Shown: in pieces, positions 1-64,000 of the stretch
How the letters are laid out: each line of letters opens with the position of its first letter
How positions within the stretch are numbered: the first letter of the stretch is position 1
From: Escherichia coli
GTDB taxonomy: Bacteria > Pseudomonadota > Gammaproteobacteria > Enterobacterales > Enterobacteriaceae
NCBI RefSeq assembly: GCF_013315695.1
Contig: NZ_CP054353.1
Length of the DNA: 64,000 nt
Strand: one strand, 5' to 3'
Program-made: the position numbers and the translations under genes
Notes under the pieces: generated by a model
Seen by the model: the letters and a program-made list of their open reading frames with translations, nothing else
Databases searched by the model: none
What the model was told of the DNA's origin: nothing

Positions 1-8516: not shown

Positions 8517-11500
8517 ATGAGTAAACTTTTGGATCGCTTTCGCTACTTCAAACAAAAGGGCGAAACCTTTGCCGATGGTCACGGACAGGTGATGCATAGC
8601 AACCGCGACTGGGAGGACAGCTATCGCCAGCGTTGGCAGTTCGACAAAATCGTGCGTTCCACCCACGGTGTTAACTGTACAGGCTCCTGTAGCTGGAAAA
8701 TCTACGTTAAAAATGGTCTGGTGACCTGGGAAATCCAACAGACCGACTACCCGCGCACTCGCCCTGACCTGCCCAATCATGAACCTCGCGGCTGCCCGCG
8801 TGGCGCAAGTTACTCCTGGTATCTCTACAGCGCTAACCGTCTGAAATACCCGCTCATTCGTAAACGACTGATTGAACTGTGGCGCGAAGCCCTCAAGCAA
8901 CACAGCGATCCGGTACTGGCGTGGGCATCGATTATGAACGATCCGCAAAAGTGCCTGAGCTACAAACAAGTGCGTGGGCGCGGCGGGTTTATCCGCTCCA
9001 ACTGGCAGGAGCTAAACCAGCTGATTGCCGCTGCTAACGTCTGGACCATCAAAACTTACGGCCCGGATCGCGTTGCCGGTTTCTCGCCGATCCCGGCGAT
9101 GTCGATGGTTTCTTACGCCGCCGGAACACGTTATCTGTCGCTGTTAGGTGGCACCTGTTTAAGCTTCTACGACTGGTATTGCGACCTGCCGCCCGCCTCG
9201 CCGATGACCTGGGGCGAGCAAACCGACGTACCGGAATCTGCCGACTGGTATAACTCCAGTTACATCATCGCCTGGGGGTCTAACGTACCGCAGACACGTA
9301 CGCCGGACGCCCATTTCTTTACCGAAGTACGCTACAAAGGCACTAAAACCATCGCTATTACCCCTGACTACTCTGAAGTGGCCAAATTGTGCGACCAGTG
9401 GCTGGCACCGAAACAAGGCACTGATAGTGCCCTGGCAATGGCAATGGGCCATGTCATTTTAAAAGAGTTTCATCTCGATAATCCCAGCGATTATTTTATC
9501 AACTACTGCCGCCGCTACAGCGACATGCCGATGCTGGTAATGCTGGAACCTCGCGACGACGGCAGCTACGTACCCGGGCGCATGATCCGCGCGTCTGACC
9601 TGGTAGATGGACTGGGCGAAAGCAACAATCCGCAGTGGAAAACCGTGGCGGTTAATACCGCAGGTGAACTGGTGGTGCCGAACGGTTCGATTGGTTTTCG
9701 CTGGGGAGAAAAAGGCAAATGGAATCTGGAATCCATTGCCGCCGGTACGGAAACCGAATTGTCGTTAACTCTGCTCGGTCAACATGATGCCGTTGCAGGC
9801 GTGGCCTTCCCCTACTTTGGCGGCATTGAAAATCCGCATTTTCGCCGCGTAAAACACAATCCGGTCCTGGTGCGCCAATTGCCCGTTAAAAACCTGACAT
9901 TAGCCGATGGCAACACCTGTCCGGTCGTCAGCGTTTATGATTTGGTACTGGCGAATTATGGCCTCGATCGCGGGCTGGAAGATGAAAACAGCGCGAAAGA
10001 TTACGCTGAAATCAAACCGTACACCCCAGCCTGGGGTGAGCAAATTACCGGCGTGCCGCGCCAGTATATTGAAACCATCGCCCGTGAATTTGCCGATACC
10101 GCCCATAAAACGCATGGGCGTTCGATGATTATTCTCGGTGCTGGCGTCAACCATTGGTATCACATGGACATGAACTACCGCGGGATGATCAATATGCTGA
10201 TCTTCTGCGGTTGTGTCGGGCAAAGCGGTGGCGGCTGGGCACACTATGTCGGTCAGGAAAAACTGCGCCCGCAAACCGGCTGGCTGCCTCTGGCTTTTGC
10301 GCTCGACTGGAACCGACCACCGCGCCAGATGAACAGCACCTCGTTTTTCTACAATCATTCCAGCCAATGGCGCTATGAAAAAGTCTCTGCTCAGGAGTTA
10401 CTTTCACCGCTTGCCGATGCCAGTAAGTACAGCGGTCATCTGATTGATTTCAACGTTCGCGCCGAACGTATGGGCTGGCTACCTTCTGCGCCGCAGTTGG
10501 GGCGTAATCCGCTCGGGATTAAAGCTGAAGCCGACAAGGCCGGATTATCTCCCACAGAATTCACCACCCAGGCGCTGAAATCGGGCGATTTACGTATGGC
10601 CTGCGAACAACCCGATAGCGGCAGCAATCATCCGCGTAATTTGTTTGTCTGGCGTTCTAACCTGCTTGGTTCCTCCGGCAAAGGCCACGAGTATATGCAG
10701 AAGTATCTGCTGGGGACCGAAAGCGGGATTCAGGGCGAGGAACTCGGTGCCAGCGACGGGATCAAACCGGAAGAAGTCGAGTGGCAAACTGCGGCGATTG
10801 AAGGCAAGCTCGACCTGCTGGTGACGCTCGACTTCCGCATGTCCAGTACCTGCCTGTTCTCCGATATCGTTCTGCCCACCGCCACCTGGTACGAAAAAGA
10901 CGATATGAACACCTCGGATATGCATCCGTTTATTCATCCGCTTTCTGCGGCGGTCGATCCGGCGTGGGAATCACGCAGCGACTGGGAAATCTACAAAGGT
11001 ATCGCCAAAGCATTTTCGCAACTGTGCGTGGGTCATCTTGGCAAAGAAACCGACGTGGTATTACAACCACTGCTGCATGACTCTCCGGCAGAACTCTCCC
11101 AGCCGTGTGAAGTGCTCGACTGGCGCAAAGGCGAATGCGATCTAATCCCGGGTAAAACCGCGCCCAATATTGTGGCGGTGGAACGCGACTACCCTGCTAC
11201 CTATGAACGCTTTACCTCGCTCGGGCCATTGATGGACAAACTTGGCAACGGCGGTAAAGGGATTTCGTGGAATACCCAGGATGAAATCGATTTCCTCGGC
11301 AAACTCAACTACACCAAGCGTGAAGGCCCGGCACAGGGGCGTCCGCTGATTGACACCGCCATTGACGCATCAGAAGTGATTCTGGCTCTTGCACCGGAAA
11401 CCAACGGTCATGTTGCAGTCAAAGCGTGGCAGGCGCTGGGCGAGATCACCGGACGCGAACATACCCATCTGGCGCTGCACAAAGAGGACGAGAAGATTCG

Positions 11501-12257
11501 CTTTCGCGATATTCAGGCGCAGCCACGTAAAATTATCTCCAGCCCCACATGGTCCGGTCTGGAAAGCGATCACGTTTCCTATAACGCGGGATACACCAAC
11601 GTTCATGAGTTAATTCCGTGGCGCACGCTGTCGGGACGCCAGCAGCTCTATCAGGATCATCCGTGGATGCGTGCTTTTGGTGAAAGTCTGGTGGCTTATC
11701 GCCCGCCTATCGACACCCGTAGCGTCAGTGAAATGCGCCAGATACCGCCAAACGGCTTCCCGGAGAAAGCCCTTAACTTCCTGACACCGCACCAGAAATG
11801 GGGCATTCACTCAACCTACAGTGAAAACCTGCTAATGCTGACGCTCTCTCGCGGTGGACCGATTGTCTGGATCAGCGAAACCGATGCCCGTGAACTGACC
11901 ATTGTCGATAACGACTGGGTGGAAGTGTTTAACGCCAATGGCGCGCTGACGGCCCGCGCGGTGGTCAGCCAGCGTGTACCGCCGGGCATGACCATGATGT
12001 ATCACGCTCAGGAACGCATTATGAATATTCCAGGTTCGGAAGTAACCGGCATGCGCGGTGGCATTCATAACTCGGTCACCCGCGTTTGTCCGAAACCAAC
12101 GCATATGATTGGCGGTTACGCGCAGCTGGCCTGGGGCTTTAACTACTACGGCACTGTCGGCTCTAACCGCGACGAATTCATCATGATCCGCAAGATGAAG
12201 AACGTTAACTGGCTGGATGATGAAGGTCGCGATCAGGTACAGGAGGCGAAAAAATGA
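8517..12257 (+). CDS. narZ: Respiratory nitrate reductase Z alpha subunit
   Basis: Start MSKLLDRFRYFKQKGETF inside track ORF; FS0 cluster motif HGVNCTGSCSWK; 1246 aa. Confidence 0.92.
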   Translation: MSKLLDRFRYFKQKGETFADGHGQVMHSNRDWEDSYRQRWQFDKIVRSTHGVNCTGSCSWKIYVKNGLVTWEIQQTDYPRTRPDLPNHEPRGCPRGASYSWYLYSANRLKYPLIRKRLIELWREALKQHSDPVLAWASIMNDPQKCLSYKQVRGRGGFIRSNWQELNQLIAAANVWTIKTYGPDRVAGFSPIPAMSMVSYAAGTRYLSLLGGTCLSFYDWYCDLPPASPMTWGEQTDVPESADWYNSSYIIAWGSNVPQTRTPDAHFFTEVRYKGTKTIAITPDYSEVAKLCDQWLAPKQGTDSALAMAMGHVILKEFHLDNPSDYFINYCRRYSDMPMLVMLEPRDDGSYVPGRMIRASDLVDGLGESNNPQWKTVAVNTAGELVVPNGSIGFRWGEKGKWNLESIAAGTETELSLTLLGQHDAVAGVAFPYFGGIENPHFRRVKHNPVLVRQLPVKNLTLADGNTCPVVSVYDLVLANYGLDRGLEDENSAKDYAEIKPYTPAWGEQITGVPRQYIETIAREFADTAHKTHGRSMIILGAGVNHWYHMDMNYRGMINMLIFCGCVGQSGGGWAHYVGQEKLRPQTGWLPLAFALDWNRPPRQMNSTSFFYNHSSQWRYEKVSAQELLSPLADASKYSGHLIDFNVRAERMGWLPSAPQLGRNPLGIKAEADKAGLSPTEFTTQALKSGDLRMACEQPDSGSNHPRNLFVWRSNLLGSSGKGHEYMQKYLLGTESGIQGEELGASDGIKPEEVEWQTAAIEGKLDLLVTLDFRMSSTCLFSDIVLPTATWYEKDDMNTSDMHPFIHPLSAAVDPAWESRSDWEIYKGIAKAFSQLCVGHLGKETDVVLQPLLHDSPAELSQPCEVLDWRKGECDLIPGKTAPNIVAVERDYPATYERFTSLGPLMDKLGNGGKGISWNTQDEIDFLGKLNYTKREGPAQGRPLIDTAIDASEVILALAPETNGHVAVKAWQALGEITGREHTHLALHKEDEKIRFRDIQAQPRKIISSPTWSGLESDHVSYNAGYTNVHELIPWRTLSGRQQLYQDHPWMRAFGESLVAYRPPIDTRSVSEMRQIPPNGFPEKALNFLTPHQKWGIHSTYSENLLMLTLSRGGPIVWISETDARELTIVDNDWVEVFNANGALTARAVVSQRVPPGMTMMYHAQERIMNIPGSEVTGMRGGIHNSVTRVCPKPTHMIGGYAQLAWGFNYYGTVGSNRDEFIMIRKMKNVNWLDDEGRDQVQEAKK

Positions 12258-13798
12258 AAATACGTTCGCAAGTCGGCATGGTGCTTAACCTCGATAAATG
12301 TATCGGCTGCCATACCTGTTCGGTGACCTGTAAAAACGTCTGGACCGGACGCGAAGGCATGGAGTACGCATGGTTTAACAACGTCGAAACCAAACCGGGC
12401 ATTGGTTATCCGAAAAACTGGGAAGATCAGGAAGAGTGGCAAGGCGGCTGGGTGCGTGATGTGAATGGCAAGATCCGCCCGCGTCTGGGCAGCAAGATGG
12501 GCGTAATAACCAAAATCTTCGCCAACCCGGTGGTGCCGCAGATTGATGATTACTACGAACCTTTCACCTTCGACTACGAACATTTGCATAGCGCACCGGA
12601 AGGCAAACATATCCCTACTGCTCGCCCGCGTTCACTGATTGACGGCAAACGGATGGACAAAGTGATCTGGGGGCCAAACTGGGAAGAATTGTTGGGCGGC
12701 GAATTCGAAAAACGCGCCCGTGACCGCAACTTCGAGGCCATGCAAAAGGAGATGTACGGGCAGTTTGAAAACACCTTCATGATGTACCTGCCGCGCTTGT
12801 GCGAACACTGCCTCAATCCCAGTTGCGTGGCGACCTGCCCAAGCGGCGCTATCTACAAACGCGAAGAAGACGGCATTGTGCTGATCGATCAGGATAAATG
12901 CCGTGGCTGGCGTTTGTGCATTAGCGGTTGTCCGTACAAAAAAATCTACTTCAACTGGAAAAGCGGCAAGTCAGAAAAATGCATCTTCTGTTATCCGCGA
13001 ATTGAGTCAGGCCAACCCACCGTGTGCTCAGAAACCTGCGTGGGTCGCATCCGATATCTGGGCGTGCTGCTTTACGACGCTGACCGCATCGAGGAAGCGG
13101 CGAGCACCGAGCGCGAAGTTGACCTCTATGAACGCCAGTGCGAAGTATTCCTCGATCCACACGATCCCTCAGTGATCGAGGAAGCCCTGAAACAAGGTAT
13201 TCCACAAAACGTGATTGACGCTGCCCAGCGTTCGCCAGTCTACAAAATGGCAATGGACTGGAAACTGGCGCTACCGCTGCACCCTGAATACCGCACCCTG
13301 CCGATGGTCTGGTACGTTCCGCCGCTGTCACCGATTCAGTCCTACGCTGATGCGGGAGGTTTGCCGAAAAGCGAAGGCGTGCTGCCCGCCATCGAAAGCC
13401 TGCGTATTCCGGTGCAATATCTCGCCAATATGTTGAGTGCCGGTGATACCGGTCCGGTACTGCGGGCGCTGAAACGGATGATGGCGATGCGCCACTATAT
13501 GCGTTCACAAACCGTGGAAGGCGTTACTGATACTCGTGCCATCGACGAAGTAGGTCTGAGCGTCGCCCAGGTCGAAGAGATGTATCGTTACCTCGCCATT
13601 GCCAACTATGAAGACCGTTTTGTCATTCCAACCAGTCATCGGGAAATGGCGGGCGATGCCTTCGCAGAACGCAACGGCTGCGGTTTTACCTTTGGCGACG
13701 GTTGCCACGGCTCGGACAGCAAATTCAACCTGTTCAACAGTAGCCGTATCGATGCCATCAACATCACCGAAGTGCGCGACAAAGCGGAGGGCGAATAA
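12254..13798 (+). CDS. narY: Respiratory nitrate reductase Z beta subunit (Fe-S)
   Basis: 514 aa, multiple Cys clusters (CIGCHTCSVTCK etc.), overlaps narZ stop by 4 nt. Confidence 0.92.
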   Translation: MKIRSQVGMVLNLDKCIGCHTCSVTCKNVWTGREGMEYAWFNNVETKPGIGYPKNWEDQEEWQGGWVRDVNGKIRPRLGSKMGVITKIFANPVVPQIDDYYEPFTFDYEHLHSAPEGKHIPTARPRSLIDGKRMDKVIWGPNWEELLGGEFEKRARDRNFEAMQKEMYGQFENTFMMYLPRLCEHCLNPSCVATCPSGAIYKREEDGIVLIDQDKCRGWRLCISGCPYKKIYFNWKSGKSEKCIFCYPRIESGQPTVCSETCVGRIRYLGVLLYDADRIEEAASTEREVDLYERQCEVFLDPHDPSVIEEALKQGIPQNVIDAAQRSPVYKMAMDWKLALPLHPEYRTLPMVWYVPPLSPIQSYADAGGLPKSEGVLPAIESLRIPVQYLANMLSAGDTGPVLRALKRMMAMRHYMRSQTVEGVTDTRAIDEVGLSVAQVEEMYRYLAIANYEDRFVIPTSHREMAGDAFAERNGCGFTFGDGCHGSDSKFNLFNSSRIDAINITEVRDKAEGE

Positions 13799-14493
13799 TG
13801 CAGATCCTCAAAGTGATCGGCCTGTTGATGGAGTATCCGGACGAGCTGTTGTGGGAATGTAAGGAGGACGCGCTGGCGTTGATCCGCCGCGACGCACCGA
13901 TGCTTACGGATTTTACCCGCAACCTGCTTAACGCGCCGCTGCTGGATAAACAGGCCGAATGGTGCGAAGTGTTTGACCGTGGACGTACCACATCGCTGCT
14001 GCTGTTCGAACATGTTCATGCCGAGTCCCGCGATCGCGGCCAGGCAATGGTGGACCTGCTGGCGGAGTATGAAAAGGTCGGCCTGCAGTTGGATTGTCGA
14101 GAACTGCCCGATTATCTACCGCTGTATCTGGAGTACTTAAGCGTACTGCCGGACGATCAGGCGAAAGAAGGCTTGCTCAACGTTGCGCCGATCCTCGCCC
14201 TGCTTGGCGGACGCTTAAAACAACGCGAGGCTCCGTGGCATTCGTTGTTTGACGCCCTGCTGCAACTGGCGGGAAGTACACTTTCAAGTGACAGTGTCAC
14301 AAAACAAGTAAACAACGAGGAGCGCGATGACACCCGCCAGGCGCTGGATGCGGTGTGGGAAGAAGAACAGGTGAAGTTTATTGAAGATAACGCCACGGCG
14401 TGTGACAGCTCGCCGCTTAATCAATATCAGCGACGCTTTAGCCAGGATGTCGCGCCGCAGTATGTCGACATCAGTGCGGGAGGTGGGAAATGA
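13798..14493 (+). CDS. narW: Nitrate reductase Z assembly chaperone (delta)
   Basis: 231 aa NarJ-family protein, 1-nt overlap with narY. Confidence 0.9.
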
Positions 14494-15170
14494 TTCAGTA
14501 TCTGAACGTCTTTTTTTATGATATCTACCCGTACTTGTGTGGCACGGTTTTTATCCTTGGAAGCTGGCTGCGCTACGATTACGGGCAGTATACCTGGCGC
14601 GCCGCCTCCAGCCAGATGCTGGATAAACGCGGGATGGTGCTGTGGTCGAACTTGTTCCATATCGGCATTCTGGGGATCTTCTTCGGTCATCTGTTCGGCA
14701 TGTTAACGCCGCACTGGATGTACGCGTGGTTTCTGCCGGTGGCGGTAAAACAGCAGATGGCGATGATCCTCGGCGGAATATGCGGGGTATTGACGCTGAT
14801 TGGCGGTGCGGGGCTACTGGTGCGTCGTTTAACAAATCCGCGTATCAGGGCGACGTCTTCTGGTGCGGATATCCTGATCCTCGCCATTTTGTTAATTCAG
14901 TGCATTCTTGGGTTAACCACCATTCCTTTTTCAGCACAACATCCGGACGGCAGTGAAATGATGAAGCTGGTGGGCTGGGCGCAAAGCATTGTCACTTTCC
15001 AGGGCGGTGCATCTACGCATCTTGATGGTGTCGCCTTTATATTCCGCGTTCATCTGGTGCTTGGAATGACCATCTTTCTGCTCTTCCCGTTCACCCGACT
15101 GGTGCATGTCTGGAGCGCGCCGTTTGAGTACTTTACTCGTCGGTATCAGATTGTGCGTTCGCGGCGTTAA
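14490..15170 (+). CDS. narV: Respiratory nitrate reductase Z gamma subunit (cytochrome b)
   Basis: 226 aa membrane heme protein, ATGA overlap with narW. Confidence 0.9.
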
Positions 15171-15249
15171 TTCTCACGCGGGCCGGATAGCCCTTCGCTC
15201 TCCGGCCACTTGCAGGCTATGATAGTTCTCCAGCCACAGGAGAACGTTA

Positions 15250-16143
15250 ATGAAACCGCAGGTGTACCACGTCGATGCTTTTACCTCTCAACCGTTTCGC
15301 GGCAATTCTGCCGGTGTTGTTTTCCCCGCCGATAATCTCAGCGAAGCGCAAATGCAGCTTATCGCCCGCGAATTAGGTCATTCCGAAACTGCTTTTCTGC
15401 TGCACAGCGACGACAGCGATGTGCGCATCCGCTACTTTACGCCAACGGTTGAAGTGCCGATTTGTGGTCACGCGACAGTAGCTGCGCACTATGTACGTGC
15501 AAAGGTGTTAGATTTAGGAAATTGCACGGTCTGGCAAACGTCACTGGCAGGAAAACACCGCGTGACTATCGAAAAGCATAACGATGATTATCGTATTTCG
15601 CTGGAACAAGGTACGCCGGGCTTTGAGCCACCGCTGGAAGGTGAAACACGAGCGGCGATTATCAACGCGCTTCATCTCACTGAAGACGATATTTTGCCTG
15701 GCTTGCCAATTCAGGTGGCAACCACAGGACACTCAAAAGTGATGATCCCACTGAAACCAGAAGTGGATATCGACGCCCTTTCGCCTGATCTTGCTGCGCT
15801 GACCGCTATCAGCAAACAGATTGGCTGCAATGGTTTCTTCCCGTTCCAGATCCGCCCAGGCAAAAACGAAACCGACGGTCGTATGTTCTCGCCTGCCATT
15901 GGTATTGTGGAAGATCCGGTGACCGGCAATGCCAATGGCCCGATGGGTGCATGGTTAGTACATCACAACGTATTGCCACACGATGGCAACGTGTTGCGTG
16001 TTAAAGGCCATCAGGGGCGCGCATTAGGGCGTGACGGCGTGATTGAAGTGACGGTGACAATTCGTGATAACCAACCGGAGAAAGTCACCATTTCTGGCAC
16101 GGCGGTGATTTTGTTTCATGCCGAATGGGCAATTGAACTCTGA
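15250..16143 (+). CDS. yddE: PhzF-family isomerase-like protein
   Basis: 297 aa, synteny downstream of narV. Confidence 0.85.
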   Translation: MKPQVYHVDAFTSQPFRGNSAGVVFPADNLSEAQMQLIARELGHSETAFLLHSDDSDVRIRYFTPTVEVPICGHATVAAHYVRAKVLDLGNCTVWQTSLAGKHRVTIEKHNDDYRISLEQGTPGFEPPLEGETRAAIINALHLTEDDILPGLPIQVATTGHSKVMIPLKPEVDIDALSPDLAALTAISKQIGCNGFFPFQIRPGKNETDGRMFSPAIGIVEDPVTGNANGPMGAWLVHHNVLPHDGNVLRVKGHQGRALGRDGVIEVTVTIRDNQPEKVTISGTAVILFHAEWAIEL

Positions 16144-16150
16144 AACCGTT

Positions 16151-16228
16151 GCCTGATGCGCTTCGCTTATCAGGCCTACAACCGGACTAATGTATGCCGG
16201 ATTAGGCATTTACGCCACATCCGGCAAC
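16151..16228. repeat. BIME (two inverted REP units) between yddE and nhoA
   Basis: gcctgatgcgcttcgcttatcaggcctac and tgccggattaggcatttacgccacatccggca read in sequence. Confidence 0.65.
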
Positions 16229-16238
16229 CTGACATAAA

Positions 16239-17084
16239 TTATTTTCCCGCCTCCGGGTGCGTATCAAACGCCGCCATCACCAGCGCTAACTCATCCACAG
16301 TAAAGCCATGTTTCACATCATCCACGCCCAGACCAAACTGTTCCTGCATCACGGCATATAACGACGCCACATCTGGTAGATTTCGCTGCTCAACTGCGTG
16401 CCCATTTTCATAATGGGTAAAATGAAAATTGGTCAGCGTTAGCTTGCCACCGTCCGGCAAATGGCGACACATCAGCAAATGATGGCGAAAATGAGACTGC
16501 GGCCAGTGCGCCGACCAGAAATTGCCCATCACATAATCGCTTTGTTGCTGCTCGCAGAGATCAAAACGGTACATCGACTGCCAGTGCTGATGATGATTAA
16601 ACTGCAACACCCAATCATCACCCTCCTGTAACAACCGATACTCTCCGTGTGGCGTGAACTGCACGAGATCGGGAACTAAACGAATCGGCGCGGTTAGCGT
16701 CTGCCCACCGAAGCCGACATCAGCAATCCATTTTTCCCCTTCCAGTTCCACCAACAGCAAACGATGGGTGCGCGGCGGTAATGCTGGCGGATTTGATAAC
16801 ACTACGCGCCCTAACAAGCTGCGAACGTTAAACCCCAGCTCGCATAACACCCGCTCAAACACGCCATTCTGCTCAAAACAGTAACCGCCACGATGGGCTG
16901 TCACCAGTTTTTCTTCCAGCGATTGATCATCAAGCTGTATTTCCCTCGGCAGCAAAACGTCGAGGTTTTCAAACGGAATAGTGCAATTGTGTTTCAGGTG
17001 CAATGCACGCAGCGTATCAATATTGACCGCAGCAGCTCCCGACCAGTTAATACGGGCAAAATAATGATTCAGAATGGGCGTCAT
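16239..17084 (-). CDS. nhoA: Arylamine N-acetyltransferase (N-hydroxyarylamine O-acetyltransferase)
   Basis: 281 aa, NAT family, synteny. Confidence 0.88.
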   Translation of the reverse strand: MTPILNHYFARINWSGAAAVNIDTLRALHLKHNCTIPFENLDVLLPREIQLDDQSLEEKLVTAHRGGYCFEQNGVFERVLCELGFNVRSLLGRVVLSNPPALPPRTHRLLLVELEGEKWIADVGFGGQTLTAPIRLVPDLVQFTPHGEYRLLQEGDDWVLQFNHHQHWQSMYRFDLCEQQQSDYVMGNFWSAHWPQSHFRHHLLMCRHLPDGGKLTLTNFHFTHYENGHAVEQRNLPDVASLYAVMQEQFGLGVDDVKHGFTVDELALVMAAFDTHPEAGK

Positions 17085-17258
17085 CAGGCGTTTCCCTTAG
17101 TGGTTTTCTCAACTTATAACCTGGAATAGACGCCGCACCGGCTATTTTGTGCGATCGCGGACATGCATCACGTTCGCAAATCGCCAATCCCGTTAATTTC
17201 GTTACTTATTGCGTTACGAGCTACGCTTTTAAAACACCCTTCATAGCGAGGCGATATC

Positions 17259-17828
17259 GTGAGCCAATTCATTCCCGTCGAATTACACCATGCCAGCCGT
17301 CTGTTAAATCATGGCCCAACTGTCTTGATCACCAGTTTCGATGAGCAATCCCAGCGGCGTAACATTATGGCTGCAGCCTGGTCAATGCCGGTGGAGTTTG
17401 AACCTCCACGCGTCGCGATTGTGGTAGATAAGTCGACATGGACCAGGGAGTTGATTGAGCGTAACGGTAAATTTGGCATCGTTATCCCAGGCGTTGCAGC
17501 GACTAACTGGACGTGGGCAGTGGGAAGTGTATCTGGGCGTGAAGAGGATAAATTTAATTGCTATGGCATTCCGGTGGTGGAAGGTCCGGTGCTTGGTTTG
17601 CCACTTGTTGAAGAGAAATGTCTGGCGTGGATGGAGTGCCGATTGCTACCAGCGACTTCCGCGCAAGAGAAATACGACACGCTGTTTGGCGAAGTGGTAT
17701 CAGCAGCGGCAGACGCACGGGTATTTGTCGAAGGCCGCTGGCAGTTTGATGATGATAAGCTCAATACGTTGCATCATTTAGGCGCTGGCACGTTTGTTAC
17801 CAGCGGCAAGCGTGTTACGGCAGGTTAA
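17259..17828 (+). CDS. yddH: Flavin reductase-like domain protein
   Basis: 189 aa, synteny. Confidence 0.8.
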   Translation: MSQFIPVELHHASRLLNHGPTVLITSFDEQSQRRNIMAAAWSMPVEFEPPRVAIVVDKSTWTRELIERNGKFGIVIPGVAATNWTWAVGSVSGREEDKFNCYGIPVVEGPVLGLPLVEEKCLAWMECRLLPATSAQEKYDTLFGEVVSAAADARVFVEGRWQFDDDKLNTLHHLGAGTFVTSGKRVTAG

Positions 17829-17831
17829 GCA

Positions 17832-18059
17832 TTACATGCTGTAACCAGGTTTCTTTATCAGCGTCTCCATTTGGGGCGCAATTTCGGCGTCCCAGATAGC
17901 TTGCCATGATTCTGGTTGAATCTGCTGTAGAGCAATGCTTATCGAACTGTCTTTACTGTTCAGATGGCGAATAATAACGTCGGTAATATCTGCAGCAAGT
18001 GCTGCTTTTTGTTGTTCGTCCAGTTCACGTGGAAAACATTTAATGTCTATGTGCGGCAT
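17832..18059 (-). CDS. pptA: 4-oxalocrotonate tautomerase-family protein
   Basis: Starts [18 protein letters not shown] (internal Met of track ORF 17832..18098); N-terminal Pro after Met typical of tautomerases. Confidence 0.85.
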
Positions 18060-18363
18060 GATTGTGCTCCTTTTGAAAGATGTCAGTAAAATTAACACAC
18101 GTTGTGAATGTTATGTGTCCGGTGATGCTTTTTTACGGCAATAATGCCTACTTGAATTTGTACAGGTTTGTACTACACCCTTTTAAATAAAGCGCCAACA
18201 AAAACGTCAACTTGCAGAATATATTCTTCGCCAACATGCCATTAAGAAAACATCAAGTTCCCAGCTTGCCAATTTATTAACGCCCATTATAGTTATTCTT
18301 GCCCTCACAAAAATTTTCATCCGTAATTACCCCCAATAAAAGTCCATTCTGGAGACGCTTAAG

Positions 18364-18978
18364 ATGCAGCTTAATCATATTGTTAAAAGTCTGCTAATAA
18401 CGGGATTATTCACCACCAGTTCTTTGCCACTCCTCGCGGCGGAAGCCCCTAAAGACGCCACCGCAGCCACGCAACAAGCAAACAATTTACTCTACAACCA
18501 GTTGCCGTTTTCTGATAACACTGACTTTACTGATGCCCATAAAGGTTTTGTTGCCCCTATCCCTCAAGACGTGATTAAGGGCGAAAAAGGAAATGTTATC
18601 TGGGATCCACAACAATACGCTTTTATTAAAGAAGGTGATAAAGCCCCTGATACGGTGAATCCAAGTTTATGGCGTCAGGCGCAACTGATAAATATCAGCG
18701 GGTTATTCGAAGTAACTGAAGGTGTCTATCAGATTCGCAATCTCGATCTATCAAATATGACCATCATTGAAGGCAAAGAGGGTATTACCATCGTTGATCC
18801 CCTTGTTTCAGCAGAAACAGCCAAAGTGGGTATGGATCTCTATTACAAAAATCGCGACAAAAAACCGGTAGTAGCGGTTATCTACACACACAGTCATGTC
18901 GATCACTACGGTGGTGTTCGCGGCGTAATTGATGAAGCTGACGTTAAATCAGGCAAAGTTAAAATCTACGCGCCAGCC
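18364..18978 (+). pseudogene. Alkyl/aryl-sulfatase (YjcS/BDS1-like, metallo-beta-lactamase fold) N-terminal fragment, interrupted by IS1
   Basis: Signal peptide plus MBL motif THSHVDHYGG; reading frame runs directly into IS1 left end. Confidence 0.75.
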
Positions 18979-19033
18979 GGTGATGCTGCCAACTTACTGA
19001 TTTAGTGTATGATGGTGTTTTTGAGGTGCTCCA

Positions 19034-19309
19034 GTGGCTTCTGTTTCTATCAGCTGTCCCTCCTGTTCAGCTACTGACGGGGTGGTGCGTAACGGCAAAA
19101 GCACCGCCGGACATCAGCGCTATCTCTGCTCTCACTGCCGTAAAACATGGCAACTGCAGTTCACTTACACCGCTTCTCAACCCGGTACGCACCAGAAAAT
19201 CATTGATATGGCCATGAATGGCGTTGGATGCCGGGCAACAGCCCGCATTATGGGCGTTGGCCTCAACACGATTTTACGTCACTTAAAAAACTCAGGCCGC
19301 AGTCGGTAA
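19034..19309 (+). CDS. insA: IS1 InsA
   Basis: 91-aa [43 protein letters not shown]. Confidence 0.95.
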
Positions 19310-19731
19310 CCTCGCGCATACAGCCGGGCAGTGACGTCATCGTCTGCGCGGAAATGGACGAACAGTGGGGCTATGTCGGGGCTAAATCGCGCCAGCGCTG
19401 GCTGTTTTACGCGTATGACAGGCTCCGGAAGACGGTTGTTGCGCACGTATTCGGTGAACGCACTATGGCGACGCTGGGGCGTCTTATGAGCCTGCTGTCA
19501 CCCTTTGACGTGGTGATATGGATGACGGATGGCTGGCCGCTGTATGAATCCCGCCTGAAGGGAAAGCTGCACGTAATCAGCAAGCGATATACGCAGCGAA
19601 TTGAGCGGCATAACCTGAATCTGAGGCAGCACCTGGCACGGCTGGGACGGAAGTCGCTGTCGTTCTCAAAATCGGTGGAGCTGCATGACAAAGTCATCGG
19701 GCATTATCTGAACATAAAACACTATCAATAA
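19228..19731 (+). CDS. insB: IS1 InsB (transposase made as InsAB by -1 frameshift)
   Basis: 167-aa ORF overlapping insA; A-run slippery site upstream. Confidence 0.95.
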
Positions 19732-19746
19732 GTTGGAGTCATTACC

Positions 19747-20721
19747 GAAGCTCTCAATTTATGGGGAGATAAAGCCGAGATTATTCTCGCTCAACATCAC
19801 TGGCCAACCTGGGGCAACGATAACGTGGTCAAACTGCTTAAAAGCCAGCGTGATTTGTATCGTTACATCAATGATCAAACTCTGCGTATGGCAAATCAAG
19901 GGATGACCCGTGATGAAATTGCCGCAAACTTTAAACTGCCCTCTTCACTGGCTAATACCTGGGCGAATCGCGGCTATTACGGTTCGGTAAGTCATGACGT
20001 GAAAGCAACTTACGTGCTTTATCTCGGCTGGTTTGATGGTAACCCCGCGACGCTTGATGAACTGCCGCCAGAAGAAGGCGCAAAAAAATTCGTCGAGTAT
20101 ATGGGCGGTGCTGATGCCATTTTACAGAAAGCCAAACAGGATTATGACCAGGGTAATTTCCGCTGGGTTGCCCAAGTTGTTAGTAAGGTGGTGTTTACCG
20201 ATCCAAACAACCAGGCAGCGAGAAATCTGGAAGCTGATGCGCTTGAGCAGTTAGGCTATCAGGCTGAATCTGGGCCGTGGCGTAATTTCTATCTCACTGG
20301 CGCACAGGAATTGCGTAATGGCGTACAAAAATTACCAACACCAAATACTGCCAGCCCAGACACCGTGCGTGCGATGACGCCGGAGATGTTCTTTGATTAT
20401 CTTGCCGTCCATATTAATGGTGAGAAAGCGGCAGATGCCAAAACCGTGTTGAATTTCGATTTTGGTGAAGATGGCGGCACCTATAAAGTGGAGCTTGAAA
20501 ATGGTGTTCTCAATCATACCGCTGGTGTAGAGGCTTCGGATGCTGATGCCACTATCACTCTGTCTCGTGATGTATTGAACAAAATTGTACTGAAAGAAGA
20601 GACGCTGAAAGAAGCCACGGCCAAAGAAGATGTCAAAATTACTGGCAATGCGGAAAAACTCAACGAGCTGTTAGGTTATATGGATAATTTTGAATTTTGG
20701 TTCAATATAGTGACACCATAA
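19747..20721 (+). pseudogene. Alkyl/aryl-sulfatase C-terminal fragment (dimerisation and SCP2-like region)
   Basis: Open frame from IS1 junction through track ORF 19825..20721; same gene family as N-terminal fragment. Confidence 0.7.
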
Positions 20722-20733
20722 ATTTACTGCATA

Positions 20734-20758
20734 CCGGGCAGGTATCCTGCCCTTTTTT
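20734..20758 (+). terminator. Rho-independent terminator after sulfatase fragment
   Basis: ccgggcagg-tatc-cctgccc followed by TTTTTT. Confidence 0.5.
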
Positions 20759-20767
20759 GGTTAAAAA

Positions 20768-21865
20768 ATGGCTGAACGAAGAAAAACGCATCACTCATGG
20801 AAAACCCGCCGCGATATGGTTATTCGCGGCATGACGATTAGTTTGCCATGGTTTGCTTTTATCAATGTCAGTTTTGCATTGATAATTTTGCTGCGCCGTG
20901 TTCTGTTTAATGACCTTACTCCACCCTGGTTAAATGAAAAAAGCCTTATACATTCTATTGATATATCTGCAACGGGTATTCTGCTGATTTGCAGTGGTTT
21001 ACTACTCATCCCTCGGCAAAAAACATTACCTATCCAGGTGCTATTAGTTGCCCTGAGCCTGCTATGGTCATGGTGTAGTTATCACTTTATTGCGTACTGG
21101 ACGCTGCAGTTTGCTTATCCACTATGTGTATTATTAATGCTTAGTGGCGTTATCGCACTTTATTTCCATACCCCATCATTGCTCGCATTTGTCATTCCCT
21201 TATGGTTCACCACTCCAATAGCGAGTCTTATGCTTAATCAACAGATCAATATTCATTTTGCTGTTGTATGGTGTATTTTTTCACTGGCGCTATATGGTGG
21301 GCGACTCATTTTGTTACGTTGGTTTGAAGAAGCATGGGTACAAAACAGTTATAACAACCAGTTAATTAATCGCCTTGATGCATTAGCACATCGTGATCCT
21401 TTAACTGGGATAGCAAACCGACGTGCAATGAACAGTATCTTACACGACGCGATAGATAACGGCGGGTCATTTGCTCTTATTATGCTGGATGTCGATTTTT
21501 TTAAACGTTACAACGACACTTACGGGCATCCTGCTGGGGATCGTTGTCTAATACAAGTTGCCGACGCTCTACAGCGTTCAACTCGCCAGTCGGAGGATGT
21601 TGTTGTCCGTTATGGTGGCGAAGAGTTTGTCATCATACTTTTTAATGCAACATTGCCGGAAGCAGAGACGGTAGCAGCCAGAGTGAAGCAAGAACTTAAA
21701 CTGGCAGCTATCCCGCATCAGGCATCTGCTGTTAATGCATTCGTTACGGTTAGTCAGGGGATTACCTGTTCTGCTCCCGCAAAAACGGCTGAACAAATTA
21801 TTTCAGATGCCGACGCTGCGTTATACCGGGCGAAAGAAAGTGGGCGAAATCGATGGGAAAAATAA
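20768..21865 (+). CDS. Membrane-anchored diguanylate cyclase (GGDEF domain, GGEEF active site)
   Basis: N-terminal hydrophobic segments then RYGGEEF and DGC domain motifs; not a K-12 gene at this locus; start codon uncertain. Confidence 0.8.
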   Translation: MAERRKTHHSWKTRRDMVIRGMTISLPWFAFINVSFALIILLRRVLFNDLTPPWLNEKSLIHSIDISATGILLICSGLLLIPRQKTLPIQVLLVALSLLWSWCSYHFIAYWTLQFAYPLCVLLMLSGVIALYFHTPSLLAFVIPLWFTTPIASLMLNQQINIHFAVVWCIFSLALYGGRLILLRWFEEAWVQNSYNNQLINRLDALAHRDPLTGIANRRAMNSILHDAIDNGGSFALIMLDVDFFKRYNDTYGHPAGDRCLIQVADALQRSTRQSEDVVVRYGGEEFVIILFNATLPEAETVAARVKQELKLAAIPHQASAVNAFVTVSQGITCSAPAKTAEQIISDADAALYRAKESGRNRWEK

Positions 21866-22483
21866 TTAAATGATTCCATTCCTCTTTAGTATCCCTTTTA
21901 GCTTTGGTATCTGACATACAGCATCAGCAATCGCATTGATGTTCGGGGCATTATCCTGAAACCATTCGTGTCCCGGTCCCCATGTGCGCATGGTGCAGAG
22001 ATAACAGTCCACCAGCGTTAGTTGCTCTCCAAACACATACGGTTCAGCGGTCAATTGTGAATTCAGCCAGATATAAAGCGATTTACGATATTCAATAACA
22101 TTATTCTTTAACTGTTCGGGTGCGTCAGGAGCCCAACGCTTAGGGTAATCGGCGAAAGTGAACGTTGGATAGACATTAGCAACCAGCCAGACCAATAACC
22201 GTTGAAACTGCTAGCGTTCGGTGCGCCCAACCGGTGGCGCAAGGTCCGGGCGACGATCGAGAACCATCAATGCAATCGCCGCTGTCTCCGTCATAATCTC
22301 GTCATTTTCCAGCGCCAGTGTCGGAATCTGACACAACGGGTTCAGGGTTTTCAATAAATCGCGTGAAGTTCCCTCGTGGTCAAAACCACTGACATCAACG
22401 AACTGATAAGGAATATCAGCCAGTGTTAGCATCATCTCACTGATTGTAGTGCCCCATCCGGGTACGCCATACACCTTAATCAT
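21866..22483 (-). pseudogene. yncG: Glutathione S-transferase-like protein with in-frame amber (TAG) codon at 22211..22213
   Basis: Track ORFs 22211..22483 and 21866..22195 are in the same frame separated by a single TAG; together they cover GST N- and C-domains. Confidence 0.8.
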
Positions 22484-22749
22484 ATGCCCCTCACAATCTT
22501 TTAAAGATTAAGTCTAGGACAGCACACAGGTTAACCAGCAAAAGTATTTGTCATTTTTTCGTCAGTTGTATTATTCCCCTTCAGGATTGTAAGGGGATGT
22601 TTTGCATCGTTTATCGATAACGGGTAGGATGCTGCGCCGATAGTTTTATACCCATAAAGAATAATGGTGATAACTATCATCGCCAGGATGAATAAACATT
22701 GTTCATGGCAACTTATATGACTTTTTCATTAAAGCAATCAGGGAGAGCA

Positions 22750-24249
22750 ATGAGTAAACACGACACCGACACTTCAGATCAACACGCCGCGAAACGCCGC
22801 TGGCTTAATGCCCACGAAGAGGGGTATCACAAAGCGATGGGCAATCGCCAGGTACAGATGATCGCCATTGGCGGCGCGATTGGCACCGGCTTGTTTTTAG
22901 GTGCAGGAGCCCGACTGCAAATGGCGGGTCCAGCACTGGCACTGGTTTATTTGATCTGCGGCCTGTTTTCATTTTTTATTCTGCGTGCATTGGGTGAGCT
23001 GGTGTTACACCGCCCTTCCAGTGGCAGTTTTGTCTCTTATGCCCGTGAGTTTTTGGGTGAGAAAGCCGCTTATGTTGCTGGCTGGATGTACTTCATCAAC
23101 TGGGCGATGACGGGGATTGTTGATATTACCGCCGTCGCTCTGTATATGCATTACTGGGGTGCGTTTGGCGGCGTGCCGCAGTGGGTCTTTGCGCTCGCTG
23201 CGCTGACCATCGTTGGCACCATGAATATGATTGGTGTGAAATGGTTTGCGGAGATGGAGTTCTGGTTTGCGCTTATTAAAGTGCTCGCCATCGTGACCTT
23301 TTTGGTCGTGGGTACAGTGTTCCTCGGTAGCGGTCAGCCGCTGGATGGCAACGCCACTGGCTTTCATTTAATTACCGATAACGGCGGCTTTTTCCCCCAC
23401 GGTTTGCTGCCTGCGCTGGTGTTGATTCAGGGCGTAGTGTTTGCTTTTGCCTCCATTGAAATGGTGGGTACAGCGGCCGGAGAATGTAAAGATCCGCAGA
23501 CCATGGTGCCTAAAGCGATTAACAGTGTGATTTGGCGTATTGGTCTGTTTTACGTCGGCTCCGTGGTGTTGCTGGTTATGTTATTGCCGTGGAGCGCGTA
23601 TCAGGCGGGGCAAAGTCCGTTCGTGACGTTTTTCTCTAAACTGGGTGTGCCATATATCGGCAGCATTATGAACATTGTGGTGCTGACCGCTGCCCTCTCC
23701 AGCCTGAATTCAGGTCTGTACTGCACCGGGCGTATTCTGCGCTCGATGGCGATGGGCGGTTCCGCACCGAGTTTTATGGCGAAAATGAGTCGTCAGCATG
23801 TGCCGTATGCCGGGATTCTGGCGACACTGGTTGTGTATGTCGTCGGCGTATTCCTCAACTATCTGGTGCCGTCGCGCGTATTTGAGATTGTGTTGAACTT
23901 CGCGTCGCTGGGAATCATCGCTTCATGGGCGTTTATCATCGTGTGCCAGATGCGCCTGCGTAAAGCGATTAAAGAAGGCAAAGCAGCGGATGTCAGTTTT
24001 AAACTGCCTGGCGCGCCCTTCACTTCCTGGCTGACATTACTGTTTTTACTGAGTGTCCTGGTGCTGATGGCGTTCGATTACCCGAACGGGACTTATACTA
24101 TCGCGGCGCTGCCGATTATCGGTATTCTGCTGGTTATAGGCTGGTTTGGTGTGCGCAAACGCGTTGCTGAAATTCACAGCACTGCGCCAGTCGTCGAGGA
24201 AGATGAAGAAAAACAGGAAATTGTGTTTAAACCTGAAACGGCGAGTTAA
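22750..24249 (+). CDS. ansP: L-asparagine permease (APC family)
   Basis: Start MSKHDTDTSDQ inside track ORF 22699..24249; 499 aa. Confidence 0.9.
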   Translation: MSKHDTDTSDQHAAKRRWLNAHEEGYHKAMGNRQVQMIAIGGAIGTGLFLGAGARLQMAGPALALVYLICGLFSFFILRALGELVLHRPSSGSFVSYAREFLGEKAAYVAGWMYFINWAMTGIVDITAVALYMHYWGAFGGVPQWVFALAALTIVGTMNMIGVKWFAEMEFWFALIKVLAIVTFLVVGTVFLGSGQPLDGNATGFHLITDNGGFFPHGLLPALVLIQGVVFAFASIEMVGTAAGECKDPQTMVPKAINSVIWRIGLFYVGSVVLLVMLLPWSAYQAGQSPFVTFFSKLGVPYIGSIMNIVVLTAALSSLNSGLYCTGRILRSMAMGGSAPSFMAKMSRQHVPYAGILATLVVYVVGVFLNYLVPSRVFEIVLNFASLGIIASWAFIIVCQMRLRKAIKEGKAADVSFKLPGAPFTSWLTLLFLLSVLVLMAFDYPNGTYTIAALPIIGILLVIGWFGVRKRVAEIHSTAPVVEEDEEKQEIVFKPETAS

Positions 24250-24257
24250 TTGCAAAA

Positions 24258-24280
24258 TTGCCCGGCTGCGTGCCGGGCAA
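24258..24280. terminator. Hairpin between convergent ansP and yncE (candidate bidirectional terminator)
   Basis: ttgcccggc-tgcg-tgccgggcaa. Confidence 0.45.
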
Positions 24281-24361
24281 ATTCAAATTACTGAAGAAGG
24301 TGCCGGATACGGCGTGATAAAAGTCAGGCAAGTCTCTCCGTTTTCACCCTCGCCATATCTA

Positions 24362-25423
24362 TTACAGCGCAATACGAATCACATCGTCCGGCTGGGTAGC
24401 TTCCTGCTGTTTAGTGGATTTTTGTTTCACACTGACATACAGCGTTTTGCCATCTGCAGACAGCGCCAGGCTGTTCGGATGAGTCGGCGTATCGAACGTT
24501 TTCACCACTTTATAGCTTTTCGCGTCAATCACACTGACTTTACCTGCCTGACGATGCGTCACGTAGGCTTCATTACGCGCTGGGTTAAACAGCACAGCCA
24601 GTGATTCCGGTGCCGCAACCTTCGCAAGAATATTGCCATTACGGGTATCAACCACTAACACTTCTGCCGCTTTAGAATCGGTGATAAATGCACGCTGATT
24701 GGTGGTATCAAGGCTGATGTTGATAAAGAAGTGCTCTTTGTCGTCATCCAGCAGCTTTTTACGGCTGAGGATTTTATTGTCGGCGGTGTCGATGGTAATC
24801 AATTCGCCGTCAGCGTTAGTGGTGTAAAGACGTTTGCCTTTGCTATCCAGCGCTAAACCGGTACTCATTTTACCGGTGTTCTGGATGGCGGTTTTCAGTT
24901 TGATATTCTCGCCATCAACGACCCAAATCACGCTCTCTTTACCAATACCACTGATGTAAACGGTGTTCGTGGCATCATCAGCTACCAGCTCACGCGGTTG
25001 CAGCGGGCGCACCTCTTCCGTGCGCTTACGATCATCCAGCACCAGACGGCCTTTCACTTCGCCCGTTTTGGCATCTATCGCCGTGACCGCGCTGTTTACA
25101 GTGTTACCAAACCACAACGTCTGAGTCGTGTTATTGATGGTGGCACCAAACGGCTTGAGATCGTTATGGATCGCCTGCGTCACTTCCAGAGTAACCGGAT
25201 CAAGACGATAAACCACGCCGCCTTTATCCAGTTTGCGGCTTTGCGAAGTGGCGAGCCACAGCGCGTTTTCTTGCTGGCTATAAGCCATTTCGTAGGCACC
25301 TTTACCTACCGCTTTACGCAGCATTTCTTCTGCGGCCTGCGTACTGAATGATGAAGCAACAAGCAATGAACCTAACAGTAATGAACCACGCAGGCGCGAT
25401 GAAAACAGATGACGTAAATGCAT
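24362..25423 (-). CDS. yncE: PQQ-like beta-propeller protein (periplasmic)
   Basis: 353 aa with signal peptide, synteny. Confidence 0.88.
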   Translation of the reverse strand: MHLRHLFSSRLRGSLLLGSLLVASSFSTQAAEEMLRKAVGKGAYEMAYSQQENALWLATSQSRKLDKGGVVYRLDPVTLEVTQAIHNDLKPFGATINNTTQTLWFGNTVNSAVTAIDAKTGEVKGRLVLDDRKRTEEVRPLQPRELVADDATNTVYISGIGKESVIWVVDGENIKLKTAIQNTGKMSTGLALDSKGKRLYTTNADGELITIDTADNKILSRKKLLDDDKEHFFINISLDTTNQRAFITDSKAAEVLVVDTRNGNILAKVAAPESLAVLFNPARNEAYVTHRQAGKVSVIDAKSYKVVKTFDTPTHPNSLALSADGKTLYVSVKQKSTKQQEATQPDDVIRIAL

Positions 25424-25507
25424 GACGACTCCCTTTGATGAACCGATATTTTTGCTGCTTCACAATGCTTCGCTAAGCGTAATCATCGTTACGCCCTTGT
25501 TATAAAT

Positions 25508-25527
25508 GGGAATGGTAATCATTATTT
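25508..25527. promoter_or_regulatory. Putative Fur box in yncE-yncD divergent intergenic region
   Basis: gggaatggtaatcattattt resembles GATAATGATAATCATTATC consensus. Confidence 0.5.
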
Positions 25528-25665
25528 TCTCAAATGTGGAGCATTTCTTGCCGTTACGACTACAATTTTCTCAATTACTTAACGTATCGTGCCGTTTCGT
25601 TTTCCATAAATTTACAATTTTATTACTATGACGGTGTTTTCCCCATTCTTAACCTGGCTTTTTTC

Positions 25666-27768
25666 ATGAAGATTTTTTCCGTCCAACAGACCGTTTTGCC
25701 CGCACTGCTTGTCCTTTCCCCCGTTGTTTTTGCCGCTGATGAACAGACCATGATTGTCAGTGCCGCACCGCAGGTGGTTTCAGAACTGGATACCCCAGCA
25801 GCCGTGAGCGTGGTGGATGGCGAGGAGATGCGCCTGGCAACACCGCGCATTAACTTGTCTGAATCACTGACCGGAGTGCCTGGTTTACAAGTACAAAACC
25901 GGCAGAACTATGCGCAAGATTTACAGCTGTCGATTCGCGGATTTGGCTCCCGCTCCACTTACGGAATTCGTGGTATTCGCCTGTATGTGGACGGTATTCC
26001 CGCCACCATGCCCGACGGACAAGGGCAGACATCCAACATCGATTTAAGCAGTGTGCAAAATGTGGAAGTGCTGCGTGGCCCCTTCTCTGCTCTGTATGGC
26101 AACGCGTCTGGAGGTGTAATGAATGTCATCACCCAGACCGGACAACAGCCACCAACCATTGAAGCCAGTAGTTACTACGGCAGTTTTGGCAGCTGGCGCT
26201 ATGGGCTGAAAGCAACAGGCGCAACGGGCGACGGCACACAGCCTGGCGATGTCGATTACACCGTCTCAACCACGCGTTTTACGACCCACGGCTATCGTGA
26301 CCATAGTGGCGCACAGAAAAATTTAGCCAATGCCAAACTGGGCGTTCGCATTGATGAAGCCAGCAAATTAAGCCTGATTTTCAATAGTGTGGATATCAAA
26401 GCAGATGACCCAGGTGGGCTAACCAAAGCAGAATGGAAGGCGAATCCACAACAAGCGCCTCGTGCAGAACAGTACGACACGCGAAAAACCATCAAGCAAA
26501 CTCAGGCTGGGTTGCGCTATGAGCGTAGCCTGAGCGCGCAAGATGATATGAGTGTGATGATGTATGCCGGAGAGCGAGAAACGACCCAGTACCAGTCAAT
26601 CCCCATGGCCCCGCAACTTAACCCGTCACATGCGGGCGGCGTGATTACTCTGCAACGCCATTACCAGGGGATAGACAGCCGCTGGACACACCGTGGTGAA
26701 CTGGGCGTTCCGCTCACGTTCACTACCGGCCTGAACTACGAAAACATGAGTGAAAACCGCAAGGGCTACAATAACTTCCGCCTGAATAGCGGCGTGCCGG
26801 AATACGGGCAAAAAGGTGAGTTGCGCCGCGACGAACGCAATCTGATGTGGAACGTCGATCCCTATTTACAGACGCAGTGGCAGCTGAGCGAAAAACTGTC
26901 GCTGGATGCTGGCGTGCGCTACAGCTCCGTGTGGTTTGATTCCAACGACCATTACGTTACTCCGGGTAACGGCGATGACAGCGGTGATGCCAGTTATCAC
27001 AAATGGCTACCTGCCGGTTCGTTAAAATATGCAATGACCGATGCCTGGAATATCTATCTGGCAGCCGGGCGAGGTTTTGAAACGCCGACGATTAATGAGC
27101 TGTCTTATCGTGCTGACGGTCAAAGCGGTATGAACTTTGGTTTAAAACCCTCCACCAACGATACAATTGAGATCGGCAGTAAAACGCGTATTGGTGATGG
27201 GCTGCTTAGTCTCGCATTGTTCCAGACCGACACCGATGATGAAATTGTTGTCGATAGCAGTAGCGGTGGGCGTACGACTTACAAAAATGCCGGAAAGACC
27301 CGTCGTCAAGGCGCTGAACTGGCATGGGATCAACGTTTCGCGGGAGATTTTCGCGTAAAAGCGTCCTGGACCTGGCTCGATGCGACCTATCGCAGCAATG
27401 TGTGCAATGAACAGGATTGTAACGGTAACCGGATGCCAGGGATCGCCCGTAATATGGGCTTTGCGTCGATAGGTTATGTACCGGAGGATGGCTGGTATGC
27501 AGGTACGGAAGCGCGTTATATGGGCGATATTATGGCAGATGATGAAAATACGGCCAAAGCGCCGTCTTATACTCTCGTCGGCTTATTCACCGGGTATAAA
27601 TACAATTACCACAATTTAACTGTGGATTTATTTGGTCGTGTCGATAATTTATTCGATAAAGAATACGTTGGTTCTGTCATTGTCAATGAGTCAAACGGGC
27701 GATATTACGAACCTGCACCCGGGCGAAATTATGGTGTCGGCATGAATATTGCGTGGCGATTTGAGTAA
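25666..27768 (+). CDS. yncD: TonB-dependent outer-membrane receptor
   Basis: Start MKIFSVQQTVLPALLVLSPVVFA inside track ORF; C-terminal ...AWRFE; 700 aa. Confidence 0.88.
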   Translation: MKIFSVQQTVLPALLVLSPVVFAADEQTMIVSAAPQVVSELDTPAAVSVVDGEEMRLATPRINLSESLTGVPGLQVQNRQNYAQDLQLSIRGFGSRSTYGIRGIRLYVDGIPATMPDGQGQTSNIDLSSVQNVEVLRGPFSALYGNASGGVMNVITQTGQQPPTIEASSYYGSFGSWRYGLKATGATGDGTQPGDVDYTVSTTRFTTHGYRDHSGAQKNLANAKLGVRIDEASKLSLIFNSVDIKADDPGGLTKAEWKANPQQAPRAEQYDTRKTIKQTQAGLRYERSLSAQDDMSVMMYAGERETTQYQSIPMAPQLNPSHAGGVITLQRHYQGIDSRWTHRGELGVPLTFTTGLNYENMSENRKGYNNFRLNSGVPEYGQKGELRRDERNLMWNVDPYLQTQWQLSEKLSLDAGVRYSSVWFDSNDHYVTPGNGDDSGDASYHKWLPAGSLKYAMTDAWNIYLAAGRGFETPTINELSYRADGQSGMNFGLKPSTNDTIEIGSKTRIGDGLLSLALFQTDTDDEIVVDSSSGGRTTYKNAGKTRRQGAELAWDQRFAGDFRVKASWTWLDATYRSNVCNEQDCNGNRMPGIARNMGFASIGYVPEDGWYAGTEARYMGDIMADDENTAKAPSYTLVGLFTGYKYNYHNLTVDLFGRVDNLFDKEYVGSVIVNESNGRYYEPAPGRNYGVGMNIAWRFE

Positions 27769-27793
27769 TTACCTTGATGCCCGGTATTTGCTG

Positions 27794-27802
27794 GGCATTT
27801 AC
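27794..27802. repeat. 9-bp target-site duplication (ggcatttac), left copy, IS1 copy 2
   Basis: Identical 9-mer immediately flanks both IS1 ends. Confidence 0.8.
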
Positions 27803-27817
27803 GGTAATGACTCCAAC

Positions 27818-28321
27818 TTATTGATAGTGTTTTATGTTCAGATAATGCCCGATGACTTTGTCATGCAGCTCCACCGATTTTGAGAACGACAGCGACTTCC
27901 GTCCCAGCCGTGCCAGGTGCTGCCTCAGATTCAGGTTATGCCGCTCAATTCGCTGCGTATATCGCTTGCTGATTACGTGCAGCTTTCCCTTCAGGCGGGA
28001 TTCATACAGCGGCCAGCCATCCGTCATCCATATCACCACGTCAAAGGGTGACAGCAGGCTCATAAGACGCCCCAGCGTCGCCATAGTGCGTTCACCGAAT
28101 ACGTGCGCAACAACCGTCTTCCGGAGCCTGTCATACGCGTAAAACAGCCAGCGCTGGCGCGATTTAGCCCCGACATAGCCCCACTGTTCGTCCATTTCCG
28201 CGCAGACGATGACGTCACTGCCCGGCTGTATGCGCGAGGTTACCGACTGCGGCCTGAGTTTTTTAAGTGACGTAAAATCGTGTTGAGGCCAACGCCCATA
28301 ATGCGGGCTGTTGCCCGGCAT
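27818..28321 (-). CDS. insB: IS1 InsB
   Basis: Identical translation to other copies. Confidence 0.95.
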
Positions 28322-28515
28322 CCAACGCCATTCATGGCCATATCAATGATTTTCTGGTGCGTACCGGGTTGAGAAGCGGTGTAAGTGAACTGCAGTTGCC
28401 ATGTTTTACGGCAGTGAGAGCAGAGATAGCGCTGATGTCCGGCGGTGCTTTTGCCGTTACGCACCACCCCGTCAGTAGCTGAACAGGAGGGACAGCTGAT
28501 AGAAACAGAAGCCAC
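28240..28515 (-). CDS. insA: IS1 InsA
   Basis: Identical translation to other copies. Confidence 0.95.
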
Positions 28516-28570
28516 TGGAGCACCTCAAAAACACCATCATACACTAAATCAGTAAGTTGGCAGCATCACC

Positions 28571-28579
28571 GGCATTTAC
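28571..28579. repeat. 9-bp target-site duplication (ggcatttac), right copy, IS1 copy 2
   Basis: See left copy. Confidence 0.8.
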
Positions 28580-28580
28580 T

Positions 28581-29246
28581 TTAACGATTGTATTGCTGAT
28601 ATAAAATAGCAATATTTTGTTGCATAATTTCAGCAAGACAATGTCTGCATCCCTCTTTGTCTTTTGCTTTTAACGCGGCGAGTAATAGATGATAGTTTTC
28701 TATACGCTCCCGTAATTCCGCTGGATTGATCGCTTCATAGAGATAATGTAAACCAGGTCCCATCCTGACCCACAGTTGCTCAATCATCTCACACAGGATG
28801 GGCATATTTGAACGATGATAAATCGCTAAGCGAAATAGCCTGTTCGCATCAATGATTTGTTCCATGTCGCCCTTTTCTTGCGCCTGCTGTAATTTCTCGA
28901 GCAATTCCTCTAGTTCCGCCAGGTCTTGCGGGGTGAGGTTTTCAACAGCCAGAGTAACTGCCATTAATTCCAGCTCGTAGCGGATCCGATTGATTTCGTC
29001 TAATTGACGTTTCCCCACTTCCGGAACTGTAAATGCTTGCGCTGGTGCGACAGAAAGCGCATTCACCGAAACCAGACGTAATAATGCTTCACGCACAGGT
29101 GTAATACTCATACCTAATTGCTCCGCCAGATTTTTAGTAATCAGGCGTGCGCCAGGTTTTAGTGCGCCAATACTAAGCTGATGTTTCAGGTCGTTCTCAA
29201 CCTGCAGAGTCAAACTGACATGTTTCATTTTTTCCGTTCCAGGCAT
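28581..29246 (-). CDS. mcbR: GntR-family transcriptional regulator
   Basis: 221 aa, N-terminal HTH, FCD domain; synteny downstream of curA. Confidence 0.88.
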   Translation of the reverse strand: MPGTEKMKHVSLTLQVENDLKHQLSIGALKPGARLITKNLAEQLGMSITPVREALLRLVSVNALSVAPAQAFTVPEVGKRQLDEINRIRYELELMAVTLAVENLTPQDLAELEELLEKLQQAQEKGDMEQIIDANRLFRLAIYHRSNMPILCEMIEQLWVRMGPGLHYLYEAINPAELRERIENYHLLLAALKAKDKEGCRHCLAEIMQQNIAILYQQYNR

Positions 29247-29444
29247 TTTACTTCCTTCGCGTGTTTTCTGTCCAACCCTGCCTGCATGGCAGAAGGAGTT
29301 AACCTGGGGTATTAAAGTGAATAATCATAAACCACTCACCTTTGTTGTTATTAGCAGCAGAACAATGACGTGGTTAGTTAATTAAAGCTGAAAATAAGCT
29401 TTTTGCCTGGATTTTTATGGCGGCTTTACGCCGCCGTCGTATCT

Positions 29445-30482
29445 TTAATCATCACCCGCCACGCGGATCACCACTTTGCCGAAGTTTTTACCCTTCAGCA
29501 GGCCGATAAACGTCTGTGGCGCATTCTCTAAACCGTCAGTAATTTCTTCGCGGTAGTGGATTTTATCCTCTTTCACCCATTGCCCCATCTCCTTCTGAAA
29601 CTCATGGATGCGGTGACCATAATCCTGAGCAATAATAAACCCTTGCAAGCGAATACGTTTTTTCAGCACCGTAGCCATCAACAAAGGTAAACGATCCGGA
29701 CCGGGTGGTAGCTCTGTAGCGTTATAGCTGCTCACTAAGCCGCAGACGGGAATGCGCGCAGATGTATTAAGTAACGGTAGCACCGCATCAAATACTTTAC
29801 CGCCCACGTTTTCATAATAGATATCAATACCTTTTGGGCACGCTTTCTCCAGTTGTTCGGCAAAATCATCCGCGTGATGGTCAAGACAAACATCAAAGCC
29901 TAACACCTCGGTAGCATGGCGGCATTTTTCCGCGCCACCGGCAACCCCCACCACCCTGCAACCTTTAAGTTTGCCGATTTGCCCCACCGTTGCTCCCACA
30001 GGACCTGTCGCCGCCGCAACCACCAGCGTTTCGCCCTCTTTAGGCTGACCGATATCCAGCAGCCCCATATAAGCAGTAAAGCCTGGCATCCCCAGCACAC
30101 CCAGCGACCACGATGGATTTTGCGGATGATCGCCAAGTTTCACCAGTTCATCACCACTGGATATGTCATAGTCCTGCCATCCACTGTAGCCCAGTACCCA
30201 GTCGCCAGGCTGATAATCAGGATGATTCGACTCCACGACACGGCTCACCGTACCGCCGACCATCACGCCGCCAATATCAACCGGCGGTGAATAAGATGGC
30301 TCATCGCTCATACGTCCACGCATATACGGGTCCAGTGACAAATAAACTGTGCGCAGTAACACTTGTCCTTCACCCGGTGTGGCGACATCATCTTCTTCAA
30401 GACGGAAATTCTCCGGAACCGGTGCGCCATGCGGACGCGAGGCCAGAACCCAACGGCGGTTACGCTGCTTTTGTTGCCCCAT
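29445..30482 (-). CDS. curA: NADPH-dependent curcumin/dihydrocurcumin reductase (MDR family)
   Basis: Start MGQQKQRNRRWVLASRPHG inside track ORF 29445..30575; 345 aa. Confidence 0.88.
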   Translation of the reverse strand: MGQQKQRNRRWVLASRPHGAPVPENFRLEEDDVATPGEGQVLLRTVYLSLDPYMRGRMSDEPSYSPPVDIGGVMVGGTVSRVVESNHPDYQPGDWVLGYSGWQDYDISSGDELVKLGDHPQNPSWSLGVLGMPGFTAYMGLLDIGQPKEGETLVVAAATGPVGATVGQIGKLKGCRVVGVAGGAEKCRHATEVLGFDVCLDHHADDFAEQLEKACPKGIDIYYENVGGKVFDAVLPLLNTSARIPVCGLVSSYNATELPPGPDRLPLLMATVLKKRIRLQGFIIAQDYGHRIHEFQKEMGQWVKEDKIHYREEITDGLENAPQTFIGLLKGKNFGKVVIRVAGDD

Positions 30483-30662
30483 AATGCTCTCCTGTGCTTT
30501 TGGCATGAATCCATCAATAGTAGCAGGCTCGCAGGAATGGTTTTGTTTGCAGCCGTCACATCCCCTCTGCAACACGCAATAATTTCATCGAGGAATCCGT
30601 TGCTTCGGGCTGTTTTCGATAGTATTGATAACGTCATCATCATTATTTTATTGAGGCCAAAC

Positions 30663-31181
30663 ATGTCCATCCGTTTTGCCCGCAAAGCCGACTGTGCTGC
30701 CATTGCGGAAATTTATAACCACGCCGTGTTGTATACGGCGGCTATCTGGAATGACCAAACGGTGGATGCAGATAATCGCATTGCCTGGTTTGAAGCGCGG
30801 ACTTTAGCTGGTTATCCAGTGCTGGTGAGTGAACAAGATGGCGTAGTGACGGGATATGCCTCGTTTGGCGACTGGCGTAGTTTCGATGGTTTTCGCCATA
30901 CCGTGGAACATTCGGTTTATGTCCATCCCGATCATCAGGGCAAAGGTCTGGGGCGTAAATTGTTAAGCCGATTGATTGATGAAGCGCGGGATTGCGGGAA
31001 GCATGTCATGGTCGCCGGGATCGAATCGCAAAATCAGGCTTCGCTGCATCTCCACCAGTCGCTGGGATTTGTCATCACCGCACAAATGCCGCAGGTGGGC
31101 ACTAAATTTGGGCGCTGGCTGGATCTGACATTTATGCAGTTGCAACTCGACGAGCGCACTGAACCGGACGCGATTGGATGA
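30663..31181 (+). CDS. mnaT: GNAT acetyltransferase (L-amino acid N-acyltransferase)
   Basis: Start MSIRFARKADCAAIAEIYN inside track ORF; 172 aa. Confidence 0.88.
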   Translation: MSIRFARKADCAAIAEIYNHAVLYTAAIWNDQTVDADNRIAWFEARTLAGYPVLVSEQDGVVTGYASFGDWRSFDGFRHTVEHSVYVHPDHQGKGLGRKLLSRLIDEARDCGKHVMVAGIESQNQASLHLHQSLGFVITAQMPQVGTKFGRWLDLTFMQLQLDERTEPDAIG

Positions 31182-31627
31182 ATCAGTCGCTCACCCTTGC
31201 TTTTTTGATTGCCGCCGGAATTGGTCTGGTAGTCCAGAACACGCTGATGGTGCGCATCACCCAGACCTCCTCTACCATTCTCATCGCCATGTTGCTGAAC
31301 TCACTGGTGGGGATTGTGCTCTTTGTTTCTATTTTATGGTTTAAACAAGGTATGGCGGGGTTTGGCGAACTGGTGTCCAGCGTGCGCTGGTGGACACTTA
31401 TACCTGGCTTGCTGGGATCGTTTTTTGTCTTCGCCAGTATCAGCGGATATCAGAATGTGGGAGCGGCGACAACTATTGCAGTACTGGTCGCCAGCCAGCT
31501 GATTGGCGGTCTGGTGCTGGATATCTTTCGCAGTCATGGCGTACCACTACGGGCGTTGTTCGGCCCAATTTGTGGCGCAATTTTACTTGTGGTTGGCGCC
31601 TGGCTGGTGGCCAGGCGCACATTTTAA
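31178..31627 (+). CDS. ydcZ: Inner-membrane protein (DUF606)
   Basis: 149 aa hydrophobic, ATGA overlap with mnaT. Confidence 0.85.
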   Translation: MNQSLTLAFLIAAGIGLVVQNTLMVRITQTSSTILIAMLLNSLVGIVLFVSILWFKQGMAGFGELVSSVRWWTLIPGLLGSFFVFASISGYQNVGAATTIAVLVASQLIGGLVLDIFRSHGVPLRALFGPICGAILLVVGAWLVARRTF

Positions 31628-31861
31628 TCAGAGGATGGTGCCACCTTTGGTTAACTGTTCGTGGCGCGCTTCCATATCTTCTTTATGTTTGCGACCGTGA
31701 TGGGCGATCGCTGTGCGCAGACGCTGCTGCTGGGTATAGCGTTCTTCCCGACTTAACTCCGCGTCATCGCTCAGGGCGATTAATAATTCGTTCATATGGG
31801 CAATGACGCTCTCTTCAATCGCGGCATCCACGCGCGCGATGACTTCATCCAGATGCGACAT
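31628..31861 (-). CDS. ydcY: Small uncharacterised protein
   Basis: 77 aa, synteny. Confidence 0.8.
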   Translation of the reverse strand: MSHLDEVIARVDAAIEESVIAHMNELLIALSDDAELSREERYTQQQRLRTAIAHHGRKHKEDMEARHEQLTKGGTIL

Positions 31862-31946
31862 ACTTTCTCCTTAGCCACTTGTGAAATTTATCGATTCATC
31901 CAAATGATATAAGTCTGCGTGGTGCCGTCAAGCCAGTGAGTAAGAT

Positions 31947-32024
31947 TTAAAACAGTGAAAACAACAGCGCCACCGGGAAACTCATCGGCCATGTTGCCCC
32001 CACCAGAAAGGCGCTTAAGAAACG
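31947..32024 (-). pseudogene. ortT: 3' remnant (last 25 codons) of small toxin gene ortT (ydcX), 5' part removed at IS1 junction
   Basis: Minus-strand frame from the IS1 junction reads RFLSAFLVGATWPMSFPVALLFSLF-stop, matching OrtT C-terminus. Confidence 0.65.
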
Positions 32025-32079
32025 GGTGATGCTGCCAACTTACTGATTTAGTGTATGATGGTGTTTTTGAGGTGCTCCA

Positions 32080-32355
32080 GTGGCTTCTGTTTCTATCAGC
32101 TGTCCCTCCTGTTCAGCTACTGACGGGGTGGTGCGTAACGGCAAAAGCACCGCCGGACATCAGCGCTATCTCTGCTCTCACTGCCGTAAAACATGGCAAC
32201 TGCAGTTCACTTACACCGCTTCTCAACCCGGTACGCACCAGAAAATCATTGATATGGCCATGAATGGCGTTGGATGCCGGGCAACAGCCCGCATTATGGG
32301 CGTTGGCCTCAACACGATTTTACGTCACTTAAAAAACTCAGGCCGCAGTCGGTAA
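32080..32355 (+). CDS. insA: IS1 InsA
   Basis: Identical translation to other copies. Confidence 0.95.
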
Positions 32356-32777
32356 CCTCGCGCATACAGCCGGGCAGTGACGTCATCGTCTGCGCGGAAA
32401 TGGACGAACAGTGGGGCTATGTCGGGGCTAAATCGCGCCAGCGCTGGCTGTTTTACGCGTATGACAGGCTCCGGAAGACGGTTGTTGCGCACGTATTCGG
32501 TGAACGCACTATGGCGACGCTGGGGCGTCTTATGAGCCTGCTGTCACCCTTTGACGTGGTGATATGGATGACGGATGGCTGGCCGCTGTATGAATCCCGC
32601 CTGAAGGGAAAGCTGCACGTAATCAGCAAGCGATATACGCAGCGAATTGAGCGGCATAACCTGAATCTGAGGCAGCACCTGGCACGGCTGGGACGGAAGT
32701 CGCTGTCGTTCTCAAAATCGGTGGAGCTGCATGACAAAGTCATCGGGCATTATCTGAACATAAAACACTATCAATAA
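32274..32777 (+). CDS. insB: IS1 InsB
   Basis: Identical translation to other copies. Confidence 0.95.
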
Positions 32778-32846
32778 GTTGGAGTCATTACCGGATTTTC
32801 TTAACCCGTACTATACACATAGGGGCAATGATAAAAGGTGGCAAAA

Positions 32847-32942
32847 ATGAATGTTTCCAGTAGAACTGTAGTACTGATAAATGTCTTTGCTGCTGTTGGT
32901 TTGTTTACTCTTATCTCTATGAGATTTGGCTGGTTTATTTGA
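32847..32942 (+). CDS. yncL: 31-aa small membrane protein MNVSSRTVVLINVFAAVGLFTLISMRFGWFI
   Basis: Short ORF with SD (aaaaggtgg) and hydrophobic helix; below track size cut-off; matches recalled K-12 small protein YncL. Confidence 0.6.
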   Translation: MNVSSRTVVLINVFAAVGLFTLISMRFGWFI

Positions 32943-32964
32943 TGTAGTGATTTTGCACGCAGCA

Positions 32965-32999
32965 CGTACTGTCAGAGAAATCAGTGCTCTGACAGTACG
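32965..32999. terminator. Perfect 13-bp inverted repeat (cgtactgtcagag ... ctctgacagtacg) between yncL and patD
   Basis: Read directly; between convergent genes. Confidence 0.5.
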
Positions 33000-33038
33000 C
33001 AAGATCATCTCATACTCTTACGATCTGCAATATTATCC

Positions 33039-34463
33039 TTAATGTTTAACCATGACGTGGCGGACGACGGTGTAATCCTCCAGCCCATAAAGTGACATAT
33101 CCTTGCCGTAACCAGAAAGTTTCTGCCCACCGTGCGGCATTTCACTTACCAGCATGAAATGGGTATTGACCCAGGTACAACCATATTGCAGCCGCGCGCT
33201 GACGCGATGCGCCCTGCCCACATCTTTCGTCCATACCGAGGATGCAAGTCCGTACTGACTGTCATTCGCCCAGTTCACCACCTGTTCTTCGTTGTCGAAG
33301 AGCGTAACACTCACTACCGGACCAAATACCTCTTTTTGCACGATGGCATCATCCTGTAATGCGCCAGCCAGTAGCGTCGGCGCATAGTAATAGCCATTAC
33401 CCTTGCGCTTTTCACCACCGGTGATCACTTTGATGTGCCCTGTCGCTTTCGCCTCTTCTACCGCCTTGCTGACGCGTTCGAGATGCGCCAGCGAGCTTAA
33501 AGGTCCAAGCTCCGTAGACTCGTCAGCCGGTGCACCCGATTTTAACGTTGCCACCGCAGCACCGAGTTTTTCCACCAGCGTATCGTAAATGCCTTTTTGC
33601 GCGTAGATCCGACAAGCCGCTGTACAATCCTGTCCGGCATTGTAATAGCCAAAAGTACGTACACCTTCGACCACTGCTTCAATATCCGCATCATCAAAAA
33701 CAATCACTGGCGCTTTGCCACCAAGTTCCATATGAGTACGCTTAATCGACGGCGCGGTATGGCTGATGATGTGCTCGCCGGTGGCGATAGAGCCCGTCAG
33801 CGACACCATCCGCACTTTAGGATGTCCGGTCAGCGGATCGCCCACCGTTTTGCCTCTGCCAAACAGTACGTTAATCACGCCTGCCGGGAAGATATCTTTC
33901 GCCAGCTCTGCCAACTTCAACGCGGTCAGCGGGGTAATTTCTGATGGTTTAAGCACTACGCAGTTCCCTGCCGCCAGCGCCGGAGCCAGTTTCCACGCGG
34001 CCATCATCAGCGGATAATTCCACGGTGCGATAGAAGCCACGACCCCCAACGGATCGCGACGGATCATCGAAGTATGACCTTCAAGATATTCACCTGCCGC
34101 CAGACCATTCAGACAGCGCGCCGCACCCGCGAAAAAGCGAAAGACATCGACAATCGCCGGGATTTCATCATTGAACGCACTATGCAGTGGTTTGCCACAA
34201 TTACGGGACTCCAGTTCGGCAAAAACCTGACCATTTTCTTCGATAACATCAGCCAGTTTCAGCAGACATTCCGCACGCACTTTCGGCGTGGTTTGCCCCC
34301 ATTCGGCAAATGCTGCATCTGCCGCGCGCACAGCAGCATCGACCTGCTCTGCGGATGCCTCGGCAATCTCCAGTAAAACGTCCCCCGTTGCCGGATTATA
34401 GACAGGCTGTTTTTCCCCTTCGCCGCTAACCAGTTCTCCGTTAATCAGTAACTTATGTTGCAT
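33039..34463 (-). CDS. patD: Gamma-aminobutyraldehyde dehydrogenase
   Basis: 474 aa aldehyde dehydrogenase starting [27 protein letters not shown]. Confidence 0.9.
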
Positions 34464-34484
34464 AGCATATTCCTGTATCAGTGG

Positions 34485-35279
34485 TTATTGACCATTGTCG
34501 CCTTCGCGGGTTAGCCACCAGGCTCCCAGGATCGGCAAGGTTGTTACCAACATAACCAGCAGTGCCACGACGTTGGTTACCGGTACATCACGTGGTCGCC
34601 CAAGCTGATTGAGTAACCACAACGGTAACGTTCGTTCATGACCTGCCGTAAAAGTCGTAACGATGATTTCATCGAACGACAAAGCAAACGCCAGCATTCC
34701 TCCTGCCAGTAGCGCCGAACTGAGATTCGGCAACACTACGTAGCGGAAGGTTTGCCAGCCATTGGCCCCAAGATCCATTGACGCCTCAACCAGACTCCAC
34801 GAGGTGCGGCGAAAACGGGCGATGACATTGTTAAACACCACCACTACGCAAAAAGTCGCATGGCCGACCACGATGGTGAAAAATCCCGGCTCCAGATTGA
34901 TGGTTTTAAAGGCGGTTAATAGCGCCAGACCAGTGACAATGCCCGGCAGCGCAATGGGCAGCAGCAGTAACAGCGAAATGGCATTTTTGCCGAAAAAGTC
35001 TCGTCGCCACAGCGCAGCAGCTGCCAGCGTCCCTAACACCAGCGCGATTAATGTCGCCAGCGCTGCCACTTTAAGTGACAGTGTCACGGAATCAAGAATA
35101 TCACTACGCTGTGCTGCCACGCTAAACCAGCGCAGCGTCAGGCCTTGCGGTGGAAAACTAAACGCCGCATCTTCAGTGTTAAATGCATAGGCGGCGATAA
35201 TCAGGATAGGAAAATGTAGGAAAACTACGCCGCCCCAGGCCGCCAGTTTGAGGAAAAACGGTGCGCGTTCAGAGTGCAT
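34485..35279 (-). CDS. ydcV: ABC transporter permease
   Basis: 264 aa, operon ydcSTUV. Confidence 0.88.
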
Positions 35280-36210
35280 CGAACGCTCCCAGACGTTTCA
35301 CGAACGCCAGGTACAGTGCGATGAGAACAATCGGCACCAGGGTGAATGCCGCCGCCATCGGCATATTGCCAATCGCTCCCTGCTGGGAATAAACCATATT
35401 GCCGATAAAATATCCTGGCGGGCCAACCAGTTGCGGGACGATAAAATCACCCAGTGTGAGTGAGAAGGTAAAGATAGAGCCAGCGGCAATACCCGGGATC
35501 GCCAGCGGCAACACTACATAGCGGAAAGTTTGTCTAGGACGAGCGCCAAGATCAGCCGACGCCTGCAACAATGACGGCGGCAAACGCTCCAGCGCTGCCT
35601 GCACCGGCAGGATCATGAACGGCAGCCAGATATAAAGAAACACGAGAAAGCGTCCCAGTCCTGACGTTGACAGCGTATTGCCGCCCACCGCCGGTAGTGT
35701 GAGAAACGCCGTGAGTAGTGGCTCCAGCCCAAGATGCTGTAAAAACCACTGCGCTACACCGTCTTTAGCCAGCAATAATGTCCAGGCATAGGCTTTAACA
35801 ATGTAGCTTGCCCACATGGGTAACATTACCGCAATGTAGAAGAACGCTTTCATTTTTCCGCTGGTATAGCGCGCCATATACCACGCCATTGGAAAAGCCA
35901 GAATGGCGCTGGCGATAGTGACTGCCACAGCCATAATCAGCGTGCGGAGAATGATGTCGTAATTCGCCGGATTAAACAGCGCACGGATATTGGCCAGCGT
36001 CAGTTCCGGCGTTACCGACATGGTGAAATCGTCAAAGGTATAAAAGCCCTGCCATAACAGCGTTAGCAGCGAGCCAAAATAGACAATGCCAAACCACATT
36101 AGCGGGCCAAGCAGCAGTAAAAACAGCCCCAGCCCCGGATTACGCCAGAAGAAACCGGAAACCTTACCCAGACCTGGACGTGAAGGTGATTGCAATACAT
36201 TCATCGCCAT
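35269..36210 (-). CDS. ydcU: ABC transporter permease
   Basis: 313 aa. Confidence 0.88.
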
Positions 36211-37224
36211 TCACCTCTCCTCAACCAGCGGCACCATCACATCACGCGACCAGGAAACCATCACCTGTTGACCGGGCGTGAGCGTATTGGGTAAGTCTTC
36301 GCCCGTTACATTTGCCTGGCTAACCAGCAGTTTTTCTCCACCGCTAAGTTTCAGTTCAAAACGTGTGGCTGCCCCCTGATATTGCACCGCCTGAATCGTG
36401 CCATTAGCCTGCACTTCGCCGGGGATGTTGAAGCGGATATGTTCCGGTCGCAGGGCGAAGCTTCCCGTCATGCCACAAAGTTTGTCTGCCATCAGTGCAT
36501 CAAAAACATTCGATGTCCCGACGAACCCGGCAACAAACGGCGTGCGCGGGCGCATATAGAGATCGCGCGGGGAATCGACCTGCTCAATGCGTCCATTATT
36601 GAAAACCGCCACACGATCGGACATCGATAACGCTTCGCCCTGATCGTGGGTAACGAAGATAAAAGTGATACCGAGAGACTGTTGCAGCTTTTTCAGTTCC
36701 AGTTGCATCTGCTCACGCAATTTGAGATCCAGTGCGCCGAGCGGTTCATCCAACAGCAATACGCGCGGTTCATTCACCAGTGCTCTGGCAATAGCAACCC
36801 GTTGGCGCTGACCACCAGAAAGTTGTGACGGTTTACGTTGCTGTACAAACCCCAACGCCACTTTCTCCAGCGCCTCCTGCGCCATCGCATGCCGCTGCTT
36901 TTTATTCACGCCTTTGACCATCAGCCCATAGGCGACATTGTCAAGAATCGACATATGCGGGAATAGCGCGTAGTCCTGAAAGACAGTATTCACGTCCCGC
37001 TCCCACGGTGGCAGATTGCTGGCGGGTTTACCAAAGATAGAGATAGCCCCGCCGGAAAGTTGTTCGAATCCAGCAATCAGGCGCAGGCAGGTGGTTTTGC
37101 CGGAACCGGACGGCCCCAGCATAGAGAAGAACTCACCATCTTTTATCGCAATACTGACGCCATCTACTGCGCGCACGTCACCGTACAACCGTGAGACGTT
37201 GTCAAACTCCACTGCGTACGTCAT
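36211..37224 (-). CDS. ydcT: ABC transporter ATP-binding protein
   Basis: 337 aa, Walker A GPSGSGKTT, signature LSGGQRQR. Confidence 0.9.
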   Translation of the reverse strand: MTYAVEFDNVSRLYGDVRAVDGVSIAIKDGEFFSMLGPSGSGKTTCLRLIAGFEQLSGGAISIFGKPASNLPPWERDVNTVFQDYALFPHMSILDNVAYGLMVKGVNKKQRHAMAQEALEKVALGFVQQRKPSQLSGGQRQRVAIARALVNEPRVLLLDEPLGALDLKLREQMQLELKKLQQSLGITFIFVTHDQGEALSMSDRVAVFNNGRIEQVDSPRDLYMRPRTPFVAGFVGTSNVFDALMADKLCGMTGSFALRPEHIRFNIPGEVQANGTIQAVQYQGAATRFELKLSGGEKLLVSQANVTGEDLPNTLTPGQQVMVSWSRDVMVPLVEER

Positions 37225-37241
37225 AAAACACCCCAGCGAAG

Positions 37242-38387
37242 TTAGCGACCACCCATAATGGCAATGTAATCCTGCGTCCAGCGACTGTAGGGAACAAACT
37301 TGCCCCCTTCTGCTATAGGCGTTTTCCAGAAGGCGATTTTATCGAAATAGTTAAAACCGTTTGTTTCACAACCTTTCTCGCCTAATAACGGACTGGCTTT
37401 ACACCCTTGCGGCACTACTGGTAGCGAGCCAAACCAGGCCGCCACATCGCCCTGCACTTTTGGGGTTAATGACCAGTTCATCCATTTGTAGGCGCAAACC
37501 GGATGTTTCGCTTCGCTATGTAGCATGGTGGTATCAGCCCAACCGGTAACGCCCTCCTTCGGGAAAACGGTAGCGACAGGCTGGCCTTCGGCTTTCAGGG
37601 CGTTGGCCTGATAGGGCCATGCACTGGAAGCAACCACACCCTCGTTTTTGAAATCGCTCATTTGCACGGTAGTGTCATGCCAGTAGCGATGGATCAAACT
37701 ATGTTGATCGCGCAGCACTTTCAGCACCGCCTGGTACTGTTCTTCGGTGAGTTGATACGGATCGCTGATGCCCAACTGTGGCTGAGTGGCTTTAACGAAC
37801 AACGCAGCGTCCGCAATGTAGATAGGGCCATCATAAGCCTGAACGCGGCCTTTATTGCTCTTGCCGTCCGGCAGATTCTGCTCAACAAAAACCACTTGCC
37901 AGCTATTCGGCGGCGTCGGGAAGGTTTTAGTGTTGTACATCAGCAGGTTCGGCCCCCATTGGTAAGGTGTGCCGTAAACTTTGCCGCCAACGTTAAACCA
38001 GTCGCCTTTAACCACGCGCGGATCGAGCGCTTTCCAGTTGGGAATCAATGCGGTATTAATCGGCTGCACGCGTTTGCCCATAATCAGGCGCAGCGAGGCA
38101 TCGCCGGATGCCGTAACCAGATCGTAACCCCCTTTGGTCATCAGACTGACCATTTCATCGGAAGTCGCGGCGGTTTTCACATTCACCGCGCAGCCTGTCT
38201 CTTTTTCGAATTGCGTTACCCAGTCGTATTGTTTATCAGTTTGTCCGCGTTCGATGTATCCCGGCCAGGCGATAATATCCAGTCGCCCTTCCGGTTTATC
38301 TAAATTGGTAGGCGGTTCGGCGGCGTGAGCGGTCATTATTGTCATGGTGAGCGCACACAGGCTGCTGCGGGCAAATATCTTGCTCAT
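37242..38387 (-). CDS. ydcS: Periplasmic polyamine-type substrate-binding protein
   Basis: 381 aa with signal peptide. Confidence 0.88.
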   Translation of the reverse strand: MSKIFARSSLCALTMTIMTAHAAEPPTNLDKPEGRLDIIAWPGYIERGQTDKQYDWVTQFEKETGCAVNVKTAATSDEMVSLMTKGGYDLVTASGDASLRLIMGKRVQPINTALIPNWKALDPRVVKGDWFNVGGKVYGTPYQWGPNLLMYNTKTFPTPPNSWQVVFVEQNLPDGKSNKGRVQAYDGPIYIADAALFVKATQPQLGISDPYQLTEEQYQAVLKVLRDQHSLIHRYWHDTTVQMSDFKNEGVVASSAWPYQANALKAEGQPVATVFPKEGVTGWADTTMLHSEAKHPVCAYKWMNWSLTPKVQGDVAAWFGSLPVVPQGCKASPLLGEKGCETNGFNYFDKIAFWKTPIAEGGKFVPYSRWTQDYIAIMGGR

Positions 38388-38631
38388 AAGGTCTTACTCC
38401 TGTCGTAATTAATTGTTCAGCCGCCGTGCCGTAAAAATATCTCCTTGTTTAACCATAGACGGCGGCTAGCAGGCACACCTTCGCCCCTGAGAAAATTTAA
38501 TCAGGTTGTGAGCTACCGCGCATTATGCCCTCTGTAAGGTTATCTTCTGGAGTATAGACAAGGAGTTAGGAAATATGACTGCTATTCGAAATTCATATTA
38601 CCCATCCTGAGAGGAATTAAATTAAACGCTA

Positions 38632-40038
38632 TTACAGCCGTTCTTGAATAAGTTTGCCTAATTGTTTTACCGCCTGTTCTTCACGTTCTCCCCACTGCCA
38701 CGCGGTATTAAAACGAAAAAAACGTGACCAGTTTTCACCGGTAGAAAACATTTTACCCGGCGCAATACTGATATGATGCGTCAGTGCCACCAGGCTTAAT
38801 TCTCCTGCATCTAACGGCTCGGGGAGCTCCAGCCAGAGAAAATAACCGCTGTCATTGTGATGAATTTTGACTTCCGCAGGCAGATAACGCAGCAAAGCCT
38901 GCCAGGCGCGTTGTTTACGTTCCGCAAGCTGGCGACGCAGACGACGAAGATGAGCATCGTATCGGCGAGTAGAAAGGTAATCCACCAGCGCAAGCTGCAT
39001 CGGTGAGCTGGTGGAAAGCGTACTCATCAACTGCAAGCGTTGAATTTTACGTGCATGTTTTCCGGCGGCGACCCAACCAATACGAAAACCAGGCACCAGA
39101 CATTTCGAAAACGAAGAGCAATGCAAAACACCATCGTGGTGATCCCACGCTTTCGCAGGCAGCGGTTTTTCCCGTCCAAAATAAAGTTCGCTGTAAACGT
39201 CATCTTCAATCAGCGTTACGTTGTACTGATTGAGCAACGCCACCAGTTGTGCTTTTTTTTGCGGTGTTAAGGTAAATCCGAGTGGATTCTGGCTATTAGT
39301 CATCAGCCAGCACGCTTTCACCGGATACTCCTGCAACGCCAGTTCCAACGCCTGAAGATCTATCCCTTCTTTAACATCCGTCGCCACTGATAACGCTTTC
39401 AGCCGTAGCCGTTCCAGCGCCTGCAACGCGCCATAGAAACAAGGATTCTCTACTATCACCCAATCGCCCGGTTCAGTGACCGCTTGTAAACTGAGGTTTA
39501 ATGCCTCTAACGCCCCGACGGTAATGACAATTTCATCAGGAGAAATAGTGATGCCCTGTAAGGCATAGCGACGAGCAATAGCCTGACGCAGTTCTGCGTT
39601 TCCTGGCGGTAAGTTTTCAATCACGCTCATCGCCGTGGCGGTTTTGCTTACCTGCGCCAGCGAGCGGTTTAGTTGTTGGAGGGGGAAAAGTCGCGGGTCG
39701 GGAAAGGCCGAGGCAAACGGAACGACCGACGGATCGCGACTGGCCTGCAACATATCAAAAATATAAGTGTTGATATCGACTGCTTCATCTCGAGTGACTG
39801 GAATGACTGGCGCTTTCGGCATTTTTATTGCCTGTGGCGCAACGTAATAACCCGACTGCGGTCGTGCGATAATATATCCCTGACTTTCGAGCAACTGATA
39901 GGCATGGCTCACGGTCATAAAGCTCATGCCAGAAAGTGCCACCTGGTCACGCAACGAAGGCAAACGATCTCCGGGTTGCCAGATACCCGACGCAATCTGC
40001 TCGCGTAATTGTTCTGCAAGCTGCTGGTATTTTTTCAT
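38632..40038 (-). CDS. ydcR: MocR-type regulator (GntR HTH fused to aminotransferase fold)
   Basis: 468 aa. Confidence 0.88.
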   Translation of the reverse strand: MKKYQQLAEQLREQIASGIWQPGDRLPSLRDQVALSGMSFMTVSHAYQLLESQGYIIARPQSGYYVAPQAIKMPKAPVIPVTRDEAVDINTYIFDMLQASRDPSVVPFASAFPDPRLFPLQQLNRSLAQVSKTATAMSVIENLPPGNAELRQAIARRYALQGITISPDEIVITVGALEALNLSLQAVTEPGDWVIVENPCFYGALQALERLRLKALSVATDVKEGIDLQALELALQEYPVKACWLMTNSQNPLGFTLTPQKKAQLVALLNQYNVTLIEDDVYSELYFGREKPLPAKAWDHHDGVLHCSSFSKCLVPGFRIGWVAAGKHARKIQRLQLMSTLSTSSPMQLALVDYLSTRRYDAHLRRLRRQLAERKQRAWQALLRYLPAEVKIHHNDSGYFLWLELPEPLDAGELSLVALTHHISIAPGKMFSTGENWSRFFRFNTAWQWGEREEQAVKQLGKLIQERL

Positions 40039-40147
40039 TATCGAATCGTTATTATGTGCAGGTGATTCGGCAGTCTATATCAGTTGTTAAAAATGACAAC
40101 TTTTCATTAACTGTTATCAAACCATCACCAGCGATAACTCCTTGCCT

Positions 40148-40183
<36 letters not shown>

Positions 40184-40358
40184 TTACCTCCGTGTGTAAT
40201 GTGCTCGAAAATAGCACTAAATCGCCGCAACGGCAGAATGCTATGCAAAATCAGGAAGGAAGATTCCAGAATTTCTTTGCGCTAATTTGCAAAACTGAAT
40301 AATAACCTCAAGAAACGATCGGCATCATAGCGTCAAAAGGTTAGAAAAAGGTGGCGGG

Positions 40359-40589
40359 ATGTTTTCGAAGGCGTTATCGGTTGTCTTATTAACGTGTGCA
40401 CTGTTCTCAGGACAACTCATGGCAGGGCACAAAGGACATGAATTTATGTGGGTAAAGAATGTGGATCATCAGCTGCGTCATGAAGCGGACAGCGATGAAT
40501 TGCGTGCTGTGGCGGAAGAGTCGGCGGAAGGTTTGCGCGAGCATTTTTACTGGCAAAAATCGCGCAAACCAGAAGCGGGACAGCGTTGA
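40359..40589 (+). CDS. yncJ: Small secreted protein (DUF2554)
   Basis: 76 aa with signal peptide. Confidence 0.8.
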   Translation: MFSKALSVVLLTCALFSGQLMAGHKGHEFMWVKNVDHQLRHEADSDELRAVAEESAEGLREHFYWQKSRKPEAGQR

Positions 40590-40680
40590 GTCATTTGTTG
40601 CCGGATACGGCGTAACGCCTTACCCGGCCGACAATATCATGCAGATTTGATAAGTTGTGAGTAACCAGAAAACTGGCGTT

Positions 40681-42642
40681 TTACCCTTTTCGCTTCGGCA
40701 ATGTTTTCAGCAGATCATCCGGACTTACGGATGCCACTACGCTTCCCGGTAACGGCATTTTCAGTATGTGATTTTTGATTTTGCCAATGACGTGCATCTC
40801 GCATGGGCGGCAATCAAACTTTAGCGTTAATACTTCATCGCCGTTAACCAGTTGCATTGGCGTTGCCTTCCAGCTTTTGATATTGCCTTTCGCCTGTTTC
40901 GGGCACAGATTAAAGGCAAAGCGCAGACAATGCTTGGTGATCATCACCGGGACTTCGCCCTTCTCTTCATGTGCCTCATACGCCGCGTCAATCAGCTGCA
41001 CACCATAGCGATGATAAAATTCACGCGCTTTCTGGTTGTATACGTTCGCGAGGAAACTCAGATGCGTTTGCGGATAAACCGGCGCAGGATCAGCAACCGG
41101 TTTACGGCTGCCCCGCTGGTAACCGGCAAGACGTGCAGCATCCAGCATGTCGGCGGCTTCACGGCGGAACTGGTTTAACAGACTGTTTGGTACAAACAGC
41201 GCACCCGGCAAATTAATTTGCACATCGCGGGCGTAATAGATGGTTTGCCCCAGTTTTGCCAGACCATCCTTTAGATTGTTCATTGCTTTTTCGGCGTTAT
41301 TGGCTTCGTCGAACTGCCCGTCCAGCGTATGCGTGATGCTGACACCCTCTTCACTGGTGAGGGTCAGAATCAGTTGTTCCTGCCAGCCGCCCAGTTCAAT
41401 GTCTACCGCCACCCGACGTTCGCTGGAGGTTTTTGTCAGTGCCTGCTGCCAGTTATGATCAAGATTACGGTTTAGTGGGTGATGCGGGCGAATTTTGTGC
41501 AAATCTGCTGGCATTTCATTGGGCCAGACGCGGTACTGATTTTCTCCGGTTTTCTCGACCGTATTGGCACGAAAGCCGACGACTTCACGTTTAATCATCA
41601 CGTTCAGGCCATCGCCATTTGCCAGTGGTTCGGAAACGGCAACATCGAGATGATCTTTCGCCACTTTCAATACTTCACCCACCGGCAGGCCGATAAATTT
41701 CGGCGAATCGAACGCGCCAATATCGCCTTTACGGGCATTCACAAAATAATCTGTGCTACCACGGTGGAAAGTCTTTTCCGTCGATGGAACAAAGAAATGT
41801 TCAGTACGACCTGATGAAGCACGCGTCAGATCGCCACGTTCTTCAATAATGGCATCCAGCATCTGGCGATAATGGGCGGTGATATTCTTCACGTAGCTCA
41901 TATCTTTGTAACGCCCTTCAATCTTGAAGGAGCGTACGCCAGCATCAATCAGCGCGCCGAGGTTGGCAGTCTGATCGTTATCTTTCATCGACAGCAGATG
42001 TTTTTCATAGGAAACCACCCGCCCCTGATCGTCTTTCAATGTGTATGGCAAACGGCACGCCTGCGAGCAATCGCCACGGTTGGCGCTACGCCCTGTTTGC
42101 GCATGAGAAATGTAGCACTGACCCGAATAGGCCACGCACAGTGCGCCATGAATAAAGAATTCAATGGTCGCGTCCGTGGCCTGGTGAATCGCGCGGATCT
42201 GCTCAAGATTCAGCTCTCGCGCCAGCACAATCTGCGTAAAGCCAACATCAGAGAGGAACTTCGCTTTTTCTACTGTGCGAATATCGCACTGCGTACTGGC
42301 GTGCAGTTCAATCGGCGGAATATCAAGTTCCAGAATCCCCATATCCTGAACAATCAGCGCATCGACGCCGGTCTGGTAGAGGTCAGTAATCAGCCGTTGC
42401 GCGGGTTCCAGCTCATCATCATGCAAAATTGTGTTAAGCGTGACGAAAATTTTTGCACCATAACGATGGGCAAATGGCACCAGCTCGGCAATATCTTTCA
42501 GGCTATTACTGGCATTATGACGGGCACCAAAACCAGGGCCGCCGATATAAACAGCATCGGCACCGTGCAAAATAGCTTCGCGGGCAATGGCGGCATCGCG
42601 TGCCGGACTTAACAGTTCAAGACGATGAGAAGATACGGTCAC
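40681..42642 (-). CDS. rlhA: Peptidase U32-family protein (rRNA hydroxylation factor RlhA/YdcP); start uncertain (track ORF extends to 42684)
   Basis: About 653-667 aa, U32 family; synteny. Confidence 0.8.
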   Translation of the reverse strand: MTVSSHRLELLSPARDAAIAREAILHGADAVYIGGPGFGARHNASNSLKDIAELVPFAHRYGAKIFVTLNTILHDDELEPAQRLITDLYQTGVDALIVQDMGILELDIPPIELHASTQCDIRTVEKAKFLSDVGFTQIVLARELNLEQIRAIHQATDATIEFFIHGALCVAYSGQCYISHAQTGRSANRGDCSQACRLPYTLKDDQGRVVSYEKHLLSMKDNDQTANLGALIDAGVRSFKIEGRYKDMSYVKNITAHYRQMLDAIIEERGDLTRASSGRTEHFFVPSTEKTFHRGSTDYFVNARKGDIGAFDSPKFIGLPVGEVLKVAKDHLDVAVSEPLANGDGLNVMIKREVVGFRANTVEKTGENQYRVWPNEMPADLHKIRPHHPLNRNLDHNWQQALTKTSSERRVAVDIELGGWQEQLILTLTSEEGVSITHTLDGQFDEANNAEKAMNNLKDGLAKLGQTIYYARDVQINLPGALFVPNSLLNQFRREAADMLDAARLAGYQRGSRKPVADPAPVYPQTHLSFLANVYNQKAREFYHRYGVQLIDAAYEAHEEKGEVPVMITKHCLRFAFNLCPKQAKGNIKSWKATPMQLVNGDEVLTLKFDCRPCEMHVIGKIKNHILKMPLPGSVVASVSPDDLLKTLPKRKG

Positions 42643-42714
42643 TTTCTTATCCAGTAGCTGAAAAATGGCGGCTATTTTAGCCACAAGCGCGACGTTGCGA
42701 AATAGTTTTCCCGC

Positions 42715-43251
42715 TTAACTGCGCGGGTAATGGATGAGGGAATGAAAATGTACGGTTTGCTCCCCTCCATTACGATAGACATGCGTGACGTCTGCAGCAA
42801 ATCGAGCGCCTTCCCCACAATTAAGGCTCTGCCATTCACCATCAACGCACAGATCAAGTTGTCCATCAATGACGACAACATGTTCGATTACTCCCTTCTC
42901 ATGGGGCGTCGATTCACTTATTGCACCGGGTGCCATCTGAATCGAGAAGTGTTCAAAGCAGAGTTGTGGATCATAAGGAAACAGCGAAGTGATCACCATC
43001 GCCTGCTGTTGCGGATCATAAACTGAAGGCGTAGCGGACTGCGGCGGAGAAATAAATGTCGAAAATGGCACATTCAACCCGGTGGCAATTTTCCATAATG
43101 TCGCGACCGTCGGGCTGGACTCATTACGCTCAATCTGCCCTAACATCGCTTTAGAAACGCCTGTCGCTTCTGCCAGTCGCGAAAGACTCCAGCCGCGCTG
43201 CTGACGTAGTTGTTTAAGTGTGGTGGATAAAAAGCGAGTGAGATTTTCCAT
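42715..43251 (-). CDS. ydcN: XRE-family HTH regulator with cupin domain
   Basis: 178 aa. Confidence 0.85.
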   Translation of the reverse strand: MENLTRFLSTTLKQLRQQRGWSLSRLAEATGVSKAMLGQIERNESSPTVATLWKIATGLNVPFSTFISPPQSATPSVYDPQQQAMVITSLFPYDPQLCFEHFSIQMAPGAISESTPHEKGVIEHVVVIDGQLDLCVDGEWQSLNCGEGARFAADVTHVYRNGGEQTVHFHSLIHYPRS

Positions 43252-43342
43252 GTGACTCCTCCGGCAAAGCGGAAGTTTATCACTTGTGCGTTATAACGGA
43301 CAAATGCTACGGTACCTGTACGCTATAACGCACGAGGTGACC

Positions 43343-44515
43343 ATGCGTCTGTTTTCTATTCCTCCACCCACGCTACTGGCGGGGTTTCTGGCGGTATTAA
43401 TTGGCTACGCCAGTTCAGCGGCAATAATCTGGCAAGCAGCGATTGTCGCCGGAGCCACCACTGCACAAATCTCTGGCTGGATGACGGCGCTGGGGCTGGC
43501 AATGGGCGTCAGTACGCTGACTCTGACATTATGGTATCGCGTACCTGTTCTCACTGCATGGTCAACGCCTGGCGCGGCTTTGTTGGTCACCGGATTGCAG
43601 GGACTAACACTTAACGAAGCCATCGGCGTTTTTATTGTCACCAACGCGTTAATAGTCCTCTGCGGCATAACGGGACTCTTTGCTCGTCTGATGCGCATTA
43701 TTCCGCACTCGCTTGCGGCGGCAATGCTTGCCGGGATTTTATTACGCTTTGGTTTACAGGCGTTTGCGAGCCTGGATGGTCAATTTACGTTGTGTGGCAG
43801 TATGTTGCTGGTATGGCTGGCAACCAGGGCCGTTGAGCCGCGCTATGCGGTAATTGCCGCGATGATTATTGGGGTCGTGATCGTTATCGCGCAAGGTGAC
43901 GTTGTCACAACTGATGTTGTCTTTAAACCCGTTCTCCCCACTTATATTAGCCCTGATTTTTCGTTTGCTCACAGCCTGAGCGTTGCACTCCCCCTTTTTC
44001 TGGTGACGATGTCATCGCAAAACGCACCGGGTATCGCAGCAATGAAAGCAGCCGGGTATTCGGCTCCTGTTTCGCCGTTGATTGTGTTTACTGGATTGCT
44101 GGCACTGGTTTTTTCCCCTTTCGGCGTTTATTCCGTCGGTATTGCGGCAATCACCGCGGCTATTTGCCAAAGCCCGGAAGCGCATCCGGATAAAGATCAA
44201 CGTTGGCTGGCCGCTGCCGTTGCAGGCATTTTCTATTTGCTCGCAGGTCTGTTTGGTAGTGCCATTACCGGGATGATGGCTGCCCTGCCCGTAAGTTGGA
44301 TCCAGATGCTGGCAGGTCTGGCGCTGTTGAGTACCATTGGCGGCAGTTTGTATCAGGCGCTGCATAATGAGCGTGAGCGCGACGCGGCGGTGGTGGCATT
44401 TCTGGTAACGGCAAGTGGATTGACGCTGGTCGGGATTGGTTCTGCGTTTTGGGGATTAATTGCCGGAGGCGTTTGTTACGTGGTGTTGAATTTAATCGCT
44501 GACAGAAACCGATAA
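43343..44515 (+). CDS. ydcO: BenE-family benzoate-type membrane transporter
   Basis: Start MRLFSIPPPTLLAGF inside track ORF; about 390 aa. Confidence 0.85.
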   Translation: MRLFSIPPPTLLAGFLAVLIGYASSAAIIWQAAIVAGATTAQISGWMTALGLAMGVSTLTLTLWYRVPVLTAWSTPGAALLVTGLQGLTLNEAIGVFIVTNALIVLCGITGLFARLMRIIPHSLAAAMLAGILLRFGLQAFASLDGQFTLCGSMLLVWLATRAVEPRYAVIAAMIIGVVIVIAQGDVVTTDVVFKPVLPTYISPDFSFAHSLSVALPLFLVTMSSQNAPGIAAMKAAGYSAPVSPLIVFTGLLALVFSPFGVYSVGIAAITAAICQSPEAHPDKDQRWLAAAVAGIFYLLAGLFGSAITGMMAALPVSWIQMLAGLALLSTIGGSLYQALHNERERDAAVVAFLVTASGLTLVGIGSAFWGLIAGGVCYVVLNLIADRNR

Positions 44516-44518
44516 TAA

Positions 44519-44541
44519 AAAGCGCCATCTAACGATGGCGC
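44519..44541. terminator. Hairpin between convergent ydcO and ydcL
   Basis: gcgccatc-taac-gatggcgc. Confidence 0.5.
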
Positions 44542-44549
44542 GGCTGGAA

Positions 44550-45218
44550 TTACTTTTTGTTAACGTCAAACATGGTGGCATCGGTCGCCATGTCATCAAT
44601 AACTTGTTTAATATTTTCGAAAGCCATTGGCGTACTTTCGTTATTCAGGTCTTTACCTTCGCCCTGACGAACGACTTTGATAACCGGTTTATTAGTCGCT
44701 GCATCAATCAGCTCACCTTCAAAATAGAGGCGAGTATCCATGGTACGGTGGCCTGTAGCCATTTGCGTCCCCGCAACCACTAATGCAACAGGAACCACTT
44801 CATAGAATTGCAGCCCTTCTTTGCTGGTATCTACACCGGTAATGGCCCCACGGAAAATCAGACTACGCGGCCCAGCGGTGGTAACCAGTGGTTTACGCTG
44901 CGCTATCGCTTCTTTCATTTCGGTGTTGGTATAGTTCAAAATTTTATCCAGAACTTTCTGCCCTACCTGGGTAGAAGGTTTTGGTACCGGATAATAAGTG
45001 ATTGGGTTCCAGACGATGCTGTCATATTTGCTTTGATCAAAACTCGGGTCTACCCAACGTAAAACAGGTTTACCTGTTGCTGAGGTTGTTTCTTTTAAAT
45101 CAGAGTAATTGTTTAAAAAACCAGAATATTTATCTGGCTGGGTGATTTTAGAGGCACAACCAGACAGAGCCAACAAGCCGCATAAAGCTGCAACTTTCGC
45201 AAATGATGTGGTACGCAT
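44550..45218 (-). CDS. ydcL: Lipoprotein (DUF3313)
   Basis: 222 aa, lipobox LALSGC. Confidence 0.85.
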   Translation of the reverse strand: MRTTSFAKVAALCGLLALSGCASKITQPDKYSGFLNNYSDLKETTSATGKPVLRWVDPSFDQSKYDSIVWNPITYYPVPKPSTQVGQKVLDKILNYTNTEMKEAIAQRKPLVTTAGPRSLIFRGAITGVDTSKEGLQFYEVVPVALVVAGTQMATGHRTMDTRLYFEGELIDAATNKPVIKVVRQGEGKDLNNESTPMAFENIKQVIDDMATDATMFDVNKK

Positions 45219-45520
45219 GAATAGTTTCCTGAGATGATTATATTACTTTTTAAGTTATAGCAAAAAGCACCGCTTCGTGTTGTGGCAAAAAAAGTGTTGG
45301 TGAAAATAAATTTTTCAGCCCCTTTTCAGACGACATAGTCAATGCCGAAAAAGGGGCTAAGTCAATCATCAGTAGTTAAATATCAGTGCGTTAATCTGAT
45401 GAAAAACTTCGACTACCGTGATTAATTTCACATCCTTTTGATTAAAAATATGCTTACCGAAAAGAAGAACAGTAAACCATCTCAGCGTGGGGAATTTTCA
45501 CGCGCTTTGTTCTTACCGGA

Positions 45521-46114
45521 TCATTTTTTACGTGCCAGCATCGTGGCGAAACGCAGTTTAATACGATTACCGTTGGCGTCGGTGCGGTGCAGCTCGCCGA
45601 CGTCTTCATTGTATTTCACCCTCTCCCAGCCTTCGTAATATCGACGTAATTCTCCCTCTTTGAAGGCAAACGGGAAGCCGACGGTACATGGATAATCAGC
45701 GGTATCCATCGCCGCCACAATCAGGTTGTAACCACCAGGTTTAGTGCAACGTTGCATATTGGCAATCAGCCCTGGGATGGTTTTAGCCTCAAGGAACATC
45801 AGCACCACAGTCGAAAGAATAAAATCGTACTGTCCATCAAATGTGAGGTTATTCAGATCAACGACCCGAGTGTGTAAATTATCCAGATTTTCAATAGATT
45901 TAATGCGCTCAACGTTGGCGATACTCATGGCATTTTTATCCCATGCGTCAACATCATAACCATTGGCTGCCAGGTAAAGACTGTTACGACCATTGCCACA
46001 GCCCAGATCCAGCGTTTTACCCGGTTTAACCACTTTCACCGATTCCAGTACTTCAGAGTGTGTGCGGGTTAATTCATATTTATCAGTAAAATAGTTTTCG
46101 TCACGAATGATCAT
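45521..46114 (-). CDS. tehB: Tellurite methyltransferase
   Basis: 197 aa SAM-dependent methyltransferase. Confidence 0.9.
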
Positions 46115-47103
46115 TCTTTGTCCTCTGCTTTCATTAAAACGGCGCGCTCGGTTCTGACTAACAATTTTCCCTGCATCAGAAGCGCAAAAGTACGGATGAG
46201 CAGTATTGCAATAATAAAATTGGTAAAGATAAACAGCGGCACCGCCAGCGTATGGAAAAATCCATTATCGCTGCCACTCCCCAGATGCAAACCGGTGGTT
46301 GCCAGTGCAGATACGCCGAACGAGAAACTCCAGAATGAAGCATTAAATGGCTGGGAGAGATACCATGGCATCAGACGTAGCATAAACAGCAGTTGCAGCA
46401 GTCCATAACCGAAAAGCATTTTCGCCAGCGTGTCACCCTCGCCGCCGTTGACGCTCAGCCAGGCACTACAGGCCACCAGCGCAGGAGCGAGCTGAATGCC
46501 GAGTGATGTCCTCAGTGCCGTGGGTAATTCTCCCGAACTGCGCAGACGCTGCAAGATCACCGGTTCCAGGCTTAGCCATGAGAAAACGCCTGCGCCTAAA
46601 AACACCAGACCGGCGTCGGTGTAGCCCAACGCACCACAGGCCATTGCGCTGATAAAGTTGTTGGCAACTGTCGGCAGATACAGTCCAGGCGTGGTAGCTT
46701 CTTCAGGGTGAGATCCGCGCCATAATCCCGCAGTTTGCCAGGCGGCATAAGCCAACTGAACCACGACACCAAAACTGAACAGGCACACCGCCAGTGGGCG
46801 AAACCACGGAACAAAACCAATCGCCACCAGCATCGTCGTTGCCGGAAACAAACTCACAAAACTGCTCAGCACTGGATGGCGCACTTCTGCCAGCACGCTA
46901 TGCGGAAAGCGTATGAGTCGGGTAATAAATGCGCCAGTCAATAATCCCCAGATGATCATCGCCAGAATCACCAGCCCATCCCCCAACCAGTGGCTGACCT
47001 GCCAAACCTGGCTGGCATAGCGCCAGGCAAATCCCATCCCTATCGTCCCCAACACAATACCAAAGTAGCCTGCCGGCAAATTGAGCACTTTATCGCTCTG
47101 CAT
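46111..47103 (-). CDS. tehA: Tellurite resistance / dicarboxylate-type membrane transporter
   Basis: Start [15 protein letters not shown] inside track ORF; 330 aa; ATGA overlap with tehB. Confidence 0.9.
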
Positions 47104-47226
47104 CTTCTTACTCATTTTGTTTAATTTATAAAGTATATTTGAAATGCATTTTATGGAATTTTCTCGAGCATAGCCAGAGCCGCAGAATTTGCTACGGTTA
47201 TAGTAAGTCACCTGTGGGAAAACGCT

Positions 47227-48207
47227 ATGCGCAAATATCGTCTAAGTGAAGAACAGCGAGCCTTTAGTTATCAGGAAGATGGCACTAAAAAAAATGTGTT
47301 ATTACGGCAGATTATCGCCATTAGCGATTTTAACGATGTGATAGCAGGAACCGCTGGCGGCTGGATCGATCGCGAAACGGTGTTAGCACAGGAAGGAAAT
47401 TGCTGGATTTACGACCAGAATGCTATTGCGTTCGGCGGAACGGTGATTTCCGGGAATACGCGTATCACCGGCACCAGCGTGCTGTGGGGAGAGGTTTACG
47501 CAACGGATAATGTCTGGATCGATAATAGTGAAATCAGCCAGGGTGCATATATAAGTGACAGTGTCACCATTAGTGACTCATTAGTTTGCGGTCAATGTAG
47601 AATATTTGGTCACGCCTTAATTGATCAACATTCTATGATCGTCGCCGCACAAGGCTTAACGCCCGACCATCAACTCCTGCTACAAATTTATGATCGCGCG
47701 AGGGTTAGCGCCTCGCGGATTGTCCACCAGGCACAAATTTATGGCGATGCCGTCGTCCGGTATGCTTTTATTGAACATCGCGCCGAAGTTTTTGATTTTG
47801 CCAGTATTGAGGGTAATGAAGAGAACAACGTCTGGCTATGCGATTGTGCTAAAGTCTACGGTCACGCGCAGGTGAAAGCTGGCATAGAAGAAGATGCCAT
47901 TCCGACGATTCATTACAGTTCGCAGGTGGCGGAATATGCCATTGTGGAAGGTAATTGTGTGTTAAAACATCATGTCTTGATTGGCGGAAATGCCGTGGTA
48001 CGTGGCGGACCGATTCTGCTCGACGAGCACGTTGTCATACAAGGTGAGAGCCGTATTACAGGTGCGGTGATAATTGAAAACCATGTGGAGTTAACCGACC
48101 ACGCCGTCGTTGAAGCCTTTGATGGCGACACGGTTCATGTCCGTGGTCCAAAAGTCATTAACGGCGAGGAGCGCATTACGCGAACGCCGCTGGCAGGGTT
48201 ATTGTGA
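47227..48207 (+). CDS. ydcK: Hexapeptide-repeat protein
   Basis: 326 aa. Confidence 0.85.
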
Positions 48208-48738
48208 ATCGATAATACGCGCGTATAAGTTCACATCATCATAGGCATCATTCAGAAACTCAGCCTGTTTCAGGCAACCTTCAAGGATAAAACCATTGCG
48301 CAAAGCGACCTGGTTGCTTTGCGGATTGTCCACCCGACATTTGATCACGAAGCGTCTAAGTTCACCAGACTGAGCGTAATGATGAATCAATGCCTGCAGC
48401 GCCTGAGAAATGATCCCCTGCCCCTGATGAGATTCGTCCAGCCAGTAGCCGATTTCAGCGGTTTTATTCAGTGGTTCAATACGATTAAACGAGATAACGC
48501 CGATAAGTTCATCTTCTTTGAAAATCATGAACATTTTGGCATATCCGCGTTGATGCAACATTACATTGCCCTGCACCGTTTTTCGCGTGTCCTCTTCACT
48601 TTGAACAAACTGCGGCCAGTTTAGCGACTGCTGTAGCCAGGTTCTATTTTTACAGATTAACTGATAAAGAGGTGTGACATGACTTTCTGCAACAGCATGT
48701 AATTCAAGTGATTCACTTACTTTTATCGTTTCGGTCAT
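48199..48738 (-). CDS. rimL: Ribosomal protein L7/L12 serine acetyltransferase
   Basis: Start [13 protein letters not shown]; 179 aa; 3' ends of ydcK and rimL overlap. Confidence 0.88.
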
Positions 48739-48800
48739 CTTATCTCCAGTCACTCCATGCAGTTGTTAAAAAAGCCGCCTGGCTGGCGGCTTAGGAAAGT

Positions 48801-49025
48801 TTACACCTCTTTGACGCTCTCCTGCTGCAGGATTTTGAGCATCTCATCTTTTAACTGTAGCTTTTGTTTTTTCATGCGGACCACTTCCGCATTGTACCCT
48901 CGACCGTCGGAACCTTCCTTTCTGGCAATTTCATGATCAAGTTTATTGTGTTTATCGAACAAGGACATAAAGCGAGGATTTTCGTTTTTCAGACGGGATA
49001 TTAAATCTCGATATTCTGGAAACAT
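48801..49025 (-). CDS. ydcH: Small protein DUF465
   Basis: about 74 aa. Confidence 0.8.
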   Translation of the reverse strand: MFPEYRDLISRLKNENPRFMSLFDKHNKLDHEIARKEGSDGRGYNAEVVRMKKQKLQLKDEMLKILQQESVKEV

Positions 49026-49164
49026 ACGCACTCCCTGTTAGTGGCTGACAAGGTGTATCTGAAATACACACCATCAGATTACTCATTTAACTTAGGGAAA
49101 AATGCGAGCGGGATCGTGTTTAACCAGACGGCACCTCCCGAAGAAGGTGCCGAAGAAAAAACGA

Positions 49165-50820
49165 TTAACTCATCACGCGGTCGTCAACATACTGACGTTT
49201 ATCGGGCGCTGGCGGGAAATACTGATACAGCCATGTTTCACTGATAGCGTCGCCCTGACAACGCAGATACATCCGCATATCGACCGGATCAGTGGAGTCC
49301 GAAGTCGGATACCAGTCAAACTGAATACGATAACCATCAATGGGTTCAATATAGAGAATTTCGATTTGCTTCGCTTCCCCACTGGAAAGCGTAATCACCG
49401 GCTCAATGCCTTTTGGCGCGGCAGCTTTCAGATCACCACCAACGAAATCGACGGCAAAACGACGCGCCCATTTTTCGGGATAGTGTTCACCTGGAGCCCA
49501 ACCTTCCGGGAAACCACCCATGCCGGTACGCGTCGCCATAACGCGCGCTAATGGGCAATGAACAGGCGGTTGCGCACTCCAGTACAGACGATACTGGAAT
49601 GCAAACTCATCACCCGCTTTTACAGCTTTTTCTGGCTGCCAGAAGCAGACAATGTTATCCAGCGTTTCGCCCGTTGTTGGGATTTCCATCAGGCCGATGG
49701 TGCCCTTACCCCACTTGTTACGCGGTTCCACCCACAGACTTGGGCGTTTGTTATACCAGCCCATAATGTCCTGATAATGGGAGAAATCACGATCCAGTTG
49801 CAATAAACCAAACCCTTTCGGGTTGTTGTCGGTGTAAGCATTGAACTGCAATTTTTGCGGATTGTTCAGCGGACGACAAATCCACTCGCCGTTGCCCCGC
49901 CACATGGACAAACGATCAGAGTCATGGATTTGCGGATGAATGGTGTCGCACATCCGACGTTCATTAGTACCGCAGCTGAACATACTGGTCATCGGCGCAA
50001 TGCCCAGCTGTTTAATGTCTTTGCGCGCATACAGGTGATTTTCCACATCCATAATCACCTGACTTTTCTCGCAATGGATAGTGAACTTATAGGCACCAGT
50101 AATGCTGGCGCTATCGAGCAACGCATAAACGGTAAAGGTGGTTGCCCCCGGTTTTACCGTATCAAACCAGAAGGCGGTAAAGTCGGGGAACTCTTCTTTA
50201 CTGTCGGTGTAAGTGTCGATCGCCAGGCCGCGAGCCGATAGACCGTATTGATATGTGTCGTCAACGGCGCGGAAATAACTCGCACCGAGGAATGATACGA
50301 CATCACGGCGCGCCAGTTCGGGGGCTTTAAACACGCGAAAACCGGCAAAACCGAGATCGCTTTGCCCTTCTAATTGTTTGGTATCAACACCCGCATCGTT
50401 GTATTTGAACAACTCCGGGCGAAAGTGAATTTCACGCGCCAGATGTGTTGCGGGATCTACAGAAAACATACGAACGCGGCGACGGAATCCCATTCCCATA
50501 TGGAAGAACTGAGCGTCCAGTTGACGGTTCTCAACGTTATGCCAGAGCGATTTTTCGGCGTCGTATTGAATACTGTTATAAGCCTGCGGCGTCATTGTCG
50601 CCAGAGTGTCAGGTAACGGACGCGGCGCACCACGCCACGCTGTTTGCGCTAAGTCGTGCGCCATTGACTGTAGAATGGAGAAGTCAAAACGCTGGGTTTG
50701 CCCGTCGGCAATATCAGAATCTGCCGCGAATGCCGCCTGAGAAAAAAGAGAAGCAATGCCGCTGGTACCGCACACGGCGGCCATAGCCATTGAACCTTTA
50801 ATAAATCGTCTACGATCCAT
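49165..50820 (-). CDS. opgD: Osmoregulated periplasmic glucan biosynthesis protein D
   Basis: 551 aa with Tat signal [15 protein letters not shown]. Confidence 0.9.
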
Positions 50821-51044
50821 ACCTGAAAGTGAGTCCTTCTGGTGTTGTGAATGGTCCCGCGCTGAACGTTTTCAGCGGCAAGAAAGTGCTTATTTATGAC
50901 CGCTCACTCTAGACAATATTTATTAATAATCCAATTGTTGAACTGAGAGAATATGCATAAATCGGCAATTTTTTTATGTCGATGGGATGAGCCTGATTCG
51001 TTTGTAAAATCAGGCAAATTTTTGCAAAGGCGGATGGTCAGAAT

Positions 51045-52388
51045 TTAAAGCAAACCACAGCGACGTTTACTGCGTTCTTCCGCTTCCTGATAAAGCTGGA
51101 ACTCATCCAAAACCGGGCAGCCCAACGCCTGCTCAAATGCTTCGCGACTGGCATTACCGTGACTGCGTGCCTGCGTTTCATTACCCAGATTTGACTGGAA
51201 GATCCCCGCCGCGCTAACAGGCAAGAAATCTTCATAGGTAATGGGTTGCGCCACTACCCAACCACGTTCAATTAAGGGCTGTGGATCGTCTCCGGGATGA
51301 ATCGCCTGACGATGCGCCTCACCTGAAGGCGTCAGACGGTACCGGAACCATGCCAACCCTTGCTGACGCATTAAAAACTCACTGTCAGGAAAAGTGCGGA
51401 AGGTTTCCTGTAAATGCATTTGGTGAGTGAGATTATCCTGCCCGGTTCCAGCGTTCCGCAGTAGATCATCATACAGTTGTCGTCCTTTCGGCGTTAATGC
51501 CACGCCACGCTGCTCTATTTCACCAAAGCGCGCGGTATGCGTGCCCTGTTTCTGCCCTGCAAACAACACCGTCTCTTCCAGTGCTTTAAAGCTGGTCTGG
51601 CGTAGTAAAATAGGTACCTCGCGGCGCGGCGGCCCTTCGATCAGAATTTTGGGTTCAATCCCGCATTCAGGCATCATCGACTGCACCCGGTCAATATCCA
51701 GCGTACGTGGCGTCAGGTGGTTGATATGGCATCCAGGAAAACAGACCACATCAGCAATCAACCGATGTTCGTTGTGCAAGGCGCGATAGGTTTCTTCATC
51801 TACCGTTGCTGACTGGTGCCAACGAAACGTTTCCAGGGCTTCCTGCACAAACTCCTGTGCCTGTGTTTCGTTAAAACCGCCCCGCTGCTCATACTCCTCT
51901 AACAGTTGTCGACAACGTGGGGTGAAGATATCGCGCTGACGCAGAATCTCCGCCGCTTTCTGGCGCAAAAATTCGTTCTCGATAAGCTCAAGGCGGAGTA
52001 ATGAGGTAAAAACGCGGAAGGGATTACGCGCCAGAGAAGCATCATCAATGGGCCGAAATGCTGTGGAATGTACCGGCACTCCCGCCTGCGAGAGATCGTA
52101 ATAGCTCACCGGGTACATCCCCATAATGGCAAACATCCGCCGAAGAGTAGCAAGCTCTTGTGCAGTCCCAACACGAATCGCCCCATGACGTTCAACATTC
52201 AGTCGCGCCAGCTCGTCTGCATTTACCATTTTTTCGTGCAGTTGAGGATTGTTTTCCAGCACAGCCAGATTCACATCAGCTACCAGTTCCAGCAGCGTGC
52301 CGTACTGCGGAACTTCTTGCTGGTACATGGCTGACATTGCCTGCGAAAACTGTTCCCGAATCTCATCCGCCGTGATGCTGTTCGCCAT
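51045..52388 (-). CDS. ydcJ: Uncharacterised protein (DUF1338 family)
   Basis: 447 aa, synteny. Confidence 0.85.
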   Translation of the reverse strand: MANSITADEIREQFSQAMSAMYQQEVPQYGTLLELVADVNLAVLENNPQLHEKMVNADELARLNVERHGAIRVGTAQELATLRRMFAIMGMYPVSYYDLSQAGVPVHSTAFRPIDDASLARNPFRVFTSLLRLELIENEFLRQKAAEILRQRDIFTPRCRQLLEEYEQRGGFNETQAQEFVQEALETFRWHQSATVDEETYRALHNEHRLIADVVCFPGCHINHLTPRTLDIDRVQSMMPECGIEPKILIEGPPRREVPILLRQTSFKALEETVLFAGQKQGTHTARFGEIEQRGVALTPKGRQLYDDLLRNAGTGQDNLTHQMHLQETFRTFPDSEFLMRQQGLAWFRYRLTPSGEAHRQAIHPGDDPQPLIERGWVVAQPITYEDFLPVSAAGIFQSNLGNETQARSHGNASREAFEQALGCPVLDEFQLYQEAEERSKRRCGLL

Positions 52389-52604
52389 AGTGTCTGCCTC
52401 CAGTGGTCAGTAATCTGGAGTGTAGGTAACCGCATTCACTCCGGCGGGAAGAATTTACAAACTGTGATCTCGCCGCGAAAACATCAATATTATCCATTTT
52501 GCTGTAACATAATTGCTTTAATTGTTAATAATATTTTGCAATCAAGTTATCATAATCAAACAACTTCACTTGTCAGCGACACCGCTTCGTTTTTAACATC
52601 GCTT

Positions 52605-53528
52605 ATGGAAAAAAATAGTCTGTTTAGTCAGCGCATCCGTTTGCGCCACCTTCATACATTCGTAGCTGTCGCACAACAAGGAACTTTGGGGCGCGCGGCT
52701 GAAACCCTTAATTTGAGTCAACCTGCGCTCTCTAAGACATTGAATGAACTGGAGCAGCTGACGGGCGCTCGCTTGTTTGAGCGTGGTCGTCAGGGGGCGC
52801 AACTTACCTTACCCGGCGAACAATTTTTAACGCATGCAGTCAGAGTTCTTGACGCCATCAACACTGCTGGACAGTCGCTTCATCGTAAAGAAGGTCTTAA
52901 TAATGATATCGTCAGGGTTGGTGCACTACCTACTGCGGCACTGGGGATATTACCTTCGGTTATAGGTCAGTTTCATCAGCAACAAAAAGAGACGACCTTG
53001 CAAGTTGCGACAATGAGTAACCCTATGATTCTGGCGGGTTTAAAAACCGGGGAAATCGATATCGGCATTGGTCGGATGTCAGATCCTGAACTGATGACCG
53101 GGCTTAATTACGAACTGCTGTTTCTTGAATCGCTGAAGCTGGTTGTCCGCCCCAATCATCCGCTACTTCAGGAGAACGTAACGCTAAGCCGGGTGCTGGA
53201 ATGGCCGGTCGTTGTATCACCAGAAGGCACTGCGCCACGCCAGCATTCAGATGCATTAGTGCAGAGCCAGGGATGTAAAATTCCTTCGGGTTGTATCGAA
53301 ACGCTGTCTGCTTCGCTATCTCGTCAACTTACGGTTGAATACGACTACGTGTGGTTTGTCCCTTCTGGCGCTGTAAAAGACGACCTGCGTCATGCCACGC
53401 TGGTGGCCCTGCCTGTTCCGGGACATGGTGCAGGCGAACCGATTGGAATACTGACCCGCGTAGATGCGACGTTCTCTTCTGGTTGCCAGTTGATGATTAA
53501 CGCTATTCGAAAATCAATGCCGTTCTGA
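52605..53528 (+). CDS. ydcI: LysR-family transcriptional regulator
   Basis: Start MEKNSLFSQRIRLRHLHTF inside track ORF; 307 aa. Confidence 0.88.
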   Translation: MEKNSLFSQRIRLRHLHTFVAVAQQGTLGRAAETLNLSQPALSKTLNELEQLTGARLFERGRQGAQLTLPGEQFLTHAVRVLDAINTAGQSLHRKEGLNNDIVRVGALPTAALGILPSVIGQFHQQQKETTLQVATMSNPMILAGLKTGEIDIGIGRMSDPELMTGLNYELLFLESLKLVVRPNHPLLQENVTLSRVLEWPVVVSPEGTAPRQHSDALVQSQGCKIPSGCIETLSASLSRQLTVEYDYVWFVPSGAVKDDLRHATLVALPVPGHGAGEPIGILTRVDATFSSGCQLMINAIRKSMPF

Positions 53529-53566
53529 AAGGTGAAGGGATCTGTCGATCCCTTCCTTGAACATTT

Positions 53567-55207
53567 TCACACCGTAGCGAAACTAACTGGTTCACCCGCT
53601 CCGCGAGGTTCTGCCGACACAGTATGTTTGTTCAGACGGAATACGTCCACCGCCTCAGTTAATCGTGCCGCCTGTTCTTCAAGGGACACCGCCGCCGCTG
53701 AGGCCTCTTCTACCAGAGAAGCATTCTGTTGCGTCACCTTATCCATTTCAGAAATCGCCTGGCTAACCTGCGTTATGCCTCTACTTTGTTCATCCGAGGC
53801 GGCGGCGATTTCCTGCATGATATGTGTGACACTCGCGACGGCATCAACAATAGTGCTCATGGTTTTCCCTGCCGTTGCCACCTCATCCGACCCCAGGTCA
53901 ATTAACCTGACTGATTCACTGATCAAGCCTTCAATCTCTTTCGCCGCCTGAGCGCTGCGGCTTGCGAGTGTCCGTACTTCGCTGGCGACAACGGCAAATC
54001 CACGTCCTTGCTCACCCGCTCGCGCGGCTTCAACGGCAGCATTCAGTGCCAGAATATTCGTCTGGAAAGCAATACTGTTGATGACGGCGGTGATCTCGGA
54101 AATTTTCTTCGAACTCGTGGAGATAGCGCCCATCGTTTTTACTACACCGGAAACCGTCTGCCCGCCATCGCTGGCTTTAATAGAAGCCTCCTGCGCCAGT
54201 TTGCTGGCATGATGCGCGTTATCTGCATTCTGTTTCACCGTCGCAGTGAGTTGCTCCATGCTGGCGGCAGTTTGTTCAATTGCCGCCGCTTGTTCTTCGG
54301 TGCGAGATGAAAGGTCCGCATTGCCAGCGGAAATTTCGCTGGTGCCACGATAAATCTCTTCCGCGCCCTGTCGAACGGTCCCTACAGTCATCCCCAGTGA
54401 ATGCTGCATTTGCTGTAAATGACGACTTAAGCGACCGATTTCATTACGACCCGCCGGTTCATCATTCATCGTCAGATCGCCACTGGCGATTTTTTCAATC
54501 CGTTGTGCGGCATGTTGCAGTGGACGAATGACGATCCGACGTAGCACTATAAATGTTATCAGCGTCATGACCAGGGCAAGCACAAACGCGCCAATCATGA
54601 ACATCCCACCCAGGCGGGTGCGCTGATGGGCCAGTTCCGCCAGTTGGTTGGCTCTGGTGCTACGTATCTTAACGGCTTTGCTCAAAATATCGGTATAAGC
54701 ATTATCCAGCGGTCGGATCTGCTCACTTTCATGATTGATAATCGCTTCAAACATGCCATTTTTGGCATATTTCAACATCGGTTGCATACCCGTGATATAA
54801 GCCTGGAAGCGTTGATTTAATTCAGTGTCGAGGGCTTCATCAGCAGGTGTTTTCACCGACCGATTCTGATAAGCACGATAACCTTGCTGCGACTGTTTAA
54901 TCTCCGATTCGGCTTGCGCAATATTTCGCTTCATTGCTTCCATTTCCGCAATACGACTCGCTGCCCCGGCCTGAATCATATTGATCCGGGCTGAACGCAA
55001 AAAATCTGAACTGTTCGCTAACCCGGTCCGAATCTCAATCTCCGCAGTAACATCACGCTGATCGCGATCGGCCTGCCAGAGGAAATAGCCAGCCAGAGCA
55101 GAACTTAATGCGAATAGAACTAAGATACCGCCAAGAATGCAGGCAAATAACGGAACCAGCCTGATGTGATGCAAAAAACCTAATCGCTGTGAGGGAGTTG
55201 TATTCAT
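53567..55207 (-). CDS. trg: Methyl-accepting chemotaxis protein III (ribose/galactose sensor)
   Basis: 546 aa, HAMP and MCP signalling domain. Confidence 0.9.
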
Positions 55208-55246
55208 TACCGTTGTCTCTCGTCCAGGTTTACTCCTGATAGAAAG

Positions 55247-55273
55247 TCATCGGCACTTGACGGTAATTACTTA
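55247..55273 (-). promoter_or_regulatory. Putative sigma-28 (FliA) promoter for trg (TAAGTAAT-N11-GCCGATGA)
   Basis: Match to TAAAGTTT-N11-GCCGATAA about 40 nt upstream of trg start. Confidence 0.45.
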
Positions 55274-55479
55274 TGACCAAAAACCTCTTTGCGTCACATT
55301 TTTACAACAATTATGGCAGAGAAGAATAATGCCATTGGAATGAAGAGAGTAACGAACGGCTAAACCGAATGACGAAAAATTCTGGAAAACAGCACGCAAT
55401 TTCGTCAAGTGATTATTTTCGTCCCTAAGGAAACCTCATAGGATGCCTGCGGGTGCCTGAGACTTTCTGTTTTCAGGCT

Positions 55480-55538
55480 AACCGGGAATCAGAAAGACGA
55501 AGGCCCCGACCGATATTTCTATCAACCGAGGCCAACGA

Positions 55539-55550
<12 letters not shown>
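55480..55550 (-). ncRNA. sokB: sokB antisense RNA (approximate extent); promoter -35 TTGCCG / 17 bp / -10 TATGAT on minus strand at about 55557..55585
   Basis: Near-consensus sigma-70 promoter reading antisense into mokB start region, as in hok/sok loci. Confidence 0.45.
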
Positions 55551-55746
<196 letters not shown>

Positions 55747-55809
55747 GGGCAAGCGCGGGGATTTTCCCCGCGCATCTGACTAGCGGATTCATTTTCTCAT
55801 GGCACCCCT

Positions 55810-55983
55810 TTTACACTTCAGTTAGTACATGTTTTTTTCGATGCACTAATAGAACCATCATTACAGACAAATTTGCCGCCTGCCGTACAGTGTGAGATTC
55901 CCCCTTTCGAACCAGAACAGGGTTTGCGCCCGGCATCGGCATAAAAGGAAACAAGCGTTCCCATAACCAAGATAAGTGCCAGT
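55810..55983 (-). CDS. ydcA: Small secreted Cys-rich protein
   Basis: 57 aa MKKLALILVMGTLVSFYADAGRKPCSGSKGG... Confidence 0.75.
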
Positions 55984-56161
55984 TTTTTCATATAACCTCC
56001 ATGGTTTATCGAATCTTATGTTCGATTTGAACGTTATACGCTGGTTTATTTTGATACCGTTGATGAGATCAAAGATCGGGTGAATTGATTAAAGATAAGC
56101 CAGATGGACGTATAGACAAGGATTATGGTTTTATTTGTCATACAAATAAATATAATAGGCG

Positions 56162-56226
56162 CTTCCGATGTAGGCCCGTATTCTTCGCCTGTACCACGGG
56201 TCGGTTTTAGTACAGGCGTTTTCTTT
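56162..56226 (+). ncRNA. rydC: RydC-like Hfq-dependent sRNA
   Basis: cttccgatgtaggcccgtattcttcgcctgtaccacgggtcggttttagtacaggcgttttcttt: 5' seed then hairpin gcctgtac/gtacaggc plus U-run; in the ydcA-cybB gap. Confidence 0.6.
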
Positions 56227-56235
56227 AAATATCCT

Positions 56236-56766
56236 TCAGGAACGTTTACGCGGCATCATGCGTAGAAGTGTGTTGTCCTTCCAGAAATAGTGGTGTGCCA
56301 GTGCAGCCGCAGCGTGCAACCCGATGACAAAATATCCCAGATTCGCCAGCGTTTCATGCCACGACTTTAAGCTATCAACCCGTTCGAAATTGGCCTCTGA
56401 AGCGTAAGGCATCGTCATACCAAACGCAAACCACGGGTTGCCCCGGTTATACATCATCACCAAACCAATCACCGGCAGCGCAATAAACAGGAGATAAATC
56501 ACCAAATGGCCCAAATGCGCCAGTCCCGTCATCATCGGTTTTGGCTTAGGTATAATCGGCGGGGTTGGGTATTTCAGCCTTAACAAAAGACGAACCACCA
56601 TCAGTACGAGAATTGAGATGCCACAGGAAACATGAATCATGTTGATGAGGGGCCGATCGCTACGTGGGAAGAAACCACGAAACTCCATTGCGCAATACGC
56701 TGCGATAACCAGCAAAAAGACCAGCCAGTGAATGCTGATTTGTAACCTTGAGTATTTATTTTCCAT
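56236..56766 (-). CDS. cybB: Cytochrome b561
   Basis: Start MENKYSRLQISIHWLVFLLV inside track ORF; 176 aa. Confidence 0.9.
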   Translation of the reverse strand: MENKYSRLQISIHWLVFLLVIAAYCAMEFRGFFPRSDRPLINMIHVSCGISILVLMVVRLLLRLKYPTPPIIPKPKPMMTGLAHLGHLVIYLLFIALPVIGLVMMYNRGNPWFAFGMTMPYASEANFERVDSLKSWHETLANLGYFVIGLHAAAALAHHYFWKDNTLLRMMPRKRS

Positions 56767-56954
56767 AACATTTCCTGCTTTAAAACAATTTGCCGTTAAC
56801 ATAACGGGCTTTTCTCAAAATTTCATTAAATATTGTTCACCCGTTTTCAGTACGTTACGTTTCACGGCAAGAATGTAGATTGCCCATCCCGCCATCCTGG
56901 TCTAAGCCTGGAAAGGATCCATTTTCATCCGAACGTTCCTGACAGGAGAAGACC

Positions 56955-57956
56955 ATGAGTAAAGTTGGTATTAACGGTTTTGGTCGTATCGGTCGACTGG
57001 TGTTGCGTCGATTACTTGAAGTCAAAAGCAACATAGACATTGTCGCTATTAATGATCTCACTTCCCCAAAAATTCTCGCCTACCTGCTGAAACATGATTC
57101 AAACTACGGACCGTTCCCCTGGAGCGTTGATTTTACGGAAGATTCACTTATCGTTGATGGGAAAAGTATCGCGGTTTACGCCGAAAAAGAGGCTAAAAAT
57201 ATTCCGTGGAAAGCGAAAGGCGCAGAAATCATTGTCGAATGTACTGGCTTTTATACCTCCGCCGAGAAATCGCAGGCGCATCTCGATGCTGGCGCGAAGA
57301 AGGTGTTGATTTCCGCCCCTGCCGGTGAAATGAAAACTATCGTTTATAACGTCAATGACGACACTCTGGATGGCAACGATACCATTGTTTCCGTGGCGTC
57401 ATGCACCACTAACTGTCTTGCACCGATGGCCAAAGCCTTGCACGACAGTTTCGGAATAGAAGTCGGCACGATGACGACCATTCATGCCTATACCGGCACT
57501 CAGTCACTGGTGGATGGTCCGCGAGGTAAAGATCTACGCGCTTCACGTGCAGCGGCAGAAAATATCATTCCCCACACTACAGGTGCGGCAAAAGCCATTG
57601 GTCTGGTGATCCCGGAACTGAGCGGCAAACTGAAAGGTCATGCGCAACGCGTGCCGGTGAAAACAGGTTCGGTCACTGAGCTGGTGTCCATTCTCGGAAA
57701 AAAAGTGACTGCCGAAGAGGTGAATAACGCACTTAAACAAGCAACCACCAATAACGAGTCATTTGGTTATACCGATGAAGAAATAGTCTCTTCCGATATC
57801 ATTGGCAGCCATTTCGGTTCGGTGTTTGATGCCACGCAAACGGAAATTACCGCCGTGGGCGATTTACAACTGGTGAAAACGGTCGCCTGGTACGATAACG
57901 AATATGGCTTCGTCACACAGCTCATTCGCACCCTCGAAAAATTCGCTAAACTCTGA
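56955..57956 (+). CDS. gapC: Glyceraldehyde-3-phosphate dehydrogenase C, intact
   Basis: 333 aa, NAD-binding [10 protein letters not shown] and catalytic SCTTNCLAP motifs, uninterrupted. Confidence 0.9.
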
Positions 57957-57963
57957 CGCACAC

Positions 57964-57987
57964 AGGCGGAGGAAAAAACCTCCGCCT
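57964..57987. terminator. Hairpin between convergent gapC and aldA
   Basis: aggcggagg-aaaaaa-cctccgcct. Confidence 0.45.
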
Positions 57988-57997
57988 CTTCCACTCA

Positions 57998-59437
57998 TTA
58001 AGACTGTAAATAAACCACCTGGGTCTGCAGATATTCATGCAGGCCATGTTTACCATCTGCGCCGCCAATACCGGATTTACGCCATCCGGCGTGGAAGCCT
58101 TGCATAGCTTCGAAGTTTTCACGGTTGATGTAAGTTTCACCAAACTTCAGCCCTTTAATGGCTTTCATCGCGACGTTCAGATTTTGGGTATAGATTGATG
58201 AGGTCAGGCCGTAATCACTATCATTCGCCATTGAGATAGCCTCTTCCAGCGTATCAAATGCGACCACCGGCAGAACCGGGCCAAAGGTTTCCTCATGCAT
58301 AATCGACATTTCCTGGCGAACATCCAGCAGCAATGTCGGCGGATAATAATATCCTTTCCCCTCTACCGCTTTGCCACCCAACGCCACTCTCGCCCCTTCT
58401 TCTACTGCGCGCGCCACTTTTTGCTCAACCCTTTCCAGCGCCGCGGCGTTAATCAACGGTCCCATCGCAATGTCGTTGCGTTCAGCGGGGTTACCAAATT
58501 GAACCGCTTGCATCGCTTCACCCAACCGATTGACAAACTGATCATAAATGCCTTTCTGTACATAAACACGTTCTGCACAGTTACACACTTGCCCACTATT
58601 AATGACGCGTGAATCAACGATGGCTTTGACTGCCAGTTCAAGATCGGCATCGTCCATTACGATAGCCGGTGCTTTACCCCCCAGTTCCAGGCACACTTTG
58701 GTGATGTTTTTCGCCGCAGTCGCCATAATCTTTTCACCTGCAGAGACGCTGCCTGTCATACTGACCATTGCGACCTTTGGGTTACCCGCCAGTTCTTGCC
58801 CAACGGTTTCACCACGCCCCAGAACAAGGTTAAACACGCCGCGCGGAAGGCCTATTTCATCGACGATTTTGGCGAATGCAATCGCATTGTTTGGCGTAAA
58901 TTCACTGGGTTTAATGACGATGGTATTACCGGTCAAAAGAGCGGGAGCCATTTTGCGGGCAATGAGGAAGAACGGGAAGTTCCACGGCAGAATGCCGGTA
59001 GTCACGCCAAGCGCACGTTTAAACAGAAGAATATTTTCTCCTGGACGATCGCTTTGAATAATCTCGCCTTCATAACGCCGTGCCCACTCCGACATGTAAT
59101 CGATATAGTCCGCAGTAAAAGCCACTTCGACTTCAGCCAGCTGCTGGATCTTACCCCCTTCTTCAACAATCAGCGCACTGATTTCACTGGCGCGTTCGCG
59201 GATCCCGGCGGAGATTTTGCGCAACCAACTGGCGCGTTCAATAGCAGGCAACGCTTCCCATTCTGGTTGTGCACGTTCTGCTGCATCGATTGCCTTACGG
59301 ACATCCTCGGCCTGACCATCGGGAATGCGGGAAATGACAGCCTCTGTTGCAGGGTTTACCACATCAATCCATGCGTCTCCACGCCAGGTAACAAACTGTC
59401 CATCAATATACATAGGATGTTGAACGGGTACTGACAT
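57998..59437 (-). CDS. aldA: Lactaldehyde dehydrogenase
   Basis: 479 aa aldehyde dehydrogenase starting MSVPVQHPMYIDGQFVTW. Confidence 0.9.
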   Translation of the reverse strand: MSVPVQHPMYIDGQFVTWRGDAWIDVVNPATEAVISRIPDGQAEDVRKAIDAAERAQPEWEALPAIERASWLRKISAGIRERASEISALIVEEGGKIQQLAEVEVAFTADYIDYMSEWARRYEGEIIQSDRPGENILLFKRALGVTTGILPWNFPFFLIARKMAPALLTGNTIVIKPSEFTPNNAIAFAKIVDEIGLPRGVFNLVLGRGETVGQELAGNPKVAMVSMTGSVSAGEKIMATAAKNITKVCLELGGKAPAIVMDDADLELAVKAIVDSRVINSGQVCNCAERVYVQKGIYDQFVNRLGEAMQAVQFGNPAERNDIAMGPLINAAALERVEQKVARAVEEGARVALGGKAVEGKGYYYPPTLLLDVRQEMSIMHEETFGPVLPVVAFDTLEEAISMANDSDYGLTSSIYTQNLNVAMKAIKGLKFGETYINRENFEAMQGFHAGWRKSGIGGADGKHGLHEYLQTQVVYLQS

Positions 59438-59633
59438 GAGCGACTCCTGTGATTTATATGTTTGTTTTTAGTAAATACATTGTTAATTAACATCAATCAT
59501 CAGAGAGACGGCATCATGAAAGGACAATTCTGTGAAGGGCTTCATAAAAACAAGTGTAAAAGGAATAAGAGGCAGAAATAAAAGGCAGGAGTTATGCCCG
59601 TTTGCAAACAAGTGGTTCACAAACGGGCAATTT

Positions 59634-60434
59634 TTAACGTAACGAGCGACTTTCCATCGCCTCGATGAGCACCGCATCGTGTTTCAGCGTTTGCCATGCC
59701 TGGATGACTTCTGCCGGAAAATCAACGTGAACGATAAAATCTCGCCCGCGGGGACCGTAGCCATCGCTATCATCGTGTAAACGCGGCAGCTCGCCAGTGA
59801 GTAGTGATAGATAACGCTCAACCGGCCATAATCCTTGTAACTGATTAATAAAGATTACACTGTCTGCGTTATTTCCTAACTGAGGAACGAATCCGGGATA
59901 ACTTAACCAGCGTGGTGCATCGGGATTGTCCCCGGTCATACGGCGGAACGTCGCCATCGTGCGCCGCTGCATGGTGGGGTCCTGAACAACGATAGCTGTG
60001 TGAACTCGTTCTACGGCCTGATTCAATAGCGCGATGCTAAAGCGTGCGTTTTCACCGCAGTTTGTTGACTGGTCTTCAATCCAGATTTTTTCATGCGGAA
60101 TGTGCCAGAACTGATGAGCGATATCCGCCAGGATGGTAGCTTCAGCTCTGCCAGTGGTGCGGATAGTGTTGTAGTGCGGATGCTGTGCGATGGCGCTATA
60201 CAAAAAAGTTGTCGAGTGACCGATACCACCACTAATCAGTAAAGGAATTTGCTGATCGCGGGCAATCTTACATGCCGCATCGATAGTCGGCATAACCGCA
60301 TTGCCTGCAAGGATCACGCAATCGGCCTGATACGGCACCTCACCGGAGAAATCATCCTGCGCCAGCCACTGACCGATAACATTTATGGCATCTATGGTTG
60401 CCGGCGAAAGCGTCGGAAACGGGGTAATGTTCAT
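59634..60434 (-). CDS. ydcF: DUF218-family protein
   Basis: 266 aa, synteny. Confidence 0.85.
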
Positions 60435-60637
60435 GGTTCCTCCTTATCGTTCCCTTAAGAATACTGCGTGAGATAATAGTGAGAAGCGGAGCACTCTGAA
60501 AGGAGGAAGTCGTATTTCCTTAACTACCACTCCGCAAGCCTGACATATCTTTTAAGGAAATGCTGTAGATAAACATTATTCATCTTGCAGCAGAGAATTG
60601 TATTTTTCTGAACTCCTGAATTTTTTCCCATACCGTT

Positions 60638-60670
60638 TTTAGAATTAATAAAAAACCCGGCGCTAAATGC
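60638..60670 (-). terminator. Rho-independent terminator downstream of hrpA
   Basis: Minus strand aacccgg...ccgggtt followed by TTTTTTATT. Confidence 0.5.
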
Positions 60671-60706
60671 TTACCGGGTTTTAGATTTATCAGGCAAATA
60701 GCAGTG

Positions 60707-63700
60707 TTAACCGCTAATCTGCTCCATCGCCTGCAAAATACGCTTATCTGAAATCGGATAAGGCGTACCAAGTTGTTGAGCGAAGTAACTAACGCGCAAC
60801 TCTTCTATCATCCAACGGATCTCTTTCACGTCTTCATCCTCACGACGTGCGGGCGGCAGTTTGTTGATCCATTGCTGCCACGCCTGCTGGACGTTTTCGA
60901 CTTTCAGCATCTGAGCACGGTCACGATGCGGATCAACCGCCAGTTTTTCCAGTCGTTTTTCAATCGCCTGCAAATAACGCAGCGTGTCGCCCAACCGTTT
61001 GAAGCCGTTACCAGTGACAAAACCGCGATATACCAACCCGCCCATCTGCGCTTTAATGTCAGAAAGCCCCAGCGCCATAGTCATATCCACCCGCCCTTTC
61101 AGACGTTTATTGATATTGAACACCGCAGTGAGGATTTGCTCGACCTGCTTCGCAATATCCACCACCGTGTCGTTCAGTTCAGCACGGACTTTTTCATGCA
61201 GCGCAGCAAAGCCTTCTTCCGTCCAGACCGGGCCACCATTGGCGTCGATCAGTTGATCCACCCCGCAGGAGATACAGTCGTCGATCAGCTCCAGCACTTT
61301 GCCATACGGGTTAAAGTACAGCCCCAGCTTGGCTTTGTTCGGTAACTTTTCATGCAAATATTTGATCGGCGATGGAATATTCAGCAGCAGTAGACGGCGA
61401 AGACCGTTCCACATTGCCTGCTTTTGTTCCAGCGGATTATCAAACAATTTGATTGCCACACTGTCGCGTTCATCCACCAGCGCTGGCCACGCCTTCACTT
61501 TATAGTTGCCACGCTTCTGTTCGTAGCTTTCCGGCAGCTGACCAAAACTCCAGATATGTAAGCCGCTCTGCTCGATACCGTCATCCGCCACCGCAGACAG
61601 CGTTTCCTGCACTTTGCCTTTCAGCGCATCTTTCAGATCTTGTAGAGAGCGCCCTTCTTTTAGCTTCTTGTTTTTGTCATCCACCACGCGGAAGGTGATT
61701 TTCAGGTGATCAGGCACCTGATCCCAGTGCCAGTCTTCGCGGTCAACGGTAACACCGGTCATCCGCCGTAACTCGCGCTCAAGACTGTCGAGCAACGGTA
61801 ACTCCAGCGGTTTGACGCGGCCTAAAAACGCTTCGGCATAGTTTGGCGCAGGTACAAAATTACGGCGTACCGGTTTCGGCAACGATTTAATCAGAGCAAT
61901 CACCAGTTCGCGGCGCAGGCCGGGGATTTGCCATTCAAACCCGCTCTCTTCTACCTGATTAAGCAGCGGCAGCGGGATATGCACAGTCACACCGTCAGCA
62001 TCCGCGCCGGGCTCAAACTGATAGCTCAAACGCAGCTTGAGATTGCCCTGATGCCAGAAGTTCGGATAATCCAGCTTGCTGATTTTTTCCGCCCCTTCTT
62101 TGATCAACATGCTCTTTTCAAAGTTGAGCAAATCAGGCGTTTCGCGGCTGACTTTTTTCCACCAGCTATCGAAGTGACGAGCGGAGATTACATCGTGGCG
62201 GATGCGCTGGTCGTAGAACTCAAACAACGTTTCGTCATCAACCAGAATATCGCGGCGACGTGATTTGTGTTCCAGCTCTTCCACTTCGGCCCGCAGTTTC
62301 AGGTTTTCACGGAAGAATGCGTGACGCGTCTGCCAGTCACCTTCCACCAGAGCGTGGCGAATAAAGAGTTCACGACATAACGCCGGATCGATCTGGCTGT
62401 AGTTGACCTTGCGCGCAGCAACAATCGGCAAACCATAAACAGTGACTTTTTCCGTTGCCATCACCGCGCCCTGCGCCCGTTCCCAGTGCGGTTCGCTGTA
62501 GGTGCGTTTAATCAAATGCTGAGCAACGGGTTCTACCCATTCCGGGTCGATACGCGCAGCAATGCGCCCCCACAGGCGGCTGGTTTCTACCAGTTCCGCC
62601 ACCATTACCCATTTCGGCGGCTTTTTAAATAAGCCGGAACCGGGGAAAATGGAGAAACGCGCGTTACGTGCGCCGGTATATTCTTGTTTATCGGCATCTT
62701 TCATGCCGATATGGGAAAGCAAACCGGTCAGTAAGGCGATGTGAATTTCGCGATACTCCGCCGGTTCGCTGTTAACCGGAATGCCAAGTTCTTTCACTAC
62801 CTGACGCAACTGGGTGTAGATATCCTGCCATTCGCGCACGCGCAGATAGTTGAGATAATCGGTACGACACAGGCGACGGAAGGCGTTGGAAGAAAGCGCC
62901 TTTTGCTGCTCGCCAAGATAATTCCACAGATTTACAAACGCGAGGAAGTCGGATTCTTTGTCGTGGAAGCGACGATGTTTTTCGTCCGATGCCTGCTGTT
63001 TATCCATCGGACGCTCGCGCGGATCCTGAATGGAGAGCGCGGACGTGATAATCATCGCCTCACGCACGCAGCCATGTTTCTGCGCTTCCAGCACCATACG
63101 CGCCAGACGAGGATCGACAGGCAATTGCGAAAGCTGGCGACCGAGCGGCGTCAGTTTATAGGCGCTGGCCTGTTCATCCGTGGTGATCGCGCCCAGTTCT
63201 TCGAGCAGACGCACGCCATCCTGGATATTGCGTTTATCCGGTGCTTCAACAAACGGGAACGCAGCGATATCGCCCAGCCCCAGCGCAGTCATCTGCAAAA
63301 TAACCGAGGCCAGGTTGGTACGCAGAATCTCCGGATCGGTAAATTCCGGGCGCGAAAGGAAATCGTCTTCGGAATAGAGACGAATACAGATCCCTTCGGA
63401 CACACGACCACAGCGGCCTTTACGCTGATTGGCAGACGCCTGCGAAATGGGTTCAATCGGCAAACGCTGCACTTTGGTGCGATAGCTGTAGCGGCTGATA
63501 CGCGCTGTACCGGGGTCGATAACGTATTTAATACCCGGTACGGTCAGCGAGGTTTCCGCGACGTTGGTCGCCAGCACAATGCGCCGTCCACTGTGCGACT
63601 GGAAGACGCGGTTCTGTTCGCTGTTCGAAAGCCGCGCATAAAGCGGCAAGATTTCCGTATGGCGTAAGTTCAGCTTGTTCAGCGCATCGGCGGTATCGCG

Positions 63701-64000: not shown

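Follow-up and report, generated by a model that had tools for sequence, protein, structure and literature searches.

Distances of −4 and −1 between neighbouring genes are strongly over-represented across all prokaryotes (PMC10666635), and as a class such overlaps occur beyond chance. In prokaryotes, Escherichia coli included, they are the most frequent distances between genes on the same strand. Genome-wide, 707 of 2,987 E. coli pairs (24%) lie within −8 to +6, and short overlaps are 4.5-fold enriched among pairs that encode subunits of a complex (PMC10666635). Examples are the termination–reinitiation (TeRe) pairs hyfHI, astDB, ydbH/ynbE along with menDH (Huber et al. 2019, 2023), in which coupling has been measured. 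Such pairs are co-directional, with ATGA or TGATG overlaps (−4 or −1) and an intragenic Shine–Dalgarno (SD) sequence. Coupling requires an overlap or a very short gap, and collapses when gaps reach about 20 nt (PMC10666635). Reporter tests on five native E. coli −4 pairs detected coupling in four, and in four of the five the SD had an influence; the tested ATGA pair bioBF relies on de novo initiation (PMC6728339). For E. coli, it has been proposed, though not as a strict requirement, that local structure keeps ribosomes from initiating de novo at the internal TIR (Huber et al. 2019); in three of the four coupled pairs, hyfHI, astDB and ydbH/ynbE, the TIR or its vicinity is predicted to be stably structured. 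In trpBA, atpHA, rplJL and galTK, the downstream gene's translation is likewise linked to that of the upstream gene within one mRNA; here, the upstream ribosome melts a structure that masks the ribosome-binding site (RBS). Across overlapping pairs in general, relative translation (TE ratio) varies about as much as in non-overlapping pairs (PMC5318159).

The window analysed here, a stretch of 64,000 nucleotides, is E. coli chromosome and includes the narZYWV genes for the second nitrate reductase, which we take to be an established operon expressed in stationary phase. The nar genes and the pairs mnaT/ydcZ, tehA/tehB and ydcK/rimL are all intact open reading frames, in agreement with how RefSeq annotates a strain whose nar region is 100% identical. 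The nar genes and their junctions are as follows.

8517..12257, + strand: narZ, nitrate reductase Z alpha subunit, 1246 aa, stop TGA (TIGR01580 narG equivalog, 2332 bits)
12241..12246, + strand: SD AGGAGG for narY, within the narZ coding sequence, 7-nt A-rich spacer; CAGGAGGC invariant in 13 species
12254..12257, + strand: ATGA, narY start over narZ stop, 4 nt (−4 in 13 of 13 narZYWV orthologues)
12254..13798, + strand: narY, beta (Fe–S) subunit, 514 aa, stop TAA (TIGR01660 narH, 981 bits)
13786..13790, + strand: SD GGAGG for narW, within narY, 7-nt spacer; GGAG core invariant in 13 species
13796..13800, + strand: TAATG, narY stop and narW start, 1-nt overlap at 13798 (−1 in 13 of 13 orthologues)
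13798..14493, + strand: narW, NarJ-type molybdenum-cofactor assembly chaperone, 231 aa, stop TGA (NF011628/PRK15054, 509 bits)
14479..14485, + strand: SD GGAGGTG for narV, within narW, 4-nt spacer; GGAGG invariant in 12 species
14490..14493, + strand: ATGA, narV start over narW stop, 4 nt (−4 in 12 of 12 orthologues)
14490..15170, + strand: narV, gamma (heme b membrane) subunit, 226 aa (TIGR00351 narI, 414 bits)

Family models and the solved NarGHI structure back both the identification of the genes and the placement of their starts. NarZ covers its profile completely (1–1235 of 1235; cutoff 1084 bits), and NarY, NarW and NarV also score above the cutoffs of their families. Among solved structures, the products have homologues in chains B and C of PDB 1Q16 and in the NarJ structure 8JZD: NarY 1–506 aligns to NarH 1–506 (1Q16_B) and NarV 2–225 to NarI 1–224 (1Q16_C), while NarW spans profile PRK15054 end to end (1–231 of 231). 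The order alpha, beta, chaperone, gamma on one strand is that of a NarGHJI-type operon. That the locus is of the narZ rather than the narG type follows from the RefSeq annotation of the identical strain, which names narU and narZ; the window proteins are also nearer to NarZ, NarY, NarW and NarV queries than to K-12 NarG, NarH, NarJ and NarI. A locus of the narZ type is expected next to narU, in the chromosomal region of fdnG/yddE, and the window fits this.

The sequence-only reading had described start/stop overlaps of 4, 1 and 4 nt at the three nar junctions, and three further overlaps elsewhere in the window. A recount on the window confirms every one of its coordinates, and RefSeq annotates the nar junctions at identical positions. 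There is no intergenic room for a terminator between the four genes, and in a consensus scan of 6700–16300 matches to promoters and terminators stay at or below the expectation from shuffled sequence. The overlaps themselves are ordinary and already known: Huber et al. 2023 tabulate the K-12 nar, teh and mnaT junctions one by one in their supplement (PMC10666635), and beyond correct annotation their significance is small. What is added here is the invariance of the narZYWV pattern, its fixed contrast with narGHJI, and the SD-containing short gaps of distant Proteobacteria.

A comparison across Enterobacteriaceae, which the sequence-only reading had put forward as a check, covers 13 species with NarY identities of 87–99% (12 for narW/narV, one locus, L011, being truncated). 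The −4/−1/−4 pattern and the SD cores are invariant throughout. As its second codon, narV has att, ata, aca, atg, agc or agt, giving I, T, M or S at NarV residue 2, while the first base of this codon is always A, so that ATGA is kept. Third-position variation over the last six narZ codons ranks among the lowest 1% of all windows (11/1240); the constraint is weak at the 3′ end of narW (26/225) and absent at that of narY (289/508). Synonymous-site constraint was considered as evidence of functional SDs and rejected, as it is significant solely at the narZ 3′ end.

The E. coli paralogue narGHJI, which encodes nitrate reductase A, consists of the same four types of gene, ordered alike, and likewise overlaps at all three junctions with the SD inside the upstream gene. 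The pattern differs: K-12 narGHJI is −4/−4/−1, the second and third junction types being swapped relative to narZYWV, and each of the two patterns is stable across genera. NarY and NarH align residue by residue from their first positions, whereas NarV has one extra, variable residue compared with NarI; this residue sits at position 2, and the A of its codon completes the narW TGA. Of the two operons, narZYWV has the stronger SDs (AGGAGG, GGAGG and GGAGGTG, against GGAGA, GGAG and GGAGG in narGHJI). Conceivably, though we regard it as very improbable, the junction patterns and SD strengths of the paralogues give the stationary-phase and the anaerobic enzyme different ratios of chaperone to subunit synthesis. 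Junction geometry would then be quantitatively tuned, as opposed to a feature of generic compaction.

A wider survey examined the junctions of 80 out of 597 NarH-encoding loci, and its counts refer to the matches listed. Among these, 30 loci are of the narGHJI type, all or nearly all from Enterobacterales, with overlaps at 30/30, 29/30 and 21/29 of the successive junctions. In one locus (L018), whose narG is broken into two frames, the alpha/beta junction is −4. Beyond Enterobacterales, the matches listed mostly have gaps of 10–60 nt, with the SD in the gap, at the beta/chaperone and chaperone/gamma junctions, as in the homologous operons of Marinobacter, Halomonas, Cellvibrionales and others. 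Since gaps replace overlaps there, the enzyme does not need the overlaps. The overlaps are thus real, stable within the lineage and dispensable for the enzyme; they represent a choice of expression architecture at the level of the lineage rather than a requirement of the enzyme.

The sequence-only reading had taken the overlaps as indicating translational coupling. The geometry does fit: all three junctions join same-strand genes by a 4-nt ATGA or a 1-nt TAATG overlap, and each SD lies within the upstream open reading frame, is strong and has optimal spacing (4–7 nt). This arrangement is what termination–reinitiation requires, and it is invariant in 13 species, but "indicating" is too strong a word, an overlap being no proof of coupling. 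In geometry the nar junctions resemble those of the TeRe pairs with measured coupling, and narZ/narY encode subunits of one complex. A literature search for measurements of coupling in narZYWV or narGHJI found none; a Sphingopyxis paper inferred coupling from the close or overlapping genes of its nar cluster.

With this caution, narZYWV is best read as an ordinary polycistronic operon in which translation is likely coupled by termination–reinitiation at the fused start/stop junctions; we consider this reading, with coupling that is partial, to be probable. The operon encodes a heterotrimeric membrane enzyme, NarZ–NarY–NarV, together with a private chaperone, NarW. On finishing narZ, narY or narW, a ribosome would already sit on the next AUG, and the SD 4–7 nt before the start, within the last codons of the upstream gene, could retain it. 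The geometry, the SDs with their conservation and the gene identities are observed here; that reinitiation then takes place, without the ribosome leaving the mRNA, and how much it contributes to synthesis, we infer. The output of the four proteins would be tied together, and no untranslated gap would be offered to Rho or RNases. Free 30S subunits probably also initiate at each SD, because the SDs are strong and predicted to be accessible; partial rather than obligatory coupling is therefore likely. A rationale of equal stoichiometry would be loose for two of the three junctions, as NarW is a chaperone and not a stoichiometric subunit.

Alternatively, the overlaps may reflect compact packing, with the downstream genes translated mainly by de novo 30S initiation at their own SD. 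ATGA and TAATG would then be kept since insertions or deletions at a junction harm two coding sequences, and since the A at +4 and the A-rich spacer favour initiation. We regard this as possible but rather unlikely. In its favour are SDs that are strong and optimally spaced, TE ratios that are equally variable in overlapping and non-overlapping pairs, the lack of significant local structure at the junctions, the undiminished third-position variation at the end of narY, and the 10–60 nt gaps in other operons. There is also a precedent in bioBF, which shares with nar a 4-nt ATGA and the lack of a predicted extended double-stranded structure around the TIR; the bioF SD is very weak and de novo initiation nevertheless occurs, whereas the nar SDs are strong. 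Against packing stand the four coupled pairs among the five E. coli −4 pairs tested, the enrichment of short overlaps for complex subunits, and a geometry that is absolutely invariant across 13 species while flanking bases and NarV residue 2 change. A back-up in-frame TGA four codons past the first narW stop (14503–14505) also speaks against it: with this second stop so near, the first one is not kept merely to avoid a long extension.

Predicted RNA structure bears on both readings. Segments of ±45 nt and of −99 to +30 around each junction were folded, in the window and 12 orthologues. The ±45 nt folds have z-scores of +1.71 (narZ/narY), −1.51 (narY/narW) and −0.08 (narW/narV) in the window, none of them significant. 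From the −99 to +30 folds, the predicted unpaired probabilities of the three TIRs are 0.60, 0.48 and 0.21 in the window, with orthologue medians of 0.56, 0.49 and 0.43, as compared with 0.40–0.46 for genes initiated from a 5′UTR. Overall, the predicted openness of the nar TIRs is similar to or above that of 5′UTR-initiated neighbours, which favours de novo entry and hence packing. For the same reason, the occlusion of internal TIRs invoked by Huber et al. is not predicted at the nar junctions in the window or the orthologues, and in this they differ from hyfHI, astDB and ydbH/ynbE. The narY/narW SD does pair weakly with CCUC in narW codons 4–5 (z = −1.5; 19 of 200 shuffles equal); as a masking structure, this modelled pairing is not convincing. 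Classical coupling through a structure-masked RBS, as in trpBA, atpHA, rplJL and galTK, is rejected for nar, in that no significant or conserved occlusion is predicted in the window or the 12 orthologues.

At the narZ 3′ end, a run of six A (12249–12254) lies just before the stop (GCG AAA AAA TGA), and the narY frame is −1 relative to narZ. A low-level −1 slip on this run, continuing into narY to give a NarZ–NarY fusion protein, is compatible with the geometry (tRNA-Lys could re-pair one base back with the stop in the A site, the next codon being the narY AUG), but it is extremely improbable and was rejected: the narZ frame lacks a heptamer of the canonical X XXY YYZ form, folding predicts no stimulatory structure, spacers rich in A are common to good initiation sites in general, and the run is not conserved (ACAAAA in L013, TCAAAA in L014, AAAACAA in L015, GTAAAA in narG).

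The other overlaps of the window are listed below. The first three are those already claimed from sequence, and the recount reproduces them; the fourth is an addition.

31178..31181, + strand: 4-nt ATGA overlap of mnaT (30663..31181) and ydcZ (31178..31627); K-12 entry in PMC10666635 supplement
46111..46114, − strand: 4-nt ATGA overlap of tehA (46111..47103) and tehB (45521..46114); K-12 entry in PMC10666635 supplement
48199..48207: convergent 9-nt 3′ overlap of ydcK (47227..48207, + strand, TGA) and rimL (48199..48738, − strand, TAA), TTATTGTGA
35269..35279, − strand: 11-nt overlap of ydcU and ydcV (ABC transporter permeases), from the recount

Translational coupling cannot apply to ydcK and rimL, whose overlap is convergent. 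Distances of −4 or −1 are found in 5 of the 24 same-strand neighbour pairs of the window, which is not unusual in its share of such junctions. The ydcT/ydcU junction, also new in the recount, measures 0 nt.

The window is E. coli chromosome from fdnG to hrpA. Its 7.4-kb stretch around the nar junctions is matched in 5,406 of 5,426 complete E. coli genomes, with 100% identity in E. coli AF10 (NZ_OZ546911.1). Each annotated AF10 CDS was mapped onto the window and tested for an intact ORF; the junctions were also read directly. The remaining window genes include mnaT-ydcZ, ydcSTUV, tehAB, ydcK and rimL.

Overlapping genes and their positions
8517..12257, + strand: narZ
12254..13798, + strand: narY; ATGA junction with narZ at 12254-12257
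13798..14493, + strand: narW; TAATG at 13796-13800, base 13798 common to narY and narW
14490..15170, + strand: narV; ATGA junction with narW at 14490-14493
30663..31181 and 31178..31627: mnaT and ydcZ, 4-nt overlap
46111..47103 and 45521..46114, − strand: tehA and tehB, 4-nt overlap
47227..48207 (+) and 48199..48738 (−): ydcK and rimL, convergent 9-nt overlap at 48199..48207

The sequence-only reading had described overlaps of 4, 1 and 4 nt along narZYWV, the same arrangement at mnaT/ydcZ and tehA/tehB, and overlapping convergent 3' ends of ydcK and rimL at 48199..48207. All are correct by ORF mapping, and for nar also by direct read. The observation is confirmed in every detail, yet it is already known and ordinary. 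RefSeq gives the coordinates, and the PMC10666635 supplement gives the distances for narZ/Y, narY/W, narW/V, narG/H, narH/J, narJ/I and K-12 tehA/B and mnaT/ydcZ. Junctions of −4 or −1 (negative figures are overlaps, positive ones gaps, in nt) account for 5 of the 24 same-strand neighbour pairs of the window, about as often as in the genome as a whole. The minus-strand ABC-transporter operon ydcSTUV, absent from the sequence-only reading, has an 11-nt ydcU/ydcV overlap (35269..35279) and a 0-nt ydcT/ydcU gap (36210/36211). AF10 carries the RefSeq labels narU, narZ, ‘narH’ (narY), narW and ‘narI’ (narV); PGAP places ‘narH’ on 12254..13798 and ‘narI’ on 14490..15170, so going by gene names alone may lead one to mistake one paralogous operon for the other.

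The nar start codons are no annotation artefact: NarY 1-506 aligns to NarH 1-506 (crystal structure 1Q16), NarV 2-225 to NarI 1-224, and NarW matches its own NCBIfam equivalog end to end. Ahead of every downstream start, still within the upstream gene, lies a strong Shine-Dalgarno (SD) sequence.

SD sites of the downstream nar genes
12241-12246, inside narZ: AGGAGG for narY, 7-nt A-rich spacer
13786-13790, inside narY: GGAGG for narW, 7-nt spacer
14479-14485, inside narW: GGAGGTG for narV, 4-nt spacer

Six A residues (12249..12254) directly precede the narZ stop; narY lies in the −1 frame, so a −1 slip would fuse NarZ and NarY. The run is probably just the A-rich initiation spacer, because it is not kept in Pluralibacter or Kluyvera orthologues, nor in narG. 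Antisense ORFs of 125-185 aa inside narY and narW (12233..12610, 12951..13508 and 13636..14019, all −), at which the reference record has no annotated gene, probably arise by chance on the strand facing the coding sequence.

The junction arrangement is what termination-reinitiation needs. Among five native E. coli ATGA pairs, four were coupled and in four the SD was important, with bioBF initiated de novo (Huber et al. 2019, PMC6728339). Same-strand neighbours in E. coli most often stand at −4; 707 of 2,987 pairs fall within −8..+6 and such pairs are 4.5-fold enriched for complex subunits, and gaps of ~20 nt nearly abolish coupling (Huber et al. 2023, PMC10666635). Overlap alone is nevertheless no proof of coupling. 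Relative translation efficiency varies about equally in overlapping and non-overlapping pairs (Burkhardt et al. 2017, PMC5318159), and strict coupling has been proposed to need local structure blocking de novo initiation at internal SDs (Huber et al., PMC6728339). RNA folding and unpaired probability revealed no such structure at the three nar junctions: fold z-scores are +1.7 (narZ/narY), −1.5 (narY/narW) and −0.1 (narW/narV). Predicted unpaired probabilities over −15..+3 are 0.60, 0.48 and 0.21 for narY, narW and narV (orthologue medians 0.56, 0.49 and 0.43), and 0.40-0.46 for the own-leader genes narU, narZ and yddE. A literature search found no published coupling measurement for narZYWV or narGHJI. 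The coupling that the sequence-only reading saw in the overlaps is a reasonable inference; most likely it is partial, with ribosomes both reinitiating and loading independently at good binding sites.

As in narZYWV, all three junctions of K-12 narGHJI overlap, in the order −4/−4/−1 rather than −4/−1/−4. NarV has one residue more than NarI, at position 2, which goes with the swapped last junction; the A that opens narV codon 2 is also the last base of the narW stop, TGA. The cross-species comparison, a check suggested by the sequence-only reading for Enterobacteriaceae, used a NarY scan of species-representative genomes (80 of 597 NarH-encoding loci, among the matches listed); the four genes per locus were placed by tblastn and junction distances then computed.

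Junction distances among the matches listed (alpha/beta; beta/chaperone; chaperone/gamma)
narZYWV-type, 13 loci: −4 in 13/13; −1 in 13/13; −4 in 12/12 (one locus truncated)
narGHJI-type, 30 loci, all or nearly all Enterobacterales: −4 (25), −1 (5); −4 (26), −8 (2), −1 (1), +1 (1); −1 (17), −4 (4), +2/+3 (7), one uncertain
More distant Proteobacteria, 37 loci: −4 in 23/36; overlap in 4/37; overlap in 7/37

The −4/−1/−4 pattern is thus constant in narZYWV-type loci (Escherichia, Citrobacter, Lelliottia, Enterobacter, Pseudocitrobacter, Pluralibacter, Kluyvera and isolate RIT691). In the distant Proteobacteria among the matches listed, junctions without overlap usually leave 10-60 nt between the genes, with an SD in that gap. 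Across the three groups, therefore, the overlaps change little over long times in a given lineage, the alpha/beta ATGA being the most persistent, yet a working nitrate reductase operon does not require them. The survey agrees with COG-pair medians over 1,695 species, −1 for both NarG-NarH (adjacent columns, apparently quartiles, −4 and +12) and NarH-NarJ (likewise −4 and +2; PMC10666635 supplement). In Enterobacter sp. R1(2018), narG lies in two reading frames (259..4001 of its locus; tblastn HSPs 1-915 and 892-1247), a frameshift or assembly error.

When the narZYWV junctions of 13 species were aligned, the SD cores CAGGAGGC, GGAG and GGAGG and the ATGA/TAATG/ATGA motifs were invariant, while flanking bases vary. 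NarV has I, T, M or S as its second residue, with A as first codon base in every case. Over the six codons at the narZ 3' end, third-codon-position entropy is 0.33, compared with 0.90 for the gene on average, and 11 of 1,240 windows are as low; constraint is weaker at the narW end (26/225) and absent at that of narY (289/508). Since a back-up in-frame TGA follows the narW stop after only four codons (14503-14505), retention of the first stop is not readily explained as a means to avoid a long C-terminal extension. A at +4, however, is also known to favour initiation.

Outside nar, mnaT/ydcZ and tehA/tehB belong to the same ATGA class as narZ/narY; neither pair encodes a known complex, and inspection of the mnaT/ydcZ junction showed no clear SD. 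The convergent ydcK/rimL overlap cannot involve translational coupling and implies at most overlapping 3' transcript ends.

The window also carries three 100%-identical IS1-family copies of ~770 nt each (18976..19747, about 27802..28573 and 32025..32793), which the otherwise near-identical AF10 lacks. Identical 167-aa ORFs of InsB type lie at 27818..28321 (−) and 32274..32777 (+), and a profile scan of the second gave a match to NF033558, IS1 family transposase. One copy replaces ~379 nt of an alkyl/aryl-sulfatase gene (18364..20721), leaving ORFs 18364..19005, 19228..19731 and 19825..20721; the AF10 gene is intact (1977 nt). AF10 in turn has the IS5-like ISKpn26 within a sensor/diguanylate cyclase gene (20435..22683 of its locus, L001); the window is without it at about 20768..21865 and has an uninterrupted ORF there.

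Follow-up and report, generated by a model that had tools for sequence, protein, structure and literature searches.

Deletion of genes in association with the insertion sequence IS1 is a class of event known since the early studies of this element. Wan et al. reportedly described in 2023 large IS1-related chromosomal deletions in clinical Escherichia coli, for example in the nfsB region. IS1 generates 8–9-bp duplications and transposes replicatively in the chromosome (PMC12428005), and adjacent deletions formed by intramolecular replicative transposition are typical of IS1 and Tn9 (PMC9330008); IS1 adjacent deletion is also attributed to Turlan and Chandler (1995), as cited in PMC12428005. Deletions that carry an insertion sequence at their centre with no target-site duplication (TSD), termed ‘IS-Del’ events, have been described for IS150, IS5 and IS481, with no IS1 case reported there (PMC11708052). 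Among the type III sulfatases, the family of the gene considered here, SdsAP binds its metals through His192, His194, Asp196, His197, Glu303, Glu322 and His367 (PMC5426288).

Here, we analyze a 64-kb stretch of an E. coli genome (hereafter the window) in which a sulfatase gene is split by a complete IS1 and has lost 387 bp at the site of the element. As in the clinical nfsB-type deletions, IS1 lies at the edge of a chromosomal deletion, but those deletions are large and drug-selected, whereas the loss here is confined to 387 bp of one accessory gene and shows no sign of selection. The arrangement also resembles the ‘IS-Del’ events in having an insertion sequence without a duplication at the centre of a deletion. 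Its closest counterparts are the IS1-mediated adjacent deletions (PMC9330008), which likewise keep an intact IS1, extend from an IS1 terminus, lack a duplication and include nested related deletions; we find no mechanistic difference from these, the window event being known from its end product alone. The feature is an ordinary IS1-associated pseudogene, already flagged in public annotation, and represents no new mechanism.

The element is a complete IS1 of the IS1A type, 768 bp long and on the plus strand (18979..19746), and is labelled ‘IS1-like element IS1A family transposase, programmed frameshift’ in the RefSeq annotation of strain MSB1_4I (NZ_LR898874.1). Its terminal inverted repeats, IRL (18979-19001, GGTGATGCTGCCAACTTACTGAT) and IRR (19724-19746, GGTAATGACTCCAACTTATTGAT), match at 18/23 positions, in agreement with the imperfect repeats of ~23 bp (GGTGATGCTGCCAAC...) and the length of ~768 bp that characterize IS1. 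On the plus strand, open reading frames (ORFs) were called for insA (19034-19309) and for the insB' frame (19228-19731), and the A6C motif TTAAAAAACTC at 19283 corresponds to the −1 programmed frameshift of the IS1 family. The Pfam models Zn_ribbon_InsA, HTH_Tnp_IS1 and DDE_Tnp_IS1 all match an identical IS1 copy in another locus (L005). The 9 bp on the two sides of the element differ (GCGCCAGCC on the left, GAAGCTCTC on the right), as an earlier sequence-only reading of this DNA had observed; no direct repeat of any length was found in the 12-bp flanks, and the 8–9-bp TSD of the IS1 family is absent at 18979-19746. The missing duplication speaks against a simple insertion, not against the identity of the element as IS1.

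The ORF upstream of the element starts at 18364 and contributes 205 codons up to the IS1 left end, after which eight IS1-derived codons lead to a stop at 19005; the motif THSHVDHYGG occupies residues 175-184 of this ORF (nt 18886-18915). The sulfatase frame reopens at 19747, the first base past IS1, and runs for 324 codons to a stop at 20721. These ORFs agree with the sequence-only reading, in which a metallo-beta-lactamase (MBL)-fold sulfatase-like frame carrying that motif ran into IS1 at 18979 and an open frame resumed at 19747. An intact allele of 1977 bp, encoding 658 aa (WP_001176575.1), is found in E. coli SMS-3-5, and the gene is intact in many other strains as well. Aligned with it, the 5’ fragment (18364..18978, plus strand, codons 1-205) corresponds to nt 1-615 with 0/615 mismatches, and the 3’ fragment (19747..20721, plus strand, codons 335-658 and the stop) to nt 1003-1977 with 0/975 mismatches.

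The two fragments are not contiguous in the intact allele. Exactly 387 bp are missing from the window gene, equal to 129 codons (residues 206-334) and in frame. The sequence-only reading had proposed that the insertion was not simple and that part of the gene had probably been removed, with alignment to an intact homologue as the check, and the absence of these 129 residues upholds that proposal. Because nt 615 and nt 1003 are not adjacent in the intact homologue, a simple insertion whose duplication has decayed is excluded, and the element has no TSD because its flanks derive from sites 387 bp apart. Both IS1 termini are complete and the gap comprises nt 616-1002 of the intact allele, so that the missing DNA begins exactly at the IS terminus, with a 2-nt ambiguity (GG) at the left junction because the missing segment and IS1 both start with GG.

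Domain assignment of the intact protein places Pfam Lactamase_B at residues 128-226, Alkyl_sulf_dimr (PF14863) at residues 388-526 (E = 3.6e-62) and the SCP2-like Alkyl_sulf_C (PF14864) at residues 534-658 (E = 7.3e-44), the latter two encoded within 19747-20721. The closest solved structures, 7tl5, SdsAP (4nur), YjcS (4pdx), Pisa1 and SdsA1, align with it end to end, and together with the Pfam domains they corroborate the alkylsulfatase-like assignment made in the sequence-only reading. The intact product would thus be a periplasmic type III (MBL-fold) alkyl/aryl-sulfatase, with the three-domain architecture of SdsA1, SdsAP, Pisa1 and YjcS and a metal-ligand spacing like that of SdsAP. It is not yjcS itself but a paralogue at the pptA-yncG locus.

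Mapping by the SdsAP spacing assigns the metal ligands to H176, H178, D180, H181, E287, E306 and H351, and all seven are present in the SMS-3-5 allele. In the window, H176-x-H178-x-D180-H181 lies in the 5’ fragment, which covers an N-terminus resembling a signal peptide and the beginning of the MBL domain. The 3’ fragment has H351 in the last part of that domain and also encodes the dimerisation and SCP2-like C-terminal domains. The zinc-ligand glutamates E287 and E306 lie within the deleted residues 206-334, and the window gene does not have the full ligand set of a type III sulfatase. Unlike the SdsA1/SdsAP/Pisa1/YjcS family it is split by IS1 and lacks these residues; because two glutamate ligands fall in the deleted stretch, the catalytic domain is, as judged from the ligand map, destroyed even leaving IS1 aside. 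The split and truncated gene is predicted to be unable to encode a full catalytic domain, and no functional enzyme should be made from it. The RefSeq annotation of MSB1_4I labels the 5’ fragment ‘MBL fold metallo-hydrolase, incomplete, missing C-terminus’ and the 3’ fragment ‘alkyl/aryl-sulfatase, incomplete, missing N-terminus’.

The sequence-only reading had also recommended comparing the same locus in related strains. In one of these, CP049609.1, the flanks differ from the window by 0-1 substitutions over 6.4 kb and the gene has no IS1 and retains the 387 bp; MSB1_4I shares the split structure, with exactly the same two junctions. As the near-identical CP049609.1 still carries those 387 bp, the loss is evidently derived within the lineage. 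The window and MSB1_4I differ by 8 substitutions over 64 kb, and by this measure the window is a sister isolate of MSB1_4I in the same clone. Joined as one query, the gene fragments gave matches in 527/5,426 complete E. coli genomes. In this set, MSB1_4I alone had the left junction, and no genome other than MSB1_4I and the sister isolate AF3 had the right one. By exact-product look-up, the 213-aa N-terminal fragment with its IS1-derived tail occurs in 593 blocks of public assemblies and the 298-aa C-terminal ORF in 794. Since the fragments are found in hundreds of public assemblies, the disrupted allele is fixed in a widespread clone.

CP049609.1 encodes a 343-aa N-terminal fragment and was considered as a possible precursor, but this candidate was rejected, the fragment being due to an unrelated, nested IS903 insertion. 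At positions 1806-3911 of that locus (L013), one IS903-like element is nested in another and is bounded by a 9-bp duplication, CTCAATTTA (gene nt 1009-1017). It constitutes an independent disruption 6 bp from the IS1 right junction, and the proximity of the two may mean that insertions favour this spot or that the gene has been lost repeatedly.

Among long contigs, the structure seen in the window is the common state, with several derived states beside it. In AF3 (NZ_OZ547117.1) and about 18 other contigs, the right junction is identical and IS1 is joined at its left end to a truncated porin gene; the L009 and L010 assemblies likewise have the right junction as in the window and the left end in the porin gene, 15.1 kb away. 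In the AF3 locus L003, IS1 lies at 7273-8040 and the extra loss relative to the window amounts to ~15.1 kb (18979 minus 3835; window 3835-18978). This deletion takes narU-narZ-narH-narW-narI (the nitrate reductase Z cluster), yddE, nhoA, yddH, pptA and the 5’ sulfatase fragment, and the lost sequence starts with GGTG, the first 4 nt of IS1. Adjacent deletion leaves one junction common and the other differing among related genomes, and the AF3 type has this pattern.

A second derived state involves the uid locus (L006, L007, L011; GCA_000461175.1, OZ039495.1). There, the gene orders are sulfatase-5'-IS1-uidB'-uidA and manA-ydgA-uidC'-IS1-sulfatase-3', and parts of uidB and uidC are missing. These orders indicate a large inversion between the sulfatase IS1 and the uid locus, with the other end in uidB/uidC. 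No common 9-bp target was found at the inversion junctions between the two uid-side flanks, and because these flanks share no 9-bp repeat the rearrangement gives no information on mechanism. A third state is a 1-bp insertion in the 5’ sulfatase fragment (L008, 2539-3156), present in 10 or more similar contigs, which shortens the product from 213 aa to 189 aa; this subgroup represents continuing decay of the sulfatase pseudogene.

Beyond annotation the locus has little import: it records that a widespread E. coli clone, clinical or commensal, has lost an accessory sulfatase. The two specific IS1 junctions offer a clean clonal marker. Both the 15-kb deletion that takes the narZ operon and the uid inversion, found in sister isolates, were later seeded by this single IS1 copy.

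The window holds two further IS1 copies, at 27803-28570 (minus strand) and 32025-32792 (plus strand), both 100% identical to the copy at 18979-19746. The first lies between pqqU and mcbR and has the canonical 9-bp duplication, GGCATTTAC, on both sides; because the site is empty in AF3, it is a recent simple transposition in the window’s sublineage. The second is shared with AF3 and has no duplication, its flanks being ...AAGAAACG and GGATTTTCT..., and about 236 bp are missing relative to SMS-3-5, so that the toxin gene ortT lacks its 5’ part and the spacer on the side of yncL is gone. Comparison with SMS-3-5 thus identifies it as a second IS1-associated small deletion in the window. From the gap at 32025-32792 and the normal duplication at 27803-28570, IS1 in the window is active and repeatedly associated with small flanking deletions.

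At the three IRL junctions that lie beside missing DNA (18978/18979, 32024/32025 and L003 7272/7273), the lost sequence starts like IS1 itself (GG, G and GGTG, respectively), a post hoc observation with n = 3. The matches could be due to chance, to a target preference for sequence resembling the IS1 end, or to microhomology-guided joining.

How the 387 bp were lost can be approached from these structures. The gap is bounded precisely by complete IS1 termini, which argues for an event driven by transposase or by IS homology and not for a random deletion. The most likely route, in our view and with moderate confidence, is that IS1 first inserted in the simple manner and that its transposase then mediated an adjacent deletion. 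In this scheme, IS1 would first have struck the intact 1977-bp sulfatase gene and made a 9-bp duplication. One IS1 end would then have acted, by intramolecular replicative transposition, on a second site of the gene at a distance of 387 bp, and the intervening DNA would have been lost together with one copy of the original 9-bp duplication while IS1 stayed in place. This would leave IS1 intact between flanks drawn from sites 387 bp apart, with no TSD in common. We infer both the order of these events and that transposase, rather than host recombination, caused the deletion.

Within this scheme we tentatively take the right junction, with GAAGCTCTC as target, to be the site of the primary insertion; the deletion would then have run leftward from the IRL end. 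The more AT-rich context of the right junction (60% vs 50% at the left) and the IS903 insertion 6 bp away weakly suggest that it was the primary target. Several observations favour adjacent deletion over its alternatives: it is documented as typical IS1 behaviour, the AF3 type shows a nested pattern with one fixed junction, and the scheme needs two events where recombination needs three.

The principal alternative is that two IS1 copies inserted in the same orientation 387 bp apart and that RecA-dependent recombination then deleted one IS1 along with the 387-bp spacer. This sequence of events predicts exactly the observed flanks and gap, and we regard it as possible though distinctly less probable than adjacent deletion; its targets would have been GCGCCAGCC (nt 607-615) and GAAGCTCTC (nt 1003-1011). 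Material for such exchanges is abundant, with at least 40 identical IS1 copies in the genome able to recombine, and the inversion to the uid locus in sister isolates shows that IS1-to-IS1 exchanges take place in the clone. Recombination between IS copies is moreover a frequent cause of missing duplications (PMC11708052). Against these points stands the need for three events, including two same-orientation insertions within 387 bp, which would be rare if insertion is random: the genome record (5.28 Mb) has at least 40 IS1 places, and on a rough estimate an even spread of about 40 IS1 over 5.28 Mb would yield about 0.06 same-orientation pairs within 400 bp. The ortT copy 13 kb away adds to the difficulty, since its ~236-bp gap would again require two close insertions under recombination, and no two-IS1 intermediate was seen in any long contig examined. 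The AF3 deletion itself could have arisen by recombination with a lost porin::IS1 copy, although no porin::IS1 simple insertion that might have been its source was found among the long contigs.

The scheme of insertion followed by adjacent deletion predicts a precursor, with IS1 and a 9-bp duplication at either junction and the gene otherwise complete. Such a structure was absent from the 5,426 complete E. coli genomes and from every distinct context in which long contigs carry the 213-aa or the 298-aa fragment. Exact-product look-up returned no record of the 345-aa N-terminal fragment predicted for a right-site precursor or of the 442-aa C-terminal fragment predicted for a left-site precursor (the latter with one of several possible starts). 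Two gapped junction patterns gave 0 matches in JGI metagenomes, a weak result as that collection had no positive control. With no precursor found, and with every IS1 copy identical, so that a recombinant element would go unrecognized, sequence does not separate the three routes considered here. The two mechanisms named in the sequence-only reading, adjacent deletion or recombination between IS1 copies, both entail the loss seen in the gene, and adjacent deletion is the likelier of the two.

The lack of a duplication-bearing precursor in any collection searched would fit a third route, in which insertion and deletion occurred in one step that left no duplication at any stage: the IS1 ends would have joined sites 387 bp apart, or IS1 would have been captured at a break formed as the deletion arose. 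Deletion-coupled IS movements that lack duplications have been reported, and such a route has been proposed (PMC11708052), but all the long-term-evolution cases in that work can be classified as ordinary adjacent deletions and none involves IS1. The missing precursor is also weak evidence, since every sampled member of the clone descends from a carrier of the allele, and we consider this route improbable. Were it correct, the window would show that TSD-less ‘IS-Del’ events (PMC11708052) occur in nature with IS1 as well, the ortT copy (about 236 bp) being a second case, and the GG, GGTG (AF3) and G (ortT) matches would hint at microhomology-guided joining.

IS1 is a multi-copy repeat that is often mis-assembled, but an assembly artefact through a false join across it can be rejected, as the two junctions recur in hundreds of sample blocks and in assemblies made independently, both long-read and draft. 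A simple insertion with a mutated duplication can be rejected too, as the fragments lie 387 bp apart in the intact allele.

The sulfatase gene is situated between pptA and a gene for a GGDEF-domain protein, with yncG and ansP adjoining. Upstream of the sulfatase gene, a candidate promoter-like site on the plus strand at 18266..18293 consists of TTGCCA and TATAGT separated by a 16-nt spacer, with 10/12 matches in a consensus scan in which the count of such sites in the region did not exceed the shuffle expectation. Directly past the sulfatase stop, at 20736..20762 on the plus strand, is a terminator-like hairpin with a 7-pair stem that includes 6 G-C pairs, followed by the T-run TTTTTTGGTT. Its position suggests that the GGDEF gene beyond it is transcribed separately, and given this hairpin polar effects on that gene would not be expected.

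The block containing the sulfatase and GGDEF genes (window 18264-22140) is 100% identical to SMS-3-5, while the DNA on either side differs by roughly 1–6% per 500 bp. This suggests that the two genes form an accessory module that was recently exchanged between lineages or that is unusually conserved. The neighbouring yncG, a glutathione S-transferase homologue (window 21866-22483, minus strand), is broken into two ORFs (109 aa and 90 aa), and RefSeq records it as a pseudogene with an internal stop in both MSB1_4I and AF3. As the 90-aa N-terminal yncG ORF is also called in CP049609.1 (L013), this defect may be older than the IS1 event. Elsewhere in the region, the MSB1_4I record lists, downstream of the porin gene, two genes for leucine-rich-repeat proteins that are partial or frameshifted (window about 4139-5024), and a 78-bp hicB antitoxin fragment near ydcR (window about 40117-40194).

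Follow-up and report, generated by a model that had tools for sequence, protein, structure and literature searches.

The window, a 64,000-nucleotide stretch of Escherichia coli DNA that matches strain MSB1_4I, carries three complete IS1 elements within 14 kb, which most probably were inserted recently, and in this lineage only, by an active IS1 of the IS1A type in a clone with an expanded IS1 population, copies 1 and 3 having then undergone adjacent deletions. An initial annotation had reported identical InsA and InsB translations in all three copies, a target duplication at the middle copy only and deletion signatures at the outer two. Coordinates and translations proved exact, with the identity extending beyond the translations to 100% of the nucleotides in the window; flank comparison placed a 9-bp duplication at copy 2 only, and 387 bp and 236 bp are missing at copies 1 and 3, respectively, relative to the IS-free strain MS 21-1. 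The observation is real, but it is textbook IS1 behaviour and already known biology.

Comparison with close relatives

To read the lost DNA, we used two relatives that are nearly identical to the window but IS1-free at the three positions, MS 21-1 (6 SNPs relative to the window in 20.7 kb) and AF14. Across 15.7 kb, the window and the RefSeq MSB1_4I assembly differ by 1 SNP from AF3, by 4 from MS 21-1 and by 6 from AF14. AF3 is a UK isolate that was sequenced independently. The comparison with relatives that the initial annotation had proposed, run against MS 21-1, AF14 and AF3, delivered both the lost segments and the shared junctions. The three insertion sites were also searched in 5,426 complete genomes, where no genome other than the three carriers of these copies has any of them.

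Table 1 Features of the IS1-bearing region (window coordinates)
Feature	Position	Strand	Remarks
Interval deleted in AF3, present in window	3835..18978		From inside ompC-like porin gene to left (IRL) end of copy 1
Sulfatase 5′ remnant (MBL fold)	18364..18978	+	Cut short by copy 1; RefSeq pseudogene without C-terminus
IS1 copy 1	18979..19746	+	IRL 18979-19001, IRR 19724-19746
insA of copy 1	19034-19309
insB frame of copy 1	19228-19731
A6C frameshift site of copy 1	19285-19291
Sulfatase 3′ remnant	19747..20721	+	Right junction of copy 1, common to AF3
12.3-kb block between direct repeats copy 1 and copy 3	19747..32024
Left 9-bp target duplication of copy 2	27794..27802		GGCATTTAC
IS1 copy 2	27803..28570	-	Between convergent pqqU (yncD) and mcbR, 10 bp past mcbR stop codon
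Right 9-bp target duplication of copy 2	28571..28579		GGCATTTAC
ortT (orphan toxin OrtT) remnant	31947..32024	-	Last 78 nt; N-terminal part and upstream DNA deleted
IS1 copy 3	32025..32792	+	Both junctions common to AF3

Three complete members of the IS1 family

Each element is 768 bp long and is bounded by imperfect 23-bp terminal inverted repeats (IRL GGTGATGCTGCCAACTTACTGAT, IRR GGTAATGACTCCAACTTATTGAT; 18/23 matching), and no additional IS1 ends were found in the window besides these three sites (Table 1). All three contain insA, the insB frame and an A6C frameshift motif at IS positions 307-313, where a simulated -1 fusion extends the 91-aa InsA into a 232-aa InsAB′; RefSeq annotates copy 1 as an IS1A-family transposase with “programmed frameshift”. 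Against the NCBIfam model NF033558 (IS1 family transposase; cut-off 100 bits), the InsB frame scores 145.6 bits; InsA alone, which covers just the N-terminal portion of the fusion, scores 91.3 bits (model positions 1-81). By length, inverted repeats, frameshift, NF033558 match and, at copy 2, the 9-bp duplication, the three elements are members of the IS1 family, and they share with the IS1 (IS1A/IS1R type) of E. coli and Shigella the same 768 bp, 23-bp imperfect repeats, insA plus insB′ joined by the A6C -1 frameshift, and a 9-bp duplication where the insertion is simple.

Copy 2 is a recent simple insertion

Relative to MS 21-1, copy 2 is a simple, clean intergenic insertion, and the 9-bp sequence that flanks it on both sides occurs there as a single copy (L002 13414-13422, in MS 21-1 numbering). 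The element is absent from AF3, MS 21-1 and AF14 and is therefore the youngest of the three; its presence in MSB1_4I and absence from AF3, two genomes separated by a single SNP over the 15.7 kb compared, indirectly suggests recent IS1 transposition activity in the MSB1_4I lineage. A duplicative inversion as the source of its orientation was rejected on the colinearity of both sides with IS-free relatives and on the direct 9-bp duplication.

An insertion hot spot was likewise rejected. Nine other records carry IS1 in the 600 bp of flank searched around copy 2, a number near the expectation of ~8 (roughly 64,000 chromosomal IS1 places over 5 Mb, times 0.6 kb), and the six that were fetched sit at different positions, falling at L002 13312-13697 inside mcbR, the pqqU 3′ end or the pqqU-mcbR spacer. 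Their single orientation is a search artefact, because pieces were joined on one strand only. Unrelated IS1 copies near copy 2 show 9-10 bp overlaps, and others near mcbR in unrelated strains show duplication-free adjacent deletions (457 bp in ET776, 740 bp in B27).

Copies 1 and 3 replace chromosomal DNA

Neither copy 1 nor copy 3 is truncated or has a target duplication, and the sequences that adjoin them are separated in IS-free MS 21-1 by 387 bp and 236 bp, respectively. Copy 1 lies inside an alkyl/aryl-sulfatase gene that is intact in MS 21-1 (1977 bp) and AF14, its flanks GCGCCAGCC and GAAGCTCTC differing from each other; the 387 bp lost may have lain to the left or to the right of the original insertion. 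Copy 3, with differing flanks TAAGAAACG and GGATTTTCT, replaces the 5′ part of ortT (174 nt when intact, in MS 21-1 and AF14) together with ortT-yncL intergenic DNA. The left junctions of both copies are ambiguous by 1-2 bp because the IS begins with GG. Two sets of superficially similar records were set aside: in M21170, the sulfatase gene is interrupted by IS1 at codons 2-5, with a normal 9-bp duplication, and 33 records with IS1 near copy 3 carry it in a CatB-like acetyltransferase gene missing from this lineage.

AF3 carries copies 1 and 3 without copy 2 and lacks a further 15,144 bp that border copy 1 on its left. On that side, the AF3 element is flanked by the sequence of window 3775-3834, and the missing segment was found nowhere else in the AF3 genome, indicating loss rather than relocation. 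Removed with it were the porin 3′ end, LRR genes, narU, narZ, narH, narW, narI, yddE, nhoA, yddH, pptA and the sulfatase 5′ remnant. MSB1_4I and AF3 share an identical right junction of copy 1 but diverge on the left, where the junction is at sulfatase position L002 4979 in the former and at window 3834 in the latter. The two genomes thus form a nested series from one fixed IS1 end (387 bp in MSB1_4I, 15.5 kb in AF3), a pattern typical of IS1-promoted adjacent deletion.

Proposed history of the locus

In the history that we favour, copies 1 and 3 would already have been present in the ancestor shared by MSB1_4I and AF3, and each, once inserted, would have undergone IS1-promoted adjacent deletion, in which the transposase joins one IS end to a target close by in the same molecule, with loss of the intervening DNA. 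Such a reaction would leave the IS intact at the junction and destroy the target duplication, here with the loss of 387 bp of the sulfatase gene and of 236 bp of the ortT 5′ part and upstream region. A further 15.1 kb with the narU-narZYWV nitrate reductase Z cluster would have gone in AF3, through this reaction or a repetition of it at the left end of copy 1. Copy 2 would have been inserted after copies 1 and 3, on the MSB1_4I branch only, keeping the 9-bp duplication of simple transposition. Published work attributes missing target duplications to adjacent deletions or to IS-IS recombination, and describes adjacent deletions as often small at first, with later growth (PMC11708052). The search of the 5,426 complete genomes revealed no intermediate that has IS1 at the copy 1 or copy 3 site, the duplication preserved and nothing deleted, three genomes of the clade being available; the two-step order is therefore one that we infer rather than observe, as is the transposase-mediated intramolecular mechanism.

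The final sequence is alike for intramolecular transposition, recombination of a close IS1 pair and one-step insertion with deletion, and cannot distinguish among them. RecA-dependent recombination between close direct IS1 pairs (387 bp and 236 bp apart, and in AF3 between copy 1 and a second element in the porin gene) would in each case yield a single hybrid IS1 with unmatched flanks, exactly the same end product. IS-IS recombination is a frequent cause of missing target duplications (PMC11708052), and the genome has at least 40 IS1 copies. We nonetheless regard this route as unlikely, given that it needs two independent insertions in the same orientation within a few hundred bp at two loci plus a third in the porin gene, that no such paired copies were found among the 5,426 genomes, and that pairs less than 400 bp apart would require local hopping when three copies in 14 kb already have a P of ~0.17 at 40 or more copies in 5.28 Mb.

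A one-step event, in which IS1 arrived together with the deletion and never had a duplication (through attack from a distant intramolecular donor, or duplication-free movement as in PMC11708052), appears less probable still. It accords with the missing pre-deletion intermediate among the 5,426 complete genomes, and with IS5 and IS481 movements accompanied by large rearrangements and lacking a target duplication (PMC11708052); however, all 14 of 14 IS-plus-deletion events in the long-term evolution experiment were stepwise adjacent deletions (PMC11708052), and a distant donor would delete or invert all DNA up to the target, whereas the flanks here are colinear with relatives save for the small losses. 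Moreover, AF3 and MSB1_4I differ at one end of copy 1 only, which shows that at least one deletion took place with the IS already there.

The block between copies 1 and 3

As direct repeats, copies 1 and 3 begin 13,046 bp from each other. The gene list given for the intervening block by the initial annotation agrees with RefSeq: it comprises the sulfatase 3′ remnant, a GGDEF gene, a yncG pseudogene, ansP, yncE, pqqU, IS1 copy 2, mcbR, curA, mnaT, ydcZ, ydcY and the ortT remnant. The block is colinear with IS-free relatives and intact in 3/3 carrier genomes. Two further suggestions, that exchange between copies 1 and 3 could delete or amplify the block and that copy 2 could mediate inversions, found no counterpart in the three carriers or the 5,426 complete genomes, and the hybrid junctions predicted for recombination among the three copies occur in no record searched. 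Homologous recombination could also act on the three copies, but its products were not found; the changes observed are adjacent deletions anchored at IS ends plus a new insertion, which is transposase-type chemistry and not homologous exchange between the three copies.

A Tn9-like composite transposon was rejected on the differing outer flanks GCGCCAGCC and GGATTTTCT and the native synteny of the genes. The arrangement resembles a Tn9-type transposon in its direct IS1 copies bracketing 12.3 kb; unlike Tn9, it has no target duplication around the unit, and its passenger genes occupy the chromosomal position native to them, as they do where IS1 is lacking in the relatives. Plasmid mobilisation of the block was also rejected, the plasmid-database matches being mislabelled chromosomes or chromosomal fragments; no block bounded by IS1 was found on a plasmid, the one match examined, a 33.75-kb record, being without IS1.

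IS1 load

MSB1_4I, AF3, AF14 and OZ546911 each contain at least 40 IS1 matching pieces, compared with ~18 IS1 places in MS 21-1 and a median of ~10-11 per E. coli genome. The description of the region as rearrangement-prone in an IS1-rich genome therefore stands in part: the load is high (at least 40 against ~10) and IS1 has rearranged the locus in AF3 (15,144 bp lost beside copy 1), but the recombination and inversion products were found in none of the genomes searched. Local clustering or “local hopping” was rejected, three copies in 14 kb not being unusual at such a load; in simulations of 40-80 randomly placed copies on 5.28 Mb, any three fell within 13.8 kb with P = 0.17-0.75 (~0.17 at 40 copies, higher with more).

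Two bases of copy 3 differ between assemblies

Relative to the RefSeq MSB1_4I record (NZ_LR898874.1), the window shows eight substitutions and no indels in 64 kb. Two of the eight fall in copy 3, at IS positions 100 and 262 (window 32124 and 32286), where RefSeq MSB1_4I and AF3 both read T/T (C100T, A262T) and the window has C/A, as in copies 1 and 2. Both differences are at third codon positions and silent in insA and InsAB′; position 262 would change residue 5 of a free-standing insB ORF from S to C. Nucleotide divergence between the copies, which the initial annotation had named as evidence against its reading, is thus absent in the window and present, weakly, in the two sister assemblies (2/768 nt in copy 3). 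Since these assemblies contradict the perfect identity of copy 3, an origin of that copy in the “same burst” from the “same donor” is insecure.

These differences bear on whether the copies, their flanks or their perfect identity might stem from repeat collapse or polishing. The eight discordant sites between records of the same strain, two of them in copy 3, point in that direction, as does the majority IS1 allele in copy 3 of the window, which short-read polishing of a multicopy repeat tends to give. All six junctions are, however, reproduced in the RefSeq MSB1_4I assembly (6/6) and three also in the independent AF3, and an artefact could at most account for the two copy 3 bases, not for the structure, for which we consider it extremely improbable. 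In polished assemblies, the “identity” of multicopy IS elements may accordingly be unreliable at the level of the last base.

A bolder interpretation, which we consider doubtful, would see in the copy 3 difference gene conversion between dispersed IS1s within a very short time, in the locus an IS1-loaded bloodstream/gut clone in stepwise reductive evolution (sulfatase, OrtT and, in AF3, nitrate reductase Z lost), and in the IS1-12 kb-IS1 arrangement a nascent Tn9-like transposon or amplifiable unit.

Relation to known systems and significance

Shigella carries hundreds of IS1 copies, and IS expansion with reductive evolution is reportedly seen in Shigella and in IS-loaded laboratory lines. The present genome shares with Shigella-type expansion a high IS1 number, gene inactivation and small-to-large deletions at IS ends, but on a far smaller scale (at least 40 copies) and in a genome that is not reduced (5.28 Mb). 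The same start exactly at the IS end, intact IS, erased duplication and nested series characterise the classical adjacent deletions promoted by IS1 (Reif and Saedler 1975, as cited in PMC10569738). Deletions of 11-66 kb immediately adjacent to IS1 in clinical E. coli have been attributed to abortive or intramolecular IS1 transposition (PMC10569738). The 15-kb loss in AF3 is of the same kind as these deletions, which cause nitrofurantoin heteroresistance, with clinical E. coli, a resident IS1 and kilobase-scale loss of non-essential genes in common; the window deletions differ in being much smaller (236 and 387 bp) and without a known selected phenotype. No mechanistic difference from classical IS1 behaviour was detected at the three sites, and the loci (sulfatase gene, ortT, pqqU/mcbR spacer) alone are clone-specific.

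The importance of these findings beyond strain-level genomics is little. Within it, they document accessory gene loss in an IS1-loaded clinical E. coli clone, affecting the sulfatase and OrtT toxin genes and, in AF3, also the NarZ nitrate reductase cluster, and they provide a clean natural series in which simple insertion, small adjacent deletions and, in a sister isolate, the extension of one of these by 15 kb can be seen side by side.

Structure of the three IS1 copies and the DNA that two of them replaced

Alignment of the three IS1 copies with 30-bp flanks revealed the same 768-bp core in each between unrelated flanks, and a repeat search of the whole window returned only these copies, with 100% identity in every pairing (one direct, two inverted). 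This nucleotide-level identity is stronger than the identical translations from which the initial annotation had argued. No further IS1 ends were detected in the window by exact-string search. The copies carry 23-bp terminal inverted repeats (18/23 matching), an insA gene encoding 91 aa, a slippery A6C motif (IS positions 307–313) and an insB frame that, with a -1 shift, yields an InsAB′ of 232 aa; the transposase matches curated model NF033558. As had been proposed, a target duplication is confined to the middle copy, where the same 9 bp, GGCATTTAC, stand in direct orientation on both sides without mismatch; flank comparison at copies 1 and 3 showed no matching duplication.

Gains and losses were measured against E. 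coli MS 21-1, an IS-free relative (locus L002), and the deletion signatures previously read at two copies were confirmed by the native DNA that copies 1 and 3 replace (see table). Copy 1 interrupts a 1977-bp alkyl/aryl-sulfatase gene. The deletion at copy 3 took away the first 96 of the 174 nt of the toxin gene ortT, along with most of the spacer separating it from yncL, so that only 54 bp now lie between the IS end and the start codon of yncL downstream. Copy 2 inserted cleanly into the spacer, 35 bp long, that separates the convergent genes pqqU and mcbR. The balance of these events (387 + 236 - 9 = 614 bp) is the exact length difference between the window and MS 21-1 loci without the three IS copies.

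The native upstream region of yncL is largely lost, and its expression may therefore now depend on insB read-through or a hybrid promoter. Between pqqU and mcbR, copy 2 borders an inverted repeat, ATGCCCGG...CTGGGCAT, that looks like a shared terminator; after the insertion, the hairpin stays on the pqqU side, cut off from mcbR.

Coordinates of IS1 copies and associated features in the window and in the corresponding loci of MS 21-1 (L002) and AF14 (L015)
Feature	Window position	Relative position	Description
IS1 copy 1	18979-19746 (+)	L002 4980-5366	Replaces 387 bp
IS1 copy 2	27803-28570 (-)	L002 13414-13422	Duplicates the L002 segment
IS1 copy 3	32025-32792 (+)	L002 16868-17103	Replaces 236 bp
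Inverted repeat	27763-27802		Between pqqU and mcbR
mcbR	28581-29246		Colanic acid/biofilm regulator
Right flank of copy 3 with yncL	32793-32942		yncL encodes a 31-aa stress-response membrane protein
yncG	21866-22483		Glutathione S-transferase family; pseudogene with internal stop codon
GGDEF diguanylate cyclase gene	~21383 (equivalent of ISKpn26 site)	L015 7075-8055	Carries ISKpn26 in AF14
Leucine-rich-repeat (LRR) genes	4139-6724		Fragmented, beside porin
HicB antitoxin remnant	40117-40194		78 nt
DNA deleted in AF3	From 3834 to copy 1		Annotated as porin 3′ end, LRR genes, narU, narZ, narH, narW, narI, yddE, nhoA, yddH, pptA, sulfatase 5′ remnant
Differences from RefSeq MSB1_4I	4826, 8111, 9951, 13320, 17848, 32124, 32286, 63769		Single-base; no indels

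Order of insertion and a nested deletion in AF3

The window is colinear throughout with the E. coli MSB1_4I chromosome (NZ_LR898874.1; human rectal swab, Australia), with eight substitutions and no indels between them. The complete genomes of MS 21-1, AF14 (OZ546925) and OZ546911 match the region at ~100% identity with 90% coverage, because they are without all three IS1 copies. In the sister strain AF3 (OZ547117; UK blood culture), copy 3 is present with both junctions identical, as is the right junction of copy 1; copy 2 is missing. No differences separate the window from RefSeq MSB1_4I across 15.7 kb of IS-free sequence common to these genomes, and AF3, MS 21-1 and AF14 differ from both by one, four and six SNPs, respectively. 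Presence and absence of the copies, taken with these distances, thus place copies 1 and 3 before the MSB1_4I/AF3 split and copy 2 after it. When the three insertion sites were sought in 5,426 genomes, none was found in any genome besides the window, MSB1_4I and AF3. Misassembly of the structure was excluded, the junctions being reproduced in independent assemblies.

Copy 1 of AF3 adjoins, on its left, a position inside an ompC-like porin gene, and its right junction is unchanged relative to MSB1_4I; the 15,144 bp between the porin breakpoint and copy 1 are gone. A query of the 4 kb left of copy 1 gave ~100% matches in MSB1_4I, AF14, OZ546911 and MS 21-1 and nothing in the AF3 genome; the segment is absent from AF3, not moved elsewhere.

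Variable endpoints opposite one fixed IS junction are the classical hallmark of IS1-promoted adjacent deletion. The best-supported history for the observed structures, breakpoints and phylogenetic order is one of insertion, adjacent deletions and a further deletion in AF3. We infer a deletion chemistry that would have begun from simple IS1 insertions flanked by 9-bp duplications. At copies 1 and 3, one IS end would then have been joined to a nearby target by intramolecular strand transfer, with loss of the intervening DNA and one duplication copy; on the AF3 branch, another deletion of the same type would have started at copy 1's left end. End products alone do not discriminate adjacent deletion from rival routes, among them recombination within a pair of direct IS1 copies lying close together. 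We consider this route unlikely: two or three loci would each have had to receive two neighboring insertions, which is improbable, and a search for paired IS1 copies in the 5,426 genomes found none. Insertion and deletion in one step is likewise disfavoured, because the difference between AF3 and MSB1_4I dates at least one deletion after the IS was already resident. Adjacent deletion also has precedents, and the AF3 loss agrees both with reports that such deletions frequently begin small and enlarge over time (PMC11708052) and with losses of 11–66 kb directly beside IS1 in clinical E. coli, via abortive or intramolecular transposition (PMC10569738). Likewise, the unrelated strains ET776 and B27, with IS1 at mcbR, have losses (457 and 740 bp, respectively) without duplication.

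Sequence variation in copy 3

At IS positions 100/262, copy 3 reads T/T in RefSeq MSB1_4I and AF3 and C/A in the window, as in copies 1 and 2, so that the three copies are identical in the window and copy 3 departs at two positions in the other two genomes. Neither change alters an amino acid encoded by insA, and a single InsAB′ protein accession is listed in RefSeq for all three copies. T/T is probably the ancestral state, since it is common to two independent genomes; the C/A of the window would reflect either gene conversion by another IS1 or repeat homogenisation in polishing. Under either origin, the copies are amply similar for homologous recombination, at 99.7–100% identity across 768 bp. 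With MS 21-1 and AF14 as references, the six differences outside copy 3 comprise four RefSeq-private and two window-private alleles; the former fall in narZ, narH and pptA, where protein accessions differ from those of MS 21-1. With private alleles on both sides, the window appears to represent a sister isolate of RefSeq MSB1_4I, or else a separate assembly.

Other insertions and gene decay at these loci

Another IS family has struck the same neighborhood in the sister-lineage strain AF14, where ISKpn26 (IS5-like; 1199 bp including duplication) lies in the diguanylate cyclase gene; patD is frameshifted in this strain. Independent IS1 insertions or adjacent deletions have inactivated mcbR in at least five unrelated E. 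coli strains (loci L006, L007, L008, L010 and L011), involving IS1A, IS1B and a variant ~92% identical; the number of events is near chance expectation. The yncG defect is common to MS 21-1, AF14 and AF3 and is thus older than the IS1 events. The HicB remnant and a 288-nt LRR fragment also occur in MS 21-1; a frameshifted 484-nt LRR pseudogene is annotated in MSB1_4I only.

One ‘plasmid’ record of urinary E. coli XYEH3783 (NZ_CP110997.1), 33.75 kb and non-mobilizable, consists wholly of this chromosomal region: it runs from yncL to yddG and takes in narU-narZHWI and a T6SS/PAAR island. The whole record contains neither IS1 nor an annotated replication gene, and is an assembly artefact or else a chromosomal circle that was excised. 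The 12.3-kb block between copies 1 and 3 also occurs on two larger ‘plasmids’ (252 and 385 kb); several ‘plasmid’ records of 4.8–4.9 Mb are mislabelled chromosomes.

IS1 load and regional stability

The suggestion of an IS1-rich genome was well founded: MSB1_4I, AF3, AF14 and OZ546911 each hold at least 40 matching pieces, compared with ~18 in MS 21-1 and ~10–11 places in the median genome. Given at least 40 copies, three fall within 13.8 kb in at least 17% of random placements, and IS1 of other strains near the copy-2 site lie at different positions, in about the number that uniform density predicts. A composite transposon was rejected, with no whole-unit duplication, native gene synteny and no IS1-bounded copy found on plasmids, where the 33.75-kb record was the one examined for IS1.

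The 12.3-kb block is intact and colinear in all three carrier genomes, and a search of the 5,426 genomes for hybrid junctions between the three copies found none; the envisaged 12-kb deletion or amplification and inversions through copy 2 were thus not found. As a sample, three carrier genomes are weak evidence for stability of the three-copy structure. The reading of the region as rearrangement-prone is borne out by instability driven by IS ends. With no new element, mechanism or architecture beyond what is already known, the three copies are a real, correctly described feature that is accounted for by well-known IS1 biology.

Follow-up and report, generated by a model that had tools for sequence, protein, structure and literature searches.

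The interval between pptA and yncG in Escherichia coli MSB1_4I contains a gene for a membrane GGDEF protein, of a kind that the same interval of K-12 does not contain. This locus raises the question of whether the gene is a strain-specific addition, as the original prediction from the DNA had it, or an old resident lost elsewhere, and whether it encodes a working enzyme. The window analysed here is the whole stretch of 64,000 nucleotides (RefSeq assembly GCF_013315695.1, contig NZ_CP054353.1). We consider it likely, with good confidence, that the product of the gene is a MASE5-GGDEF diguanylate cyclase of the inner membrane, that the gene itself is ancestral at the yddH/pptA-yncG locus and was lost in K-12-like strains, and that it is very probably dgcY. 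The gene is intact, already annotated in RefSeq and ordinary rather than new, and its mechanism shows no sign of anything unusual.

The ORF of 365 codons is real (Table 1), and it is relatively AT-rich, as had been stated, with 43.4% GC against 49.4% for the whole window. Gene order in K-12 is yncG-yncH-rhsE(pseudo)-ydcD-yncO-yncI(pseudo)-ydcC-pptA; the gene content previously claimed for this interval is correct and includes no GGDEF gene. The 6.1 kb from yncH to ydcC occupy the position of a segment of the window that has no K-12 counterpart, and no remnant of this segment was found in the K-12 locus. Both neighbours of the cyclase gene are damaged in this strain. The upstream alkyl/aryl-sulfatase gene, which measures 1977 nt where intact (locus L001), is split by IS1A, and the downstream yncG carries a CAG to TAG change at codon 91 (nt 22211..22213). 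No prophage genes were found in the flanks of the cyclase gene, from pptA and the sulfatase gene to yncG.

Table 1. Features of the cyclase locus, in window coordinates
Feature	Coordinates	Strand	Basis or remark
Segment without K-12 counterpart	18149..21867	.	blastn breakpoints
Periplasmic alkyl/aryl-sulfatase gene, 5' fragment	18364..18978	+	pseudogene in this strain (E. coli MSB1_4I)
IS1A, 768 bp, inside sulfatase gene	18979..19746	+	no target duplication; ~380 bp of sulfatase gene missing
Alkyl/aryl-sulfatase gene, 3' fragment	19747..20721	+	
Intrinsic terminator of upstream sulfatase gene	20736..20758	+	stem 20736..20752 and T-run
MASE5-GGDEF diguanylate cyclase ORF, 365 aa	20768..21865	+	stop TAA 21863..21865; ORF list
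N-terminal 16-codon extension, MAERRKTHHSWKTRRD	20768..20815	+	excluded by RefSeq; probably translated
Alternative start Met17	20816..20818	+	used by RefSeq/PGAP (WP_000236738.1, 349 aa)
MASE5 membrane domain, residues 25-206	20840..21385	+	Pfam PF17178, E 7e-44; hydropathy; AF2
GGDEF catalytic domain, residues 207-362	21386..21853	+	Pfam PF00990, E 2e-48; TIGR00254; PDB alignments to ImcA, WspR, SiaD
Non-canonical I-site region R273-Q-S-E-D277 (RxxxD, not RxxD)	21584..21598	+	alignments to WspR, DgcT
GGEEF active-site motif, residues 283-287	21614..21628	+	invariant in 42-sequence alignment A3
yncG (glutathione S-transferase homologue)	21866..22483	-	convergent; abuts cyclase stop, zero spacer

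The doubt about the start codon was justified. Met17, proposed as an alternative, is the RefSeq start and is invariant in 18 Enterobacterales homologues, yet comparative evidence is on the side of the upstream ATG. This ATG is the first possible start, since the reading frame is closed by a TAA two codons before it. At the protein level, the basic cluster of the extension and its W11 are conserved across genera, and interspecies indels preserve the reading frame (+6 nt in locus L007 and in Citrobacter koseri). The dN/dS of the extension is 0.15-0.24, calculated from few sites, and the first helix of the AlphaFold2 (AF2) model begins at residue 14, inside the extension. From these comparisons, translation most likely starts at the upstream ATG, behind an A-rich leader without Shine-Dalgarno sequence; by eye, nothing resembling AGGAGG precedes Met1, Met17 or Met22. 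The RefSeq start probably removes 16 conserved N-terminal residues.

N-terminal hydrophobic segments had been noticed already, and the topology prediction resolved them into six, matched by six helices in the AF2 model (pLDDT 89; residues 14-41, 58-80, 86-109, 116-131, 135-157 and 162-207). They correspond to a MASE5 domain placed N-terminally to GGDEF, the match extending over the full profile (model positions 2-192 of 192). Six transmembrane helices, with nearly no periplasmic loops between them in the model, are followed by a stalk helix with a conserved RWF(E/D)EAW motif, and helix 6 is modelled as running on, as this long stalk, into the cytoplasmic GGDEF domain. The N-terminal tail carries 7 K/R and, being basic, is probably cytoplasmic; hydropathy, this basic tail and the AF2 model together predict a polytopic protein with both ends in the cytoplasm. 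The alignment supplied to AlphaFold was deepened with a 50%-representative search, whose matches, mostly long multi-GGDEF proteins, had no other use.

The catalytic domain is recognized well above threshold (TIGR00254, 158 bits, cutoff 37.4). Residues D241, N249, D250, H254, D258, R281, K356 and R360, as well as the GGEEF motif, are invariant across 42 homologues, and the catalytic residues align with those of WspR, SiaD and ImcA. Metal-, guanine- and phosphate-binding residues are thus all present in D241, N249, D258, R281, K356 and R360, which we take to be the counterparts of D327, N335, D344, R366, K442 and R446 of PleD. The residues needed for condensing two GTP into c-di-GMP are all there, and we expect the membrane GGDEF protein to be active as a diguanylate cyclase, in agreement with the original prediction. 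The inhibitory site departs from the common pattern. The stretch reads RQSED-VVVRY-GGEEF, and RxxD is not found five residues before GG(D/E)EF. RSSD of WspR aligns with QSED of the cyclase, its arginine standing opposite Q274, while RPDD of DgcT can be aligned only through a 1-residue gap. No substitution of R273 or D277 occurs in the MASE5-GGDEF homologues aligned. With the RxxD feedback site replaced by RxxxD, classical product inhibition seems doubtful.

Such an I-site could also be read as a mark of degeneration, the protein serving as receptor for c-di-GMP or as scaffold and not as an enzyme, or else being a Hypr-type maker of another cyclic dinucleotide; we would be very surprised if this were so. 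Hypr GGDEFs have serine at the specificity position. Here the residue is aspartate (D258), which argues for GTP specificity and would speak against the Hypr type. Inactive membrane GGDEF proteins do have precedents in E. coli, for example CdgI/YeaI (PMC4287979), but in the present protein GGEEF and the residues that bind metal, base and phosphate are without exception preserved and invariant, and canonical RxxD, which a c-di-GMP receptor would need, is the one altered motif. We therefore retain an active cyclase as the preferred reading.

As to its identity, the suggestion of dgcX fails on domain type, I-site and locus alike. DgcX has a MASE4 domain of ~270 aa with eight predicted helices and an intact RxxD I-site, and its gene lies beside lambdoid prophages at attB (PMC4287979, PMC10459773); the helix number of MASE4 is eight as predicted by Richter et al. 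(PMC4287979) and six according to Cimdins-Ahne et al. (PMC10459773). DgcX is also very strongly expressed (PMC4287979). The cyclase is not DgcX: its MASE5 domain has six helices, QSED stands where DgcX has RxxD, and its gene lies at yddH/pptA-yncG, not next to DNA of lambdoid prophages (at attB or in the uspF-ompN region). DgcX, DgcT (YcdT) and CdgI (YeaI) likewise join a membrane-embedded N-terminus to GGDEF, and DgcX is also absent from K-12. DgcT, another MASE4 protein, has no N-terminal similarity to the cyclase and shares 35% identity with it in the GGDEF domain only; both DgcX and DgcT have RxxD where the cyclase has RxxxD. A MASE5-bearing paralogue of K-12 DgcF can be dismissed too: DgcF has no MASE5 match, and its 27% identity to the cyclase is confined to the GGDEF domain, the N-termini being dissimilar. 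In direct comparison with these two K-12 proteins, DgcF and DgcT, the gene is no copy of a K-12 cyclase. The E. coli papers searched do not contain the name DgcY, nor do they describe MASE5 or MASE5-GGDEF. Povolotsky and Hengge reportedly described, in 2016, DgcX and DgcY as two membrane-associated cyclases absent from K-12, and the protein, which fits this description and is not DgcX, is presumably the DgcY of the E. coli pangenome. We believe that the gene is very probably the published dgcY.

The cyclase gene is present in 443 of 5426 complete E. coli genomes (~8%) and the sulfatase gene in 442, the cyclase being almost always accompanied by the alkyl-sulfatase gene upstream. Between the cyclase gene and yncG, about 346 of 432 carriers have a Rhs/ISAs1 island. 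The description of the gene as standing in place of Rhs remnants is hence correct for this window compared with K-12 and no general rule, since these carriers have both. Outside E. coli, orthologues occupy the same locus in Escherichia contigs (an E. whittamii-like one, in which the order is pptA-sulfatase-cyclase, and one of an Escherichia sp.) and in C. koseri, where the order is narZYWV-nhoA-yddH-[MASE5-GGDEF]-yncG-ansP; E. ruysiae and E. marmotae carry orthologues as well. A contig scan with GGDEF patterns had at least a handful of true MASE5 loci among the matches listed. Protein identity to the cyclase is 93% in E. whittamii, 80% in Escherichia sp., 78% in E. ruysiae, 76% in E. marmotae and 63% in C. 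koseri. Against three Escherichia orthologues, dN/dS is about 0.2 in both domains, which on sequence grounds places the gene under purifying selection. Orthologues at one locus in other Escherichia and in C. koseri speak for an ancestral gene at this locus that the majority of E. coli have lost, and the label of a strain-specific accessory gene has to be given up.

Low GC and a patchy distribution would fit horizontal transfer too. Recent acquisition as an accessory cyclase, for example on an island with the sulfatase gene replacing a Rhs element, could claim in its favour the GC difference, the small share of carriers and a locus that attracts mobile elements (IS1, ISAs1, Rhs, vgrG). The sulfatase, moreover, shares one 90%-identity cluster with proteins of Citrobacter sedlakii and C. 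amalonaticus, a hint at exchange of sulfatase genes. We nevertheless regard such acquisition as improbable: C. koseri has the gene at the very same position, between flanking genes 74-84% identical in nucleotide sequence, and the Escherichia contigs named above have it there too, with further orthologues in E. ruysiae and E. marmotae; its identity declines in step with the species tree; boundaries marked by an integrase, a tRNA or repeats are absent; and 434 of the 443 E. coli carriers have alleles with at least 99% identity.

How the ancestral gene was lost is indicated by ISAs1. A fragment of this element lies 75 nt past the cyclase gene in DETEC-P649; in EC28 its terminus, CAGGGCAAGATTACGAAAGCCCGCTCCCCG, truncates the cyclase to 328 aa; and in K-12 the same terminus abuts the upstream region of pptA, precisely where the homology breaks off. 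An ISAs1 end beyond the gene, inside it and beside pptA suggests loss by nested IS-adjacent deletions, a series that we infer from these three present-day arrangements. K-12-like loss probably occurred via deletions adjoining the ISAs1 (H-repeat) end of a Rhs/T6SS-effector island inserted beside the cyclase gene. The locus would illustrate cleanly how a gene is lost when deletions spread out from an ISAs1/Rhs island. As an ancestral gene lost elsewhere, and not an acquired virulence island, the cyclase gene also has to be read differently when present in pathogens. The few carriers listed by name include one isolate of ST38 and several strains of avian-pathogenic E. coli (APEC); the cyclase could hence contribute to strain differences in biofilm behaviour.

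The hairpin just 5' of the ATG, and the lack of an evident promoter or strong ribosome-binding site, were borne out. The terminator has a stem of 7 bp, 6 of them G-C, and a 3-nt loop followed by TTTTTT, and 9 nt separate the end of the T-run from the ATG. A promoter scan of the + strand gave no sigma-70-like site 5' of the cyclase gene; the single promoter-like site (20859..20886) falls inside the ORF. The 86-nt region around the terminator folds overall no better than shuffled sequences (z = -1.5), so that a more extensive leader structure is not indicated, and no riboswitch or sRNA was found in 17500..23000 (Rfam, E <= 1). Expression is probably low, through read-through of the sulfatase terminator or from a weak unrecognised promoter.

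The absence of a promoter-like site, the terminator so close to the ATG and the damage on both sides (IS1 and a ~380-bp deletion in the sulfatase gene, a nonsense codon in yncG) suggest that the locus may be decaying and that the cyclase may be silent here, an intact ORF left as a transcriptional orphan. Other strains have IS1 within the gene (H1) or a shortened product of 328 or 243 aa. An unexpressed relic seems unlikely to us all the same. The ORF matches exactly the allele that is commonest in E. coli, found on at least 1000 contigs, and its dN/dS amounts to long-term constraint. The hairpin is kept in three other Escherichia loci, and a terminator with short spacer conserved across Escherichia species indicates a normal expression context. 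Weak expression from poor promoters is, besides, common to many E. coli cyclase genes (PMC4287979). A constrained, weakly expressed gene is the reading we prefer.

It may also be imagined that the periplasmic sulfatase and the cyclase form a conserved Escherichia-specific module coupled by partial terminator read-through, in which MASE5, buried nearly completely in the membrane, would sense membrane-active alkyl sulfates or their alcohol products and RxxxD would make the enzyme insensitive to inhibition by its product. If true, this would link detergent-like gut compounds to c-di-GMP and biofilm formation. We give the idea very little credence. Linkage of the two genes outside Escherichia was not found in E. 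cloacae, Hafnia or C. koseri, the last having no sulfatase gene. More soberly, the cyclase is one further uncharacterised source of c-di-GMP for ~8% of E. coli genomes and other Escherichia, of limited importance, although functional work of any kind on it would be new.

The closest known systems are the MASE5-GGDEF proteins of Enterobacterales (PF17178 and PF00990), which have the same full-length two-domain architecture and GGEEF; examples are DGC3134 of Pantoea sp. YR343 and EL-703 of Enterobacter ludwigii. Identity is ~50% to proteins of Enterobacter, Hafnia, Leclercia, Pantoea and Salmonella indica. On roots as well as in biofilm, the promoter of DGC3134 is active (PMC8294551). The genomic context of other MASE5-GGDEF loci differs, with tynA and feaB/feaR in E. 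cloacae and dehydrogenases in Hafnia. Among solved structures, the best match over the full length is ImcA of Pseudomonas aeruginosa (PDB 8WCN; Foldseek E 9e-15, 370 columns), with a TM-score of 0.47, rmsd of 8 A and 24% identity, so that the likeness of the membrane domains is at the level of fold only; MASE5 alone has no sequence match in the PDB, the ImcA membrane domain included. According to the legends and text of the ImcA paper, the membrane domain of ImcA is required for activity and partner binding. The enzyme is controlled by the iron sensor IsmP; no IsmP-like gene lies near the cyclase gene. ImcA has a flexible hinge where the cyclase model has a continuous stalk helix. It is also a 6TM-GGDEF protein, a homodimer with the membrane domain as dimer interface (8WCN). 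By analogy, the cyclase may work as a homodimer joined by its membrane domain, in which a signal sensed in the membrane, or via a membrane partner, would be passed through the stalk to change the relative placement of the two catalytic domains.

The gene for the GGDEF protein, hereafter the cyclase, is real, intact, of a known kind and already annotated; its unusual features are limited to a non-canonical inhibitory site (I-site) and a likely mis-called start. What the original prediction read from the sequence was all borne out: the ORF, the hydrophobic N-terminus with its GGDEF domain, the GGEEF motif, the terminator and the low GC content (43.4% in the gene, 40.5% in its MASE5 part, 49.4% in the window). 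Among NCBIfam models only the generic GGDEF domain model exceeds its cutoff, and none of the named equivalogs (DgcN, DgcQ, DgcJ, AdrA, DgcZ, others) is near threshold. RefSeq orders the region as pptA, two halves of a sulfatase pseudogene around IS1A, WP_000236738.1, yncG with an internal stop, and ansP. The 349-aa WP_000236738.1, a "GGDEF domain-containing protein" in RefSeq, is present on at least 1000 contigs; other database names are "diguanylate cyclase" and "membrane-associated sensor domain-containing protein".

Features of the cyclase region, in window coordinates
Feature	Position	Details
Periplasmic alkyl/aryl-sulfatase gene	18364..20721	inactivated; stop codon 20719..20721
IS1A	18979..19746	in sulfatase, same orientation as gene
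Terminator hairpin	stem 20736..20752	7 bp, 6 G-C, 3-nt loop; T-run to 20758; 3' of sulfatase stop
Cyclase ORF	20768..21865 (+)	365 codons from Met1
RefSeq start (Met17)	20816	WP_000236738.1
MASE5 membrane-associated sensor domain		residues 25-206; complete; Pfam E 7e-44
GGDEF domain		residues 207-362; complete, after MASE5; Pfam E 2e-48
Terminator-like scan match	21611..21637	inside ORF, over Y-GGEEF-VIIL codons; 3/12 pairs G-C
Cyclase and yncG stop codons	21863..21868	convergent, TAA/TTA; 0 intergenic bases
yncG nonsense change	22211..22213 (-)	CAG to TAG, codon 91

The start is called differently by RefSeq (Met17) and by Prodigal-type callers (Met1). The earlier doubt over it is justified; comparative evidence favours Met1. 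The proteins of Escherichia, Citrobacter, Enterobacter, Salmonella and Hafnia all keep a basic cluster and, six residues ahead of Met17, a Trp, in the pattern ...R/K-R/K...W-x-(T/D/N)-x-x-x-M-V. Between species, the stretch ahead of Met17 differs in length only by whole codons (+6 nt in an Escherichia sp., locus L007, and in C. koseri, for example), codons 2-16 have the same dN/dS as the remaining gene (0.15-0.24, from just 5-15 substitutions), and the first helix predicted by AlphaFold2 starts at residue 14. The N-terminal tail carries 7 Lys/Arg by hydropathy analysis, in keeping with the positive-inside rule for a tail on the cytoplasmic side. Translation thus probably starts at Met1; because Met17 is invariant in 18 of 18 close homologues, both starts may be used.

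An in-frame TAA lies two codons 5' of the Met1 ATG, which follows the terminator T-run by 9 nt. The lack of an evident promoter or ribosome-binding site was confirmed: a consensus scan of the + strand upstream of the gene found no sigma-70-like site, and no Shine-Dalgarno sequence was seen by eye ahead of Met1, Met17 or Met22. Rfam families, including c-di-GMP riboswitches, gave no match in 17500..23000. Since the hairpin, T-run and short A-rich spacer before the ATG are kept in three other Escherichia loci, this arrangement is the gene's normal setting. Expression would most likely rely either on some transcripts reading through from the sulfatase promoter or on a weak promoter within the sulfatase 3' end. 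About 380 bp of the sulfatase gene are deleted at IS1A and the 9-bp target duplication is absent, which suggests an IS1-mediated adjacent deletion. Among 5426 complete E. coli genomes only that of strain MSB1_4I (NZ_LR898874.1), from a human rectal swab taken in Australia, has this junction, and the IS1 may reduce or change read-through into the cyclase. The terminator-like match inside the ORF is a chance one. At the 3' end, the abutting stop codons leave no room for a terminator, and transcription of either gene would continue antisense through its neighbour. The yncG nonsense change, also flagged by RefSeq, has counterparts in frameshifted yncG copies of strains EC28 and DETEC-P649; the gene therefore decays repeatedly.

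The cyclase is present in 443 of the 5426 genomes (434 at ≥99% identity), the sulfatase in 442, K-12-type yncH in 3592 and pptA in 4107. It had been called strain-specific, which does not hold. Orthologues share 93% protein identity in E. whittamii, 80% in unnamed Escherichia spp., 78% in E. ruysiae, 76% in E. marmotae and 63% in Citrobacter koseri; those in Enterobacter, Hafnia, Leclercia, Pantoea and Salmonella indica share about 50%. The C. koseri order is narZYWV-nhoA-yddH-[cyclase]-yncG-ansP, with flanking genes 74-84% identical in nucleotides to the window, and the order in an E. whittamii-like contig, nhoA-yddH-pptA-sulfatase-cyclase, matches that of the window. Together with dN/dS of about 0.2 in both domains against three Escherichia orthologues, this shared locus marks the gene as old at this position and under constraint. 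In Escherichia, yddH is separated from the cyclase by the sulfatase and pptA, which C. koseri lacks there; nor is a sulfatase linked to the cyclase in the C. koseri, E. cloacae or Hafnia loci. In E. cloacae DSM 26481 (4404..10840), a MASE5-GGDEF gene of about 50% identity has feaB/feaR on one side and, on the other, tynA, a primary-amine oxidase gene that the record apparently splits into two ORFs, a context unlike those in Escherichia and Citrobacter. Sulfatases of Citrobacter sedlakii, C. amalonaticus, E. albertii and E. whittamii fall into one 90%-identity cluster with that of the Escherichia locus L007 (282..2255). The sulfatase is thus much closer between the genera than the cyclase, which hints at its horizontal exchange.

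Homology to K-12 ends at window position 18148, some 50 nt upstream of pptA, and restarts in the yncG stop codon at 21868. The K-12 locus retains no detectable trace of the intervening 3.7-kb segment. Replacement of Rhs remnants by the cyclase, as originally proposed, holds for the window and K-12, but DETEC-P649 has both. The cyclase abuts yncG as here, with C-terminus ...RWEK, in just 86 genomes; about 346 match to 21857 and no further, ending ...RWAL as in other Escherichia species. In DETEC-P649, one of the latter, an ISAs1 fragment lies 75 nt past the cyclase, followed by a pentapeptide-repeat gene, an RHS core protein gene, a second ISAs1 and a yncG pseudogene. In EC28 an ISAs1 terminus lies inside the cyclase, giving a 328-aa variant without K356 and R360, followed by a vgrG-PAAR island; the junction sequence, CAGGGCAAGATTACGAAAGCCCGCTCCCCG..., is the ISAs1 (ydcC) terminus that also adjoins the K-12 pptA upstream region at the homology breakpoint. 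The simplest reading of these three arrangements is that a T6SS-effector/Rhs island with H-repeat (ISAs1) ends would have inserted between cyclase and yncG, that deletions from an ISAs1 end would have taken part of the cyclase (EC28), and that a larger one would have removed the whole sulfatase-cyclase pair (K-12). The Rhs-free window could reflect either the ancestral arrangement, which C. koseri shows, or secondary island loss.

T6SS-effector islands with flanking ISAs1 H-repeats have a hot spot at the cyclase-yncG junction (EC28, NZ_CP049101.1, 130..7323, vgrG-PAAR; DETEC-P649, NZ_CP116136.1, 9196..16583, pairing the RHS core protein with a pentapeptide immunity gene), and K-12 rhsE/ydcD/yncI/ydcC looks like a decayed version of one. 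Other inactivated alleles are a cyclase with an IS1 inside it (NZ_CP033635.1), a frameshift variant of 243 aa with 138 member sequences, and a 123-nt 3' remnant standing alone beside a fimbrial usher gene (NZ_OZ546943.1). One copy is recorded on a plasmid.

Across 42 aligned homologues, down to 27% identity, D241, D243, K246, N249, D250, H254, D258, R281, GGEEF (283-287), K356 and R360 are invariant, and they fall on known catalytic positions when aligned by HMMER with ImcA, WspR and SiaD. The specificity position is Asp (D258), the residue that by the Hypr GGDEF rule belongs to c-di-GMP-forming enzymes. The one deviation is the I-site: WspR RSSD aligns with QSED, the arginine lying one residue earlier (R273-Q-S-E-D277), and DgcT RPDD aligns with this region given a one-residue gap. 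R273 and D277 are likewise invariant in the alignment, which makes RxxxD characteristic of the family rather than a lesion.

DgcX, suggested originally as a possible identity, has a ~270-aa, eight-helix domain common to YcdT and YeaI (MASE4) and an intact RxxD, and lies, very highly expressed, beside lambdoid prophages at attB (PMC4287979; PMC10459773). The window cyclase, in contrast, has MASE5 with six predicted helices, RxxxD and a pptA/sulfatase-yncG locus; since domain, I-site and locus all differ, DgcX is rejected. Identity to a K-12 cyclase encoded elsewhere was not found either: the two compared directly, DgcT (35% identity) and DgcF (27%), share the GGDEF domain alone, DgcF giving no MASE5 match, and both are rejected as counterparts. 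The 2016 abstract of Povolotsky and Hengge reportedly adds DgcX and DgcY, both membrane-associated, to the cyclases of the E. coli pangenome. The window gene is very probably already named, and very probably is DgcY; the name is a lead; the literature searched, with the defining and nomenclature papers outside it, gave no description of E. coli DgcY.

Hydropathy gives six segments (about 24-42, 63-81, 88-108, 113-133, 138-156 and 162-183), with 44-62 the sole loop exceeding a few residues. AlphaFold2, run on the 42-sequence alignment (mean pLDDT 89), predicts helices 14-41, 58-80, 86-109, 116-131, 135-157 and 162-207, the last running continuously from the membrane into the GGDEF domain, with a conserved RWF(E/D)EAW motif at its membrane exit. 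No PDB sequence matches MASE5 by itself; the best full-length match among solved structures is P. aeruginosa ImcA (8WCN; E 9e-15, 370 columns, 24% identity, TM-score 0.47). In ImcA, a 6TM-GGDEF homodimer, the membrane domain forms the dimer interface; the Fig. 5a legend describes this domain as necessary for activity, and the text of the paper describes the transmembrane regions as needed for binding the inhibitor IsmP (PMC10904736). By this analogy, the cyclase would be a constitutive membrane dimer with its signal relayed via the stalk, ImcA being a working mechanistic analogy and not a family assignment.

Follow-up and report, generated by a model that had tools for sequence, protein, structure and literature searches.

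A single in-frame amber codon divides yncG, a gene of the glutathione S-transferase (GST) family, in the 64,000-nt stretch of Escherichia coli DNA analyzed here (hereafter the window). Is the gene lost, or is the stop an error, a codon that is read through, or the new end of a shorter but useful product? A chance test is inapplicable to one substitution, and the question put to the codon itself was whether its base is real. The reading that we consider very probable is an ordinary nonsense pseudogene, in which a single CAG to TAG change would make yncG a loss-of-function allele in one clonal lineage. The pseudogene status is already known, as RefSeq flags the locus in both MS 21-1 and MSB1_4I as a pseudo 'glutathione S-transferase family protein' and notes the 'internal stop'; in an older GenBank record of MS 21-1 the halves appear as separate proteins, EFK19457.1 (90 aa) and EFK19456.1 (109 aa).

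Identity and surroundings of the locus

The locus is assigned to yncG because the L-asparagine permease gene ansP provides a synteny anchor: it lies directly upstream of yncG also in K-12, O157, CE10, SMS-3-5, GF131 and 536, and the divergent intergenic region between the two genes measures ~266 bp. The 618 nt of the window gene matched annotated yncG in 4,606 of 5,426 complete E. coli genomes, mostly at 90–95% identity, with at least 80% of the query covered in 4,510 genomes. Among the matches listed, yncG was the annotated feature under the match wherever a feature was present. The first-pass annotation had named the gene yncG, and both its place beside ansP and its nucleotide identity of 92–94% to most E. 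coli alleles bear this out.

On the other side, the stop codons of yncG and of a convergent MASE5-GGDEF gene abut (TAA/TTA, window 21860–21870), leaving zero intergenic bases. A scan of positions 21300–22800 revealed no terminator-like hairpin between the two genes and no promoter or terminator signal above shuffle expectation. With ansP divergent and the GGDEF gene convergent, yncG is therefore monocistronic, and no co-directional gene is open to polarity. Because the stops abut without a hairpin, the yncG and GGDEF transcripts should run antisense into each other.

Three copies of IS1A lie within 14 kb of one another in the same part of the window (19034–19731, 27818–28515 and 32080–32777). 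The first splits an alkyl/aryl-sulfatase gene into fragments at ~18364–18981 and ~19741–20721, a gene that is intact in MS 21-1; the third is located ~55 bp from a remnant of ortT (~31947–32024) that has no N-terminus.

Table 1 Features of the yncG locus, Pfam domains of the read-through protein, and tRNA genes of strain MSB1_4I at classical suppressor loci.
Feature	Position	Strand	Score or state	Basis
ansP, L-asparagine permease, divergent upstream neighbor	22750..24249	+		RefSeq annotation of identical MSB1_4I sequence
yncG pseudogene, GST family	21866..22483	-		Translation; RefSeq 'internal stop' on identical sequence; Pfam GST_N/GST_C on read-through
90 codons still translated: thioredoxin-like N-terminal glutathione-binding GST domain and linker	22214..22483	-		ORF list, Pfam
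Amber codon TAG, codon 91, formerly CAG (Gln)	22211..22213	-		Sequence and allele alignment
Untranslated remnant: alpha-helical C-terminal GST domain, codons 92–205 and TAA	21866..22210	-		Weak Pfam, 1pmt alignment
MASE5-GGDEF gene, convergent downstream neighbor	20816..21865	+		RefSeq annotation, Pfam families in gene table
GST_N_2	residues 17–73		E = 1.1e-7	Pfam, read-through YncG
GST_N_3			E = 1.7e-6	Pfam, read-through YncG
GST_N			E = 4.6e-4	Pfam, read-through YncG
glnU/glnW			anticodon UUG, wild type	MSB1_4I
glnV/glnX			anticodon CUG, wild type	MSB1_4I
tyrT/tyrV/tyrU			anticodon GUA, wild type	MSB1_4I
serU			anticodon CGA, wild type	MSB1_4I
leuX			anticodon CAA, wild type	MSB1_4I
trpT			anticodon CCA, wild type	MSB1_4I

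One substitution accounts for the stop in yncG

The yncG frame runs from 22483 to 21866 on the minus strand, with an ATG start, 205 sense codons and a terminal TAA, and on translation its sole break is the TAG. The list of open reading frames contains the two halves as a 90-aa ORF starting with ATG (22211..22483) and a 109-aa ORF starting with TTG (21866..22195), which share a common frame. The amber codon results from a C to T change at yncG position 271 (G to A at window position 22213 on the plus strand). The base directly 3' of the stop is a C, in the local context CGC TAG CAG.

We aligned the window gene with eight other alleles, from GF131, CE10, SMS-3-5, 2016C-3878, a K-12 DH1 derivative, O157:H7, 536 and MMC-J-0078. 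Codon 91 is CAG in seven of the eight, the K-12 derivative included, and CAA in 536; the TAG, absent from these orthologues, is thus derived. Only at position 271 do the window and MS 21-1 have a base that none of the eight shares. These results settle three points of the first-pass annotation. Its statement that two halves in one frame are split only by the TAG at 22211..22213 (minus strand) is exact by translation; the CAG to TAG transition that it proposed is a single change in the alignment; and its account of K-12 yncG as continuous, with glutamine at this site, agrees with the Gln91 (CAG) of the nucleotide alignment. A Dcm hotspot was considered as the cause of the transition and rejected: the ancestral context is GCCAGCA and not CCWGG, so deamination of 5-methylcytosine at a Dcm site does not explain the C to T change.

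The allele is also a recombinant mosaic, identical to GF131 over positions 1–270 and to SMS-3-5 over positions 381–618. The last ~50 nt of yncG occur in two deeply different forms. The K-12/O157 type is followed by yncH and rhs or vgrG, and the window type by the GGDEF and sulfatase genes. Two 3'-end forms with differing flanks suggest that the 3' end of yncG contains an island junction.

The amber base is real and marks a young clonal lineage

The identical 618-nt allele is found in 5 of 5,426 complete genomes, namely MS 21-1, MSB1_4I and three human isolates with OZ54... designations. The exact 90-aa product is recorded on 913 contigs (1,529 index blocks of the collection), which include NCBI isolate assemblies (KTE and NCTC strains) and metagenomes, and all 15 further contigs that we inspected, metagenome assemblies among them, carry the TAG. 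A single-base difference is the type of change that a sequencing or assembly error could give, with C as the true base and yncG intact, but the T recurs in five complete genomes that come from separate projects in different countries (the USA and Australia among them), in the 15 contigs, and behind a truncated product seen on hundreds more. The probability of an error is vanishingly small, and the T at yncG position 271 is real and not a read error.

The protein collection also holds an exact 205-aa YncG with Gln91, which could pass for a sampled intact progenitor. This record comes from seven contigs of at most 1.1 kb each, all of them ENA/Logan metagenome contigs. We rejected the record as a progenitor on inspection of its sources: all seven contigs have the TAG and match the window without a difference over 618 nt, and on look-up none of the seven loci translates to the Q91 query. 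Most likely the record stems from gene calling on short contigs with a code in which TAG specifies Gln. No intact progenitor of exactly the window allele is sampled in the protein collection. Protein-collection records produced by such TAG=Gln calling can pass for intact alleles and are not evidence for an intact ancestor.

Over 24 kb (window 10000–34000), the window is 100% identical to and colinear with the chromosome of MSB1_4I, a rectal-swab isolate from Australia (NZ_LR898874.1, 2470989–2494989). The other four amber genomes match the same stretch at 100% identity but 90% coverage, presumably since the window's IS1 insertions are missing there. Of eight clade members sampled, five match the window exactly across a 3,273-nt span comprising ansP, yncG and the GGDEF gene; the remaining three show only a shifted alignment register, which probably reflects assembly indels, or an IS element inserted into the GGDEF gene. 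Over this span, the closest strains with CAG differ from the window at 27–42 sites. Near-zero differences within the clade indicate that the clone is young. Judged from these alignments, the TAG is fixed in a young, widely sampled clonal lineage of E. coli, which takes in MSB1_4I, MS 21-1, several KTE and NCTC strains, and recent human isolates; the nearest intact yncG alleles are those of CE10, SMS-3-5 and GF131. A literature search for the sequence type or phylogroup of this lineage returned no paper. The first-pass annotation had called the mutation recent, which holds only in evolutionary terms; far from being confined to one isolate, the mutation belongs to a lineage that has been sampled hundreds of times. 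The yncG TAG can thus serve as a clean one-base marker of this E. coli clone.

Several other features of the MSB1_4I genome came to light. IS1 seems to have expanded recently in MSB1_4I but not in its clone-mates. Its flhB has a TGA at codon 345 of 383 (segment L029, 42932–44080), truncating the flagellar export gate; ypdE has a TAA at codon 324 (L011, 16335–17372); dinI is frameshifted (L028, 11525–11769). In the yersiniabactin cluster, irp2 has a TGA at codon 1860 and irp1 carries a frameshift and a stop (L034, 42599–49001), and the two synthetases look non-functional by their sequences. A segment corresponding to about 1.1–2.0 Mb of K-12, window included, is inverted in gene order relative to the rest of the chromosome; the inversion spans the terminus region, based on the NZ_LR898874.1 positions of L011 (1.56 Mb), L028 (2.09 Mb), L010 (2.48 Mb), L029 (2.96 Mb) and L012 (3.66 Mb). 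A lambdoid prophage of ~47 kb with a frameshifted integrase is located beside serU, between zinT and mtfA (NZ_LR898874.1 ~3,104,250–3,151,283; L032 34251 to L034 32284), and just upstream of it a Mu-like prophage interrupts dgcQ (L032, 1–18344).

The stop separates the two domains of a GST-like protein

Pfam analysis of the read-through protein places the GST_N matches within residues 2–78, whereas GST_C, GST_C_2 and GST_C_3 give weak matches (E = 0.005–0.02) at residues 113–197. The N-terminal thioredoxin-like domain, a hallmark of the cytosolic GST superfamily, is therefore present, but it is no longer contiguous with GST_C in one polypeptide, as the TAG at codon 91 cuts the latter off. Since the stop falls between the two domains, the whole helical C-terminal domain is lost. 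The nearest solved relatives of YncG are two-domain beta-class GSTs. In GSTs, the hydrophobic substrate site and a large part of the dimer interface are contributed by the C-terminal helical domain, and isolated N-terminal domains expose a hydrophobic interdomain surface and are generally unstable. With the helical domain removed, the 90-aa remnant is expected to be inactive or unstable. The first-pass annotation foresaw either a pseudogene or truncation to the thioredoxin-like domain, in keeping with the Pfam boundaries on the two sides of the stop.

The function of the intact protein is itself sparsely documented. PMC8228696 cites earlier work in which YncG showed no GST activity when tested cell-free. 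Overexpression of yncG in K-12 raised the H2O2 MIC five-fold in one screen (PMC8228696), and yncG may thus not be entirely without phenotype.

yncG is repeatedly lost in E. coli

Roughly 15% of the complete E. coli genomes lack a match to yncG altogether. Two of the alleles in our alignment are also broken: in strain 536, a 1-nt insertion leads to a TAA at codon 59, and an 18-nt deletion is present in addition (segment L008, 1501–2101); in MMC-J-0078, an 11-nt deletion is accompanied by stops (L009, 1501–2107). RefSeq lists both as pseudogenes, the former 'frameshifted' and the latter 'frameshifted; internal stop'. A 61-nt query for the 536-type deletion matched ~455 genomes, a number that mixes alleles with and without the 18-nt deletion. 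Many further truncated YncG proteins from E. coli and Shigella fall into the protein cluster of the 90-aa product, although some of them are partial sequences at contig ends. Natural E. coli can do without yncG and have lost it repeatedly, and the TAG allele adds one more data point to its dispensability; otherwise this allele matters little.

Suppression, restart, and a functional fragment

The lineage could still make useful full-length YncG if the stop were suppressed or leaky. A supE-type tRNA would insert Gln, the exact ancestral residue, and in this the first-pass remark that the codon would be read through in a glutamine amber-suppressor background is sound. The C-terminal half is also free of further lesions, and the base after the stop is a C; UAG followed by C is reportedly a comparatively weak termination context. 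The tRNA genes of MSB1_4I speak against suppression. We examined, via the annotation, the glnU-W-V-X operon, tyrTV, tyrU, serU, leuX and trpT, and all of these classical amber and ochre suppressor loci are wild type, which answers in the negative, for these loci, the first-pass question of whether the strain carries a supE-type suppressor tRNA. The four tRNA-Gln genes (segment L012, 34999–35509) have the anticodons ttg, ttg, ctg and ctg, and a supE-type CUA is absent among them. The scan covered ten 49-kb segments of MSB1_4I, with the tRNA-Lys loci and the rest of the chromosome lying outside, and the two prophage tRNA clusters within these segments contain no CUA anticodon; the window itself has no tRNA genes. 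The other internal stops of MSB1_4I are TGA in flhB, TAA in ypdE and TGA in irp2, so there is no amber bias and no sign, among these three genes, of an amber-tolerant background. In E. coli, stop codons are typically read through at a basal rate well below 1%, and the absence of further lesions downstream of the stop is expected from the zero differences over 3.3 kb in the clone. A small fraction of full-length YncG, made by near-cognate tRNA-Gln read-through at UAG-C, is possible on general grounds and expected to be small, but a suppressed or leaky stop that sustains useful YncG is highly improbable. It is exceedingly improbable, in turn, that translation restarts past the TAG to give a separate C-terminal-domain protein. 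A 109-codon ORF with a TTG start does begin 16 nt past the stop and was once deposited as hypothetical protein EFK19456.1, but it is not annotated in current RefSeq. Its TTG at 22195, the sole restart candidate, was rejected for want of a Shine-Dalgarno-like purine run (upstream sequence cagtttcaacggtta), and the next in-frame ATG follows ~70 codons further downstream. We know of no activity for a GST C-terminal domain without a G-site. The first-pass reading of a nonsense mutation stands on this point as well, the stop being derived rather than ancestral and followed by no credible restart site.

The remaining alternatives give the mutation an effect of its own. In one, the 90-aa thioredoxin-fold fragment is functional, for instance as a small glutathione-binding or glutaredoxin-like protein, and is kept by selection. 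This would account for a fragment that contains the whole GST_N domain, has an invariant sequence in all sampled members, and persists in a successful lineage, represented by hundreds of samples. The sequences of ansP and the GGDEF gene on either side, however, are just as invariant, so recency explains the invariance of the fragment, and the general instability of isolated GST N-terminal domains counts against it as well. Moreover, yncG of 536 stops earlier, and some genomes have no match at all, a pattern that speaks against a need for any part of the gene. We regard a selected fragment as very unlikely. Equally slight credence is due to the proposal that the TAG has a regulatory side effect on the GGDEF gene or, alternatively, that the 90-aa fragment has an activity of its own. 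In the regulatory version, the premature stop would leave the last 345 nt of the yncG mRNA untranslated and open to Rho-dependent termination, and less antisense transcription would then enter the diguanylate cyclase gene. If true, the yncG nonsense mutation would act on c-di-GMP signaling instead of being a neutral loss; the antisense effect on the GGDEF gene is speculation.

An ordinary nonsense pseudogene remains the preferred reading, and yncG in the window is best read as a loss-of-function allele. Gln91 would have become an amber codon through a C to T change at yncG position 271 in the ancestor of a single clonal lineage of E. coli. Translation would since have ended after 90 residues, keeping the thioredoxin-like domain and dispensing with the helical domain that in GSTs forms the substrate pocket and most of the dimer interface. 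The loss is probably neutral, and the allele has survived because the gene is dispensable and the lineage young. No sampled member of the TAG lineage has acquired a second disabling mutation, which fits recency and may also be compatible with continued use of the 90-aa product.

Comparison with known systems

The closest reference is K-12 YncG (b1454), an uncharacterized GST homologue that resembles the window gene in its ansP-adjoining locus, its 205 codons, and 92.4% nucleotide identity. Its two-domain GST layout is that of the window read-through protein. Besides the TAG in place of CAG at codon 91, the window gene differs from K-12 by 17 amino acids, and the two loci differ downstream, where MASE5-GGDEF in the window takes the place of yncH and rhs in K-12; the last ~50 nt of the window gene diverge from K-12 where the flanking region changes.

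Among solved structures, YncG is homologous across both domains to the beta-class Proteus mirabilis GST B1-1 (1pmt; E = 7e-14, residues 4–200) and is also related to E. coli Gst, another beta-class enzyme (1a0f; E = 2.5e-11). The relationship to the beta class is distant: the PGSCSL motif of 1pmt is aligned with PGWGTT in YncG, a segment that lacks the cysteine. We take the cysteine of PGSCSL to be the catalytic Cys10 of the beta class.

Strains 536 and MMC-J-0078 have inactivated the same gene independently of the window allele. Their alleles contain indels and multiple lesions, and their decay is therefore older, whereas the window allele has one clean nonsense substitution and is otherwise undamaged. 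Laboratory amber alleles propagated in supE44 (glnV44) hosts belong to the same class of change, CAG to TAG, restorable by a tRNA-Gln with a CUA anticodon. Unlike these hosts, MSB1_4I retains the CUG anticodon in both glnV and glnX, and its other classical suppressor loci are likewise wild type.

Follow-up and report, generated by a model that had tools for sequence, protein, structure and literature searches.

A previously reported Fur operator at the yncE promoter of Escherichia coli and its relation to the divergent pqqU gene

Position of the Fur box and quality of the match

The 20-mer gggaatggtaatcattattt, at positions 25508-25527 of the 64-kb stretch of Escherichia coli DNA that was analysed (the window), is almost certainly the known, previously published Fur operator of the yncE promoter. 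We assign the box to yncE; any effect that it has on the divergent gene pqqU (yncD) is secondary, weak and strain-dependent. The site is an ordinary one. The sequence evidence taken alone is moderately significant, and the question is settled by conservation and by published binding data. The features of the region are collected in Table 1.

Table 1 Features of the yncE-pqqU region (positions in the window; strand “.” for the operator as a whole)
Feature	Position	Strand	Basis
yncE CDS, 353 aa	24362..25423	-	NCBIfam NF052280 (YncE equivalog), 562 bits; identical DNA so annotated in RefSeq
Conserved leader block GAAGCAUUGUGAAGCAG, just 3' of the hairpin	25455..25471	-	Complementarity to the core of RyhB (nt 41-59, approximately)
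Conserved 7-bp stem-loop in the yncE 5' leader, loop CGAUGA	25476..25495	-	Covariation and RNAalifold
Overlapping Fur site ATAAATGGGAATGGTAATC, 6-bp shift	25502..25520	+	14.02 bits, second best in the window
Fur box, 19-bp operator GGGAATGGTAATCATTATT	25508..25526	.	Consensus match, matrix score, conservation, published ChIP
Probable yncE -10 hexamer TACCAT, inside the Fur box	25512..25517	-	Conservation in 27 species
Probable yncE -35 hexamer TCCACA, 17 bp upstream of TACCAT	25535..25540	-	Position in a conserved block
Probable pqqU core promoter TTTTCC-18 bp-TACTAT	25600..25629	+	Conserved blocks GTTTTC, TTTACAA and TTAACAT
pqqU (yncD) CDS, 700 aa, ATG at 25666	25666..27768	+	NCBIfam NF041535 (PqqU equivalog), 1312 bits

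The preliminary description had placed a close match to the Fur consensus between yncD and yncE. A sequence lookup gave exactly the same coordinates, and the 20-mer consists of the 19-bp operator, which agrees with the 19-bp consensus GATAATGATAATCATTATC at 15 of 19 positions, followed by an extra t at 25527. The box lies in the 242-bp intergenic region (25424-25665) between the two divergent genes, the product of yncE being a periplasmic seven-bladed beta-propeller; its yncE-proximal end is 85 bp upstream of the start codon of yncE, and its other end 139 bp upstream of that of pqqU. Of 5426 complete E. coli genomes, 5411 carry the RefSeq annotation yncE and pqqU for the same DNA, and 5410 have the 56-mer surrounding the box at ≥90% identity. 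The identical 20-mer occurs in K-12 MG1655, K-12 W3110 and CFT073.

On the far side of pqqU, between its stop codon and the 3' end of mcbR, the window carries an IS1 element of 768 bp (27803-28570), with a 9-bp overlap at the junction that is consistent with target duplication. The element is missing from K-12 and from isolate AF3 (NZ_OZ547117), which is 100% identical to the window over 8.5 kb to the left of IS1 and 99.95% identical over 4 kb to its right.

The operator is the sole site in 64 kb with at most four mismatches to GATAATGATAATCATTATC, and the same search of the window with at most three mismatches returned no site; the four mismatches include GGG where the first hexamer of the consensus has GAT. 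A 19-bp matrix was seeded with the consensus and built from the best sites of 14 other Fur-regulated intergenic regions of K-12 (fepA-fes, fepD-entS, fepB-entC, fhuA, fiu, fhuE, tonB, cirA, exbB, ryhB, fecI, fhuF-yjjZ, feoA and sodA), yncE being excluded and the training sites being the best-scoring rather than footprinted ones. Scanning the window with it, as had been proposed with the preliminary description, ranks the yncE site first of all 19-mers, at 16.09 bits. When each training site is left out in turn, it scores between 6 and 23 bits, the median being about 16, so that the yncE site is typical of known Fur sites. A shift of 6 bp is the register expected of overlapping Fur sites, and the second site found at that distance (Table 1) forms, together with the main one, a run of NATWAT-like hexamers. 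Overlapping 7-1-7 half-matches are found at 25507-25521 (4 of 14 mismatched) and 25513-25527 (3 of 14 mismatched). Beyond this element, no Fur-like site of at least 5 bits was found in the 242-bp gap.

How much weight such a match can bear depends on the space that is searched. In first-order Markov simulations, a 64-kb sequence has a mean of 0.32 sites scoring 16.09 bits or more, and 28% of the sequences have one or more; the match is therefore unremarkable across the whole window. For 242-bp sequences with the composition of the gap, the simulated probability of a maximum reaching 16.09 bits is 0.0048, and a pair of sites with the 6-bp shift turned up five times among 300 simulated windows. 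The 28% figure favours a reading in which an AT-rich promoter element resembles a Fur site by chance, or in which another regulator such as MarA binds here, Fur control of yncE being indirect. We regard this reading as very improbable in view of the binding, conservation and promoter data considered below.

A further weak Fur-like site, AATAATGGTGATAACTATC, lies at 22660-22678 upstream of ansP; with five mismatches and 12.0 bits it is probably a chance occurrence. The ansP gene is down by log2 1.39 in an MG1655 fur mutant (Gao et al. 2023, PMC10164565).

Published Fur binding and expression of yncE

The ChIP experiments available were conducted in strains other than the source of the window, and their peaks were mapped onto it via the identical sequence. 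In CFT073, a Fur ChIP-seq peak of height 845 is centred at 1711868 (Banerjee et al. 2020), which by our mapping is inside the identical box at 1711863-1711882. In W3110, a ChIP-exo peak is reported at 1524928-1524940 under iron-replete conditions only (Gao et al. 2023, PMC10164565), and overlaps the box at 1524917-1524936. The W3110 table was relied on because its coordinates map exactly, while in the MG1655 peak table of the same study the gene columns are apparently one row off and the coordinates are those of an older genome version. Binding of Fur upstream of yncE in MG1655 is also reported by Beauchene et al. (2015). Peaks that centre on or overlap the 20-mer in two strains, obtained by two ChIP methods, argue against a chance element or another regulator's site.

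The expression data point the same way, and the claim of the preliminary description that yncE is iron- and Fur-regulated in K-12 is confirmed by measurements in fur mutants and under iron limitation. In eight of nine E. coli strains, yncE rises by log2 3.1 to 8.1 (9- to 280-fold) in the fur mutant (Gao et al. 2023), YncE protein is raised in a fur mutant (Moriel et al. 2016), and a 16-fold induction of yncE under iron limitation has been published. In CFT073, the ratio to wild type is 147-fold in the fur mutant, 0.93 in the ryhB mutant and 18-fold in the fur ryhB double mutant (Banerjee et al. 2020, Table S1). The difference between 147-fold and 18-fold indicates that RyhB adds roughly 8-fold post-transcriptionally. 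Fur occupancy of the box and Fur-dependent expression of yncE are thus established by published data mapped onto the present sequence.

A Fur box upstream of yncE has been reported previously. According to the Reg-Seq supplement, it is unannotated in RegulonDB, and that work reports no Fur footprint at yncEp. The text of Chen 2007 and of Gao 2023 (IJMS) does not mention yncE. In the literature consulted, neither an in vitro footprint nor an EMSA was found for the site.

Conservation of the box and the genes it accompanies

A scan for YncE with one genome per species gave 79 loci, and the whole gap could be aligned for 27 enterobacterial species. The most conserved 20 nt of the gap in this alignment are the Fur box: 13 of its 19 columns are invariant, compared with 21 of 242 over the gap, and the 120 columns towards pqqU include no invariant one. 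The invariant core, TAATGATTA..ATTC, is much longer than a -10 hexamer, which is difficult to reconcile with a chance promoter element.

In nearly all loci of seven genera (Escherichia, Citrobacter, Salmonella, Enterobacter, Klebsiella, Raoultella and Lelliottia), a Fur-like site is present at a distance of 74-87 bp from the yncE start codon. In Kluyvera and Pseudocitrobacter, the genuine box is at the usual position with one base altered; the top-scoring “Fur” matches in these two genera, about 255 bp upstream of yncE, were discarded as the start codon region of pqqU (ATGAAAATCAT).

The box is also retained where pqqU is not. Escherichia albertii keeps it although its pqqU is reduced to a remnant of 178 aa, and several Citrobacter genomes keep it with an mcbR-like GntR regulator or curA upstream in place of pqqU. 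Judged from these comparisons, the box follows yncE rather than pqqU. The E. albertii remnant (locus L018, 2139-2675) is in-frame and fuses the N- and C-terminal parts of pqqU, and the pqqU of CFT073 is frameshifted.

More distant homologues of yncE have other neighbours. In Buttiauxella (locus L083, 377-2896), the homologue is divergent from a gene for a FepA-family siderophore receptor, with a near-consensus box of 24.3 bits, and in Rouxiella a box of 22.0 bits accompanies a different neighbour gene. That these boxes are even better than the one in E. coli is a further argument against a chance origin. In Erwinia (L087, 1685-2905, and L093), the yncE homologue follows entA and entH-like genes on the same strand at a distance of 45-59 bp (entA, 411 bits; the entH-like thioesterase, 231 bits, slightly under the cutoff); a Fur box of its own was looked for at the Erwinia homologue and none was found. 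Taken together, these gene neighbourhoods suggest that YncE has an iron- or siderophore-linked role which is independent of pqqU.

The probable yncE promoter and a likely mechanism of repression

Conservation in the 27 species also points to the probable promoter of yncE. The -10 hexamer would be TACCAT in E. coli and TACTAT or TATTAT in other genera, and the -35 hexamer would be part of the gap's second conserved block, CTCCAC(A/T)TT, which is located immediately upstream of the box with respect to yncE. TCCACA and TACCAT separated by a 17-bp spacer form a plausible sigma-70 promoter, in which the box would extend from about -22 to -3. From this arrangement we infer a yncE start near 25503-25507, which fits the leader hairpin beginning at 25495: a hairpin conserved in the leader would require the start to be upstream of that position.

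The overlap of the box with the probable -10, which would be AT-rich in any case, is compatible with a promoter element whose likeness to a Fur site is fortuitous, and RegulonDB annotates a MarA site at -41.5 of yncEp. That annotation, however, is upstream of the box and without experimental recovery. A candidate -10 hexamer TATAAC (25498-25503, minus strand), derived from a guessed marbox and the RegulonDB position of MarA at -41.5, was rejected because it is not conserved and because its start would fall within the conserved hairpin. A generic sigma-70 scan called neither the likely yncE promoter nor that of pqqU; it gave one plus-strand match in the yncE leader (25459-25486), which is at chance level (1.0 ± 1.2 expected).

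With the box as the Fur operator of yncE, repression is likely to work by ordinary occlusion of the promoter by Fe2+-Fur. In iron-sufficient cells, Fur dimers loaded with Fe2+ would bind the 19-bp box and the overlapping site shifted by 6 bp; as the box takes in the probable -10 and the larger part of the spacer that separates it from the probable -35, RNA polymerase would be excluded. Under iron limitation Fur would depart, leaving yncE transcribed at a very high level, and RyhB, which is Fur-repressed, would raise yncE expression further via the conserved complementary block of the leader. As RyhB is itself repressed by Fur and raises yncE, the two controls would be mutually reinforcing.

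The leader hairpin and the RyhB-complementary block

The stem-loop of the leader was recognised by covariation in 25 species, in which 92% of the alignment cells at the stem are paired, compared with 39-47% for slid controls. Compensatory changes are seen at all seven pairs, G-U pairs are frequent on the yncE-sense strand, and none of 500 shuffles matched the observed score. RNAalifold independently yields the same helix. An Rfam search of 25300-25800 of the window returned no family. Pseudescherichia vulneris and Escherichia sp. ESNIH1 have lost the hairpin region by deletion.

Just 3' of the hairpin, the block GAAGCAUUGUGAAGCAG is the probable pairing site for RyhB, by which yncE is activated according to published work. 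Duplex predictions use the same block in E. coli and in at least 10 other genera; in E. coli alone, the energy of its duplex with the RyhB core is marginal, at 6% against mononucleotide shuffles. Predictions with full-length RyhB were discarded, as they gave meaningless pairings of the whole molecule. The hairpin beside this site could be an undescribed cis-element needed for the activation of yncE by RyhB, and no dissection of the RyhB site and hairpin of yncE was found in the literature.

Regulation of pqqU and the question of a shared operator

YncD is PqqU, the TonB-dependent high-affinity importer of pyrroloquinoline quinone (PQQ). Its cargo is PQQ, not iron, and according to two papers it is neither iron- nor Fur-regulated in K-12. 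In the fur mutants of Gao et al. (2023, PMC10164565), pqqU changes by log2 0.12 in MG1655, which is not significant, by log2 2.95 in W3110 (from 4-5 to 32 expression units, p = 2.7e-51) and by log2 2.02 in 042. W3110 and 042 are the only two of the nine strains in which pqqU responds, and derepression of both genes was not a consistent outcome. The argument of the preliminary description that TonB-dependent receptors are commonly Fur controlled does not extend to PqqU, for which a modest response is seen in these two strains only.

The box could nevertheless be read as a bidirectional operator through which yncE and pqqU are repressed together, in which case PQQ uptake would be controlled by iron. 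There is only the one Fur-like element in the divergent gap, the ChIP peaks have been assigned to both genes, and the increases of pqqU in the W3110 and 042 mutants would follow from it. On the other side, pqqU is flat in MG1655 despite the same sequence, the two papers cited above deny regulation of YncD/PqqU by Fur or iron, and the imported compound is a redox cofactor and not iron. The geometry is also unfavourable: the probable pqqU promoter begins 73 bp beyond the Fur box, whose centre would precede the likely start of pqqU by about 120 bp, and the box keeps its distance to yncE where pqqU has been lost. The effect in W3110 could moreover be an indirect one, for example through supercoiling caused by the 250-fold rise in divergent transcription. 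We therefore consider a shared operator unlikely. With a single site in the gap, a probable promoter 73 bp away and no response in MG1655, control of pqqU is secondary at best, and the box is best described as the operator of yncE.

The two K-12 strains differ in pqqU before fur is removed. The wild-type level is 4-5 in W3110 and about 30 in MG1655, with an identical box, and an approximately 8-fold response to fur is seen only in W3110, where the mutation brings pqqU from its lower baseline up to the level of MG1655. Upstream of the probable pqqU promoter, at 25579-25598 on the plus strand, there is a conserved inverted repeat TTAACG-N8-CGTTAA (CGTTTC in E. coli), possibly a binding site for a regulator of pqqU.

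A broader proposal combines two of the points above, namely that the single Fur operator modulates pqqU some 120 bp away in strains such as W3110 and 042, and that the leader hairpin is a cis-element for activation by RyhB. We put it forward only tentatively and hold it to be improbable as a whole. The modulation of pqqU may then occur through supercoiling coupled to the derepressed yncE promoter, or through spreading of Fur.

Comparison with known Fur-controlled systems

As the operator of yncE, the box has much in common with the classical E. coli Fur boxes (fhuA, cirA, fiu, fhuF, ryhB, sodA and fepA-fes). It is a 19-bp AT-rich inverted repeat of NATWAT hexamers, its score falls within their range, it would overlap the predicted core promoter, it is occupied by Fur only when iron is replete, and the gene is strongly derepressed in fur mutants. 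It differs from them in its four mismatches to the consensus, GGG for GAT among them, and in that the gene under its control codes for a periplasmic beta-propeller and not for a recognised iron transporter.

The bidirectional Fur operators of the enterobactin cluster (fepA-fes, fepD-entS and fepB-entC) repress both of the genes that flank them. The yncE-pqqU region resembles them in having a short divergent gap with the gene for a TonB-dependent receptor on one side; unlike them, it has only one gene, yncE, that is consistently Fur-regulated, and the box is far from the probable promoter of the other.

A parallel is also provided by cirA and shiA, which are under the dual control of Fur and RyhB: as for yncE, Fur represses transcription, and the Fur-repressed small RNA RyhB activates the mRNA. 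The yncE leader contains a conserved block complementary to RyhB, with predicted pairing, and an adjacent covarying hairpin.

Significance

The value of the present analysis is mainly a correction of context, as the TonB-dependent receptor adjoining the box is the PQQ importer PqqU and not an iron transporter. Should pqqU prove to be modulated in this way, iron status would, under some conditions, influence how much of the redox cofactor PQQ is taken up. As for YncE, which is a vaccine candidate, the recurrence of Fur boxes and siderophore genes near its homologues in distant genera supports an iron-related role for the protein, which goes beyond the operator finding itself.

Follow-up and report, generated by a model that had tools for sequence, protein, structure and literature searches.

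The closest described relatives of the element studied here are the IS1 copies of Escherichia coli K-12. IS1A of that strain is a 768-bp element with terminal repeats, open reading frames, a slippery site and a 9-bp target duplication. The activity of K-12 IS1 copies depends on their context: IS1A is shielded by the rpsT terminator, and IS1E is read into from upstream yhhZ promoters (PMC12428005). Upstream host transcription entering IS1 raised both insAB' transcription and transposition in K-12, and blocking it with the rrnB terminator lowered both (PMC12428005). The same study refers to Machida et al. 1983 on read-through from the flank that affects IS1 and calls the effect similar to its own, while the title of Machida et al. 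1983 states repression of cointegration. Transcription can also leave the element, because fusion promoters can take their -35 hexamer from an IS1 end, as in bla-TEM-1 activation (Prentki et al. 1986, cited in PMC9330008); such promoters need a correctly spaced -10 in the flank (PMC9330008).

Here we analysed one IS1 copy in a 64,000-nt stretch of E. coli DNA (contig NZ_CP054353.1; hereafter the window), which carries three such copies; the one under study is the second (copy 2). It shares with K-12 IS1A its length, terminal repeats, ORFs, slippery site and 9-bp duplication, and differs from it by one substitution (element position 325, plus-strand layout) and in chromosomal location, the K-12 site being empty here. 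Like IS1E, copy 2 lies in tandem directly downstream of a host gene (mcbR) with no hairpin between them, whereas IS1A has the rpsT terminator as a shield. As in the bla-TEM-1 case, an outward -35-like TTGGCA is present in the IS1 end, but no good -10 stands at the required distance in the flank and the neighbouring gene is directed at the IS, which leaves nothing to be activated.

Anatomy of the insertion and its target duplication

Copy 2 is an IS1A-type element of 768 bp at 27803-28570 on the minus strand, with its IRR end toward pqqU and its IRL end toward mcbR. Its boundaries were set independently of any flanking repeat, by 100% identity over the same 768 bp to the two other copies of the window (18979-19746 and 32025-32792); identity to IS1A of K-12 MG1655 was 767/768. 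The original prediction had read identical 9-mers on both flanks, and our recount confirmed them: GGCATTTAC stands at 27794-27802 and again at 28571-28579, exactly 768 bp (27803-28570) lie between the two copies, and not one further base is identical on either side. With the IS1 boundaries fixed in advance, two pre-specified flanking 9-mers would be identical by chance with a probability of ~4e-6. Elsewhere in the 64 kb, GGCATTTAC occurs at only two other places on the same strand.

The unoccupied form of the target was found in the IS-free relative MS 21-1, where BLAST alignments of the left and right flanks overlapped by exactly 9 bp (L002 12272-12280), corresponding to the left copy of the duplication. 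GGCATTTAC occurs once each in the empty sites of MS 21-1 and K-12. Because the 9-mer flanks the element twice and occurs once in the empty site, it is the footprint of staggered cleavage and gap repair: the DDE transposase cut the target with a 9-nt stagger, and repair of the gaps then produced the two copies of GGCATTTAC.

All parts of the element were found intact. The element ends in IRR, the right terminal inverted repeat (27803-27825, minus strand; tip GGTAATGACTCC), and in IRL, the left one (28548-28570, minus strand; tip GGTGATGCTGCC on that strand), and 18 of the first 23 bases of IRR match the reverse complement of the other end. Length and ends thus have the form of the family, 768 bp with imperfect inverted repeats of ~23 bp (18/23). 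The insA ORF (28240-28515, minus strand) encodes 91 aa with a zinc ribbon and an HTH (PF03811, 1.3e-21; PF12759, 4.7e-31), and the insB' frame (27818-28321, minus strand) encodes the DDE catalytic part (PF03400 DDE_Tnp_IS1, 2.3e-78); the scores for all three Pfam families were far above the curated cut-offs. An intact slippery motif, TTAAAAAAC (A6C), lies at 28258-28266 on the minus strand as the site of the -1 programmed frameshift. The -1 fusion frame of InsAB' (27818-28515) is open over 232 aa, and RefSeq annotates a programmed frameshift. An inward promoter-like site in IRL, CTGCCA-16-TATGAT (28536-28563, minus strand), scored 9/12 in the consensus scan; from its expected position, we take it to be the IS1 insA promoter. 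The element agreed with the IS1 family in every feature that can be tested on sequence, namely its length and ends, insA and insB', the A6C site, the 8-/9-bp duplication, and near-identity to the reference. The presence of three identical copies within 14 kb suggests recent activity.

The neighbouring genes converge on the element. On the left, pqqU (formerly yncD; 25666-27768, plus strand) encodes an intact TonB-dependent PQQ receptor of 700 aa, identified by the Pfam Plug and TonB_dep_Rec_b-barrel domains and by RefSeq. On the right, mcbR (formerly yncC; 28581-29246, minus strand) encodes an intact GntR/FCD-family regulator of 221 aa (Pfam GntR and FCD), and its protein accession, WP_001119575.1, is shared by IS-bearing and IS-free genomes. 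The distances given in the original prediction were reproduced: the pqqU stop ends at 27768, so that 34 nt precede the first IS1 base, and the mcbR stop (28581-28583, minus strand) is separated by 1 nt from the outer end of the right-hand 9-mer and by 10 nt from the end of IS1 proper. Its central claim, a simple IS1 transposition with a 9-bp duplication between the convergent genes, likewise held, with both coding sequences intact. We conclude with high confidence that the element is an ordinary, recent and lineage-specific IS1 jump that placed a complete IS1A-type copy in the 35-bp pqqU-mcbR spacer and left both genes untouched. This is an insertion of a known kind, with textbook anatomy, and is already annotated in RefSeq for strain MSB1_4I.

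The spacer hairpin and transcription across the IS1 ends

In the native state, 35 bp (TTACCTTGATGCCCGGTATTTGCTGGGCATTTACT) separate the two stop codons. This spacer holds one hairpin, at 27776-27799 on the plus strand, whose 10-pair stem is formed by 27776-27785 and 27790-27799 around a 4-nt loop (27786-27789). It is a stable, GC-rich stem-loop at a gene 3' end. From RNA folding and position, this hairpin is likely the intrinsic terminator of pqqU; we read it in this way because it is followed by UUACUUUA on the pqqU strand, while the tail of the hairpin on the mcbR strand is U-poor. The hairpin was kept in 17/17 of the comparison loci still carrying the spacer hairpin. In a consensus terminator scan, the spacer hairpin was called at neither site, empty or filled, and the scan therefore could not reveal the loss of a terminator; the miss may come from maximal stem extension, which uses up part of the T-run.

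One base of the 3' arm differs among strains, window position 27792 being T in this lineage and C in K-12 and most strains. With T, the pqqU strand keeps a G-U pair, and the predicted fold was -16.4 kcal/mol (z = -2.7) for the empty site of this lineage and -18.6 kcal/mol for the K-12 variant. The mcbR strand acquires an A-C mismatch, and its fold weakened from -15.6 kcal/mol in the K-12 variant to -9.4 kcal/mol in the empty site of this lineage. This difference between the strands hints at a hairpin with a larger role for pqqU than for mcbR.

The last 6 nt of the hairpin 3' arm and 3 bases of the tail make up the duplicated 9-mer. Judged from sequence and folding, the cut would have fallen in the 3' arm and T-tract of the only hairpin of the spacer. 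After insertion, the whole hairpin stands on the pqqU side, and only the distal T-run is replaced by IS1: the tail after the stem on the pqqU strand changed from UUACUUUA (5 U in 8) in the empty site to UUACGGUA (3 in 8). The pqqU transcript would thus keep its hairpin, but its U-tract would be shorter and pairing with the IS1 tip would lengthen the stem. On the other side, mcbR now lies 777 bp from the hairpin. The sequence now 3' of mcbR shows no structure (-8.7 kcal/mol, z = +0.3) and runs straight into IRL and insA in the sense direction. By the same folding, mcbR would lose the hairpin, and its transcripts could enter IS1, sense to insA, 10 nt past the stop. The original prediction that both genes had probably had their native terminators replaced or separated by the insertion stood in part: mcbR has been separated from the hairpin and the pqqU tail has been altered, but there is a single hairpin rather than two terminators, and pqqU retained it.

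Little was found to suggest transcription in the outward direction. The standard promoter scan returned only the inward promoter-like site in IRL, and neither the standard nor the relaxed scan found an outward promoter at the IRR end. The only outward candidate created by the IS was a weak one of the relaxed scan (9/12), TTGGCA in IRL, 17 nt and then TTTAAC in the flank (28557-28585, plus strand), running antisense to mcbR; its -10 hexamer is without the conserved A2 and T6, and the standard scan did not call it. The remaining candidates of the relaxed scan were native and present in the empty site too. At neither end did a -35 in the IS end, a spacing of 16-18 nt, a functional -10 and a co-directed gene come together as in IS-generated fusion promoters. 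The suggestion of IS1-derived outward transcription into either gene was accordingly not borne out: no credible promoter was found, and because both genes converge on IS1, outward RNA would be antisense and could not express pqqU or mcbR. On the sequence evidence, no gene is predicted to be switched on by IS1.

A more concrete consequence, absent from the original prediction, is that mcbR transcription could now read into IS1 in the sense direction of insA. In the light of the published work, such read-in could change insAB' expression and transposition frequency, in a direction on which the accounts differ. The sign of any effect on IS1 activity is uncertain, because PMC12428005 reports an increase and the title of Machida et al. 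1983 says repression. For the host, the phenotypic effect is most likely small or none.

Distribution of the insertion and recurrent IS1 use of the junction

We searched a set of 5,426 complete E. coli genomes for the empty and the filled site. The empty-site query was the 518-bp sequence left after deletion of the element and one 9-mer; it matched at 100% and in one piece in 4 genomes, one of them MS 21-1, and was covered to at least 80% in 4,337/5,426. The empty site anticipated in K-12 is present in MG1655, with 1 SNP (C-to-T, in the hairpin). For the filled site, a 400-bp probe across the left junction gave a 100% one-piece match in 1/5,426 genomes, MSB1_4I (NZ_LR898874.1; human rectal swab, Australia). 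Its RefSeq gene order is pqqU, 'IS1-like element IS1A family transposase', mcbR, with both genes intact, and the window differs from it at 6 of 40,400 aligned bases, none in or near copy 2, so that the window derives from this strain or from one very closely related to it. The exact left junction had 0 hits in a metagenome scan, which is uninformative as IS junctions rarely assemble. In the literature, a search for mcbR with IS1 returned only a false match ('McBroom', in a long-term evolution experiment paper), and a search for the strain name returned nothing relevant.

MS 21-1 is ~99.95-99.99% identical to the window in the flanking DNA and is without all three IS1 copies. Because this relative is near-identical in the flanks yet IS-free, the three insertions are recent. 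For copy 2 in particular, its presence in 1/5,426 genomes, the empty site of a near-identical relative and the identity of the three copies in the window point to a recent, lineage-specific event.

The two other copies, both on the plus strand and identical to copy 2, are without a target duplication. Copy 1 (18979-19746) replaces ~387 bp of the MS 21-1 sequence inside an alkyl/aryl-sulfatase gene and leaves two pseudogene fragments. Copy 3 (32025-32792) replaces ~236 bp, comprising the 5' part of the toxin gene ortT and upstream sequence, and a 78-nt ortT remnant stands beside yncL. Such losses are what adjacent deletion mediated by IS1 is expected to produce (PMC9330008), and the loss at copy 1 is probably of this kind. 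Copy 3 of MSB1_4I differs from that of the window at two bases (window 32124 and 32286). The three 100% identical copies lie within 13.8 kb (18979-32792), in a genome with at least 40 IS1 places, a local clustering that hints at hops over short distances or at a burst of recent date. We also asked whether copy 2 takes part in a composite transposon or in an inversion with the copies at 18979 and 32025, which are inverted relative to it. Both ideas were rejected: the genes stand in the same order as in MS 21-1 and K-12, and copy 2 has retained a duplication of its own.

Several other features of the window were recorded. Above the Rfam gathering scores were a SECIS_3 selenocysteine insertion element (864-922, minus strand), the sok antitoxin RNA of a hok/sok locus (55451-55602, plus strand) and the small RNA RydC (56162-56225, plus strand). 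RefSeq annotation of the near-identical genome gives yncG (~21866-22483; L001 14264-14881) as a pseudogene with an internal stop and places a truncated HicB antitoxin remnant at ~40117-40194 (L001 32515-32592). Both defects are unrelated to IS1, because they are also found in the IS-free relative.

The same junction has received IS1 in other strains. Probes for each orientation detected IS1 within a few hundred bp of it in 23/5,426 genomes (13 + 10). Mapping of 15 loci gave 14 distinct positions, or 15 with that of the window, and two unmapped hits would raise the number to 17. As a control, probes of identical design were directed at the convergent ansP-yncE junction nearby and found 0 + 1 genomes. 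These other insertions in the pqqU 3' end, the spacer or mcbR (E1620, Z142-3, XJ6.2, ABW_A32/33, B27, CUVET19-1426 and others) are of the same family, fall in the same target region and have 8-/9-bp duplications, but they are independent events that differ in position, in orientation (10/23 opposite) and in IS1 subtype (91-99% identity). Most of them interrupt or delete mcbR, whereas copy 2 spares it. Five independent events, those of the window, E1620, Z142-3, XJ6.2 with ABW_A32/33, and B27 (loci L010-L015), fall within 20 bp, at window positions 27784-27802 plus 28580 (L002 12262-12281), which comprise the hairpin loop, 3' arm and T-tract. In E1620 the target is shifted by 1 bp (GCATTTACT), and a 94%-identical IS1 sits in the opposite orientation. 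A uniform model would expect ~0.23 events in 20 bp (P ~5e-6), a null that is crude and unrealistic for IS1. Two different strains from one Qingdao hospital source, Z142-1 (L007) and Z142-3 (L012), each carry an IS1B near the junction, and these differ in position and orientation, one being at the mcbR 3' end and the other in the hairpin.

A native 11-mer, GGTAATTACTC (27763-27773, minus strand), spans the pqqU stop codon and matches the IS1 IRR tip at 10/11 bases. With at most one mismatch allowed, no other match to this tip outside IS1 was found in the 64 kb, where 0.74 would be expected over the whole window. The 11-mer faces the IRR tip across a distance of 29 bp. Predicted folds paired it with the IRR tip around the hairpin in the RNA of either strand, at -26.6 kcal/mol (plus) and -21.0 kcal/mol (minus). 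The likeness may be coincidental. Inspection by eye for an IHF-like core (WATCAANNNNTTR) next to the site showed only an off-by-one spacing. In strain A23, an unrelated IS1 insertion in yjgN (L020) has the flank cgtatttgctgggcgatttg, with 13 consecutive bases and a similar duplication in common with window 27783-27802. Flank likeness as a target consensus was rejected: the control ansP flank, unrelated to this site, also gave best hits that reached 20-38 nt into the flank, which is probably a selection effect of taking the best of tens of thousands.

Origin and meaning of the insertion

Four other accounts of copy 2 or its effects were weighed against an ordinary, recent transposition. A repeated element may be misplaced by an assembler, and the genome has at least 40 IS1 places; moreover, the sole other genome with this junction is near-identical to the window and may be the same isolate. 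However, the empty site has the 9-bp sequence only once, and its perfect duplication around the element marks a real transposition and is not what a misjoin would produce, which makes an assembly artefact extremely improbable. It is very unlikely that outward transcription from IS1 drives or perturbs the flanking genes. The ability of IS1 ends to donate a -35 hexamer (PMC9330008, citing Prentki 1986) and the position of the IRL TTGGCA 17 nt upstream of TTTAAC in the flank would favour it, but that -10 is without A2 and T6, the standard scan was silent, nothing faces out of IRR, and both genes converge on the IS. An adaptive origin, in which the insertion was selected for altering mcbR or pqqU expression by mRNA destabilising or extension, antisense transcription or polarity, would gain from the repeated IS1 hits on the junction and mcbR (23/5,426 genomes at 15 mapped and probably 17 positions, compared with 1 genome at ansP-yncE) and from the many junction insertions that truncate or delete mcbR. 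Copy 2, however, leaves both coding sequences intact; the insertions show no orientation bias (13 vs 10) and are scattered in position, and almost every allele is a singleton instead of marking an expanded clade. The region is AT-rich, with 27-30% GC in 60-bp windows just beyond the site, which fits the A/T-rich target preference of IS1 (PMC9330008), and an insertion between convergent genes costs little. We consider selection for the insertion distinctly unlikely.

The recurrence also bears on how the site was chosen. A specific determinant beyond AT-richness and tolerance could be GGTAATTACTC, acting as a pseudo-end bound by InsA or InsAB', or a cruciform-prone hairpin. Five independent events in 20 bp, in both orientations and with different IS1 subtypes, where ~0.23 were expected (P ~5e-6), argue for such a determinant, as does the fact that nothing else in the 64 kb, IS1 itself apart, comes as close to the IRR tip as GGTAATTACTC. 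Set against this, the motif was noticed post hoc, with a rough chance of ~0.1-0.5% for such a match within 50 bp; the uniform null is unrealistic for IS1 and a single control locus was compared; and insertions also spread across 400 bp of mcbR, far from GGTAATTACTC. The orientation bias that a pseudo-end might predict was not found among the 23 genomes (13 vs 10). A determinant of either kind is unlikely, as is the fuller proposal that the hairpin is a sequence- or structure-determined IS1 hot spot in which a GGTAATTACTC pseudo-end recruits InsA or InsAB' and steers insertions to the adjacent 20 bp. AT-rich adjacent DNA and a low-cost spacer would both favour IS1 landing.

Taken as an ordinary IS1 jump, copy 2 is of little importance, being one strain-specific insertion with neighbouring genes intact and no activation predicted. 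As a lineage marker, it can tell the MSB1_4I lineage apart from IS-free relatives, MS 21-1 among them, and the lineage illustrates IS1 expansion, with three identical copies in 14 kb, two of them tied to small deletions. If the hot spot were true, copies in this orientation would gain mcbR read-in and become unusually active donors, a possible reason why three identical IS1 copies are clustered here within 14 kb. That IS1 has repeatedly landed in the spacer and in mcbR in unrelated E. coli is a modest curiosity at the level of populations, and the junction could offer a natural setting in which to study IS1 target choice and the effect of host read-in on IS1 activity.
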